From: Eledone cirrhosa
Lineage: Eukaryota
NCBI GenBank assembly: GCA_964016885.1
Contig: OZ024743.1
Location: 190,092,001-190,156,000 of the forward strand
Length of the DNA: 64,000 bases
Reading direction: 5' to 3'
The notes under the pieces were generated by a model. The model saw only the letters and a program-made list of their open reading frames with translations. It did not search any database and was not told the DNA's origin. The position numbers and the translations under genes were made by a program. Shown in pieces: positions 1 through 64,000 of this stretch; positions within the stretch are counted from its first letter, which is position 1; each line of letters begins with the position of its first letter.

Positions 1-1914
1 ATGAAAATGATAATGAGATGAATGTTAAAGACGAGGAAACTTCATCGATACAATAATCAGGAATTAACTTTTCATTTTGTCATTGTGTAAAACATATGAC
101 TACCAGAATATAATGTTTGTTGAGAAAATATTTAAAATTCAAAACACAATTCAATGGTTAGAATTAGAATGAACAAATGTAACTAAATTTCAATGAGCTT
201 ATATTATGTTTTCATTACTCGATAGTAATTTCTAATTGGTGACAGGAAGGATAAAGAAAAACAGCCAAACAAAAGGCAACAGGGACCCATCGCTAGTGTT
301 CGTGCCACAATAAAATGCACTTGATAGAATGCAGAAATGTATGTATATGATCTTTATACCCTCAAGCTTCACTTGAGCACTGCCTCAGTCTGTGAAGGCC
401 TGTCCAACTATTTCTTGTGGGGAAGGTAGATGTTAAAAGATCATGATGATATTTAATGCTCATTGCCTTAAATATGTTAACACAAACATGACTAAATTTT
501 TCCATGTGAATGTTATTACTGAATGATATCTCCTAGTAATTTATTCTCTAAAATATAATTTTTATATCAATTCATGTAAAATATTGTATAGATACTTAAT
601 TATTCACCCATTACCATTTTGGACAGAATTGTAGAGTCTATGCCTAACATGTAATAATTAAAATAATATTTGTCATTGACTAATATTGTTTATTTTCTCA
701 CTGCATATTTCCTTGCAATTAATGCTCACTGATTGAAATATATTAACACATTCTCACTACAGCTACTTTTTCTGTGTACATTAGCTGTTCGGTAAATTGA
801 CATATTAAAAGGAATATTATAGGGAAATTTTGTCGTTAATTCTACAAATTGTTTTCTGTTCATACTTTGTCAAACTGAACTTCTGGGAATTTTAACCAAA
901 AGCATTCTAATATGGTATAATTTATGAATAAAATTTTGATTAATTTATCAAACAATATATATTTTATGCAAATTTTGAGATTTACATTAATTTTTACATA
1001 TCACCTTCAAGTTAATATAAGGTTATGTTTGACTTCTTTACTGAGGTAGGAAAATGTGTATCCAAAGACCAGTGACTAGCATCTGCTGAGTAAGGTTAAA
1101 AGTTAATGGGCAGTCTGAATTTGAACATCAGAGCTGAAGGGAAACTTTAGATAGGATAAATTCTTCCAGAGGGGAGCAATTCTGTAGTGTAAGGATTGGC
1201 TAAAATTCATTAATGTGGTATTCAATTATTGATAAATGTTGTTCAGATAGAGCTTGTGGTTATATTTTAATTGTAAACTGTCATCAAATTCAGAAGAAAA
1301 CACACTACTAAAGAAATATATAAGGAGACTAGATACAGAGGACTTGGCAGTAGGCAAGAGCTTGTTGTTGCTGTCCAAGCCAGCTCTTATTCAGGATACT
1401 TATGGCAAAAAGCATTCCAGATTTGATTGTCCCATCTATTGCTTTTTGTATATTTTAAATTATACTAGTCAATAAAAGCTATTTTCCAACAGTGGCCTAT
1501 ATTTGAGGGCAATCTGAAATTTCTAGCAGATGAGTATATTTTTAGAGTCCCTCTCATTTGATTACAAGTAGTTGAAGTGTGCTGGAGAGTAAACTGTCTC
1601 TGTCTTTGTATGTTCGGCCCTTGTGGCCAATAATAAAGAAATCATTATTCATGTGGGCTTTTGTTGGGGTGGGTGGAGAATGTGTTTTTGTTATTCAAAG
1701 TATAATGGCTTTATATTTTGTCACATTTATAGTTTTGTAGCTCTGAATAATACATTCAGTTTCATTCTTCCAAACTGTAAATTAAATATAGGTCATGAAA
1801 AATGATAAATTTATTCAGTGTTTTTTTCCTATCTCTTCAACTAATAATGGTGTCTGATTTAGGCATGTTGTCTGACACTCTACCAATTCTATCCATCCAC
1901 CACCTTTCAACTAA

Positions 1915-2097
1915 TAATTGTTTCTACTTTTGGCACAAGGCCAGCAATTACCCAGTACATTACTGGTACTTTATTTTATCGACCCTGTAAGGATGAAAGG
2001 CAAAGTTAACCTCGGCGAGATTTGAGCTCAATCCGTAAAGGGACATAACTCTGTTGCAAAGCATGGCGCCCGACCCTCTACCTATACTGCCAATTCA
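1915..2097 (-). mobile_element. tRNA-derived SINE, family A
   Basis: Minus strand has A/B-box-like head, central GCCTTTCATCCTT..GGGTCGATAAAATAAAGTACCAG domain and tail GGCCTTGTGCCAAAAGTAGAAACAATT; many near-identical copies in window. Confidence 0.85.
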
Positions 2098-2100
2098 AAT

Positions 2101-2320
2101 AATGTTTTCTGATTTAGGTGCAAGACCAACAATTTTTGTGGGAGGAGAAAGTCAATTAAATCGAGCCCTGTTCATTATGGGTGCTTTATTTTATTGACCT
2201 CATAAGGATGAAAGGCAAAGCTAACCTCAATGTGATTTAACTCAGAAGACAAAGAGCCGTAACTATCATATATGCCACTATGCATGCTGTTCAAAATTCC
2301 ACCCATACTGTCAATATACC
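2101..2320 (-). mobile_element. SINE family A, older long-tail variant
   Basis: Diverged match to the variant at 17286-17495 (ggatgaaaggcaaag..aacctc; extra segment before tail). Confidence 0.65.
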
Positions 2321-3068
2321 GCATTTCCACTAATAATAAAATGATTTCTAATTTTCTGAATTTATTCAATGCATATATTCTCATCTTCATCTAATCTGAT
2401 TCATTTGCTTATTCTTTTTCAGAATGTTATTTTTTTTTTTTCCCCCATTAAACAATAACATATAAGGAAGATATAATAACTTGTCTCATAATAATGTTGA
2501 TCAGATCTATGATTAAAATTGTTGTAGCCAGTACCATTTACCTTTTCAGAGATTTATAGAATTAGATAACTGAATGTGTATTTCTCTTTGTCAAGGTAGT
2601 AAGTTGTGATTTGAGGGAAATTTAGCAACTATATTTAGCAGAATATTCCTCAGAAATATTCTTGTTGTATGGTCCATTTAAAAAATGTTATCATTAAGCA
2701 ATGATTTTACTAAAACACTAAAACAGGGAAGAATAGAAAAATAGATAATAATGCACTACTGGGCAAGAGGATCGAAAATTAAATGTATTTGTAAGGAGTA
2801 ATCTGCTATAGAGAGGAGATAGGATAAAAATGAAGGGAAGGTAAGTCAAATTGGAAATGAGTAAGGAGAATGTTGTCAAATCTGAGAAACTATTACAATT
2901 TAACTGATTTCAGTCACTTGACTGTGCAATGCACTGCTTTGATTTAATCAATCATTGGCCTCAGTACTTCTTTGTTCAAGTCTGGAACCTATATTATCAA
3001 TATTTGTTTTGTTGAACTGCTAAGCTGCAGGACATAAACACAGTCACAGTCATGAATGTACCCCCCCT

Positions 3069-3070
<2 letters not shown>

Positions 3071-3099
<29 letters not shown>
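3071..3099. repeat. (AT)n microsatellite
   Basis: Direct reading. Confidence 0.95.
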
Positions 3100-3100
<1 letters not shown>

Positions 3101-3444
3101 CAAAAATGAAAATGCTGATGTTACATAAATCGTTTAATCATTATAATTAATTCAACGGTTCTCCCATGCAATCATGAAGTCTTTCATGCATTTGATGTTG
3201 TTATGTGAACGAGATCCTCAGATGAAATCCGATTTACTGATATGCAACTGGCAGGAAATAAACACACGTCCTTCTGCTTGTGTGTCCAGCAGACATATGA
3301 ATGTTGAAAGCGTTCTCCTGCTTGCTCCTGTTTTTACCAAAACAATCTCTTTGGAACAAAATATATTTATATTTATTTATATATATACACCATCATGTAT
3401 ATATATAGACGATGGTCTTCTGCTGCTTCTGTGTACCAAATTCT

Positions 3445-3890
3445 AATAACAAGGCATTGGGGAGACCCAAGATGACCTGGGATGAAGTGATAAAAGCTGA
3501 CTTTGCCCAATTGCACCTCCGGCGTTACACAGTAATACAGAAGACCTGACTTCCCACAGGTACAAGCCAAAGCTGAAGCATATAGACAATATGCTCACAT
3601 CCCCTCCCATTGCAAAGTGATCGTGGAGATGTTATGACAAAAAAGCACCCAGTCCACACTGTAAAGTGGTTGTGTAGCCGCCATGGTAAAAAAAGCACCC
3701 AATACTCATTGTAATCGAGGTTGGTGTTAGGAAGGGCATTCAGCTGTAGAAATCAAGCCAAAATCAGTTCTGTATGAGCAAGACATGTTCACCCGACCTG
3801 GCATTGCCCACAACAGTACAACCCATCTAACCCATGCTAGCATGGAAAAATGGATGTAAAAACAGTGATGATGATGATCATCATCATCAC
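3445..3890 (+). mobile_element. RTE-like 3' fragment followed by a SINE 3' half ending in (GAT)n/(CAT)n
   Basis: GGGAGACCCAAGATGACCTGGGATGAAGTGATAAAAGCTGAC encodes GRPKMTWDEVIKAD, typical of RTE C-termini; then ggttggtgttaggaagggcattcagctgtagaa...acccatgctagcatggaaaa + gatgatgat tail. Confidence 0.55.
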
Positions 3891-5099
3891 CATGAGACTA
3901 TAGTAGAAATCCCAAGAGGGAAGGTAGCAGGGCCGAGCCCACATCCACGTTTTTGTGAAACAAACTCACCAACTACAGAGCCATGTTTGGTATATATATT
4001 ATATACATATATTGTTAAATTAAGGTCATCTAAGAGATAATTTAACTTTGTAATATTTTAAGTGTTTAAATTGAAATATTATGTTATTTAATTTCTTTGT
4101 ATCTTAATGTTGTTTGTTCATTTTAAATGAATCTGACTAGAAACCTACTCTTATACTACATTGCTGTGGATTATTATGAACAGCACCTTATTAACACTTT
4201 TTGAAGAACATTTTCACCTGCATGATTGGTTTCATCACCTTTGCTTTCAGGTATTGATTATGACATTTGATTGGAGAGCAGCATAATCAATATACAGTGA
4301 GCTAGAACAAAGGAACATATTCTCAATTATTCTTTCACTCCTTTTCTCTCCTCTTTTCTCAAAATGTATTTCTTCCTTTATTCAGTTTTATCCCTCTCAA
4401 ATATTTGTCTCACAATGTATTTCTATGTTCATTAATTTAATTATTTGCTGTACAGAGAACACTCATAGAAGGAAAGGGTGTCTGTTTTATCTGATTGTAC
4501 AAGTTAAGCAATGGTAGCGGTTAATATAATATTAACCACTACTACTATGCATATACAATATTGGGTATATGTAGTTTATGTACTGAACATGATTAGCAGA
4601 AACAAATTACATAAAATCCTGTAAACATTATATAACAATATAAAATATATTATATACTTTATAGAACTATTGAATATTGGATAAGGTAAAAAATATAAAG
4701 GGTAAAACTGTACATTGTTAAGTTCATTTTAAAATGTACAGATGTGGTAGAAGACAAATGAGCTTAAACTTAATCATTTTGCATTAGTAAATCTATAATG
4801 TTTAACTGCTCCTTGCCTCACACTTCTTAAAGTCTGAGATGGGTTATCAATATCATCAACAGCATTAGTAGTTGCATCTGGGCTGGGACAAATAGTTTTG
4901 CAGAATAAGTCATCTTTCATGAAGTATCTTTCTGAAAATGCTTCTGGATTCTGAATTTTCTGAAGGCTGTAAGATGATAACTTTGTAAAACATTAGTTTC
5001 TGTTGCCAATGTATGAAATGACATTATAAAGGGATTCTATCATAACACAGAATTTTGGTTTGTCAAAAAATGATTCATTGCTTTTATCATTCCGGCTAT

Positions 5100-5600
5100 C
5101 TCTGTTGTCATCAATGAGAACTTCATTCACTATTTTTCTTTTGTTAACACTAAGTATCCAGAGTCTCTCTCGGTGTCTTCTAACTAGAGAATGACATCGA
5201 CTTCCAAAACATGTTTTACCCGCTCGCTCCGGTATTCAATGAACATCACCCTCCGAGAATAATTCCAAACTACATCCCACTCTTTAAAGTACTGGCTAAA
5301 AAAGATTCAGTGCCTTTCATGAAGCTGTGAACTGATTTCCTCTGATTGCCGTCATCTATTACCTTAAGTACTTCTGTCAAATATCAGACTGAATTTGAAG
5401 ACATCTTCCTGGTATTTATGCACTTCCACAATGTAATGCAAGTTGCACCAATCATTATAGATGTGCCTCATGAAACATGGTTTCTTGGAGATAATAATAC
5501 ACTGGTAGTTGGTGAAGTATGTCCTATGAAACTAGACTTCTTGCTGACCCCTCTAATACCATTAAGTATTAAAATATACATACCATCTGCGTTCATGCAA
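5100..5600 (-). pseudogene. Highly decayed LINE endonuclease remnant (tentative)
   Basis: Minus strand ATTAGAGGG...CTCCAAGAAACC resembles the N-terminal NxRG...LQET motif of APE; no open frame. Confidence 0.3.
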
Positions 5601-7597
5601 CATAACACAGAAACTATTCTTTACTTAATTTATGATCATGTATGTGGGTTTCATTCTTTAAAATTTTAAGTATTCTATGGTAGTGCATACCAAAAACCAA
5701 CCTACTTTTATTGCTATTATACATGTGAGAATTTAGGAGCCCTTCATACTTAAATCATTTGATATCTTATATTCTGATATTTCTAGGTGGGGTACTGCTT
5801 GCTTTACCACAGGTTACAAATGTCTTGATGATTCAAATGTCTTGATGATTCTGTGACAGTCCAGCTTGGCTACATTACTTTGAAATGCTACTGTAGAAAC
5901 TACCACTTCATTACTATCTTCTCAAAATTGTTTTCTTCGTACTCTCATACACTTTTTGCATTAACATATAAATCTTTATCAACATTATATTTCAAAGGAA
6001 ATGCTATAAAGTTTGTCTTTAGTCTTATGCAACTCCAAATCTGTTTCCTTTTTAACATCAAAGCTTTTTGTAATGTCTGATGTATGGTACATGGCAGAAA
6101 AATGCCTAATCATTGAAATATCAATGATAATTGCCTAACAACACAACTAGTGTTGTTTTGCATGCAGTTGTTATTAGCACAGTGCATACTGTGCTCTCAT
6201 CCTGAAGCTACTAATCTGGCATAATAAGTAGTAATCAAAAATAAACATACAAAGTTTAGGCTACTTTCATCTGACTTTATTTTTGTTTCTGAGTGTGATT
6301 TAGATGTGAAAGCAAATTACACCCAGCTTATATCATGATATTGTAAGATTATATATAAAGAAAGTCAGTTTTACTTAATGGTTTTTCGGTACATACAACA
6401 TCTCACTGTGAAAATGTAATTTTTGTTAGAGGAGAATGTGAAAGGATAAGAAAGCTTAAGCGACAGAATATAAATTTGAAAAAGCGTAGGGAGATGGGAG
6501 GCACTAGTAAGATAGGGGTATTTTGTGAGAAGGGAAGGGTATATTTATTAAAAGAGATGTTTAAAGTCAAATAATAAACAGGGTGGTTTCTTGTGCCACT
6601 TGCCTTCAGTTTATAATTTTGACACTACCCCATTACCCTGATATCCACCCAGTACATATAATAAAACTATCTGTAGGATATACAGTTCTCTCTCAGACAA
6701 CTGCCACAATATTTCTTTTCTATTATGATCAAGAACAATATTATTGAGTGATTTTAATAAAAGATTCATGATGATTCTATCATCTTTATTTGATATTCAG
6801 TACTTACCTATCCCCCAAGAATGTATACCCCAATACCATTGATTGATAAAAGCTGGTGGTGGAAATGAACATTCATATCTACTCTAACTTTGGTCTAGTT
6901 CAGTTTATCCAGTATCCAAATTAATGGTGTAACTAAGGTTTAGAGACAGGTCCCTGTATCTGAAATACTGAGTTCTGGATTCCTTGAATATAAGAAAAAA
7001 TTTGATATGTCTTTCCTGGAAAGCTTTTGATCATAGACCTGTTCTATCAGGGTTGTTCAAGCCTAAACAGTAACAACATATTTTTCATACTCTCAAATAT
7101 CGATTCTCCCTTTCTGATATATTATAAAATATCCTGATTATATATAGTGATATATTTTTCACTCAATCTGTTGTTTTTTTTTGCTTACTATTTGTACATA
7201 CTATTTCTTTTACTTTCAAGCAATTTCTCATTCTATCTCAAAGAGCATCTTTCTCTATATCTCTACCTAGCATCCTTTTTGTACATACTATTTCTTTCAT
7301 TTGCATTGAATGTGTAATTCCACAGAATATTGAAGAAAAGAAAGAATGTCAAAATTGTTTGAGAATTTTTATTTCTTTATTTCTTATGTCATTGCAAGGA
7401 ATCAAATTTACAAATTAGGGTAACCACTGACTGATTCAATCTTGGGACTTATTTTATAGATATTAGTGGTAGGGGAAAAGACTTAACTTATATGATTTAA
7501 AAGCATCTGTCATTTAGCTTCGTACTTGAACCTTTCTGTTCTAACCAGAGTAATGTCTTACATTCTCATATGACCTTCAAAATTTCAGAAAGATAAA

Positions 7598-7787
7598 TAG
7601 TTGTTTCTACTTTAGGCACAAGGCCAGCAATTAACCAGTGCATTACTGGTACTTTATTTTATCGACCCCGTAAGGATGAAAGGCAAAGTCAACCTCGGCG
7701 GGATTTAAACTCAGATCGTAAAGGGACGTAACTATGCTAGAAAGCATGGCGTCCGACCCTCTACCAATACTGCCAATCCACCGCCCT
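7598..7787 (-). mobile_element. SINE family A with 12-bp TSD
   Basis: Full-length copy; AAGATAAATAGT at 7590-7601 and 7790-7801. Confidence 0.9.
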
Positions 7788-7916
7788 GGAAGATAAATAG
7801 TACATTTAATATATGTACTCAGGAAGATAAATAGTACATTTAATATATGCCTAGTCTTTATTTTCTCAATCTCAGTCAGATGAAAGATAACATAGTCTTG
7901 TTATTATATAGAAAAA

Positions 7917-8110
7917 GGGTGGGGGATTGGCAGTATCAGTAGAAGGTCAGACGCGATGCTTTACAGCATAGAGTTACGCCGCTTTATGGTCTGAGTTCAT
8001 ATCCTGCTGATGTTCACTTTGCCTTTTATCCTTACGGGGTTGATAAAATAAAGTACCAGTAATGTACTGGGATAATTGCTGGCCTTGTGCCAAAAGTAGA
8101 AACAGTTATT
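7917..8110 (+). mobile_element. SINE family A, inverted relative to 7598-7787
   Basis: GGGTGGGGGATTGGCAGTATCAGTAGAAGG...GAGTTCATATCC...GGCCTTGTGCCAAAAGTAGAAACAGTTATT. Confidence 0.88.
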
Positions 8111-9148
8111 AATGAGTGAGATCAATATTTCCTTTTATTTTGTTGGAGTTGATGTCAATAAACAAATTACCTTCACTTAGCAGTGGATTAGAAGAATTGT
8201 TAGAGTATGAGAGAAAATGCTTAGTCATATCTGTTCTAGGTCTTTGCCTTTTGAGATCAAATTCTGCTTTAGTACCAAATGGCCAGAAATGATTAAATGT
8301 GAGTACCCAGTTTAACATGCTGTTAAATAGCTGTTAAATAGCATGGTTGGTAGGTATAATGAGCATGATGAGCGTTCAGCCAGTAGGAACATATTCTTAT
8401 CCACACGGATTTGGTTCTGGTTTAAATATATTTCATTTAATTTATGCTGCTAATTAACTACTGTTGAGAAACATATTAGAGGAACATATTCTTATCCACT
8501 ACACTCTCTGTGTCTTTTAATCTGCAAATTAGTGCTTAAGTAGGAAATCATCAAGGGGAATAACTATATATTTTGCGCCAATTCCCTTTGCTTGATTGCA
8601 ATAAGATCATGATCGTTTTGTAAAACATTTTCTTTTTTCAGTCCTCAGGGAAATAATCTCTTTACATTTTCGTATAAAATATGTTTACAAATGAAAGCAA
8701 TGAAATCAATTTCAATAAAAAATATTATTTTACACATCATTCATGACATTGGATTGTGAGTAAAGCATATTTTTCTTCCATAAATTTTCTTTCTCTTCTT
8801 ATTTATCTCTCTTCACCTCTCTCTTCTCTAACTTCGTTTTTATACATTCTCATTTTTTTTTTTTATAGTATCCTAATTTTAAAAATTTTATTTTCTCATT
8901 GGTAATGGATTATTTTTCTTTTTCTTTTCTTTGTTCAATAGTTCATATGTTTTGTTTTCTTTCTTTGCTATCTGAGTCTTCTGGATTTTGCCTTCTAACA
9001 TTTCCTCTCACGTGATTTTATTTCCTATCTTTCTCATACTTAATCTCGCTTTACTGCATCTCTTTAATTCCCCATGGAAACTACTCTCCTTCTAAATAAT
9101 ATCCTTTCATTCTTACCCCGTCTCTATTATTTTTTACATCGTCTTCCA

Positions 9149-9213
9149 ACTATTGCTAACTTGCTGAAACATCGACTATTGCTAACTTGCTGAACCATCG
9201 ACTATTGCTAACT
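9149..9213. repeat. 26-bp tandem repeat, about 2.5 copies
   Basis: actattgctaacttgctgaa(a/c)catcg repeated. Confidence 0.85.
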
Positions 9214-9431
9214 TTCTGCCGATCTGCATATTTCACATACTAATGTCCTTGTCATATGACACTGTTCTGTAAATTCAGAAAACCTTGTTTCATTCATAGC
9301 TCAACAATAAATATATCTACGACACTCTATACAATTCTCAAGGCATCAGAAATAGCATGAAATAGCATGAAATGTTCATTATATTACGTTCTTTGTAGCT
9401 GAAAGAATTTCCTCTTTGACACTTCAGCTTC

Positions 9432-9957
9432 GAAATGGAATATAAAATAAACCTATGGTTCCATCGAACCATCTATATAATACGAAAAATAACAGAATGT
9501 CGTACACATGTACTACATTGACAATCAGCCTATCATAATATATCTCTATATATATATCTTCCAGAGGCTGCATTGGAAACCTTTTAGGAACAGTTATGGA
9601 ATATATAACGTCGTCGCTAACTCTTATCACCTACTTATTTTAAAAACTCCGGGGGATAAAAAGCAAAGCCTGCTTTGTGGGTATTTGAACTCAGAATAAA
9701 AAAAAAAACGTCATTAGATTTTGCAAATGATTATGTCTGACACTCTAACGTTTCTGTTAATAAACCACCTCAACAACAACAATAACAACATCAGCAATGA
9801 TGGTGATGATTTCTTATATTGGCCACCAGAGCCGAAGATATTCGAGATAAAACAATGATTAGAAACTATATGGAATGGGCATTAAATCAAAGGCAAAACA
9901 ATGGATATGACAATAACAATAAGTGTAATAAATAGTCACAAAAAGAATACAAATAAT
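9432..9957. repeat. ~526-bp direct repeat flanking Tx1 copy 1 (partners 12874-13402 and 20540-21068)
   Basis: gaaatggaatataaaataaacc...aatacaaataat occurs immediately left and right of the LINE; about 15 differences by eye. Confidence 0.9.
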
Positions 9958-12867
9958 GCTTTCTTTATTAACCACAAGGGTTTACACAAAGTAGACATTA
10001 AGGACAGTACAGAACGGTAAAAATGGGCATTTCTGCGTGTAAAAAAACAAAAAAACAGAGGATGTAATAAAAGAACAATGAAACATTCCTCAATAGGGGG
10101 AGACTTCCGAGGGCCATCGTGGAGAAAGCCCATTAAAAAAAAAAAGCTGACCCTGACGACCAGGGCAATTGTCCTCTCCCAGTTTTCCACCTTCAATTTA
10201 CAGGCATATACTCAGAGCCATTCTTGCCTCTCTCACCCATCTTTCAACAAAAAGCTGGGAAGACTACACCTCCCTTTCTACCCTGATTTTCCTTTTCAAA
10301 TGAAATTGGAAAAAGTTAATCAGGGCATCACCGAAGAGGTAAGTGCTCGTTTTCAGCCCTTTCAGACGCGTCCACCATACTATCTCTTTCGCCATGGTCA
10401 CCAGACAGATAAAAATTGCCTGCCCTTCCCGGCTAAAGCAAGAGGGCGGGGCAATCCTCACGATGGACTCAGCTGATAGTCGGATCCGTTCTACACGCGA
10501 CAGCAGGTGTTCGACATAAACCCACAAGTCAGCAATGCTCGGACACTGGACGAGTGCATGCAGGAGGGTTTCATCGCCCTGCGCACATATCAAACATGCC
10601 CGGCTGACGGCACCTCCATGCCTGTAGAGTTTATCCCGAAATGGCAAAGCCCTTCGGTAGCACTGCCAGGCCAGAGATTTCTGGAGGTTGTCCATAGGCC
10701 CCGGCCCGAAAGTTCTTCCAAAGAGATTGGTTAGTTGATTTTCGTCGACGCCTAGAGTTTCCCCAAGTACGTCGTCGCTCTTCCCCTCCACTAATCCTCT
10801 ATAGAACGCCAAGGTGGAATTTCCACCGATCACATTGCCCGATTGGTCGAGGGCTGTGTGCGCCTGAAGACATTCCAGTCTCCAAGCGCTCCCTTTCGGT
10901 CTTCGCTTGACCCAGGACTGCAGCTCCGTCAAGGAGATGAGCTGGGGAAAGATGCGTCTATCAAACGGCGACCACAACTGATCACCGTCGAGGAAGAGGT
11001 GACGATGTCGAAGCCTGAGCGCGTGTCTGCGCATCATGAGCCACAGCATGCTCAGCCCTCCACGTAGCGGGTGTTGACAGCAGATGGACCGCCTGACCAT
11101 CGGAGCGCGTCCCTTCCACAAAAAGCGAAAAAGAAAACGCTCCAGCGCAGTCAGGCGAGGCTTAGGACAAGGCACGACGGTCAGGCGATAGTAGATGACG
11201 GACGCGATGTACGCGTTAGCCACCTCCGCTCGACCTTTCAGGGATAGCTTCCTCTCCGCCCATTTCTGGGTGAGATAAGCCACCAGGCTCGTTACCTCAT
11301 CCCAGATTTTGTCCGTCTGGAGGTCCGGACCGAACCAGACCCCTAGCAATTTAACCGGTCCGTCCGTCCAGCGCCCGACGACGCCGTTGGAGGCATGGGC
11401 CTGCCTCTCCAGGTGCCGAGCTGCAAGCCCACCGACTTTTCTTGGTTGATCATTGCTCCTGTCACCGCTTCGTATTCTCTTAGTGTAGTGCCGATCGCCT
11501 CGATGTGTTTAGCGTTCGACACCACTACGGTGACATCGTCCGCATATGCAGACACGGATCTTCCGCATCCTAGTTCGCGCGGGACGCCTCTCAACGTCTC
11601 CATTTTGTGCAGTAATGGCTCGAGAGTCAATACGTACAAGAGGGACGAGAGGGGACATCCTTGGCGGACCGAGCGCATGATGTTGAACGGTTCCGAAAGG
11701 TGACCATTCACTCTCACCACAGAGCAGATGTCGCTGTGCATGGCAGCGATCCAGCCTCTGAAGACGGGCCCAAAGCCAGCCGCCCTCAGGACTGACGCCA
11801 GATAACTATGGTCGACCCTATCGAAAGCTTTCGACTGATCTAAATTCATCAAGGACCCACCCGTGCCAGGTTCCCTAGCTACCCTCTCTACGATGTATCG
11901 CATGAAGTGAAAGTTGTCGTGGATGGATCAGTCGGGAATAGCGCATGTCTGCATCTCTCCTACCAGACCACCAACGACAAGCGCCAACCTCTTTGCTAGT
12001 ACCTTGGCTAAAATCTTGAACTCTGTTTTTAGAAGAGTTATGGGCCTGAAATTATCTATGTTATCCCCTTTGTTCGAACCCTTTTTCAGCAGCGCCACGG
12101 CGCCTCGGCTCACAGAGCTGGGAATTCTCCCGTTCTGTTGCCAGTTGCAGTAGACGTCCACCAAGAGGCCCCCGAACAAGTCTGGCATCTGTACATAAAG
12201 TTCATAGGGCAGACCATCCAAACCAGGCGATTTACCCCTTGTGCAGCCAATCATTGCCTCTCATACTTCAGCGGCTGTTATCGGCTTTTCGCAACACTCC
12301 GCCTCAGTGATCGAGAGCCGCGGCAGTCCGTTGAGGTAGACACTAAAGTCCATCCCTCGATCCGGCCCGCCGCTGCCCCCGAACAGCTGAGCGAAGTGGC
12401 ACTGAAAAGCTTCACACATTTTCCCGGGATCGAGTAGCATGCGCCCGTCGTGGTCCACCAAAGACTGGATCGTAGCTATGTTGCCACGACGCGCCTCCGC
12501 CACTCGGGCCCATTGAACGGCTTTCGCCCCTTCGTGTCTGAGAGCACGCACTTTAGCTCTGACAACGCAGCCTTCGTTCTTTGCATTGAAGAATTCGTCA
12601 AGGGCCAATTTCGCTGCAAGTACGTCGGTCGCGATGTCTTTGCTAAGCGCCTCGTCTAATTTTCTAACTAGGTCTCCCTCTGCTCTATTTTTCTCCATTG
12701 CTAAAGCCTTACTAAACCTAATGGACTCTGTTCTAATCGCTCTTTTCAGAGCAAACCACCACTTGTTGTTGACGATGGCCCCCGTCAACGCCCCCTTAAC
12801 TAGTTCGCTAATCCGGTCTCTGTAGGCCTTGCGCGCTGGTAATGACGCGTTTAGCTTCCAGTAGCCG
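9958..12867 (-). mobile_element. Tx1/L1-clade LINE copy 1, 5'-truncated, frameshifted ORF2 (RT + C-terminal zinc finger)
   Basis: ORF pieces GYWKLN, KSPGLDGLPYE, NFRPITLL, LDQSKAFDRVDH, SVRQGCPLS, SAYADDV, CxxC..ETLLHALVQC; 3' end CCCTTGTGGTTAATAAAGAAA. Confidence 0.95.
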
Positions 12868-13844
12868 CGTTTTGAAATGGAATATAAAATAAACCTATGG
12901 TTCCATCGACCCATCTATATAATACGAAACATAACAGAATGACGTACACATGTACTACATTGACAATCAGCCTATCATAATATATCTCTCTATATATATC
13001 TTCCAGAGGCTGCATTGGAAACCTTTTTGGACAGTTATGGAATATATAACGTCGTCGCTAACTCTTATCACCTACTTATTTTAAAAACTCCGGAGATAAA
13101 AAGCAAAGCCTGCTTTGTCGGTATTTGAACTCAGAATAATAAAAAAAAAATACCGTCATTAGATTTTGCAAGTGATTATGTCTGACACTCTAACGTTTCT
13201 GTTAATAAACCACCTCAACAACAACAATAACAACAGCAGCAATGATGGTGATGATTTCTTATATTGGCCACCAGAGCCGAAGATATTCGAGATAAAACAA
13301 TGATTAGAAACTATATGGAATGGGCATTAAATCAAAGGGAAAACAATGGGCATGACAATAACAGTAAGTGTAATAAATAGTCACGAAAACAATACAAATA
13401 ATAACAAATGCTAACTATAACAGTTTCCCAATATGAAATTGGAACTGTGCTTTAGGGTAATTCTGAAGAAGCATCCACATAAAACCTTGGGCTACTCTGT
13501 CGCTCCACAGTTATTAAAAGTGCCCTCTTCACTGATAGTTGCTACATATATACAAATTCACTAAGATGGTTTAGCAAATGTCCATTTTTGTTGTCGATAT
13601 TTTCGACGTTTATATTGTTGTTCTTGTTTGTACAATCACTATTTCGTTTCTACTCTATACGTTGTTATTGTTGTTGTTGTCGTTGCTGTTACTGCTGCTA
13701 CTGGTACCTTCCCACCACTCGCATCATTACCGCAATGTACCAGGTCAGTAACACTATAATCAGAGTAACCTCTTCCCCCTCATATTTGTTCCTGCTTCCT
13801 CCCAAACACACACACACACACACACATATATAATATATTATATA

Positions 13845-16301
13845 CTAGCAGTGATACCCGGCGTTGCACGGGATAAGGTATTTTGGAACGCGGGCCGCCA
13901 ACAGACCTAATCATGGAAAAACTGCATGCCTGGACAATATGTAAAGAAAATAAACCGAATACTCTGGTGGTTGGATAATCTTTAATATTTTACTCGATGA
14001 AGCAGGAAAAATGCAGGTTTTCAGCTAATGCGGGCCCTAGGGGATCAAGAAAATGAATTTTTTTTTATGTGCATAAATTTCGTGCATAATTATGTGCATA
14101 AATTATGTGCATACTTATGTGCATAAATTATGTGCATAAAGTTATGTGTCTTGAAATTTTGGGATAATCGGCTAGACGCCTCAAAAACGCCCTAAAAAGC
14201 TTTAAAAAATGAAGTTTTTCACATAATGCGGGCTCTAGGCCATAAAACAAGTTGGATTTTCTTTGCTCACGGTATGAGGAAGAGACTGACTAATACATAG
14301 TTACAATTTCAAGGAAATCGGTCTGACGTAACGCCTCAAAAAACCCCTAAAAACCTGAAAAAACGCGGTTTTTCACCTAGTGCAGGCGCTAGGGATCAAA
14401 AAGTTGAATTTACATAACACTCCCTGAAACATAAGTAATACGCATGTAAAGTTTGAAAACGATCGGTTGGGTATTTCTCGAGTTTTAGGGATTCAAACTC
14501 ACACACACACACACTCACACACACACACACACAGACAGACATCCTCAGAGAAGTGACGTAATGCAGACAGCCAGACATACAGACAGATATTATAAGGGCA
14601 TGGCGTTATATGTATGTATCTATCTAAAAAGAGAAAGACTAAGAATTATAGAGAGCGATCGCTAAATCGCCTAATGCGGTCCCTAGGGCATTGAAAAATT
14701 GAAATTTCTTTTGCTCAGAACACTCCCTGTAACATAAGTATTACATGTGTAAAGTTTGAAAACAGTCGGTTGGGTGTTTCTCGAGATTTAGGGATTCAAA
14801 CTCACACACACACAGACAGACATCCTCAGTTATATATATACAGACTAGCAGAAAACCACCCGGTGGGCGGTTTGGTTTTCTGCTAGTCTACTTATATATA
14901 TAACCAGCAATTTCTCTGTCTGTCTGTCCGACAGTGGAAACACGTGCGTAGAGAGAGAGTGAGAGTGAAAGAAAGAGACAGACTACGAGAGGGGGATAGA
15001 GGGAGGGAGAGAGGGAGAGAGGGAGAGAGGGAGAGAGAGAGAGAATGAATAGACGCTAAAACACGTGCTACAGAAATATTACCTTCCCCTCTCCACTGAC
15101 TTTGGTCACTGAGGCCGAGGGAATCGCTGGTTGCTATAGAGACACCTTGCACAAGCCAGAAGTAACCAGTTCGAGGCGGTTCTGACTTGACACCATGCGA
15201 AGAAAGTTGCCATTGAATTTGTGGTTGTTGCTGCTGATAATAAGGACCATTTGAAGAAGGTTGCTGCTGATGAGGTAATTTATTAATCAGATTGCGCAGT
15301 TCCATAACCTACGTTTGATTTGTTCAATTTTTTCTTCAATTTTTAAATTTTTTTTTTTATTTCTTATTGAAAAAATATAAATAATAAAATAAGGTTAGAA
15401 ATTTAAATACAATTAAATACGATTTAATTTCCATTTCCAGCAGCCAATGTCCAGTGTTCAATTTCATGAAAAAATTGGAAATAATTACAAAAATTGAAGT
15501 TTAACTTTTGAACATTTGTTTTGACAATAAAAAAATATTTCCTTATTCACACCTAATGGTATGATTAAAATTTCATAGGAATATTTTTTTCTAACCGCCA
15601 GTTATTTATTTTCTCCTTTTTCGTTTTAACATATATTTATTTCAAACATTTCACCGTATAGATAACATATATATTTATACATGCATAAAAGACACACCGA
15701 GAGACGGTGAACATGTGGTGCCGAATACATTTCTCATCCAAATCTCAACACTATCAGTTGCTAGATTTGCTAGCAGAAAACCGCCCACCGGGTGGTTTTC
15801 TGCTAGTCTATATATCTAAAACAGAGAATGTCTGTCTGTCTGTCAGCTCACTAAAACTTGACAACCATCCAACCGATTGTTTTCAAACTTTAGACATGTA
15901 ATACTTATGGTCCTGTGAGTGTTTTGAGCAAAGATTATTTCAAATTTTCAATGCCCTAGGGACCGCATTAGGCGATTTAGCGTTCTCTCTATATAATTCT
16001 TAGTCTTTCTTTTTAGATAGATACATAGATATAACGTTGCGCCCTTATAATATCTGTCTGTATGTCTGCTGTCTGCATTACGTCATTATATACACACACA
16101 CACGCGCTCAGTGTATGTGTGTATATATATATATGTATCGTAATGCAGACAGTAAGACATAGCTTTCCTTCCCCTCCAGCGTCTCTCTCTCTCTCCCTCC
16201 CGCTATCCCCCTCTTGTAGTCTGTCTCTTTCTTTCAGTCTCACTCTCTCTCTACGCGTCGGACAGACAGACAGAAATTGCTGGTTATATATTATAAGGAG
16301 A
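13845..16301 (-). mobile_element. Composite non-autonomous Helitron-like element with internal inverted units
   Basis: Minus strand A|TC start at 16301; 3' hairpin CCCGTGCAACGCCGGG + CTAG|T at 13872-13844; internal TC starts at 14844(-), 14887(+), 15807(+), each directly after CTAG; (GTCT)n/(CA)n near 5' ends. Confidence 0.7.
14065..14148. repeat. ~13-bp minisatellite (ttatgtgcataaa)n inside the Helitron
   Basis: Direct reading; also at 21731-21814. Confidence 0.9.
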
Positions 16302-17094
16302 TATACAGCCGCTGTTCAGATAATTGCTTGTTGTTGACCAGATGTGAAGATTTTATTAGTGAGATTTATTTCGGTGGTTGATCAATGTAGTGTGGTAAGA
16401 ATTTTGGTAATAACTATTGGCTTGATGGGTGATTCCATGAGTTGCTATCTTCCATATAAAGCGTTAGGTGTGTGTGTTTCAGTGAGTCGAAATGTATGGC
16501 TGTAATAGCCAATAGTGAATGAACTATAAAAAGGTCCCTATTTTGTTAATGTCATTTAGAAATAATTTACGTCAAATTTATTATGATTACACAGGAAAAC
16601 AACAAAGATTCACAATGAAATTGTGTATTATGTTTGTGTGATTGGTTTGGCGTGACCTAAGTGAAATCTTTCTGATTTTTTAACCCCAACTTTTCAGTCG
16701 TAATTTATCTTTCTATCATTTTAACGACCGAGAAAAACAACGTGTATGCTTTCTGAAGAAACAGATCAAAACAACATGAGTTACCGCCCTTTTTTGAATG
16801 TGGGCACGAATGTAAATTAGCACTTGCGGCCCGCCTGATGATGAGCCATATCTCATACGGCCCGCTTCTCGAAAAAAGTTTCGCGACATAAGCCACCAAA
16901 ACGAAGTAAATAGAATAAGTCGGGTATAGTGCGAGCCTATCTGTGTTTATTCCGCCAACCGGTGGGAATAATATTTCACGTCTCTCTGCTTATATACGCC
17001 ACACACACACACGCACAACCAGAGACAAGGACACACGCACACACATACACACTCACACATATATACATACATACACATATTTATATATAATAAT

Positions 17095-17495
17095 AATTGT
17101 TTCTACTTTTGGCACAAGGCCAGCAATTATCCAGTGTATTACTGGTACTTTATTCTATCGACCCCGTAATGATGAAAAGCAAAGTTAACCACAGCGGGAT
17201 TTGAACTCAGACTGTAAAGGGACGTAACTATGCTAGAAAGCATGGCGTCCAACCCTCTACCGATACTGCCAAATAATAATAATGATGATTTCTAGTATAG
17301 GCACAAGGCCAGTAATATGCAAGGAGGGGAAAGTTGATTAAATCGACCCCAGTGCATGACTGGTATTTTATTTTATCGACACCGTAAGGATGAAAGGCAA
17401 AATTAACCTCCGCTGGGTTTGAACTCAGAATGTAAAGGACTGTAACTCTATGCCACAAAGCATAGTATACGACTCTCTACCGATACTGTCAATCT
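17095..17495 (-). mobile_element. Two tandem SINE family A copies (17095-17272 short tail; 17286-17495 long-tail variant)
   Basis: Both carry the central domain and tail, separated by (AAT)n. Confidence 0.88.
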
Positions 17496-17501
17496 ACAGT
17501 C

Positions 17502-17503
17502 AA

Positions 17504-17535
<32 letters not shown>

Positions 17536-17541
17536 AATAAC

Positions 17542-17583
<42 letters not shown>
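17502..17583. repeat. (AAAT)n/(AAT)n microsatellite at Tx1 copy 2 3' junction
   Basis: Direct reading. Confidence 0.95.
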
Positions 17584-17585
<2 letters not shown>

Positions 17586-20533
17586 TTTCTTTATTAACCA
17601 CAAGGGTTTACATAAAGTAGACATTAAGGACAGTGCAGGACAATGCAGGACGGTACAAATGGGCATTTCTGCGTGTAAAAAAACAAAAACAGAGGATGTA
17701 ACAAAACTAACAATGAAAATAACAATGAAAAATTCCCCAATAGGGGGGAGACTTCGGAGGGACATTTGTGGAGAAAGCCCAGTAAAAAGCCACAATGACC
17801 CTGACCACCAAGGCAAGTGCCCTCTCCCAGTTTTCCACCTTTAGTTTACAGATATATACTCAGAGTCGGCCCATTCACTCGGGCCATTCTTGCTTCTCTC
17901 ACCCATCTTTCAACAAAATGCTGGGAAGAGAGCACTTCCTTTTCTACTCTGATTTTCCTTTTCAAATGAAATTTGAAAAAGTCAATCAGAGCATCACCGA
18001 AGAGGTAAGTGCTCGTCTTCAGCCCTTTCAAACGTGTCCACCATACTATCTCTTTCGCCATGGCCACCAGACAGATAAAAACTGCCTGCCCTTCCCGGCT
18101 AAAGGAGGAGGGCGGGGCAATCCTCACGATAGACTCAGATGATAGCTGGATCCGTCCTAAACGCGACAGCAGGTGTTCGACATAAACCCACAAGTCAGCA
18201 ATTTTCGGACACTGGACGAGTGCGTGCAGGACGGTTTCGTCGCCCTGCGCGCATCTCGGACATGCCCGGCTGACGGCACCTCCATGCCTGTAGAGTTTAT
18301 CCCGAACTGGCAAGGCTCCTCGGTAGCACTGCCAGGCCAGAGATTTCTGGAAGTTGTCCATAGGCCCTGGCCCGAAAGTTCTTCCGAAGAGATTGGCTAG
18401 TTGATTTTCGTCGACGCCTAGAGTTTCCCCAAGTACGTCGTCGCTCTTCCCCTCCACTAATCCTCTATAGAACGCCGAGGTGGAGTTTCCACCGATCACA
18501 TTGCCCGATTGGTCGAGGGCTGTGTGCGCCTGAAGACATTCCAGTCTCCAAGCGCTCCCTTTCGGTCTTCGCTTGACCCAGGACTGCAGCTCCGTCAAGG
18601 AGATGAGCTGGGGAAAGATGCGTCTATCAAACGGCGACCACAACTGATCACCGTCGAGGAAGAGGTGACGATGTCGAAGCCTGAGCGCGTGTCTGCGCAT
18701 CATGAGCCACAGCATGCTCAGCCCTCCACGTAGCGGGTGTTGACAGCAGATGGACCGCCTGACCATCGGAGCGCGTCCCTTCCACAAAAAGCGAAAAAGA
18801 AAACGCTCCAGCGCAGTCAGGCGAGGCTTAGGACAAGGCACGACGGTCAGGCGATAGTAGATGACGGACGCGATGTACGCGTTAGCCACCTCCGCTCGAC
18901 CTTTCAGGGATAGCTTCCTCTCCGCCCATTTCTGGGTGAGATAAGCCACCAGGCTCGTTACCTCATCCCAGATTTTGTCCGTCTGGAGGTCCGGACCGAA
19001 CCAGACCCCTAGCAATTTAACCGGTCCGTCCGTCCAGCGCCCGACGACGCCGTTGGAGGCATGGGCCTGCCTCTCCAGGTGCCGAGCTGCAAGCCCACCG
19101 ACTTTTCTTGGTTGATCATTGCTCCTGTCACCGCTTCGTATTCTCTTAGTGTAGTGCCGATCGCCTCGATGTGTTTAGCGTTCGACACCACTACGGTGAC
19201 ATCGTCCGCATATGCAGACACGGATCTTCCGCATCCTAGTTCGCGCGGGACGCCTCTCAACGTCTCCATTTTGTGCAGTAATGGCTCGAGAGTCAATACG
19301 TACAAGAGGGACGAGAGGGGACATCCTTGGCGGACCGAGCGCATGATGTTGAACGGTTCCGAAAGGTGACCATTCACTCTCACCACAGAGCAGATGTCGC
19401 TGTGCATGGCAGCGATCCAGCCTCTGAAGACGGGCCCAAAGCCAGCCGCCCTCAGGACTGACGCCAGATAACTATGGTCGACCCTATCGAAAGCTTTCGA
19501 CTGATCTAAATTCATCAAGGACCCACCCGTGCCAGGTTCCCTAGCTACCCTCTCTACGATGTATCGCATGAAGTGAAAGTTGTCGTGGATGGATCAGTCG
19601 GGAATAGCGCATGTCTGCATCTCTCCTACCAGACCACCAACGACAAGCGCCAACCTCTTTGCTAGTACCTTGGCTAAAATCTTGAACTCTGTTTTTAGAA
19701 GAGTTATGGGCCTGAAATTATCTATGTTATCCCCTTTGTTCGAACCCTTTTTCAGCAGCGCCACGGCGCCTCGGCTCACAGAGCTGGGAATTCTCCCGTT
19801 CTGTTGCCAGTTGCAGTAGACGTCCACCAAGAGGCCCCCGAACAAGTCTGGCATCTGTACATAAAGTTCATAGGGCAGACCATCCAAACCAGGCGATTTA
19901 CCCCTTGTGCAGCCAATCATTGCCTCTCATACTTCAGCGGCTGTTATCGGCTTTTCGCAACACTCCGCCTCAGTGATCGAGAGCCGCGGCAGTCCGTTGA
20001 GGTAGACACTAAAGTCCATCCCTCGATCCGGCCCGCCGCTGCCCCCGAACAGCTGAGCGAAGTGGCACTGAAAAGCTTCACACATTTTCCCGGGATCGAG
20101 TAGCATGCGCCCGTCGTGGTCCACCAAAGACTGGATCGTAGCTATGTTGCCACGACGCGCCTCCGCCACTCGGGCCCATTGAACGGCTTTCGCCCCTTCG
20201 TGTCTGAGAGCACGCACTTTAGCTCTGACAACGCAGCCTTCGTTCTTTGCATTGAAGAATTCGTCAAGGGCCAATTTCGCTGCAAGTACGTCGGTCGCGA
20301 TGTCTTTGCTAAGCGCCTCGTCTAATTTTCTAACTAGGTCTCCCTCTGCTCTATTTTTCTCCATTGCTAAAGCCTTACTAAACCTAATGGACTCTGTTCT
20401 AATCGCTCTTTTCAGAGCAAACCACCACTTGTTGTTGACGATGGCCCCCGTCAACGCCCCCTTAACTAGTTCGCTAATCCGGTCTCTGTAGGCCTTGCGC
20501 GCTGGTAATGACGCGTTTAGCTTCCAGTAGCCG
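17584..20533 (-). mobile_element. Tx1 LINE copy 2, chimeric (distinct 3' ~900 bp, then identical to copy 1)
   Basis: 17584-18485 differs from copy 1 (intact C-terminus ..RVNGPTLSIYL); from 18486 it matches copy 1, including frameshifts and 5' truncation point. Confidence 0.93.
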
Positions 20534-23500
20534 CGTTTTGAAATGGAATATAAAATAAACCTATGGTTCCATCGACCCATCTATATAATACGAAACATAA
20601 CAGAATGACGTACACATGTACTACATTGACAATCAGCCTATCATAATATATCTCTCTATATATATCTTCCAGAGGCTGCATTGGAAACCTTTTTGGACAG
20701 TTATGGAATATATAACGTCGTCGCTAACTCTTATCACCTACTTATTTTAAAAACTCCGGAGATAAAAAGCAAAGCCTGCTTTGTCGGTATTTGAACTCAG
20801 AATAATAAAAAAAAAATACCGTCATTAGATTTTGCAAGTGATTATGTCTGACACTCTAACGTTTCTGTTAATAAACCACCTCAACAACAACAATAACAAC
20901 AGCAGCAATGATGGTGATGATTTCTTATATTGGCCACCAGAGCCGAAGATATTCGAGATAAAACAATGATTAGAAACTATATGGAATGGGCATTAAATCA
21001 AAGGGAAAACAATGGGCATGACAATAACAGTAAGTGTAATAAATAGTCACGAAAACAATACAAATAATAACAAATGCTAACTATAACAGTTTCCCAATAT
21101 GAAATTGGAACTGTGCTTTAGGGTAATTCTGAAGAAGCATCCACATAAAACCTTGGGCTACTCTGTCGCTCCACAGTTATTAAAAGTGCCCTCTTCACTG
21201 ATAGTTGCTACATATATACAAATTCACTAAGATGGTTTAGCAAATGTCCATTTTTGTTGTCGATATTTTCGACGTTTATATTGTTGTTCTTGTTTGTACA
21301 ATCACTATTTCGTTTCTACTCTATACGTTGTTATTGTTGTTGTTGTCGTTGCTGTTACTGCTGCTACTGGTACCTTCCCACCACTCGCATCATTACCGCA
21401 ATGTACCAGGTCAGTAACACTATAATCAGAGTAACCTCTTCCCCCTCATATTTGTTCCTGCTTCCTCCCAAACACACACACACACACACACATATATAAT
21501 ATATTATATACTAGCAGTGATACCCGGCGTTGCACGGGATAAGGTATTTTGGAACGCGGGCCGCCAACAGACCTAATCATGGAAAAACTGCATGCCTGGA
21601 CAATATGTAAAGAAAATAAACCGAATACTCTGGTGGTTGGATAATCTTTAATATTTTACTCGATGAAGCAGGAAAAATGCAGGTTTTCAGCTAATGCGGG
21701 CCCTAGGGGATCAAGAAAATGAATTTTTTTTTATGTGCATAAATTTCGTGCATAATTATGTGCATAAATTATGTGCATACTTATGTGCATAAATTATGTG
21801 CATAAAGTTATGTGTCTTGAAATTTTGGGATAATCGGCTAGACGCCTCAAAAACGCCCTAAAAAGCTTTAAAAAATGAAGTTTTTCACATAATGCGGGCT
21901 CTAGGCCATAAAACAAGTTGGATTTTCTTTGCTCACGGTATGAGGAAGAGACTGACTAATACATAGTTACAATTTCAAGGAAATCGGTCTGACGTAACGC
22001 CTCAAAAAACCCCTAAAAACCTGAAAAAACGCGGTTTTTCACCTAGTGCAGGCGCTAGGGATCAAAAAGTTGAATTTACATAACACTCCCTGAAACATAA
22101 GTAATACGCATGTAAAGTTTGAAAACGATCGGTTGGGTATTTCTCGAGTTTTAGGGATTCAAACTCACACACACACACACTCACACACACACACACACAG
22201 ACAGACATCCTCAGAGAAGTGACGTAATGCAGACAGCCAGACATACAGACAGATATTATAAGGGCATGGCGTTATATGTATGTATCTATCTAAAAAGAGA
22301 AAGACTAAGAATTATAGAGAGCGATCGCTAAATCGCCTAATGCGGTCCCTAGGGCATTGAAAAATTGAAATTTCTTTTGCTCAGAACACTCCCTGTAACA
22401 TAAGTATTACATGTGTAAAGTTTGAAAACAGTCGGTTGGGTGTTTCTCGAGATTTAGGGATTCAAACTCACACACACACAGACAGACATCCTCAGTTATA
22501 TATATACAGACTAGCAGAAAACCACCCGGTGGGCGGTTTGGTTTTCTGCTAGTCTACTTATATATATAACCAGCAATTTCTCTGTCTGTCTGTCCGACAG
22601 TGGAAACACGTGCGTAGAGAGAGAGTGAGAGTGAAAGAAAGAGACAGACTACGAGAGGGGGATAGAGGGAGGGAGAGAGGGAGAGAGGGAGAGAGGGAGA
22701 GAGAGAGAGAATGAATAGACGCTAAAACACGTGCTACAGAAATATTACCTTCCCCTCTCCACTGACTTTGGTCACTGAGGCCGAGGGAATCGCTGGTTGC
22801 TATAGAGACACCTTGCACAAGCCAGAAGTAACCAGTTCGAGGCGGTTCTGACTTGACACCATGCGAAGAAAGTTGCCATTGAATTTGTGGTTGTTGCTGC
22901 TGATAATAAGGACCATTTGAAGAAGGTTGCTGCTGATGAGGTAATTTATTAATCAGATTGCGCAGTTCCATAACCTACGTTTGATTTGTTCAATTTTTTC
23001 TTCAATTTTTAAATTTTTTTTTTTATTTCTTATTGAAAAAATATAAATAATAAAATAAGGTTAGAAATTTAAATACAATTAAATACGATTTAATTTCCAT
23101 TTCCAGCAGCCAATGTCCAGTGTTCAATTTCATGAAAAAATTGGAAATAATTACAAAAATTGAAGTTTAACTTTTGAACATTTGTTTTGACAATAAAAAA
23201 ATATTTCCTTATTCACACCTAATGGTATGATTAAAATTTCATAGGAATATTTTTTTCTAACCGCCAGTTATTTATTTTCTCCTTTTTCGTTTTAACATAT
23301 ATTTATTTCAAACATTTCACCGTATAGATAACATATATATTTATACATGCATAAAAGACACACCGAGAGACGGTGAACATGTGGTGCCGAATACATTTCT
23401 CATCCAAATCTCAACACTATCAGTTGCTAGATTTGCTAGCAGAAAACCGCCCACCGGGTGGTTTTCTGCTAGTCTATATATCTAAAACAGAGAATGTCTG

Positions 23501-25169
23501 TCTGTCTGTCAGCTCACTAAAACTTGACAACCATCCAACCGATTGTTTTCAAACTTTAGACATGTAATACTTATGGTCCTGTGAGTGTTTTGAGCAAAGA
23601 TTATTTCAAATTTTCAATGCCCTAGGGACCGCATTAGGCGATTTAGCGTTCTCTCTATATAATTCTTAGTCTTTCTTTTTAGATAGATACATAGATATAA
23701 CGTTGCGCCCTTATAATATCTGTCTGTATGTCTGCTGTCTGCATTACGTCATTATATACACACACACACGCGCTCAGTGTATGTGTGTATATATATATAT
23801 GTATCGTAATGCAGACAGTAAGACATAGCTTTCCTTCCCCTCCAGCGTCTCTCTCTCTCTCCCTCCCGCTATCCCCCTCTTGTAGTCTGTCTCTTTCTTT
23901 CAGTCTCACTCTCTCTCTACGCGTCGGACAGACAGACAGAAATTGCTGGTTATATATTATAAGGAGATATACAGCCGCTGTTCAGATAATTGCTTGTTGT
24001 TGACCAGATGTGAAGATTTTATTAGTGAGATTTATTTCGGTGGTTGATCAATGTAGTGTGGTAAGAATTTTGGTAATAACTATTGGCTTGATGGGTGATT
24101 CCATGAGTTGCTATCTTCCATATAAAGCGTTAGGTGTGTGTGTTTCAGTGAGTCGAAATGTATGGCTGTAATAGCCAATAGTGAATGAACTATAAAAAGG
24201 TCCCTATTTTGTTAATGTCATTTAGAAATAATTTACGTCAAATTTATTATGATTACACAGGAAAACAACAAAGATTCACAATGAAATTGTGTATTATGTT
24301 TGTGTGATTGGTTTGGCGTGACCTAAGTGAAATCTTTCTGATTTTTTAACCCCAACTTTTCAGTCGTAATTTATCTTTCTATCATTTTAACGACCGAGAA
24401 AAACAACGTGTATGCTTTCTGAAGAAACAGATCAAAACAACATGAGTTACCGCCCTTTTTTGAATGTGGGCACGAATGTAAATTAGCACTTGCGGCCCGC
24501 CTGATGATGAGCCATATCTCATACGGCCCGCTTCTCGAAAAAAGTTTCGCGACATAAGCCACCAAAACGAAGTAAATAGAATAAGTCGGGTATAGTGCGA
24601 GCCTATCTGTGTTTATTCCGCCAACCGGTGGGAATAATATTTCACGTCTCTCTGCTTATATACGCCACACACACACACGCACAACCAGAGACAAGGACAC
24701 ACGCACACACATACACACTCACACATATATACATACATACACATATTTATATATAATAATAATTGTTTCTACTTTTGGCACAAGGCCAGCAATTATCCAG
24801 TGTATTACTGGTACTTTATTCTATCGACCCCGTAATGATGAAAAGCAAAGTTAACCACAGCGGGATTTGAACTCAGACTGTAAAGGGACGTAACTATGCT
24901 AGAAAGCATGGCGTCCAACCCTCTACCGATACTGCCAAATAATAATAATGATGATTTCTAGTATAGGCACAAGGCCAGTAATATGCAAGGAGGGGAAAGT
25001 TGATTAAATCGACCCCAGTGCATGACTGGTATTTTATTTTATCGACACCGTAAGGATGAAAGGCAAAATTAACCTCCGCTGGGTTTGAACTCAGAATGTA
25101 AAGGACTGTAACTCTATGCCACAAAGCATAGTATACGACTCTCTACCGATACTGTCAATCTACAGTCAA

Positions 25170-25201
<32 letters not shown>

Positions 25202-25207
25202 AATAAC

Positions 25208-25248
<41 letters not shown>
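18486..25248. repeat. Duplicated block, copy 2 (includes second Helitron 21511-23967 and SINEs 24761-25161)
   Basis: Matches 10820-17582; ends in (AAT)n with no LINE after it. Confidence 0.95.
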
Positions 25249-25261
<13 letters not shown>

Positions 25262-25604
25262 CATAGAATAATGCAAAGCTTTCTGCATTTCTCTGAAAGC
25301 AATTTCAACGAGGCAGCCGATAGTATCAACCTTTCCACCTTTCTCGCAGACACATACTACTGCACTTCCTTTTTCAAATGTCAACAGTGTTATTGACATG
25401 ACTGGTGATGTTTGTCTCTGGGCGTGTTAAGTAGATGACAAAGAATGACATCTAACGCTTTCCTTCTGTTAATGTATTCGGCAAATATAAAAACAAATCT
25501 TCAAGTTTTTGCCTGGAAAACAACACAGAGTTGTTTACAATTTACGGAACGTCAATGTACATGCTCCTCCACATAGTTTAGATACGATACTACTACGAAT
25601 TTAA

Positions 25605-27190
25605 TATAATTTATTAACCACAAGGACGCATAAAGTTAGTGATAATACAATGACGAAAAATAACACAAAGTGAAAGAAAGGGTAAATCAACAAAGGAACA
25701 TAGTAGATATGATAATAACAATAAGGCTTTATTTCATATAATGCATGACTGAGAATCCAGGTCGTACTTGTATTAAACACAATTATGACAAATGCGATCA
25801 ACCGTGTGGGACATCGTCAAATTGATTACTAAAGTATATGCTCCAGTCAATAACAATAATGATATTGACTAATAACAACGACACACACAATAATTGTTTC
25901 TACTTTTGGCACAAGGCCAGCAATTATCCAGTGTATTACTGGTACTTTATTTTATCGATCCCGTAAGGATGAAAGGCAAAGTTAACCTCGGCAGGATTTG
26001 AACTCAGAATGGAAAGGGCCGTAACTCTTTGCGTCAAAGTATGGCGTCCGACCCTCTACCGATACTGCCAATCCACCGCCTCAACGACACACAAAATAAT
26101 AAAAGACAGCAAGGAAAAGTTCTTCAAAGCATTGACTGTGCCCATGTCCAGTCTTTTCCTGCTGCTTAGAAAATATAGTTTTGTCGTGTATTCGTTACGC
26201 TTTAGTTCACTCAGTTGATAATTTAACCGTTTGATATATACACAATATACACTGTTGAGTCTGTACATAAACAGAGTCATTAACTGCTTAATGAACACAA
26301 CCACAAGGATATGATCCGAACGTGGAAGAGCCGAACTCCCACTGTCATCGCCTCCATCTCTCTCACCCACCCCATCTCTCCGTATGGTGAGCAAATAGGG
26401 TCCCATGTGCTGGCCTCTCCACAGCCCCGGCGGACAGAACGGAGAAGGCGTTTCCCCGGAGGATGGTAAGGGAGATGCGCTGGAAGAGCCATTTCATGTC
26501 GCAAGGCTCACCTGCGGCTGGCCAGCTCAGCACCTATGGTGATGAGTAGGGAGGTAGCCCTAAAGCCAAGGACACCAGCTGTCTCCACTGCCAAGGGCAC
26601 GACCGTGAACCTGTCGGAGAGCCACTGGTACTTGGAGAGTTTGACCACCTCAGCCCGACGTGCAGCAGAACTTGGATTTCAACCTTTAAACTCCTTGCTT
26701 TCAACCATCTTTGATAACTCACTAGAAAGTGACACCTCCCTCTCTACAATTACCTTTAAATACCACTTGAAGAGAGTGATGATGAAATGCCCGGAGAGAA
26801 AATTTCTTGACCTCAAAGCTTTCAGATCATACAGCTTCTTTCACCATAGCCACCGGACAACAGACAACTTGCTGCACTTCCCTTCCAAAGGAAGTTAGGG
26901 ATGGAGTGATTTTCACTATAGACTCAGCTGATAGCTGAATCTCTCTGGCAGCGGATAGTAGCTATTTAACATATGCTTAAATGCCTACAAAGCATTAGCA
27001 GCAGACAAAAGATTGTAGGCTAGTTTCATCCCCATCTCTGCCTCTCGTGAATGTTTGGCTGTGAGCACTTAGTGCGTGTAGAGCTTGTCCCAAACATGCA
27101 ATTCTCTCCTACCCTATAGCACTGTCATGCCAAGGATCTTGTAAAATTGCACATAATACCCGACCTAAAAGTTCTCCAAATCTGCTTAAC
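25605..27190 (-). mobile_element. Decayed Tx1-like 3' remnant(s)
   Basis: Terminal motif ttattaaccacaagg at ~25611-25625; minus-strand remnants SLA*QCYR..WDKLYTH (~27070-27145) and IQLSAESIVK (~26910-26942). Confidence 0.6.
25892..26080 (-). mobile_element. SINE family A with ~19-bp TSD
   Basis: caacgacacaca(c/a)aataat on both sides. Confidence 0.9.
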
Positions 27191-27699
27191 CTGTCTTCAA
27201 GGGAAAGGATTCAGTGATGTCCATTTCCGGCTATTGTTGTTGCAGCGGGTTATGCACATTTTTTTCTTATCGCCGCAGATTGTAGTTAGGTAAGTGAGTC
27301 TTACAGTTTCCTTGATGATTCTCGAAGACTAGAACAAGGCGGTTTTCTTTTGCGTTTCCAGAGTTTCATTTTACTCTAGTTTAGTCACAGTAACCAGTGT
27401 AGCTTGCTTTCTTTCTTTTAAACGTTCTGCGTGTTTTGCTGTGAATGTTCACTTGGAGGAATTTTCTCTTGGCACCGACTACAGGGTACAATTCAGGAAT
27501 CATTTTGTTTGCATGTTGTATCATTTCCATTGTGACAAAATCTAAACATGGTATCCCTTTTGTTAATGCATCAAATATATTGTGAGACTAGCTTATAGAC
27601 AGAGGTGCCTTGTAATATTTGGGATCCTGTTTTCGTCCATTCTTGATTTTAAACAAACACTAATTTACAAGTACATATTTACAAAAAGTCGAGTAAATA

Positions 27700-30600
27700 T
27701 ATATAATAATAAATAAAGTAAACAATGTAATTCCCCAATAGGGGGGAGTACCTCCTAAGAGTGACTCAGGAACACCACCAATCGTAAACCACCCTACTCA
27801 CCAAGAGTATCCTAGGGCGTGCCCATCTCCTGTGCAAACCAGCCAGCCGAAAGCACACTTCGCGGACAGGTCTGTACAACAGAACTTCCGTGCCTATTGA
27901 TTTTATCGTGAACCGGTAGTGCGCCCCGGTGACACTGCCAAGCTAAGGATCTCTGCAAGTACTCCATAGTCCCTGACACGAAATACTTTCGGAACAGACT
28001 AGTCAGTTCTATTTCGTCAACGCCCAGAACCTCGCAGAGAACCTCGTTGCAGTTGCCCAGCATTAGTCCTCTTTAGAACACAAGTTGAATTTCTACTGTT
28101 CTCATTGTTCTAGTGGCAGACAACTGTGAGCATCTGGCAACATTCCAGATACCAGGCGCTCAGTCTCGGTCTTCTCTTGGCATATGATTGCAGCTCAGTC
28201 ACAGAGACGAGCTGCGAAAAGACTTGTCACACAAACGGTGACCACACATGTTCACCGAATAGGAGTATGCGCAAATGCCGTAGCCTCAGTGCATGTCTGT
28301 GCATCATCAGCCTCTGCATAGAGGGTTCTGGCTGCAATTGGACCGCCTCATTAATGGGCCCTGTCCTTTCCACAAGGAATTGAAGAGCATGCCTTCCAAA
28401 TTTGTGAGGCCTGAACGAAGGCAAGTTGCGAGGACAGGTGGTAATAGATGACTGAGGCTATGCACACGTTCGCCACCTCCGCCTGACCTTTTAACAATAG
28501 CTTCCTATCGGTCCATTTCTGGGTAAGAATGGCCACCTCACTCGTTATCTCGTCCCAGTGGATCCAAACCAGATATCGAGCAACGTCACCTATCCGCCTA
28601 TCGTCAAACGACGCTGTTGAACGGCATGAATTTGCCTCTCCAGCTGCCGAGTTGCAAAGCCACCGATTTTAACGGATTGGTTGATCTTTCTCCGGTCAAC
28701 CTTTCATATTCCTCTTAGAAGTTGCCAACCGTTTCGAAAATACTTATATATATTCGTCGCAGTGACATCGTCGACGCAGCCATTCTACCTCCCGGTTCGA
28801 ACGGGATGTCCTATCACAACTGCAGTTTCCGCAGTAATGGCTCGAGAATTAATACGTACAGAAGGTAAAGAGAGAGCATCCTTGACTCACCAAACGCACG
28901 ATCTGAAACGGTTCCGATAGGTGGCCGTTGATTTAGATCACCGATCCGATTTCTCTGTGCATTTCAGTGATCCAGCCTCTGTTAATGAGACCGAAGCTGG
29001 CTACTTTGAGGACAGCGTCCAGGAATCAGTGGTCGAGCCTATCAAAAACTTTTGCTTGAATCAAATTGATCAGAGCCCAATAAAGCCAGGCTTACTCCCT
29101 ACCCTCTTTATAATATATCACATGATGTGGCTGTTTTCGTGTATGGAGCTGGTCGGTATTGCGCACGTCTGAACCTTCCTCACCAGGCTCTCGACGATAA
29201 AACGCCAACCTCGTCGCTAGCACCTTGGCCAAAATCTTAATCTTTTACAAGAGTTATGGGACGGGAATTGCAATGATGTACCTCATGTCCTCATCTTTCT
29301 TCATCAATGTTACTAAGCCCCACCTCACAGAACTGGGAAAACCTCTTTTTGTTCCTAGATGTAGTAGAAAGTTTCGTGAAGATCGTAAAGCTCATAGGGC
29401 AGATCATCCAAACCAGGCGATTTGCGTCTCGTACAGTTAGTCAGGGATTCCTGAATCTCGTCTGCTGTTATCAGCTTTTCAGAGCACTCTGCAGCTGCAC
29501 ACATCTGCTTGGAATTGACCAGTTCGCGCTCGTCTTGGTCCACCAAAGAGTGAATTGTGATTTTGTTGCCCTTTGCGCCTCTGCCACTTGGGCCCATCGA
29601 ACAGCTTTTATTCCATTGTTTCTTTGCTCTGATAATGCAACCTTCGTGTTTCGCTTTGAAGACATAATTGCCTCTTCCAATTTACCTACTAACGCACCCG
29701 AATTCTTATTACTTTTTCTAATGCTACTTCGTTACAAAAGGCTATTGATACTATTCTAATTTCTCTCTATAGAAGCACCCCACCACCTGGTGTTGACAAC
29801 TCCCCCTGTGAAACTTCGCTTAACTAAAGTTCTAATCCGGTTTCTGTAGGCTTTACGCACCGGGAACGATGCGTTAAGCTTCCAGTAACCAGGTCCCTGC
29901 CTACGTATTCTAGATCAGCCATGCCGATCATGAATTCGTGGTCTGAATAAGCGAAAGTTTGAAAATGTGGACACACTATGATATCCCTATCAGCTAACCT
30001 AATGAAAAATCTGTCTATATACGATTTAGATAACACTGTGCTGTGGATCCAGGTTCACATAGGCGTACTTGGGAAATCTAGTCGGTACCATTTAGAGAGT
30101 TGGAGCCGGCTTATCTGGTTTCTGAGGCTTTTGCACACCCTGCATATATCTGCTACTCCCACAAAATCCCAACGTGAATCCAAGATGCCGTTCCAGTCTC
30201 CCGCTAACACTGATAAAAGCGAGACGTTGCTAGTAAGCATTTTATACGCCTAAAAATATCCGGCCGCCCAGCCCCGGTCGGGGCGCAAACGATCACCAGT
30301 TTAAAAACAACACCTTTTATACTGTTCATGTTCAGGACAATCAATTTACAGCCCGGGTCCAAGAGGATCGTTCGTACCTCGATATTCAGACCTTTTCTAA
30401 ATAGTATTCCTACACCGCTTCCCATTCCAGGCCGACTAAGAGATGCAAATATCTCATACTCATGCAAAGTAGGGGCTAATGCGAGTCTGACTGAAACCTT
30501 GATGTCGTTTGGCAAGCGCCCCCAGGCCAGGAACATTTATAAATCCTACACTTATAGCAGCCATGTTAAGAGAGAAAAAATAGAGGGATCTACTTACGTT

Positions 30601-32560
30601 CTATGTGATTTTGTAGCTCGGCCGCTCGACCTCCTTTGGTGCGGTTTCTTTTGGGAACGCTTTTAAAGGCTTACTGGTATCTCTTCTATTAGGGGTCCCC
30701 TTGAAACATGGAAAGCTCTCCCCAGTGTCTTTGTAGGCACTCAGCGATACCAATACCATCATGAGAAATTCAATGCCTTTAAATAGCTAGTGCCAATAAT
30801 CTTCTGTTTCTACTCGATCTCTTTACTTCGAGCTATAAGAGTCATCAGTTCATTGTTGGCCTCTCTTACTACCACGAAATGTTATGTATGTGGTGTTGTT
30901 TGAAGTTGATATTGTGCTTCCTTCTTTTGGTTGTGATTGTTGTAGGGTTGATAGTGGTGTAGATGGTGGTTGTGTTGCCAGATTGGGTGCTGGTAGATGG
31001 GGTCTTGCTTCAGATGTGTTTGTGTTTTATGGAGTTGGTGTTGGTGTCTGAAAAGGAGTGTTATCTGACGTTTTGTGTAAATGCCTTTTAAAAAATTTTG
31101 GGGTATATTTTCCTTCTTCTCCTTCACTGGGAGAAGAGATGGTGCAAGTGCCCTATAATGGTGACGGTGCATGTATGTTTGTGGCTTTGTGTGTGTGTGT
31201 ATGTGTGTGTGTTAAGAGTGGGTGGAGAGAGTGAGAAGGAGATGGGGAAGGAGAGCTTTCTTTACGGATCCCTGGGAAATTTTGTTCGTGTTTGTTGTTG
31301 TGGTAGTGGTTCAATCGCTGCTGCTGGTGGTGGTGTGGGTGCCACAATTGCTGTTGTTCGTTGTTGTTGTTATGGCTGTTGAAGCCCTGATGTTGGCAGT
31401 AGGATGGGGTTGTAATTCTCTGCTATGTATTAAGGACAGAAAAATCTCATGTGGCCCGTCTGACTACAATAATGGCAGCGAAACCTCTACCCTTCAATAC
31501 CGATGTAGAGTTCTACTCCATCTGACAAGCTATCTTCTCGATCTTTTCGGGTCCGATGCGAAGGAATATCCCTACACTTATCCAGACAAGTTTCTTCTTT
31601 TAGTCTCCTCCACCCCGAGGAGGGTGTCTCTCTCCTCAAGGATCACGCAGGCCAAGAGACATCTAGGGATTCCTGCAATTCTGACTTTTGCAGTCCTTCT
31701 TCATAGGTACACCAGACAGAGTATAACTTTGTGTGTCCAGCAGGGGATCACAGGTCTTTTACGACCAGGTCTTCACTCACGAAGAGCACCAAAAATGTAC
31801 CAAACTGCCTGGCTCTAGCAATGTGTTGGATGTCTGATATGATTTTCAGTGCTCTTTCAACCCATGATGTGGTACTGGTTCTGGCCGTCTATGTTATATC
31901 AAAATGGATTTATAGGTGAGAGTCATTTTGGCAGTTGCTACCGGACAGCCGTATCGGCCTTAGTTTTATCCAATTTTGACAGGATTGGTTGCTTGTGCCA
32001 AATAGGTGCCTTTGTTCAAAAGATCTAAATTGGAAATTTGGATAGATTTATTAACCGTTCCAGCGAAAGTTTCGTTGTTGGTGTTCTTTTTTGTTGTTCT
32101 TTTTGTTGTTATTGTTGCCATTTGTGTTTTCGTTGTTGTCTGTGTTACAATTATTTTTGGTGTTTGCTTGTTATATTTGTTGTGGTATTATTGTTGGTGG
32201 TGGTAGAGGCAGTGTTATTGCTAGTATTGTTGTTGCATTTTGTCGTTATTTACTTCTTGTTTTTTGTTCTTGTGATGGAGGTGGTGGTATTGAAATGTTT
32301 AGTAGCGGGAAATTTGATTCATAGTTTTCTTGTACTGTGTTGTTGATGGTGCCCCTTCCGCTGCTGTTGCAGTCCCTGAGTTTTGCAATTTTGCCTTTCC
32401 ATGCTGTATATTGCCGGCTCTTCCTTTCAACAGACGTACACTCCTCCTCCGCCATTTAAAAACGAAACACTGAGTGGTGTGTTATATAAAGAAACGCGGT
32501 TTAGCCCCTACAGGCCACATGTCGCGCTAAATTAACCAGCTCACGATGATACTGGTTAGT
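27700..32560 (-). mobile_element. Old near-full-length Tx1 LINE (decayed ORF1 ~32455-30594, ORF2 from 30564)
   Basis: Fragments LAGDWNGILD, AYSDHEF, KSPGLDDLPYE, RSLAWQCHRGALPV; ORF1 ETFAGTV motif; 3'UTR hairpin at ~27731. Confidence 0.85.
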
Positions 32561-32658
32561 TTACCTACAAAACAGTCACAATATTTCAATACAATAGATT
32601 GAATAACAGTATAGAAATATTACAAACTTACGGAGCAATTTATGACACAGTGTCGAAA

Positions 32659-32659
32659 C

Positions 32660-32703
<44 letters not shown>

Positions 32704-32707
32704 TAAT
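32659..32707. repeat. (AAT)n at Tx1 copy 3 3' junction
   Basis: Direct reading. Confidence 0.95.
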
Positions 32708-32949
32708 GTTTTCTTTATTAACCACAAGGGTTTACATAAAGTAGACATTAAGGACAGTACAGGACAATACAGGACGGTACAAATGGGCATTTCTGCGTGT
32801 AAAAAAAACAGAGGATGAAATAAAATAACAAAGAAAAATTCCCCAATAGGGGGGAGACTTCCGAGGGACATTTGTGGAGAAAGCCCATTAAAAGACCACA
32901 GTGGCCCTGACCACCAGGGCAAGGTGCCCTCTCCCAGTTTTCCACCTTT

Positions 32950-35900
32950 AATTTACAGACACATACTCAGAGAAGGCCCATTCATTCGGGCCATACTTGT
33001 TTCTCTCACCCATCTTTCAAAAAAAGCTGGGAAGAGAGCCATTCCCTCTCTACCCTGATTTTCCTTTTCAGATGAAATTTGAAAAAGTTAATCAGGGCAT
33101 CACCGAAGAGGTAAGTGCTCGTCTTCAGCCCTTTCAAACGTGTCCACCATACTATCTCTTTCGCCATGGCCACCAGACAGATAAAAAAAAGCCTGCCCTT
33201 CCCGGCTAAAGGAAGAGGGCGGGGCAATCCTCACGATGGACTCAGCTGATAGCTGGATCCGTCCTACACGTGACAGCAGGTGTTCGACATAAACCCACAA
33301 GTCAGCAATGCTCGGACACTGGACGAGTGCGTGCAGGACGGTTTCGTCGCCCTGTGCGCATCTCGGACATGCCCGGCTGACGGCACCTCCGTGCCTGTAG
33401 AGTTTATCCCGAACTGGCAAAGCTCCCCGGTAGCACTGCCAGGACAGGGATTTCTGGAAGTTGTCCATAGGCCCCGGCCCGAAAGTCCTTCTGAAGAGAT
33501 TGGCTAGTTGATTTTCGTCGACGCCTAGAGTTTCTCCAAGTACGTCGTCGCTCTTCCCCTCCACTAATCCCCTATAGAACGCCAAGGTGGAGTTTCCACC
33601 GATCACATTGCCCGATTGGTCGAGGGCTGTGAGCGCCTGAAGACATTCCAGTCTCCAAGCGCTCCCTCTCGGTCTTCGCTTGACCCAGGACTGCAGCTCC
33701 GTCAAGGAGACGAGCAGGGGAAAAACGTGTCTAGCAAACGGCGACCACAACTGATCACCGTAGAGGAAGAGGTGGAGATGTCGTAGCCTGAGCGCGTGTC
33801 TGCGCATCATCAACCACGCATTGCCCAGCCCTACACGTAGCGGGTGTTGACAGCAGATGGACCGCCTGACCATCGGAGCGTGTCCCTTCCACAAGAAGCG
33901 AAAGAGCAAACGCTCCAGCGCAGTCAGGCGGGGCTTAGGACAAGGTACGACGGTCAGGCGGTAGTAGATGACGGACGCGATGTACGCGTTAGCCACCTCC
34001 GCTCGACCTTTCAGGGATAGCTTCCTCTCGGCACATTTCTGGGTGAGAGAAGCCACCCTGCTCGTCACCTCGTCCCAGTTTTTGTCCGTCTGGTGGGCCG
34101 GACCGAACCAGACCACTAGCAATTTAACCGGTCCGTCCGTCCAGTGCCCGACGACGCTGTTGGACGGCATGTACCTGCCTCTCCAGGTGCCGAGCTGCAG
34201 GCCCACTGACTTTTCCTGGTTGATCATTGCTCCTGTCACCGCATCGTATTCTCTTAGTGTAGTGTCGATCGCCTCGATGTGTTTGGCGTTCGACACCACT
34301 ACGGTGACATCGTCGGCATATGCTGACACGGATCTTCCGCATCCTAGTTCGCGCGGGACCCCCTCAACGTCTGCAGTTTGTGCAGTAATGGCTCGAGAGT
34401 CAATACGTACAAGAGGGACGAGAGGGGACATCCTTGGCGGACCGAGCGCATGATGTTGAACGGTTCCGAAAGGTGACCGTTCACTCTCACTACAGAGCAG
34501 ATGTCGCTGTGCATGGCAGCGATCCAGCCTCTGAAGACGGGCCCAAAGCCAGCCGCCCTCAGGACTGCCGCTAGGTAACGATGGTCGACCCTATCGAAAG
34601 CTTTCGACTGATCTAAATTGATCAAAGACCCACCCGTGCCAGGTTCCCTAGCTACCCTCTCTACGATGTATCGCATGGGGTGGAGGTTGTCGTGGATGGG
34701 TCTGTCGGGAATGGCGCATGTCTGTGCCTCTCCCACCAGACCACCAACGACAAGCGCCAACCTCTTTGCTAGCACCTTGGCCAAAATCTTGAACTCTGTG
34801 TTTAGCAGAGTTATGGGCCTAAAATTATCTATGTTATCCCCCTTGTTCGGATCCTTTCTCAGCAGCGCCACCGCTCCTCGGCTCACAGAGCTGGGAATTC
34901 TCTCGTTCTGTTGCCAGTTGCAGTAGACGTCCGCCAAGAGCCCTCCGAACAAGTCTGGCATTTGTACGTAAAGTTCATAGGGCAGACCATCCAAACCAGG
35001 CGATTTACCCCTTGTGCAGCCAGTCATTGCGTCCCGTACTTCAGCGGTTGTTATCGGCTTTTCGCAACACTCCGCCTCAGTGGCCGAAAGCCGCGGCAGT
35101 CCGTCGAGGTAGACACTAAAGTCCATCCCTCGATCCGGCCCGCCACTGCCCCCGAACAGTTGAGCGAAGTGTCGCTGAAAAGCTTCACACATTTTCCCGG
35201 GATCGAGTAGCATGCGCCCGTCGTGGTCCACCAAAGACCGGATCGTGGCTTTGTTGCCACGACGCGCCTCCGCCACTCGGGCCCATTGAACGGCTTTCGT
35301 CCCCTCGTGTCTGAGAGCACGCACCCTAGCTCTGACAACGCAGCCTTCGTGCTTTGCATTGAAGAATTGGTCAAGGGCCAATTTCGCCGCAAGTACGTCA
35401 GTTGCGATGCCTTTGCACAGCGCCTCGTCTAATTTTCTAACTAATTCTCCCTCTGCTCTATTTTTCTGTATTGCTAAAGCCTTACTAAACCTAATGGACT
35501 CTATTCTAATTGCTCTTTTCAGAAGAAACCACCACTTGTTGTTGACGATGGCCCCCGTCAACGCCCGCTTAACTAGTTCGCGAATCCGGTCTCTGTAGGC
35601 CTTACGTGCTGGTAAGGAAGCGTTTAGTTTCCAGTAGCCGGGTCCTCGTCTATGAAGCCTATCTAAGTCAAGCACACAGATCACGAATTTGTGGTCCGTG
35701 TAGCTGACTATCTTGAATTGTGGACAGCCTATGCTAGACCTATCTATTTCCCTACAAAATACTCTATGATCTGGATGACCCTATGCGATTTGTCCAAGTC
35801 CACACTGGTACATTCGGGAAATCCATTCGGTACCTGTCAGACAGTTCAAAACGCCTGAGCAGGTTGGTGAGGCTCTTGCACCCTCCACCCCTATCCGCTA

Positions 35901-36362
35901 ATCCCACACAGTCCCAGCGTGCATCTAAGATCCCGTTCCAGTCGCCCACTAACACTAAAGAGCGGGACGTTCCAAGAAAGGTCTCCAGATGCCGGAAGAA
36001 ATCAGGCCGCCCTGCTCCTGTCGGGGCATAGACGGCCACTAGCCTGAAAGCTTGCCCGTCTCCGCTGGTCACGTCCAGCACCACCAGCTTACCCTCTGGG
36101 TCCAGGAAGATGGCCCGTATGGCGAGATCCAAACCTCTCCGAAAAAGCACAGCAACTCCTCCCCCGATCCAGGACGGCTGGGAGATGCGTACACATCGTA
36201 GCCGCCGAAGATCGGTGCGAAGGCCCGTGCTTCGGAGATTCTGGTCTCGCTGATGGCCACTACATCTATGTTTAGTGACCTGAGGTCGTTGAGCAGGTGA
36301 CCCTGCTTCCATGACGACCCCAAGCCACGCGCATTTATGCTGCCTATTCTGAGTGAGGTCAT
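32950..36362 (-). pseudogene. Tx1 ORF2 (APE endonuclease + reverse transcriptase), several lesions
   Basis: MTSLRIGSINARG, DVVAISET, VYAP, GDWN, GYWKLN, KAFDRVDH, QGCPLS, YADD; split over ORFs 36069-36362, 35764-36312, 34344-35684, 33100-34431, 33006-33227. Confidence 0.92.
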
Positions 36363-36397
36363 GTTTAAAATAGAGTGGAAAAGATGGGAAAGACCAC

Positions 36398-38496
36398 TTA
36401 CCGTACTTTTGGTAGATGAGGGATGGTTTTTACATCCCTTTACACTTGATCGTCTGGTGAAGGGACCGTTGAATCGTCCCTTCGGCTGGTCGTCGGCTCT
36501 TCTAAGAGAATGTCTGAATATACTCTTCGATTGATAGTTCCTTCTAGGTCCCTGAAATCACCAACTGCGTTGGGGAATTTCGTTTTAATGTTTGTGTATT
36601 GTTTCTGCGCTATTTTTAGCAGTCTTATGTTAGTTGGCGTTTTGATTGGTGCTGGTATTATGTAGTCGTGTTGTGAAATGTCTGTGTGTTCAATTATGTA
36701 AGTTATTAATTTCTTGTTGTGTGTATTTATTGCCGTGCATTTGTTTTTCTGGGGGTGGGGTGTGTTTCTGCTATTTTCTTGTCGTTGTTGCTGGGTGTGT
36801 GTGTTTTGTTGTTTTGTTTGCGATGTTGGTGCTTGTGGTGGTGGTGTTGAAGGTGTTGGCGGTGGGGTTGTCGCAGGTGGTGATGGTGGTGCTAGTGTGG
36901 GTGGTGATGGTGTTGGTCGTGTTGCTGCTGTGGGTCTCTTTGCAGTAGACTTACCCTTTTCTCATTTCTTTCCTCCCTTTTCAAAGGCAACGATGCGCTG
37001 CTTCTGCGTTTGTGCCTTCTTACGACCTTTTGCCATCCCTCTCCCACCTCACACTCCATGTCTGATTCTGTGAGGTCGGGGAGGGGTACCAGCTCCACTC
37101 TTTCACTTGTTGTTGTTGGTGATGTTTGCACTGGAGTCTCTGTTGCAGCTGCATTTGGTATTGCTGTTGTTGTTGTTAATATTTCCACTGCTGCTGCTGT
37201 TTTTGATTTCCGTGGCGTGGGTATGGGTGCCACGGACCTACCGTTCCTGGTTGCCGCTTGTCCTGTTGCTGGTAGCCGTGGAGCCGGTTTCGGAAGGAGG
37301 GGGGTTTTCTCCTTTCTCAGGGTCTTCTCGTTGCAGAAGGCCCTGAGGTTAGTCTTCGATCCACAGCGAAAGCATTTCGGGCGTTTGCCCTCAACACTTA
37401 TGGGCAGTTGAGTGCCGTTATCGAAGTCTATCACATCCGGGATAGCTTCGATGCACTCCTGGTTGGTTTGGATTAGCATCTCAATGGAGGTGCCGACCCA
37501 ATCTTCTCTTACTTTTTTCTGTACTTGCAGTACAGTTGTTTTGTCCTCGATTCCGACGAGGACAGACGCGGCCAGCCAAGAAGGGGCCATTCCGGGGGGG
37601 ACGTGGGTCAGTTTGACCCTCACAATTTTTTGCCCGCAGTAGGAGGGCACCAACATCATTTCATCGCTCCTTAGGGTCACTACGGATTGGGCTTTTGCCT
37701 CCTGGGGTGTGGCAAAAAGTACGTCTACGGTGGCATATTTTTTGCCTCGGGTGATGTGCGTTTTCCGCTGCCACACAGACCCCAAGGCTTTTTGTATTTG
37801 GGCCTCTGTGGCTCTTTCCACCCTACGGGATTGTGTACTTACTGTACGGTACGTGACCGTACAGTGCTCTTGGGTTTCGAAAAATTTTTCCGCTGCCTTG
37901 CAGATTGCTCGGTGTACATTCTTTGTCACCATCTTCTTCGCTTCCTCTAATTCCTCATTTGTTATGAGGATTATTTCCAAGTTTTTCGCAATACCTGCAA
38001 ATGAGATTGGTTTTTCTTTGCTGCTGTTGTTGTTGTTGTCGTCAGAGCTGCTGTTACTTTTGTTGTTGCTGCAGGTACTACGACTACTGCCTTCGCCGCT
38101 GTTGCTGTGGTTGTTGTTGGTGTTGCTGCTGCTAATGCTGTTGTTGTTTATGCTGCTGGTGATGCTGTTGCGGCTGCTACTGTTGTTTTCATTGTCACTG
38201 TTGCTGTTGTTATTACGGCTGCTACTGCTATTATTCCTGACGTCAGACGAATGAACTGGGTTTTCGTATTTCCCGCACACCTGTTTCGTCGCTGTCGTCG
38301 TCGTCGTGGAGAAACCTTGCACGCTTTGCACGAGACTTTTCTTTTCTTTCGTCGCTTGCGAAAGAGAAGGGAGGGAGAGAGACACATTTAAAGAAGGGAG
38401 GGAGAGAGACAATCTTCTCTCTGCTGTAGTGATGATTGAGGAAGAAGAAGACGGAATGAGTGGGAGTGACCTATGCAAATTCTTTTTCGTAGCCAT
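36398..38496 (-). pseudogene. Tx1 ORF1 (nucleic-acid-binding protein), frameshifted near 36950
   Basis: 534-aa ORF 38496-36892: N/S-rich N-terminus, ISFAGIAK, zinc knuckle CFRCGSKTNLRAFC, GWQKVVRR; downstream frame KFPNAVGD. Confidence 0.85.
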
Positions 38497-38712
38497 ATTG
38501 ATTTTTTTGTTTAAAATAAATATTGGGTATAAAACCCCAATAAGCAGTTATTTAACCCCGAAGGGCCAAATAACGGACAGAAAGACCCCTCTCACGAGGA
38601 GGAGGGTGTTTTTGTCTACAAGTTGGTCTAAGTTTTAAACAATTTACAATTGTTATAGCGTTCAAAATTTACAGTACCTTACAGAGCCGAGCCTCCGTCA
38701 ACCATAGCATTC

Positions 38713-38743
<31 letters not shown>

Positions 38744-38751
38744 GTAATAAT

Positions 38752-38939
38752 AATTGTTTCTACTTTAGGCACAAGGCCAGCAAGTAACCAGTGCATTACT
38801 GGTACTTTATTTTATCGACCCCGTAAGGATGAAAGGCAAAGTCAACCTCGGCGGGATTTGAACTCAGATCGTAAAGGGACGTAACTATGCTGGAAAGCAT
38901 GGCGTCCGACCCTCTACCGATACTGCCAATCCACCGCCC
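38752..38939 (-). mobile_element. SINE family A inside (AAT)n
   Basis: Full-length copy with (AAT)n on both flanks. Confidence 0.92.
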
Positions 38940-38956
38940 TAATAATAATAATAATA

Positions 38957-39348
38957 TAGACAAGAATGTGTCTATAAAAACATTTGAAAAATTGAGCAAG
39001 TATAAGGACCTGGAGATATAAATTGGAAAAATGTGGAAATTGAGAACTAAAACAATACCAGTGGTTGTAGGCGCTCTTGGAATGACACCTAAGGGGTCTA
39101 ATGATTACTTATCGCAAATCCCAGGAAACCCGCGTATAGGAGAAATACAAAATATAGTACTAATGGGAACTGCCCATATACTAAGGAAGATTCTGTCAAT
39201 ATAAGTACATCACAAGTCTAAACACTAAAGATGCATGTGTGAGTATGTATGTTCTTTTTTGAACATGGCGGACCTTGTTGTCTCTTGAGGTCACTGGTTG
39301 TGACTTGGTGATAACTCGTATGAACGTAAAGCAAGATAAATGCAACTG
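38957..39348 (+). mobile_element. Dong/R4-clade LINE 3' fragment (end of RLE domain)
   Basis: Translates EKLSKYKDLEI*IGKMWKLRTKTIPVVVGALG...GTAHILRKILSI*; followed by (TAA)n. Confidence 0.8.
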
Positions 39349-39376
39349 TAATAATAATAATAATAATAATAATAAT

Positions 39377-40022
39377 ATGTGGAGAGAGAGAGAGAGGAGA
39401 CTGTGGCTCACATTGTATCCGAGTGTAAACACCTTTCCCAGACTGACTATAAAGGCTGGAGACATGATGTGATGGGCAGGGTGATACACTGGCACCTATG
39501 CAAAGTAAACGATTTCCCACATTCTGAGAAGTGGTATGAGCATAAGCCAGAGTCGGTGATGGAAAAAGATCAGGTGAAGATGCTGTGGGATTTTAGGATA
39601 CAGACGGACAAGAAACTGGAATACAATAGACCTGATGTGGTTTTTTTGGACAAGGGAAAAAGATCGTGCCTGATTGTGGATGTAGCCTGCCCATTCGACA
39701 CGAGAGTGTAAGAGAAGGAGAGGGAGCAAATTAACCGATACCAGGACTTAAAGTGGGAGGTAAAAAGGATTTGGAACTGTCATGAGGTCAAAGTTGTCCC
39801 GACAGTCATAGGCGCAGTAAGTACTATCTCAAAGAGTCTCCAAAAATGGTTAAAGAAAATTTAGTCCCGCCTCGCTTTTTGGAACACTTCAAAAGGCATG
39901 CTTGTTGGGAACAGCAAGAACCCTCCGATACGTCCTGAATATTTGAGGCTGCAGGTAGTGGCTTGATATACATTTCAACAAACATTCCAGTTAAATAACA
40001 TCAATGACTGAGACTCAAGGAA
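39377..40022 (+). mobile_element. Dong/R4-clade LINE 3' fragment (CCHC + restriction-like endonuclease)
   Basis: ETVAHIVSEC, RHD, WYEHKP, LWDFRIQTD, NRPDVV, IVDVACPFD; flanked by (AAT)n. Confidence 0.88.
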
Positions 40023-40079
40023 CAATAATAATAATAATAATAATATTAATAATAATGATGGTGATGATGATGATGATGA

Positions 40080-40112
<33 letters not shown>

Positions 40113-40149
40113 TGATCATGATGATGATGATGATTATGATAATAATAAT
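40023..40149. repeat. Compound microsatellite (AAT)n(GAT)n(GAC)n(GAT)n
   Basis: Direct reading. Confidence 0.95.
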
Positions 40150-43100
40150 GATTTCATTTATTAGCCACAAGCGCCGACATGTAGGGGACAATACAAAGAC
40201 AGGGACAGTGGGAGTTTACAATAAGGTCGAGTATAAGTGCACAATGGCAAGACTAATTTAACAATGAAGATATAAAAATATAAAATAAACTATGCATAAA
40301 TATAACAAAATAAATTCCCCGATAGGGGGTGGACGACCCTGGGGTGATTCGGGTACCCCACCAATCCTGAACCACCCTGCGCTTCTAGGGCACACAGGGA
40401 GAGCAAGTTAGCTAGCCTATAGGCGCATGGTCAGAGTAGGCCCATTCACACGAGCCATTCTCGCCACATTCACCCACCTTTTAGCAAATGTACTGGGGGG
40501 GGGGGGGGGGGGGGCAGCACTTCTCTCTCCACCCTCACCTTCCTTTCCAGGTGAAACTTGAAGAAGTTGATGAGGGATTGGCCGAAGAGAAAAGTGTCTG
40601 TGTTTAGTCCTTTCAACCTGGTCCACCATATAATCTCTTTCGCAACTGCCACCAGACAGGAAAATTTCCTGCTCTTCCTGACCTAAGGAAGGCAGTGGAT
40701 CGATCTTCACTATGGACTCGGCCGATAGCCGGATTCGTTCTACACGCGACAGTAGCTGTTCGACATAACTCCACAAGTCAGTAATGCACGGACATTGGAC
40801 AAGTGCGTGCAGAACGGTTTCGTCGTTCTGTGCGCATCTTGGGCAGGCCCGTCTGACAGCACTTCCGTGCCTGTAGAGTTTATCCCGAACCGGCAGTGCC
40901 CCCCCTGCAGCACTGCCAAGCGAGGGATTTCTGGAAATTGTCGATCGTCCCCGGCTCAAAAGTCCTCCGGTCAGACTGGTCAGTTCAACTTCGTCGAGGC
41001 CCAAAGCTTCTCCGAGTGCGTCATCGCACTTGCCCACCACTAATCCTCTATAGAACTCGAGAGTGGAAGTTCCACTGATCGCATTGCCCGCTTGGTAGAG
41101 GGTAGTGCGTGCCTGGCAACATTGCAGGTGCCAGTCACCCAGTCTCGGTCTCTTCTTGACCCAGGACTGCAGCTCAGTCAAAGAAATGAGCTGCGGAAAC
41201 GCACGTCTGATAAACGGCGACCACACCTGTTCACCGTTGAGGCAGAATATCTGGAGATGTCGCAGCCTCAACGCATGTCTGTGCATCATTAGCCACGGCA
41301 TACCCAGCACTCCGCGTAGAAGGTGCTGGCAGCAGATGGACCGCCTCACCAACGGAACTTGTCCCCTCCACAAAAATTTGAAGAGAAGCCGTTCCAACTT
41401 GACGAGGCGCGACGGGGGCAAAGCACGACTGTCAGGCGGTAGTAGATGACGGACGCGATGTACGCATTCGCCACCTCCGCGCGACCTTTCAGTGATAGCT
41501 TCCTCCCAGCCCATTTTTGGGTGAAACTGGCTACTCTGCTCGTTACCTCGACCCAATTCTTTTCCACCTGGAGGTCTGGTCCGAACCAAACCCCGAGCAA
41601 CTTTACCAGTCCGTCCGTCCAGCGCCCCACGATGCTGTTGGACGGCATGGGCTTGCCTCTCCAGGTTCCGAGCTGCAAGCCCACCGACTTTTCCGGGTTA
41701 AATGTTGGCTACTGTCAGCCTTTCATATTCCTTCAATAAGGTGCCGACCACCTCGATTTCTGAGGTGTTCGACACCATCACGGTGATGTCGTCCGCATAA
41801 GCCGACACCGCATTTCCACGTCCCGGTTCGAGCGGGATGCCCTGCAACAGCTCCAGCTTCCGCAGTAAAGGCTCGAGAGTCAATACGTACAGAAGGGAAG
41901 AGAGAGGGCATCCTTGACGGACCGATCGGGAGAGCCGAAATGGTTCCGAGAGGTGGCCATTAACCTTGACCACCGAGCGTATGCCGCTGTGCATTGCAAC
42001 GATCCAGCTTCTAAAGACAGGGCCGAAGCCAGCTGCTTTGAGGACAAACTTCAGATACCGATGGTCAACCCGATCGAATGCTTTCGATTGATCTAAATTG
42101 ATCAGTGTCCCACCGAAGCCAGGTTTACACCCTACCCTCTCTATGATGTATCGCATGAGGTGGAGATTGTCGTGTATGGACCTGGCTGGGATTGCGCAAG
42201 TTTGCGCCTCCCCAACCAAATCCTCGACGACAAGCGCCAATCTCTTTGCTAACACCTTGTCCAAAATCTTAAACTCTGTGTTGAGTAGAGTTATGGGCCT
42301 GAAGTTGTCTAACGTATCCCTCTTGTTCTCGTCTTTCCTTATCAGCGTCACCACTCTCCCTGCTCACAGAACTGGGAATACTCCCATTCTGCTGCCAGTT
42401 ACAGTAGTGTGCTTCGAGGAGTTCTGAGAACAAGTCTGGCATATTTACGTAAAGCTCGTAGCGCAGGCCATCCAAACCGGGTGACTTGCGCCTCATGCAG
42501 CCGACAAGGGCGTCCTGAATTTCGGCTGAAGTAATCGGCCTTTCGCAGGGCTCAGCGTCGACCGTCGAGATGCGCGGCAAGCCGTCAAGGTAGAGACTGA
42601 AATCCGCTACTTTCTCTGACTCGCCACTCTCCCTGAACAACCGAGCAAAGTGCTGGCGAAAGGCCTCACACATCCGCTTGGAATCGCTTATCTCGTGTCC
42701 GTATCGGTCCGCCAAAGACCGATTTGTGGTTTTATTACCACGGTGCGCCTCCGCCACGCGGGCCCATCGAACAGCTTTAGTTCCCTCGTTTCTCAGCGCA
42801 CGCGCCTTAGCTCTGACAATGCAACCTCCGTGTTTGGCATTGAAGAAATGGTCCAATGCCATTCTCGTCGCTAGCACGTCAGTTGCGATGCCACTACAAA
42901 TAGCCTCGTCTAACTTATCTACCAGCTCCCCCTCCTTTCTATTTTTATCTAACGCTAGTTCTTTGCTGAACTCTATCGAAGTTACTCTAATCTCTCTTTT
43001 GAGATCCACCCACCATCTGTTATTGATGATCCCCCTGTCAAATTTTGCTTAACTAAATTGTTGACTCGGTCCCTGTAAGCCTTACGTGCCGGAAATGACA

Positions 43101-43893
43101 TATTCAGCTTCCAGTAACCCGGTCCTGACCTACGCGTTTTATTTAGGTCGACCGTACAGATCACAAATTTGTGATCTGAATAGGCGACCGTTTTAAAAAG
43201 TGGACAGCCCACACTATTTCTATCTATTTTCCTAATGAAGATCCTGTCTATATACGATCTAGATGACCCCATTCGGTTGGTCCATGTCCATACTGGCACA
43301 TTGGGGAAATCTAGTCGATACCTGTCAGACTGTTGGAACTGGCTGAGTAGGTGCTTGAGGCTTTTGCACCCCGCTCCTATCGGCTACTCCCACACAAGCG
43401 TGCGTCTAAGATGCCATTCCAGTCCCCCGCTAACAGTAAAGGGCGAGACACACCCAGAAAGGTCTCCAGGCGCCTAAAGAATTCAGGTCGTCCGGCCCCT
43501 GTAGGGGCGTAGACGGCCAGCAGTCTAAAGGCACCACCTTCGCTACTGCTCACATCCAAGACCACCAACTTACCGTCCGGGTCCCGGAAGATCGACTTTA
43601 CCTCGAGATCCAGTCCTTTCCTAAACAGTACTGCCACCCCACCCCCATTCCCGGCCTGCTCACAGATGCGAAGATCTGATAGTCGTCGAAAATGGGGGCT
43701 AGTGCGCGCGTGTAGGAAATTCTGGTCTCGCTTACGGCAATCACATCCATTTCCAGCGACCGGATGTCGTTGAGCAGGCGACCCTGCTTCCAGGGTGACC
43801 CCACCGCGAACATTTAAACTTCCTACTCTTAATATGGCCATATTGGTAAGCTAAGAGAGAGAGAGGGAAGGTTTACTTACCTCCCGGGTCTTG
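40150..43893 (-). mobile_element. Tx1 LINE copy 4: complete but broken ORF2, truncated just upstream of it; ~13-bp TSD
   Basis: MAILRVGSLNVRG at 43841, EN/RT motifs; TGATAATAATAAT at 40137-40149 and 43894-43906; G20 run at 40495-40514. Confidence 0.93.
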
Positions 43894-43919
43894 TGATAAT
43901 AATAATAATACCTGCTAAC

Positions 43920-44700
43920 GTGAAAGGAACTGTTATTTGAATATCTTATTTTGAATAATATATTAAAGCAATATTAAATTGAAAACTGATTGTTGATGTG
44001 TCATGCGAAGTTATTTACTACCAATAAACTTGTAATTTACTTCAGATCTTTAGAACCGGTCACGCTAGTCACTTATTTGTCTCAGACTACATTAAACAGT
44101 AAAACTGGAATTTTCTTTTCATATTTTCAAATAAATGTTTTATATATATATTAGAGATTATATTGGTTTCCTTTGACCAGGTACAATTTGCTTTTAGACC
44201 GTAAACATTTTGGATTGAATTGATCTGTAGCAAGTACAGCATACCACCTTATCCCCATTGTATCATTGGAATATTTAGGAAGATATAATATGGCACCAAT
44301 CAAACTGGCTCCCATTTTGAGACGTACGAAAATTTCAAATAATTTTGTTTCATACTACACAGGCTTATGGATCTGAAAAATAGTTTGCTAGGTAGGGTTT
44401 TTCACTGTTTCTAAAGGATGTATTTACTATTTTGTGGATACATATGTTGCTGGGAATGAAGCTGACAGCTTTACTGGGGGTAGATACTAACAAGCTACTG
44501 CAAGGTTATTATTGTTGAAACATGTGTCATAGTGTGCAAAAACTACGAGTAGTTGGGTGGCCGATTATATTAATTTGAATCAGGTTAACGAATTGGGAAA
44601 ATGTATAATGGTATCAGTGAAGCTATTTGTGAGTATATTTATGATCATGCTGGGAGGCCTTTTTTGCTGTTCAACGAAAGGAATATGTCAAGATCTTAAT
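43920..44700 (-). pseudogene. Decayed Penelope-like RT remnant (tentative)
   Basis: Minus strand AAAATGGGAGCCAGTTTGATTGGTGCC resembles the PLE MGS.DGAE motif; no open frame. Confidence 0.35.
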
Positions 44701-45870
44701 CGTAGTGGAAATTATGTATCTTAAGTTTTTTTATGTTCCGGTCTTCATGGTCTGGTTCTGGTGGGTAATTTTGGTGTGTAGTTCTGTTAGCTGATAAGTA
44801 TTGATAGAAGAATTCTATGAGACGGAGTTTGTGGTCCAAACAAAGAGATGAGGCTTACATATCAATGTTATGCTTTATATCTTATCTCTGTCTAGCAGAG
44901 GGACATACGCACTCCGATATGCAATGATGAATCATCTAGGATAGTGTATGACTGTGTCCCCATATAGAACTTTCTCTCCTTTCTCCATTTCCCAGTCTAT
45001 TTGCATATATCTGCAGGTTGTTTTTGTGTAAAGGTGGGCAAGGTGAACTTGGCAGTTGCTATACTATACTCTACAGTTCTTGTGGTGGTGTTGTTAATGT
45101 TAAATTTGTCACGGTTTTATTTTAAGTATATTTGTCTACTATTTTTAGAAAGCTGTCTAACTGTGTAATGTCTTCCTCGTTGTCTCTCAGATATAAAACT
45201 ATTTAAATATGCCTTGTTTCCATGTGATTGTCATTAGTAACATTCTTACTCTAGAATCCTTATTTCATCTAAATTTTGAAGTTAGGAAAGTGACTTAAAC
45301 TGACTCTCCTTTTCAAGTATATTGTAGTGTGTAATTATGTGTACTACGATAAAGCGAATACAAATGATGTTGACACTTCTGGTTTTCCTTGTGTTTGTAA
45401 GATAAGCGGTATCATTGCATTACATGTATGTGTATGGGTTAATGATTTTACACTCAGGAGTGTTATAATACCACATAAGTAGTCGGCTAAATACCTGCGT
45501 TTTCCCTCTTGATTCAGAGCTCGAACAATGGCATCCAATACGTGTCCGTTCATATTTTCCAAACGATTTTGGTATCTATATTATAACAAATCCTCTGTGT
45601 TGAATGCTCATTATTCAAACAGTGTCCTTGCCTTATACTCCATCCTATCTTTTATAGCATATTACTCCTATTACTACGTTATCCAGTATAATCGGTCATT
45701 TCCCGAAGAGAGGATGGTGATTGAAAGTAAACTAACTGATGAAATAGATCAAGTCACCACCTAGAGTTTCCACAGAAAATTTCATTTGAGCCAGGTTGTT
45801 TATATTTAGCTGCTCCCTATCCAAATAACTTGAACTAATAAATGCTAGTGTCAACTATCTTATACAATGC

Positions 45871-45932
45871 ATGTATGTATGTATGTATGTATGTATGTAT
45901 GTATGTATGTATGTATGTATGTATCTATGTAT
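45871..45932. repeat. (ATGT)n microsatellite (also 46377-46458)
   Basis: Direct reading. Confidence 0.95.
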
Positions 45933-46376
45933 GGAGCTCTTAAGAGTCAATGGCCATCCAAAATCACGGGAGAGATGACCCCTTAGCCTTTGTCAAGGCA
46001 GAATTCTAGGAGAAGGAAAACTCTGATATAACACCTGCAACCCTGATGGTATCCAATGATGTTGAATTGTTCTTCTTTTTGGTAAATATCATCTTGGTTA
46101 AGAGAGTGGGACTGGCTTTGTGCAGTGCCTTTGCTCACTATAAAAGCTTCACGGCACAGGCATTGCTTTATATCTGGAGATCTCTCTGCACTTGTCGTCA
46201 CATGGTACCATGGGCCCAGCACTATGTGTCAATAATTGTCACAGGTGTAGTGTTTGTACCAGAGTTTTCTAGTCGCTGGCTGGACTAAAAAGTCACACTT
46301 GTTCAGCGCATCGGTAGGGGTTCTCCTACATGGATATAAAGTAGTGGCCGTACTCGAAAACGTGTTGGCAGCCACC
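45933..46376 (+). mobile_element. Non-coding RTE-5'UTR-derived short element between (ATGT)n tracts
   Basis: TCTAGGAGAAGGAAAACTCTGAT..AACC resembles RTE/RTEX 5'UTR motif; homologous to 46740-46970; ends GGCAGCCACC + (ATGT)n. Confidence 0.55.
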
Positions 46377-46695
46377 ATGTATGTATGTATGTATGTATGT
46401 ATGTATGTATGTATGTATGTATGTATGTATGTATGTATGTATGTATGTATGTATGTATGGGTCACTCTTTAGTGATAATGGTACAGTACAACCTATCGCG
46501 GGATCATTGGAGACTAAACAGACAACCCCACCAACTTTACTTGGCGAGGAGGGTGATTTGGAAACCCTGCAGTCCAAAAAACAAAATCTGACAAAGGGCG
46601 GAAGAACTCATAAGACCATCCAAAAATGTGTAAATATGTATATACGTGTATGCATGTGTATGTATGTATGTATATATATATGTGTATGTATATGC

Positions 46696-47046
46696 GCGGG
46701 AACATAGAAATAATCGGGCTAGATACCCGATCGCGCGGTTAAATCACTGGGTGTGAACGACCCCCTAGCATTTGTCAGGGCATACCTCTAGGAAAAGGCA
46801 ACCCAGGAAACTGGGATAACTCCGATATAAAACCTGCGGCTCAGTAGTTACCGGTGATGTTGATCTTTTCTTCTTTTCGGGTTATAGCTACTGTTGCTCA
46901 GAGAGTGGGATTGGCTCAGTGCAGTCTTTCCTCACTTTAAAAATAATATTCAAGCACGGGCATTGCAGGATAGCAATAATTGATAATTATTAATAATTTT
47001 ATATCGTGCAATTGCCCTAATTGATAACGAGGGGGCAGCCATAATC
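46696..47046 (+). mobile_element. Second, divergent RTE-5'UTR-derived short element
   Basis: Collinear with 45960-46170; ends GGCAGCCATAATC + ATGTATGTATG. Confidence 0.55.
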
Positions 47047-47358
47047 ATGTATGTATGGACAGATAAATAGGTGAATGAACCTGTAACTCTCGTTGGAGTC
47101 ATAGGGGCGTCGTAGTGATATATTGCATTTCTTGAACATTTTAAACATAAGTATACCCTTTCAGGTCTGAACGTAACTCATGTCTTCCAGTGAAAGATAT
47201 AGAATGATAGAGAGAAAGTAAGAAACAGATAAAGAGAAAGAAATGATCACAGAACTGAACGCAAATTCATTGCCTATTCTTCTACTCTATTCAGATATAA
47301 GAATTCTAGGGATTCGATAAATTTGGTCTGATAAGTACCAATATCCGAACTGGGTAAA

Positions 47359-47548
47359 TAATTGTTTCTACTTTAGGCACAAGGCCAGCAATTACCCAGT
47401 GCATTACTGGTACTTTATTTTTATCGACCCCGTAAGGATGAAAAGTAAAGTCAACCTCGGCGGGATTTGAACTCAGACCGTAAAGGGACGTAACTATGCT
47501 GGAAAGCATGGCGTCCGACCCTCTACCGATACTGCCAATCCACCGCCC
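47359..47548 (-). mobile_element. SINE family A with ~9-bp TSD
   Basis: GTAAATAAT on both sides. Confidence 0.9.
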
Positions 47549-48042
47549 TGAGTAAATAATGAAAATCATTGCCCATACCACAGGCTTTGTATTTATGATG
47601 GCTCCGAAATAGATATGTGAAAACTTTAAAGACTGCTATTCTAGTGTTAACTTAGGCTATACATAAAGAAAAGCAATTTTGGAAAAATAATGATTATATT
47701 TTTCTTTTTTTGTGACAACCAAGTAGAAACCAATACAATTTAGAGCATTAAAAGAGAAACAACTAAAGCAAAATAAATTCACCAATAAAAGTTATTTTCT
47801 AAGTAATGAGTAAATTTCATTTTCTTTTGAAATTTGAATATAAATCCGCTCACGTACCTATTAGCATAAGAATACACTTCTCCCATAAATCTTTATGCTT
47901 CATGATTCTAGAATATAATTAAACATATATCACACTCTCAGACACACATGAATATGGATACATATACGTATGTATGAATAAATATCTGTATTAATTGATG
48001 TTTAAATTTAGCTGTACATACGAACACACGCTCACACATATA

Positions 48043-48091
<49 letters not shown>

Positions 48092-48564
48092 ACATAAACA
48101 CTCATATGTGTGTGCGTATGTCTATGCATATATATATATATATTTCTGTATACACCTGCACTATAATAGAGATAAATTCATATCGATCTATGCATAAATG
48201 ACATCCTTATGTTCTGACTGGTTGTGGTAGTTTCATTATATAAGCCTGATTAAGCTGAATATGGCGATAATATCTTAATGATGTTAAATTCAAGTGGTTA
48301 TTGGAAAGGAAAATGCTTGTTAGAAATACGCTCTTCACCAATATAATGTTAAACATCACCTTCGTTCATTATATACTTAAAAACTCTTATTAAATTTTTA
48401 TTTGGATATTAAATTGGAACTCTTAGGTTATCATGATGTTTGACATATTTCTGCGGGAAACCACATTATATTTCCATAGTTCAGTCTCTCTGTAATTGAG
48501 CCTAATGTGCCTTTGACTATTGTATTTGCAATAGGATAGTCTCTTTTAAATTTTCTTTTGGGAA

Positions 48565-48850
48565 TGCGAACGGCTTAGTCGCTAGAGCGTTAGGCTTATA
48601 ATCATCAGGTTGTGAGTTCAATTTCCTGACTGGGTAGTGTATTGTGTTTTTCAGTAAAGCACTTTATTTCTCATTACTCTAGTTAACCCAGCTGTAGAAA
48701 TGAGTTGTGACGTCACTGGTGCCAAACTGGATCGGCATTTGGCTTTCCCTTGGACAACATCAGTGGCGTGAAAAGAGGAGGCCGATATGCGTGGGCAACT
48801 TTCTAGTTGCAAAGCACATGGTCATTCGTGACTGAGGAGGGTCTCTAGCG
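48565..48850 (+). mobile_element. tRNA-derived SINE, family B (CORE-like), diverged
   Basis: GGCTTAGTCGCTAGAGCG...GGTTGTGAGTTCAATT..; same family as 63249-63365. Confidence 0.65.
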
Positions 48851-49369
48851 CTACTCTATTTCATCGTTATATTGCTTGTTGTATTAGATACAATTGATGA
48901 CTATGATCGTTTAAATGCATTGGAAAATATAAAGAGAAGATTAAAAATCTGATAGTATTTAAAATATGCAGGTAGCAGATTGGTACAAATGTTAGAGCAC
49001 TAGACGAAATGATTTGAGGTTTTATTCCAGCCCTTTGAAAACTATATTGAAATAACACAGATGACTTCCCTTTTCATCTTTCCAGAATCAATCAGAAAAT
49101 GGTAACGGATTGACGGACTTCGTTGGAGAGTCGTATAGAATGCTTTGTAATATTTGTTTCATCTCTTTATGTTCTGAGTTCAAATCCTGTTGTAACCTGC
49201 ATGGGTGGAATATTCACTCATTCACTTTTAGCAGAAACTGCTCTGTCACAGGTATTTAAGTCAGGCCTCTGATTTGAACTTAATTTCCTACTATTCTGCC
49301 ACCAGTCTTTGAGGCTCCTTAAAAGGTCCATAGCTATTGTTTGTTCTCCTGACTAAGCAATACAAATTA

Positions 49370-49960
49370 TATTCGTTGATGTTCTCATCTGTAGAACTCT
49401 ATTACATTCAAAATTACAGTTTTTAAAGTGTTTGCCAGCTACTTCTGGGCCACTCCTAGTTATTGGCACAAATGATCACTTCCATCATTAAAAACGTCTG
49501 AACAGCTTTTTCTGAGAAATAATTTTTCATTATTCCATTACACATTTTCATATTTTACATATTTTTCTAATCTGAATCTCATAATATTTTCACTGGTAAA
49601 TCAAGTTTCTGTCTACAGTAATATTTCTCGTTGTTTATCATGTACAGCAAGCTACTTGAGGTCGTCCATATATACAAAAGATTTGTATCCGTTTCCAGCC
49701 CTGTTTACATGACAGTTAAATTTTCCAGTGCCAGAGAAAAGAGAAGTGGCCATAGAGAGTTCTCTTGAAATATTCTTCTTCTATTTAAGGTAGGTTCATT
49801 CTTTATAGTCCACCATCCTTTTCTCTATGTTGTATTACAATTTATCATATGCGTGTGCTCTAAATTGATTTGTTGAGCAGATTGTAAATGACGGCATCGA
49901 AATCATTGGATATCGATCTAAAACCTTATTATAATTAATTCTCTAAAACGTTTCTTTAAT
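49370..49960 (-). pseudogene. Decayed Dong/R4-type reverse transcriptase remnant
   Basis: Minus strand YMDDLK (~49655-49672) and RRRIFQENSLWPLL (=GIFQGDSLSPLL, ~49740-49782). Confidence 0.7.
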
Positions 49961-51943
49961 TATGATCGAGTGCTCCATTTCGTGAAGTCATGCTGCTATA
50001 TTAAGCATTACCACAAACCAAGGTCTGTCACCCACTGCTACTGTCAATTGCCGATCGACTAGTAGTTAATGCCACACGTGGAATATCGGCACAAACTTGA
50101 ACATTTAGTAGTAAGGTCGATTTTCGGAACTCCCACATAGAGCTAATGGCTGACGAGTATTCACTTGTCCAGAATATGGTGATTATGGATTTATTATTAA
50201 TCGATGACCAGCGGATTCTCCACGGAATTTGAAATGATACTGTACCACTGTACCAGGACATAGATCTGGATTTTTGTGCACTAAACTAGGAAGAGACTAG
50301 CTGTTTCGATTGTTGAAATTTTGAATGCTTTAACATATTCATATGATAATGTCTTGATACAAAATTTACACTGTTTTAGTAGCTTAGGCCTCTGGGTGGG
50401 AATGTTGTATTACAATTAATCATATGCATGTGCTTCAAATATATATATATGCGCGCGTGTTTGTATGTATGTGTATCCATATATATTCAATTACACATGT
50501 ATTCACACTTACAGAGAAACTTGAAATTAAATGCATTGTAATTTGCTCTAATGTTTCAATACATAACAATTAATTGATGTACAATTAACACGAACGATAA
50601 ATATATTAAAGCAAAAGTTTTGGAGTATATATACTTTTAATACAGTTTTATGACAGTCATTTGCATAGAAATTTGACTGATGACATTTCAGACTACGCCT
50701 GTTTAACACCTTATAGCGTTATATTGTTTTTAGTTTAAAAAATGACAACACTTTTGGAATTTCGTAAAGTATTATATTACGAGAGGCTAATATAAATGTT
50801 GATACCTCTTTTGTTCAATCTATTTATTAAATATCAAAAGCTATCCATTAGAAAGACATTGCAGTTTCTCATGGAATTCTGATATTGAACACGAGATGTA
50901 CAAAGCCAAAGAGAAATTGAGATCAGGAAGATGTGTTTGAATATAACATTTTTTTATTTTATAAAAGACATAAATAAATTCAAATATTTTCGTTGACATT
51001 TATAAAAACAAAATAGTGTTTCTTTTATTATTCCTGATTGCAATTAGCCCTCAGAAAAATGTCTCTTATTTAATACATTATGATATAATAAACGAAATTA
51101 GACTTATTTATATATTTTATTAACACATAGATGATGTGGTTGTTGTCGATGTGTTGTTGATAGTGTGAGAATGGTGAAGGTTATGGGAGAAACAGTATTC
51201 TTGTTGAAATTGATGTTTTAGGTCATGGTAACGATGAGATAGATAAGAGGAAGATAAGGTGGGGAAGGAATATGCTGTTATCTAGAAAATAAGTAATTAT
51301 GTGGTTTAAATTGCAATTAGCTCAACCAGTTGCTCAGCTACATTGTAAGTGATCTTCTGCTTTGATGGATATGGATTCATCTCTAACCAGTGGCACATAT
51401 TATCCAATTTCATTGCGCATTTCAGCGTTGCACATATCTCTATTATTTCCCTCTAAATCTAAACGACTTTCTTACTTTTAATATACACATTCCATTAATC
51501 GTGTTCTTATATACAGGAAAATAACCATCGATGAAAGAATGACAAGCTGTTATCTAAGTTCTTTGTACAAACCACCTCAATACATAGAAAGTAATTTAAA
51601 TTCGAGCTTGTTACATCCATTTTAATGGGGCATTTCAGAAAAAATTAGTTTTAATATTGAGTTAATTTTTACTTACAATAGCGTTAAAGGTTGATTCTCT
51701 CTACGTACCTACCTACCTATCTACGTATCTATCTCTCTGGGATGGACATACGCGTGAAACTTGCTGGGTAAGTTCTGCCTAAATTTCTATAGAAATTCCT
51801 AACTGTAAACCTTTATTTTTATACCAATTTGTAGAGGAACTGCCAGGTCAAATTTTCATCTGGTCAATCTATCAAAATATTCTACGCCTTTAGGCGAAAT
51901 AGTTCACAAAAGTTTTTTTGGAAAAGCTAACATTTTTTAAAAA

Positions 51944-53759
51944 ATGACTGAAGCTTCTTCACCAACATTCGAAGGAGGAAAGGGGGAAGATATGCTTACA
52001 GCTTCCCCCTGCCACTGTCATAGTAGCAGATGTCAAAGACAAAGGTCAGCCAGAGGAAGGATTTTCTCCACCTGCTGACCAACAACTTGACGTTGCCATG
52101 GCAACAAACCAAAAAATGTGAAACAATGAACAAAACCAACACAACCAGCGGCACCAGCAACAACAACAACAACAATGCTACGAACGAAAACAACACCAAC
52201 AACAATAACAATAACAACAACAAGACCAATAACTGCAACAAGGAAGTAAACGACAAAATATCATTTGCGCAAACCGTAAAGAAAACGGTAAGCTATACTC
52301 TGGTAGATATTTCAAATGCAAATGAGCTTTTGAATAACGCCAGACAATATGTAACTTTTGGGGAGAACGGATCATTCTCCATAAACTCTCCCCCAGATTT
52401 GCGAAGAGAAGCTGCCTTGAAAACTATGGTTTTCAGGACAGTCTCAAACAAAACCCGAACACCGACTCAACTTTCACAAGGCGAAATTGAGTTGGTTTTA
52501 GAAGGTACCTTAAAAGACATTGCTTTCATTCAGAAGGGTAGACTCTACGGGAGTTTATCCATTCTGATGAAAGACCAACTGACGGCACAGAAATACTCTG
52601 TGTCGCCAATTGTGTCACCGTTGTTCACCCTTTTCCCCACTTACATGGGGAAAAGAACACAGAAAATAAAAATCCAAAGTATCACACCAAATATTGATAT
52701 TTGGTGGGTACTATGTGGATTTTTAAACCTAGAAAAAGACACAATAATATCGGTATGTAAGTCCTCCGGCGATCTGTTCAGCGGAACTAGCCTGGAAATT
52801 CTTGTCCAAATGACATCAGAACGAATAGCTAGGATCCCGGAACGTGTGCTGCTGGATGGACTTATATACATAAACATTTCGGTCGAGGGTAGGCGGCCCT
52901 CATGTTACCACTGCCTAAGCAGGGGTCACCTGAGAGCTTCCTGTACGCGGCTAACTAGCCCCAAAAAGGCATTACTGCCTACACCTGCAACACCAGCACA
53001 ACAATCACCACCACGACCACCACCACAAAAACAACAACATAAAAAAATAGTGACAACAAAACAAACGACAAACACAGTCCCACCCAACCCCTCCCCACCT
53101 AAAACAACTCCAGAAACACCCACACACATATCAGCTCCCCAAAATGTACCCCTCTCCAACAACACGGATGAGGCCTCATCATCGTCACCCAGTGACGAAG
53201 AGGGAGAGCCTTTCCGACCAGTAAAATGAAAAAAGAAAAGACATAACACAAACAAAAATGCAACAAACACACAAACACCAACACAAGCGATGCAAACAGC
53301 ACAAACAAAAACACCCCCTCCTGAAAACAAAATACCTACTACAAAACGTAAACACACACAAGAACCACAAACAAAAAGAAACCCAACACAACAAAAATGT
53401 TACACCTACATAAATACTAACAATAAAACTTTAACAGACACCATATATAAAAAAACCCTTCGGTGGAGACCGAAGGGAAAACTTTTACACACTCTTCGGA
53501 GAATCCTAATCTTAAAATGATTAGGACCTCCATGGACACACATAAACAATTAAAAGAAAAATTTCCTAACGACGTAGGTAACCCCTGCGTCAAACCCTAC
53601 AATCGAGTCCTGTTAAAATGTTTCCCCATCCCACCAGACACCCCCTACCCACCAAACATATTTGTCCCCACCCCTCCAGAGACCACCACCCCACCAAACA
53701 ACCCCTCTAACAGCCCCATGGAAACTGTGCAGCCTGGTCCTCAGGAGACGAAGAGGTGA
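51944..53759 (+). pseudogene. Tx1 ORF1, frameshifted
   Basis: 399-aa ORF 52030-53229 with N-rich tract, ISFAQTVKK, knuckle CYHCLSRGHLRASC; last frame KFPNDVGNP...ETKR* ends at 53759. Confidence 0.85.
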
Positions 53760-53799
53760 GTGATTTGTTTTCCTCTTCTTTTAACTTTTCAGCACCAAC

Positions 53800-56445
53800 A
53801 TGGCCAATATAAGGGTTGGATATGTGAATGTACGCGACCTGGGGATGCCCTGGAAACAGGGCAAACTCATAAACGACCTCAGGTCGCACAGTATGGATGT
53901 AGTAGCAATTTGCGAGTCGAGGATCCACAGTGAGCAACAACTGGCCCCCATCTTCGACGACTTTGAGATCTACGCACCTTTCTGTCATCTGGGAGTGGGG
54001 GTGGAGCTGCCGTTTTGCTGCGGAAACACCTGAACCTCGTAACACAGACGGTACATCTGGACCCGGAGGGCCGACTGTTGGTCCTAGACGTTGACGGTAG
54101 TGAAGGTGGGGCCTTTAGGCTGGTGGCTCTATATGCCCCATCCGGGACACTGCGGCCAGACTTCTCCAAACGTCTAGAGACTTTTCTGGGAACGTCCCGC
54201 TCCTGCTGTTAGTGGGGGACTGGAATGGAGTCCTAGATGCACGTTGGGACTATGTGGGAGCATGTCCGGATAGAGGGTGTGTAACATCCTCAAACAGTTA
54301 ATCGGCCGATTTGACCTGGCCGATAGATATCGACTAGATTTTCCAACTGTGCCACTGTGGACGTGGACTAATAACTGCGGAACATCTAGATCGTACCTAG
54401 ATAGGGTTCTAGTTAGAAAGAAGGATAGGGACATGTTAAGCTGTCCACAAATGTTCATGGTTGCCTATTCAGATCACAAATTAGTGACCTGCTTAGTCAA
54501 CCTTGACAAAACCCATAGACAGGGATCCGGCTACTGGAAGCTGAACTTGTCGTTACCGACATGCAAAGCCTACAGTAGACGGATTAGCACTTTAGTTAAG
54601 CAGCACTTGACGGGGGCCATCGTCAACAACAGATAGTGGTACTCTCTCAAGAGGGCAGTTAGATTAGACTCGATAGGTTTTAGTAAAGAATTAGTGTTAG
54701 ATAGAAATAAGACCGATAAGGAACTGGTAGATAAAGTAGAAGAGGCACTTAGGAGTGGCAACGTAGCCAGCGTGCTAGCAACGAGAACGATATTGGACCA
54801 GTTCTTCGACGCAAAGCATGAAGGCTGCGTTGTCAGAAGCAAAATACGTGCTCTGGGAAACGGAGGAGCCAAAGCTGTTAGCTGGGCCCGAGTGACGGAG
54901 GCGAAAAGTGGCAACAAGTCCACGATTCGGTTTTAGAAGGACCAAGACGGACGCGTGATACGTGAGCCGAAGCAAATGTGCGCGGCCTTTCAGCGGCACT
55001 TTGCTCAACTGTTAGGGCAGTGCGGCGCGCCGGGAGGGGCTATGGATTTCGGTTCATATCTCGACGGCCTACCGCGACTCTCGGACAGCGAGGCGAAGTT
55101 CTGCGAAAGGCCGATTTCGGCCGCTGAGATGGGGGACGCGCTGAGCCAATGCAGCAAACGCAAATCTCCAGGTCTCGACGGTCTACCCTACGAATATTAC
55201 GTAGCAATGCCGGACTTGTTCTCCGGTCTCCTGGAAGCGGTCTGCTGCAACTGGCGGCAGAACGGGAGAATTCCCAGTTCTGTGGCCAAGGGCGTAATCA
55301 CGTTAGTCAGGAAGGACGAGAATAAGGGGGATGACATAGGCAACTTCCGGCCCATAACTCTGCTCAACACAGAGTTACAGATTTTGGCCAAGGTGATGGC
55401 AAAGAGGCTGGCGCTTGTCGTCGAAAACCTGGTGGGAGAAGCGCAGACATGCACAATCCTGACCAGGTCCATACACGACAACCTCCACCTCATGCGATAC
55501 ATCATAGAGAGGGTAGGGTGTAAACCCGGCTTCTGTGGGGCCCTGATCAACTTGGATCTGTCTAAGGCTTTCGATAGAGTTGACCATCGTTACCTGGATG
55601 CGGTGCTCGAGGCGGCAGGCTTCGGTCCCGTGATCAGGGGCTGGATTGCTGCAATGCACAACAGCAACATCTGCTCAAGGGTCAAGGTGAACGGATACCT
55701 CTCGGAGCCGTTCCATATCAAGCGATCCATCCGACAGGGAGTCCCTCTTTCCTCCCTTCTGTACGTACTGACTCTCGAGCCACTACTGCAGAAGTTGGAG
55801 CTATTGCAGGGCATCCCTTTGGAACCGGGACTGCGAAAAGCAGCGTCGGCCTACGCCGACGACGTGACAGTAATGGTGTCGAGCACCTCGCAAATCGCGG
55901 AGATCGGCACCTTACTGGAGGAATACGAAAGGTTCACAGGAGCGAAGCTGAACCGGGACAAATCCGTCGGTTTGCAACTCAGAACGTGGAGAGGCAAACC
56001 GATGCCGTCCGATGACGTCGTCTGACGCTGGACGGAAGGACCGGTAAAGCTGCTCGGGGTCTGGTTTGGTCCTGACTTCCAGGTGGAGAAGAACTGGAAC
56101 GAGGTGACGGCCAAGGTGTTTGCGCTCACCCAGAAGTGGACCGAGTGCAAACTATCCTTTAAAGGTCGAGCGGAGGTGGCGAATACTTTTATAGCGTCCG
56201 TTATCTACTATCCCTTAACCGTTGCGCCCTGTCCAGCCAAAACGCTCACCAAAATGGAAGAAGAATCAGGATGGAGAGAGAGGTGCTGTACCCCAGCAAA
56301 TTTTATAAAAGGTGGGTGAATGTGGCAAAGATAGCCCGAGTGGTTGGGCCTTCTCTCTATATAAGCCTAGCAAATTTTATAAAAGGTGGGTGATTGTGGC
56401 AAAGATGGCCCGAGTGGTTGGGCCTTCTCTCTATATAAGCCTGTA
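53800..56445 (+). pseudogene. Tx1 ORF2 (APE + RT), broken
   Basis: MANIRVGYVNVR, YSDHK, GYWKLN, KAFDRVDH, YADD; ~73-bp tandem duplication at ~56296-56441. Confidence 0.9.
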
Positions 56446-57092
56446 GGTTGAGGAAAAAGAGGAAGAGAGGAAGGGAGTACTCACTCTTGGTGCTCCTGGA
56501 GATGAGGGTTGTACATTTTTTCGGGGTGTGTACAACCCCTGTGTAACACCTCCTCCCTATTGGGGATTTCAATTGTTATTTGTTATTGTAATAATAGTTT
56601 TATTTTCATATACCTGTATGTAAACTCCCCATTTGTATTTGTCCCCTTCTTTTGTGCCCTTGTAGCTAATAAATAAATTTATCTATCTAAACATATCTAT
56701 CTATCTATATATATATATATATATATATATAGCTGTATAGGTTTTAAACTATCTTCCTATCTATCTACATATTTAGCTTGCCATCTACATAATCATCTAG
56801 CTATCTATTCAACCAAACATCCAAACCCACACATTTACTTACCTACATAACCTATTCTCGTAAGGATGTAGTCAGTTAATCAGCATAACCATTTCATTAA
56901 AGTGTTTCGTTTATATACAGTTTAAGTGACGTCAATCAGAATACGAGTTGTTGTAAATAAAGGTAAAATGACATAATCTAGTTTTGCATATATATACTCT
57001 CCTCACACACATGTACACCCCAACACATACACACATACACACGCACACAAACACACACACATGCACACACACACACACACACACGCGCGCAT

Positions 57093-57129
<37 letters not shown>

Positions 57130-57132
57130 ATT

Positions 57133-57320
57133 AATTGTTTCTACTTTAGGCACAAGGCCAGTAATTACCCAGTGCATTACTGGTACTTTATTTTATCGAC
57201 CCCGTAATGATGAAAGGCAAAGTAAACCTCGGCGGAATTTGAACTCAGACCATAAAGGGACGTAACTATGCTGGAAAGCATGGCGTCCGACTCTCTACCG
57301 ATACTGCGAATCCACCGCCC
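57133..57320 (-). mobile_element. SINE family A
   Basis: Full-length copy next to (CA)n 57005-57124. Confidence 0.9.
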
Positions 57321-58296
57321 ATATATATATAATGAATGTTTGCTCTACACAGTTGATCCCTGCTTAATGTTTTGAAACGTGCCCTATATTAGCTATACAG
57401 GTTTATTATGGTCAACTTGAGAATACTTTTCATCGAGCAAGTAAAGATGGTTGACGTTGCTTTGTATGAGGTCTCATAAGATTAAATGTGCATAAATAAG
57501 ATACTTATAATATGGTTATTGAAGTCGAGTATGTGTATATATATATATATATATTGTTATGTGACGACCTGGGTGTATTTTATGTGTGTATTATTTATGG
57601 TTTGTTATATTGAAATCCGGTTATTTTCGGTATATGGAATCATGTGAGGTGGGTGGGGTGAGACCGAAATAGTGGATTAAAGTGGGTACATGTTAGCTGA
57701 GTGTTGATGTTGGATGTCTGAGCTTGTATTTTTCCATGCTGATAGAAAAAGTACTTTTACGTGATGAGCAACTTCAAAATAACTCATTCTTAGTGTTCGG
57801 GTATTTATTGGAGGATTCCGATCCCTGTTTTATCCCGTACTTCTAGTTTAGACAAAGTGAACATCTCTTAGATGTTTGATCTGAATTTATTTAAGGTACT
57901 ACATTTAATTGTGTAAGGTATCCCTTTATCTTTTAGTTTCCAGACATGCTTTGCCAGTGTTGTGGTTGTCTTCTTTTGTTGGAGTCTAAAGTATGTGGTA
58001 TGTGACTAATACCGTTTTATAAAATGGTCTTGTGCCATGCTAACCTATCGCAGTTCTCTGTTTGTTTGGCTGTGCTTGATGTCAATACACTATTGACTTA
58101 ATATTATATCCCTGTTGTACCGGGTAGTTCTCCTTTACCCTACACGATCATCGCGGTTTTCTTCACGTTTCTTCTTATGTGTTATCTTCGAACTCATGGA
58201 AGATCCACAGGAATAACTGATTTTCGCCGACTGCCAACTAAATATTTTACTATAAATTTCTTGATGGGGAAATGTTATATCTCTTAGGTCTAATAA

Positions 58297-60038
58297 CACC
58301 GTGTAACAAAAAAATGTTTCTCTGTTCCTGGCTTGTCATCACTTTTTTTTTGTGTTGCTTGGGTCCCAAATAAATAAAAAAGTGCTATTAAACAGTTAAA
58401 AGGTTGGGTTTGTAAAAATTCTAAGCTATTCACTAGAATTATTTGTATGCTGGATTTTACGTTGTATGTAAGTTTAATTTGCTTATGTTAAATGATTTTT
58501 TTTTATATACGTTTCAGGTTAAATTAAAATTATAAAATAAAGAGTAATACCTAAAGAAAATTATAAAAGTGCAATAAAGTATAACATTGTTAAAAAGTGG
58601 ATTAAAGAGATTTATTGATACTGGATTTTCGCACCCTGAACAAAGGGTAAGTTGTGTTTTAAGCATTCATCTCCAGGTTGAAGCAGTGGAACTTGGTCAA
58701 GGAGGAAGTGCAGGTGACAAGTCAGAGAAGTCGACACGAACCTTTCTCAGGCTTTTACACTCTTAGGTATGGCCTCTACTTCTGCCATGACGTGCCTGGA
58801 CTGTTTGACGTTATTGGGGTGCCGTTTGTGCCCAAGGAGTGGCGGCTATTTATAGACAGCTCCGCCACAAGTTTGAAGGCTGTCCTCCTCCACAATTGAA
58901 ACGAGTTCCCGACACTGCCCCTAGCTCATTCAGTCTGCCTGAAGAAAGATTACTACAGTGTGAAAGTCCTCTTGGAAGCTCTGCAATACAACCAGTACAA
59001 TTGGGAAATCATTGGAGACTTCAAGATGGTGGCTTTCCTGCTTGGACTCCAAGGAGGCTTTATCAAATTCCAATGCTTCCTCTGCCTTTGGGACAGCAGA
59101 GCCACCTCTGACCACTACACAAGAAAGAACTGGGAGCAGCGAACAGAATTTGTAGTTGGGACTCAGAATGCCATGTGGGAGCCACTGGTTGATCCCAGGA
59201 TTGTGCTCATGCCGCCACTACACATTAAGTTGGGGTTGATGAAGCAGTTTGTGAAGGCTCTCAACCAAGAATCAGCCGCTTTTAAGTACCTTCTTGAGTT
59301 CTATCCCAAGTTATCTGAGGCCAAAATCAAAGGTGGAATTTTTGTTGGACCTCAGATAAAGAAGATGTTTGAGTCTACCGAGTTCTCCAATAAGCTCAAT
59401 AGGATTGAGAGAACAGCATGGGAACTGTTTCAAGGCAGTTGTTAAGGGCTTCCTGGGCAACTACAGAGCTGGAAACTACCAGCAACTAGTGCAGGATCTG
59501 ATAAAGGCTCTTGGCGCCATGGGATGCAGTATGTTGCTTAAACTCCATATGCTGGACGCTCACCTGGAAAAATTCAAGGACAATATGGGCGCCTACTCAG
59601 AAGAACAAGGCGAACGATTCCACCAAGATGTGAAAGAGATTGAGCGGAGGTAACAGGGCCACTACAATGAAAAAATGATGGGGACTATATCTGGGGGCTA
59701 GTGCGGGAATGCGACCTGGACTACAACCGCAAATCCAGGAAATCCAGTCATTTCTGACGTGTATAAGTTGCTTTATAAGTGTTATTTGTTTTTACTTGTT
59801 TGCTTTTGATAAGCTTGTGTAATAAAATAAATATATACTCTGTTGATTTAATTATATGAACTGATAAATTAAAAAAATATGTGTTTTTTCTTGAAAAATA
59901 TGAAAATTTCGGAATATCAAACTGCCGACCACAAACCCAAACTTCTGATTAAATAATAGTGTGTTTTCATAATAATGGGATATAGCAAACCATGAAATGA
60001 CACTTAGAACCGGGCAACAAAATATATGATACACGGTG
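58297..60038 (+). mobile_element. Chapaev3-type (CMC) DNA transposon, internally deleted
   Basis: Ends CACCGTGTA...TACACGGTG, 3-bp TSD TAA (58294-58296, 60039-60041). Confidence 0.82.
58669..59757 (+). pseudogene. Chapaev3-like transposase, N-terminally deleted, with stops and frameshift
   Basis: SRLKQWNL, WRLFIDSS..SLKAVLLHN, CFLCLWDSRA, PPLHIKLGLMKQFVKAL, GIFVGPQI, SEEQGERFHQD. Confidence 0.85.
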
Positions 60039-60465
60039 TAATCTTTTAACTACGTTAGTCTTTACTGCTAGCAAGAACTGGGTTGTGAACCATATTATTT
60101 TTCTATGTCTGATTTTAATTATTTTGCAAGGTGTAGACACTATATAATTGCTTTGTTGCAGTAAGGGACATCCTTATAATAAGTATTTGGAGGAAGAAAA
60201 GTTGGAGATCATATGGTTAATGATTTTGATTGGTTGTTAACTTAGATTTAGCCATAGGCGCCTTATCACGTATATAATAAGAAACTAAGATAAATAAATA
60301 GAAGGCTCGCCAATAATGTGTAGTCTTTGAAAACCTAATCCCAAATAAAGTGATATTTGATAATGGAGCTCCTTACTACAACAATGTATTTACAGATAGT
60401 GGCTTCATAGGTAAAATCAAATATATAAATATAGATGAAATTGAATGGTACTTCCGTTGCACGAG

Positions 60466-60559
60466 GAGCTACATTTTTTACATGTGATTTTATAGACCAC
60501 ACATGCTCTCATGCACACTTCTGCATGTGTATATAAAATCACATGTAAAAATGTAGCTC
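60466..60559. repeat. ~94-bp imperfect palindrome (mini-MITE or foldback)
   Basis: GAGCTACATTTTTTACATGTGATTTTATA ... TATAAAATCACATGTAAAAATGTAGCTC. Confidence 0.85.
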
Positions 60560-62467
60560 ATTGTACATCAGAAATACCGATCGGATGCTGCGCATTTGGA
60601 TTAAGGAGCACATGACGACGAGAGTTGTTTCTATTAAAGATCATCTTGACAGATGCCGCAGCCAAGACAGAAAGGAATGTATACAATTTAAGAGGCCATT
60701 ATTGTCACCCCCGCCCCCAGAAAAAAATACAGAAATAAATAATAGATCGGAAATGCACGAGGCAGACAGGTTTATATAGCGACTTCATCTATGCGTATTA
60801 CAGACACGCAGGCCAGTTAAGGAAGAACACATCGATCTTTGGTTTTGTTTTGGATTGTTTCAGCCCACATTTAATTTAAAAACATCATGTTAGCCTTGAA
60901 ATGCCATGCAGAAATACACTGGGTAAAACATTTGCCCTTCGTATTTTTCTGCAGCATTTTACCAGTTTAAAAAAAAAAATTATCGATCTTTTATCATGTA
61001 TATATGTATGTATGTGTAATGGGGTAATCAACAAGATCGAAATCTTATCGTTTTGCAGGTGATGTTCTGGGCATATAATGAACGACGTATTTTCTCATGG
61101 CATCAGGAGCAATCGATTGAAATATACAAAGTCTAAATTTATAAGAGTATGATGTTTGTTCCCATATTGCCATCTTCTTGTTATATCGATGGAGTTCGCA
61201 TTGATTCCGGAAAATATTCCAAATACCATGAAGCGAGTACTCGAGTGCTCGTAATCACATGATCTGTGATACCCCATTACATTACAGTATCTTTAGATTA
61301 AAAACAAATATTTCTATTTCTGCTCTCAGAAAAAACGCTATTACATACTCTACTTGAGTGCTCCTGATGCCACGAGAAATATTGTCTACCTTTATTCCCG
61401 CCAGAGTATCTAAAAAAAAGCGCTCCGGTTTTAGTGGTCTGCTATATGATGTCACTGCTGACTTCCACACACACAACTACCAGCTGGCTAGTGGTAGTGA
61501 TGTCTGAGAGGCAAGCCGAAGAATTATCCCTGAGTAAAATTGCTGGGCAGCCAACTGATGAAATTCAGTGTGTTCGATATTATTTCATAATCATCTGCAA
61601 AACGTGTACTTGATTTACGAATTCAACTCTCAGTTTTGCTAGATCAAATCTACGTGGTCTGGTTAAATGTTAACTTAACTTTCAATTGTGTTGATGTTTG
61701 TTCATATATCATCATCTCCTTTCTATATCGAAAGAATTCGCTTTGATTCCAGAAAATATTTCAGATACCATGAAGAGAGAAGTGAGGGTTGGTGTTATCA
61801 CTCGATTTATTGTACATCATTATGTTCCATGATTCATTCTTCTCTCTACTGATTTCATAATAATTCAATAAACAAGATAAACAACATATTTATATTAGAT
61901 ATCTTCAATTCGAAAATGAAAACAAGTTTAAATTATAGTTTGTAAGAAGTTAAAACATTATGGAAGTCTAAACGTACAATTAAAATTTGTTTGTTATAAA
62001 ATATAACGTTCCATAACTAACCAATATTTATTTGGCTCAAATCAGAACCTAATTCAAAACCTATTCTCGTATATTAGACTCTACAATAACATTATAGGAT
62101 CATAACCAGAGCTCATTAATTCAAATATACTTATTAATTGAAGTACCAACAATTTCAAACATAACGTTCATAGAGTATATTAATAAAAACAGTTAAAAAA
62201 TGATGGCAGGCTAAATCACTTAGTAAGTTTCAATCACTAGGAGAATTATAAGTTATTAAGATATTAATAGCCCAAACAAACTGTATTAACCGAGATGTAA
62301 GAATTATTTCTTAGGATAACAATAATTAGTATAATTAAGTTACAAATATTCAAATATATACATATAGATATAACCATGTACACTCACATATGAATACACA
62401 TATACAATATATATACATATATATAACTATAAAAAATAGTTATCGCTATACATGTCTGAATACAATA

Positions 62468-62992
62468 AATGTCATCTGAGATTTTCGAATATCAATAATA
62501 ATATTTGATTCGTTTGCAATTATGCAAACAGCCTCTTTGAAGCCATGTCAGTAGAATGAGTCCTTCATTCTTGCTCTTGTGTTGGCATGTAAACAGAACT
62601 TCAGACACAAATGTTTCTGAGTGATTACTCTTCATCAGTGAAGTCCACAGTTCACCTGCCAACTGTCAGAGCTAGTGAAAATATATATTCTCTAAAATAT
62701 ACAATGATTGATCCGCCTGATTTGCATAATAGCAGACTGGCTGATCAGTCAAATCTGCATTTTAGCAGATCCACTGATCAGCCAGATTTGCATATCAGCA
62801 GATAAGCCAGTCAGTTTCATGTATACGAGGGATTAATGGCCGGCTTTACCATATTCAATGAACTAAAAACAAGAGAAACACAAGAGCAAGAATGAGGGGC
62901 TCATTCTACTGACATGGCTTAAAAGAGGCTGTTTGCATAATTGCAAACGAATCTAATATTATTATTGATATTCGAAAAACTCAGATTACATT

Positions 62993-62993
<1 letters not shown>
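62468..62993. mobile_element. MITE-like element with ~115-bp TIRs
   Basis: 62468-62582 is the reverse complement of ~62878-62993; internal 33-bp tandem repeat. Confidence 0.8.
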
Positions 62994-63027
<34 letters not shown>

Positions 63028-63030
<3 letters not shown>

Positions 63031-63858
63031 AAATTAAATTAAAGGTTGTCATGTCTGAGAGACATGCGCCATATCCACTGATGAATAAGCTAAAAAATTC
63101 CAATGAATAGATCCGAGCATTTTATATCAACTAGAAATAGATTGACATATATATATATATAAAATAAACATATGAAACAATCACAGGGAATAATTTGTAA
63201 AGTGTGTAACCACACATAGCTAGGTAGGTAACTAATTAAAGTTTAACAGCGTGTGGCTGAGTGGTTAGAGAATTGGATTCGCAATCATAAGGTTGTGAGT
63301 TCGATTCCTGGACCAGGCGATGCGTTATGTCCTTGGGCAAGACACTTTATTTCACGTTGCTCCTTCTACCTGGAGTTGCGACTGATAGATAGTATTAGCA
63401 ATTGGAAAGACCAACGGAAACATTGTTCCCTCGGTCCGATTTGACGAAAGTCGATCGTTCCTTTTTTATATATATCCAAAATTAAATTAAGGGTTGTCAT
63501 GACTGCGAGACATGCGCCATATCCACTGCAGAATAAGCTCAAAGATATATAAAATAAACATATGAAACAATCACAGGGGATAATTTGTAAAGTGTGTAAG
63601 CACACATAACTAGGTAGGTAACTAATTAAAGTTTAATTAGAACTTCAAATATAGATACCTTTTAAAATGATTAATCTCCTTTGTATATATTTCTTGTGAT
63701 TGTTTCATATGTTTATTTTAGATATATATATGTCAATCTATTTCTAGTTGATATGAAATGCTCGGATCTATTCATTGGAATATTTGAGCTTATTCTACAG
63801 TGGATATGGCGCATGTCTCTCAGACATGACAACCCTTAATTTAATTTTGGATATATAT
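63028..63858. mobile_element. MITE/foldback cluster: arm 63028-63246, direct copy 63470-63636, inverted arm 63685-63858
   Basis: aaattaaagggttgtcatgtctgagagacatgcgccatatccactg shared in both orientations. Confidence 0.75.
63249..63365 (+). mobile_element. SINE family B 5' part (tRNA-like head)
   Basis: GTGGCTGAGTGGTTAGAG (A box), GAGTTCGATTCC (B box), then TGTCCTTGGGCAAGACACTTTATTTC. Confidence 0.75.
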
Positions 63859-64000
63859 ACGGCCCCTTAATTGTAGAGCTAACTCAGTTGAATGGACTCG
63901 GCTGCTATTTCTAGCTGTCGATAATCCTATTCACGCCACTGGGATGACGCTGTGCGATGTGTGTATTTTTAAAAAAATGCAACACGTGGTACGAGTCATT

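Follow-up and report, generated by a model that had tools for sequence, protein, structure and literature searches.

At the boundary between ORF1 and ORF2 of Tx1-like LINEs in the genome of Eledone cirrhosa, a splice-donor motif of the U1 type—G/GTRRGT, with the slash between exon end and donor—is found 28 to 47 nt before the ORF2 ATG in 15 of the 18 lineages that have a junction, and it is very likely held in place by selection on its nucleotides. The site is real, conserved, and so far unexplained, whereas the elements that carry it are of a known kind. The explanation that we prefer, tentatively and with less than even confidence, is that the motif serves as a U1 snRNP site that stays unspliced in the copied RNA and suppresses premature polyadenylation within the A-rich ORF1 tail. 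The evidence is that the motif persists whatever the reading frame or the length of the ORF1 tail, that neither a conserved acceptor nor a spliced genomic copy was found, and that another donor-like site lies close to the 5' end. "The window" hereby refers to the whole analyzed stretch of 64,000 nt, which belongs to a genome of 3.0 Gb; the family labels F1–F14 are our own naming, and statements from papers given by PMC number refer to excerpts of these papers.

The LINEs of the window carry two ORFs within about 6 kb. In an intact F2 copy, the ORF1 frame of 705 codons bears a CCHC knuckle, and ORF2 encodes 1139 aa with an APE endonuclease (PF03372), a reverse transcriptase (RT; PF00078), and the C-terminal zinc domain zf-RVT (PF13966). 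The top match of ORF2 among solved structures is human L1 ORF2p (E 2e-50), ahead of R2, and the closest named RT relative comes from Argonauta hians at 74% identity; the RT searches brought up no named Tx1 reference. ORF1 matches no Pfam family at cut-off; it contains CX2CX4HX4C, and its Atlas neighbours are zf-CCHC and ZCCHC3 RBD (0.90–0.93). Tx1 elements are recognized by an ORF1 with an RNA-binding domain and a CCHC knuckle, not by the Transposase_22 of vertebrate L1. Both flanks are (ATT)n in 7/7 F2/F3 copies checked and (TCTA)n in 4/5 F1/F5/F6/F8 copies. By the sequence features of ORF2 domains, ORF1 type, and microsatellite target, the elements are Tx1-like LINEs, and all families are of shared ancestry (70–96% ORF2 identity between them). 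The same two ORFs—APE, RT, and zf-RVT in ORF2, an RRM-type-like core plus CCHC in ORF1—are found in the Tx1 clade with Kibi, Koshi, and the microsatellite-targeting Tx1 of crocodilians. Copies of such microsatellite-targeting families sit in microsatellites, as they do here in (ATT)n or (TCTA)n (PMC4494074, PMC13282606), and L1-Tx1 families are listed as recently active in Octopus vulgaris (PMC13282606).

Two microsatellite targets coexist in this one genome, (ATT)n for the F2/F3 clades (L165, L169, L292) and (TCTA)n for F1/F5/F6/F8 (L257, L176, L267), and new copies are often nested beside the 3' ends of other Tx1 copies. In the youngest family, F3c, dozens of copies have an intact ORF2, and there are head-to-tail arrays with a period of ~5.8 kb, one of which holds 10 units (C1:423367673-423420159, C4:276743012-276756972, and others). 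The window itself contains a tandem duplication of ~7.7 kb with 98% identity (9912-25252), which includes a 5'-truncated F2 copy, and many copies of a SINE- or MITE-like repeat of ~190 nt (1912-2097, 7593-8113, 17088-17497, 25889-26080, 38745-38955, 47355-47566, and 57127-57336), once as an inverted pair (7593-8113). The LINE features are collected in Table 1.

Table 1 Tx1-like LINE features in the window, in window coordinates; motifs are split at the exon end/donor boundary
Feature	Positions	Strand	Details
F1 Tx1-like LINE copy	51737..56687	+	5' end, broken ORF1 (ATG 51944), ORF2 from 53800, 3' UTR; internal ORF2 deletion near 56256
F1 second donor-like site	51766..51834	+	GG/GTAAGT (51768), ~31 nt inside the 5' end; T-rich tract; TTGTAG (51834)
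F1 junction, donor-like motif	53754..53761	+	AG/GTGAGT; phase 2; ORF1 stop TGA 53757-53759 inside; GTRAGT in 29/30 F1 loci
F1 junction, spacer	53762..53799	+	pyrimidine-rich; CAG 53790-53792; ends CAAC before ORF2 ATG 53800
F2 full-length copy	32700..38712	-	(ATT)n flanks; ORF1 ATG 38496; ORF2 ATG 36362
F2 5' donor-like site	38616..38679	-	AG/GTACTG (38677); candidate AG (38616)
F2 junction donor	36396..36403	-	CG/GTAAGT (36401); phase 2; ORF2 ATG 36362
F3a copy	40112..43896	-	5'-truncated 16 nt upstream of the donor
F3a junction	43841..43882	-	AG/GTAAGT (43880); phase 0; family ORF1 stop TAG 43853-43851; ATG 43841
Old single copy, junction	30564..30603	-	AC/GTAAGT (30597); phase 0; TAG 30603-30601 in the ORF1-homologous frame; ATG 30564

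A sequence-only reading of the window had described a donor, a pyrimidine tract, and the ORF2 ATG in the same layout at four junctions. On re-reading, this layout is present as described at 53756, 36401, 43880, and 30597, as are the details given for 53756—TGA in the donor, pyrimidine tract, TTAAC, TTTTCAG (53792), and ATG 53800—and the distances from donor to the AG of ORF2 codon 5 (58, 53, 53, and 47 nt, respectively). The 30597 donor has a C at -1, unlike the G/GT(A/G)(A/G)GT of the other window sites, and this copy is without close kin. The CAG of the F1 spacer is not kept in other families. The four spacers are not independent of each other, since homology links the ORF1 tails of three of the lineages (53756, 43880, and 30597). 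Among loci that were the best matches to a query itself containing the motif, GTRAGT is present in 29/30 F1, 20/20 F2, and 25/25 F3a loci. An upstream in-frame TAA in the 36401 copy had been left as either decay or the true end of ORF1; it is decay, since this TAA (36442-36440) is private to the copy, the other copies having AAA there and an ORF1 open to the TAA within the donor. In three F2 copies, the frame is open throughout the 549 codons that were read before the donor.

Further families were obtained from genome searches anchored on the ORF2 start, and the genome-wide conservation of the motif, which the sequence-only reading had proposed to check, is borne out. The 15 lineages with the motif were picked as representatives after inspection and anchored on the motif, and the remaining three are old lineages known from one copy each (L271 with AG/ATGAGT, L278 with CC/GTAAGT, and the 30597 copy). 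Within ORF2, the motif occurs at a background of ~0.017 per 60 nt (14 in 44,200 nt); hence, its presence at 15 of 18 junctions lies beyond chance. Fourfold degenerate ORF2 sites are invariant at only 35/141 positions over 13 families (25–30% overall) and 52–62% identical between the three deep clades, and from -20 to +25 (45 positions) none of the 40 positions outside the motif is invariant. The motif itself varies only at positions that U1 tolerates—GTAAGT, GTGAGT, GTAGGT. Its sharing among so many lineages despite the low fourfold invariance and the lack of any other invariant flanking position is what makes selection at the nucleotide level very likely. The pyrimidine tract begins around position +9, with no conserved AG behind it. 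A different LINE lineage (L236) matches the ORF2-start pattern without a donor-like motif upstream.

The motif is not tied to one reading frame. The phase-2 donor claimed for all four window sites does not hold at 43880 and 30597, which are in phase 0: in the family of the former (F3a), ORF1 reads through GTAAGT to a TAG in 4/4 long copies, and the frame of the latter is homologous to the F3 ORF1 tail. Phase 2 is found in F1, F2, F2b, F6, F7, F8, and F11b, with TGA, TAA, or TAG inside the donor, and phase 1 in F3b, F3c, F5, and F11. The frame changes within each of the three deep clades, and in the F2 clade ORF1 tails of three lengths occur, the motif staying with the spacer. Since it is kept in phases 0, 1, and 2, neither the stop codon nor the protein accounts for it. 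At the junction, ORF1 tails and ORF2s from different lineages meet (L176-L179, L261-L265, L281-L283)—F5 combines an F1-like ORF1 end with an F7-like ORF2, and F11 and F11b have shortened tails—and sequence comparison suggests module exchange at or near the motif.

On the acceptor side, no comparable conservation could be found. ORF2 codon 5 had been said to begin always with AG, yet 704 ORF2 starts fit a CGN pattern (CGA; family F6), and what is constant is an Arg codon, not a fixed AG. F6 combines the donor with a stretch up to the ATG that is free of AG; an in-frame AG within 90 nt is missing from F6a and F12, and the CAG of F3c is out of frame. An in-frame AG within 90 nt exists in 11/13 families, which is near chance at 1–5 AGs each. 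Among 87 conserved AG columns examined, no conserved distal acceptor stands out. In 11/13 family majorities, CTRTAG is the sequence at the ORF2 stop; the next base is mostly G, and a moderately pyrimidine-rich run precedes the stop; the acceptor score of this TAG/G is not above that of several coding AGs, and the ORF2s of F2 and F2b end in TAA. Of the hallmarks of a spliceosomal intron, the junction shows the GT donor consensus (15/18), but neither a conserved acceptor nor an in-frame phase.

Spliced L1 RNA leaves spliced genomic copies (PMC5860796), and a search for such copies was therefore used as a test for splicing. Intron-less copies were sought genome-wide as the exon end followed by atypical bases, with patterns that cover the exact joins proposed earlier (53755 to 53793 or 53814; 36402 to 36348). 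Against about 2,500 intact copies (F1 516, F3b/c 986, F3a 208, F6 830), atypical copies numbered 41+7+1 in F1, 29+10+10 in F3b/c, none in F3a, 68+9 in F6, and 7 in F2. All 182 were read and 0/182 is a canonical splice product, within patterns that leave out F6/F3a copies with G then not T, F1 copies with GT-purine, and F3b/c copies with GT-not-A; of the intact F3a copies, 30/208 were read. The 182 are point mutants, small deletions, or members of the sister family F5 or its tandem duplications, and they also include one chance match, one copy running into a simple repeat, and two larger joins. These two copies (L339, L373) join a point near the donor into ORF2 and were rejected: they are one G off the canonical product and fit a microhomology deletion, and exact versions are absent. 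Copies lacking ORF2, with the donor joined to the ORF2 end, were not found in F1, F6, or F3b/c, nor was an ORF1–ORF2 fused protein among 183 long candidates, which is a weak test. In four sequencing runs, whose kind is not recorded, compared with the intact F2 copy, no joint leaves the donor among the 15 joints listed (512 more exist), and contigs of runs X4 and X5 cross the F2 donor unspliced. For window positions 53680-53920, again with runs of unrecorded kind, four runs gave no joint, X4 no cover, and X5 and X6 one crossing contig each. With few, long contigs and, in X5, a strong rise toward the 3' end, X4–X6 resemble RNA, but they may be shallow DNA, and the run data are not counted as evidence.

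Most families bear a second donor-like site at +30 to +44 from the 5' end, in 5' UTRs that are otherwise unalignable. It is followed by a T-rich run and often by an AG ~62–68 nt on (L164, L160, L178, L256, L292, L174, L169). For F3c, 318 intact sites compare with 3 point mutants, none of them spliced, and the single atypical F6 match is not spliced either. It may mark an intron of the 5' UTR or be a promoter-proximal U1 site. A makes up 40–42% of the final 800 nt of ORF1, and in seven copies that are not independent of each other this region contains 17 AATAAA/ATTAAA signals vs 8.9 expected from codon shuffles, compared with 6 vs 8.3 in the ORF2s of the same copies. This excess in the ORF1 tail is modest. 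The nearest poly(A)-like signal lies -111 to -616 from the ATG at no conserved distance, with none in that range in L283.

A conserved donor with a tract directly behind it, in the absence of a conserved acceptor and of spliced descendants, is most simply read as binding of U1 without intron removal. Hereby, U1 snRNP would bind the donor consensus before ORF2, and the bound U1 would suppress cryptic poly(A) signals in the ORF1 tail so that transcription reaches ORF2. The pyrimidine tract might act as a U1 enhancer of the TIA-1 type, TIA-1 being known for U1 recruitment by a U-rich tract downstream of a donor. ORF2 would be made by re-initiation from the unspliced RNA, by analogy with other L1-group elements. 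U1 usually protects poly(A) sites downstream of it, and protection upstream rests on the case of HIV-1, where U1 bound to the major splice donor suppresses the poly(A) site of the 5' LTR. HIV-1 is, however, a retrovirus with one fixed poly(A) site, and its donor is also spliced. The absence of a conserved distance to the poly(A)-like signals, their modest excess, and the acceptor-like look of the TAG/G at the ORF2 end speak against anti-termination by U1. A U1-site role had been the fallback of the sequence-only reading and has gained ground—the motif is kept in all frames and through three ORF1 tail lengths—whereas its main proposal has lost it. This proposal, a mini-intron of 30–60 nt whose removal fuses ORF1 and ORF2 in frame, is now highly improbable. 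In F1 and F3a, a YAG does precede the ATG (CAG at 37 nt and TAG at 30 nt, respectively), in frame with their own, differing phases, and some in-frame AG occurs in most families. However, the latter is near chance and fails in F6a and F12, the CAG of F3c is out of frame, the phase is not conserved, and 30–37 nt is below the usual size of animal introns. None of the atypical copies is a canonical product, although L1 proteins preferentially copy their own mRNA (PMC5860796); a spliced RNA that makes RT would by this cis-preference be the RNA copied, and quick loss of the intron is predicted.

Splicing from the donor to a distal acceptor, most likely the TAG/G of the ORF2 stop or a host exon, would instead yield an ORF1-only mRNA, which would rarely be copied because it makes no RT. 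The phase is irrelevant here, ORF1 being complete at the donor. This is unlikely, and its special form—the whole ORF2 as an optional intron from the donor at the ORF1 stop to the TAG/G at the ORF2 stop, with abundant ORF1-only mRNA and the U1-bound unspliced RNA as template—a little more so; if true, it would be a copia-like strategy in a LINE. Ty1/Copia elements make GAG likewise (PMC5580714), the CTRTAG stop is common to 11/13 family majorities, and a stop follows within 2 codons in the phase of ORF1 in F3a, F3b, F3c, F8, F9, and 1/3 F7 copies. Yet F2 and F2b end in TAA, F1, F5, and F6 would gain 27–93 residues, short stops also occur in unused phases, the acceptor score is unexceptional, and the corresponding copies are missing, though only ~300 nt of copying would reach the joint. 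We also regard as unlikely an element for re-initiation at ORF2 or for ribosome recruitment to it, built from motif, tract, and CAAC-ATG, whose resemblance to a donor is coincidental. Such a block would fit re-initiation as the proposed route to ORF2 in LINE-1 and SART1 (PMC5972666); where ORF1 tails differ, it accompanies the start of ORF2, and its spacing to the ATG stays within 28–47 nt. But the kept positions are those that pair with U1, families differ in whether the stop is within the motif, behind it, or a long way off, and a similar motif is found at the 5' end, where re-initiation is not needed. A stop-codon context inherited from the ancestor without function is very unlikely. It would draw on the shared ancestry of the families and on the fact that 3 of the 6 bases are a stop codon in phase-2 families, where the last ORF1 codon is Arg; however, the motif survives where no stop lies inside, no other flanking position is invariant, and retention of -1, +1, +5, and +6 has a chance of ~0.004–0.008 at 0.25–0.3 invariance per neutral site.

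The closest parallel to the preferred reading of U1 binding without splicing is EVD, a Ty1/Copia element of Arabidopsis, in which a conserved donor, located close to where the structural-protein ORF ends, both splices and, by binding U1, blocks premature termination and gives full-length RNA (PMC5580714). EVD differs in being a single-ORF LTR element, in having a conserved acceptor, and in its demonstrated spliced GAG mRNA; here, neither acceptor nor spliced product was found. In human L1, splice signals also lie inside a LINE, and spliced RNA leaves spliced genomic copies (~1.8%, SpIRE97/622), but these SpIREs use donors of the 5' UTR, and their products can be seen in the genome, in contrast to a deeply kept junction site without products (PMC5860796). 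For Tx1 elements, the literature searched holds no counterpart to the junction donor conserved in the families of this genome, and more broadly it describes no conserved donor between the ORFs of a Tx1 or L1 element, most subscription papers and Repbase reports being outside its scope. The excerpts of the O. vulgaris repeat paper (PMC13282606) mention neither splicing nor introns, and those of PMC7140322 do not mention splicing. Scans of viral and metagenome data gave no informative junction from other species, only a truncated plant-like L1.

Recruitment of U1 to decide the fate of an RNA is already used by retroviruses and Ty1/Copia elements. For the L1 group, it bears on the question of how the ORF1:ORF2 ratio is set and how full-length RNA is passed through A-rich sequence. 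A donor that has outlasted changes of frame, and that is found in an active family of which dozens of copies are intact, allows the recruitment of U1 by a LINE to be tested with a single mutation. Also, thousands of octopod insertions would carry strong donors able to alter the splicing of their host.
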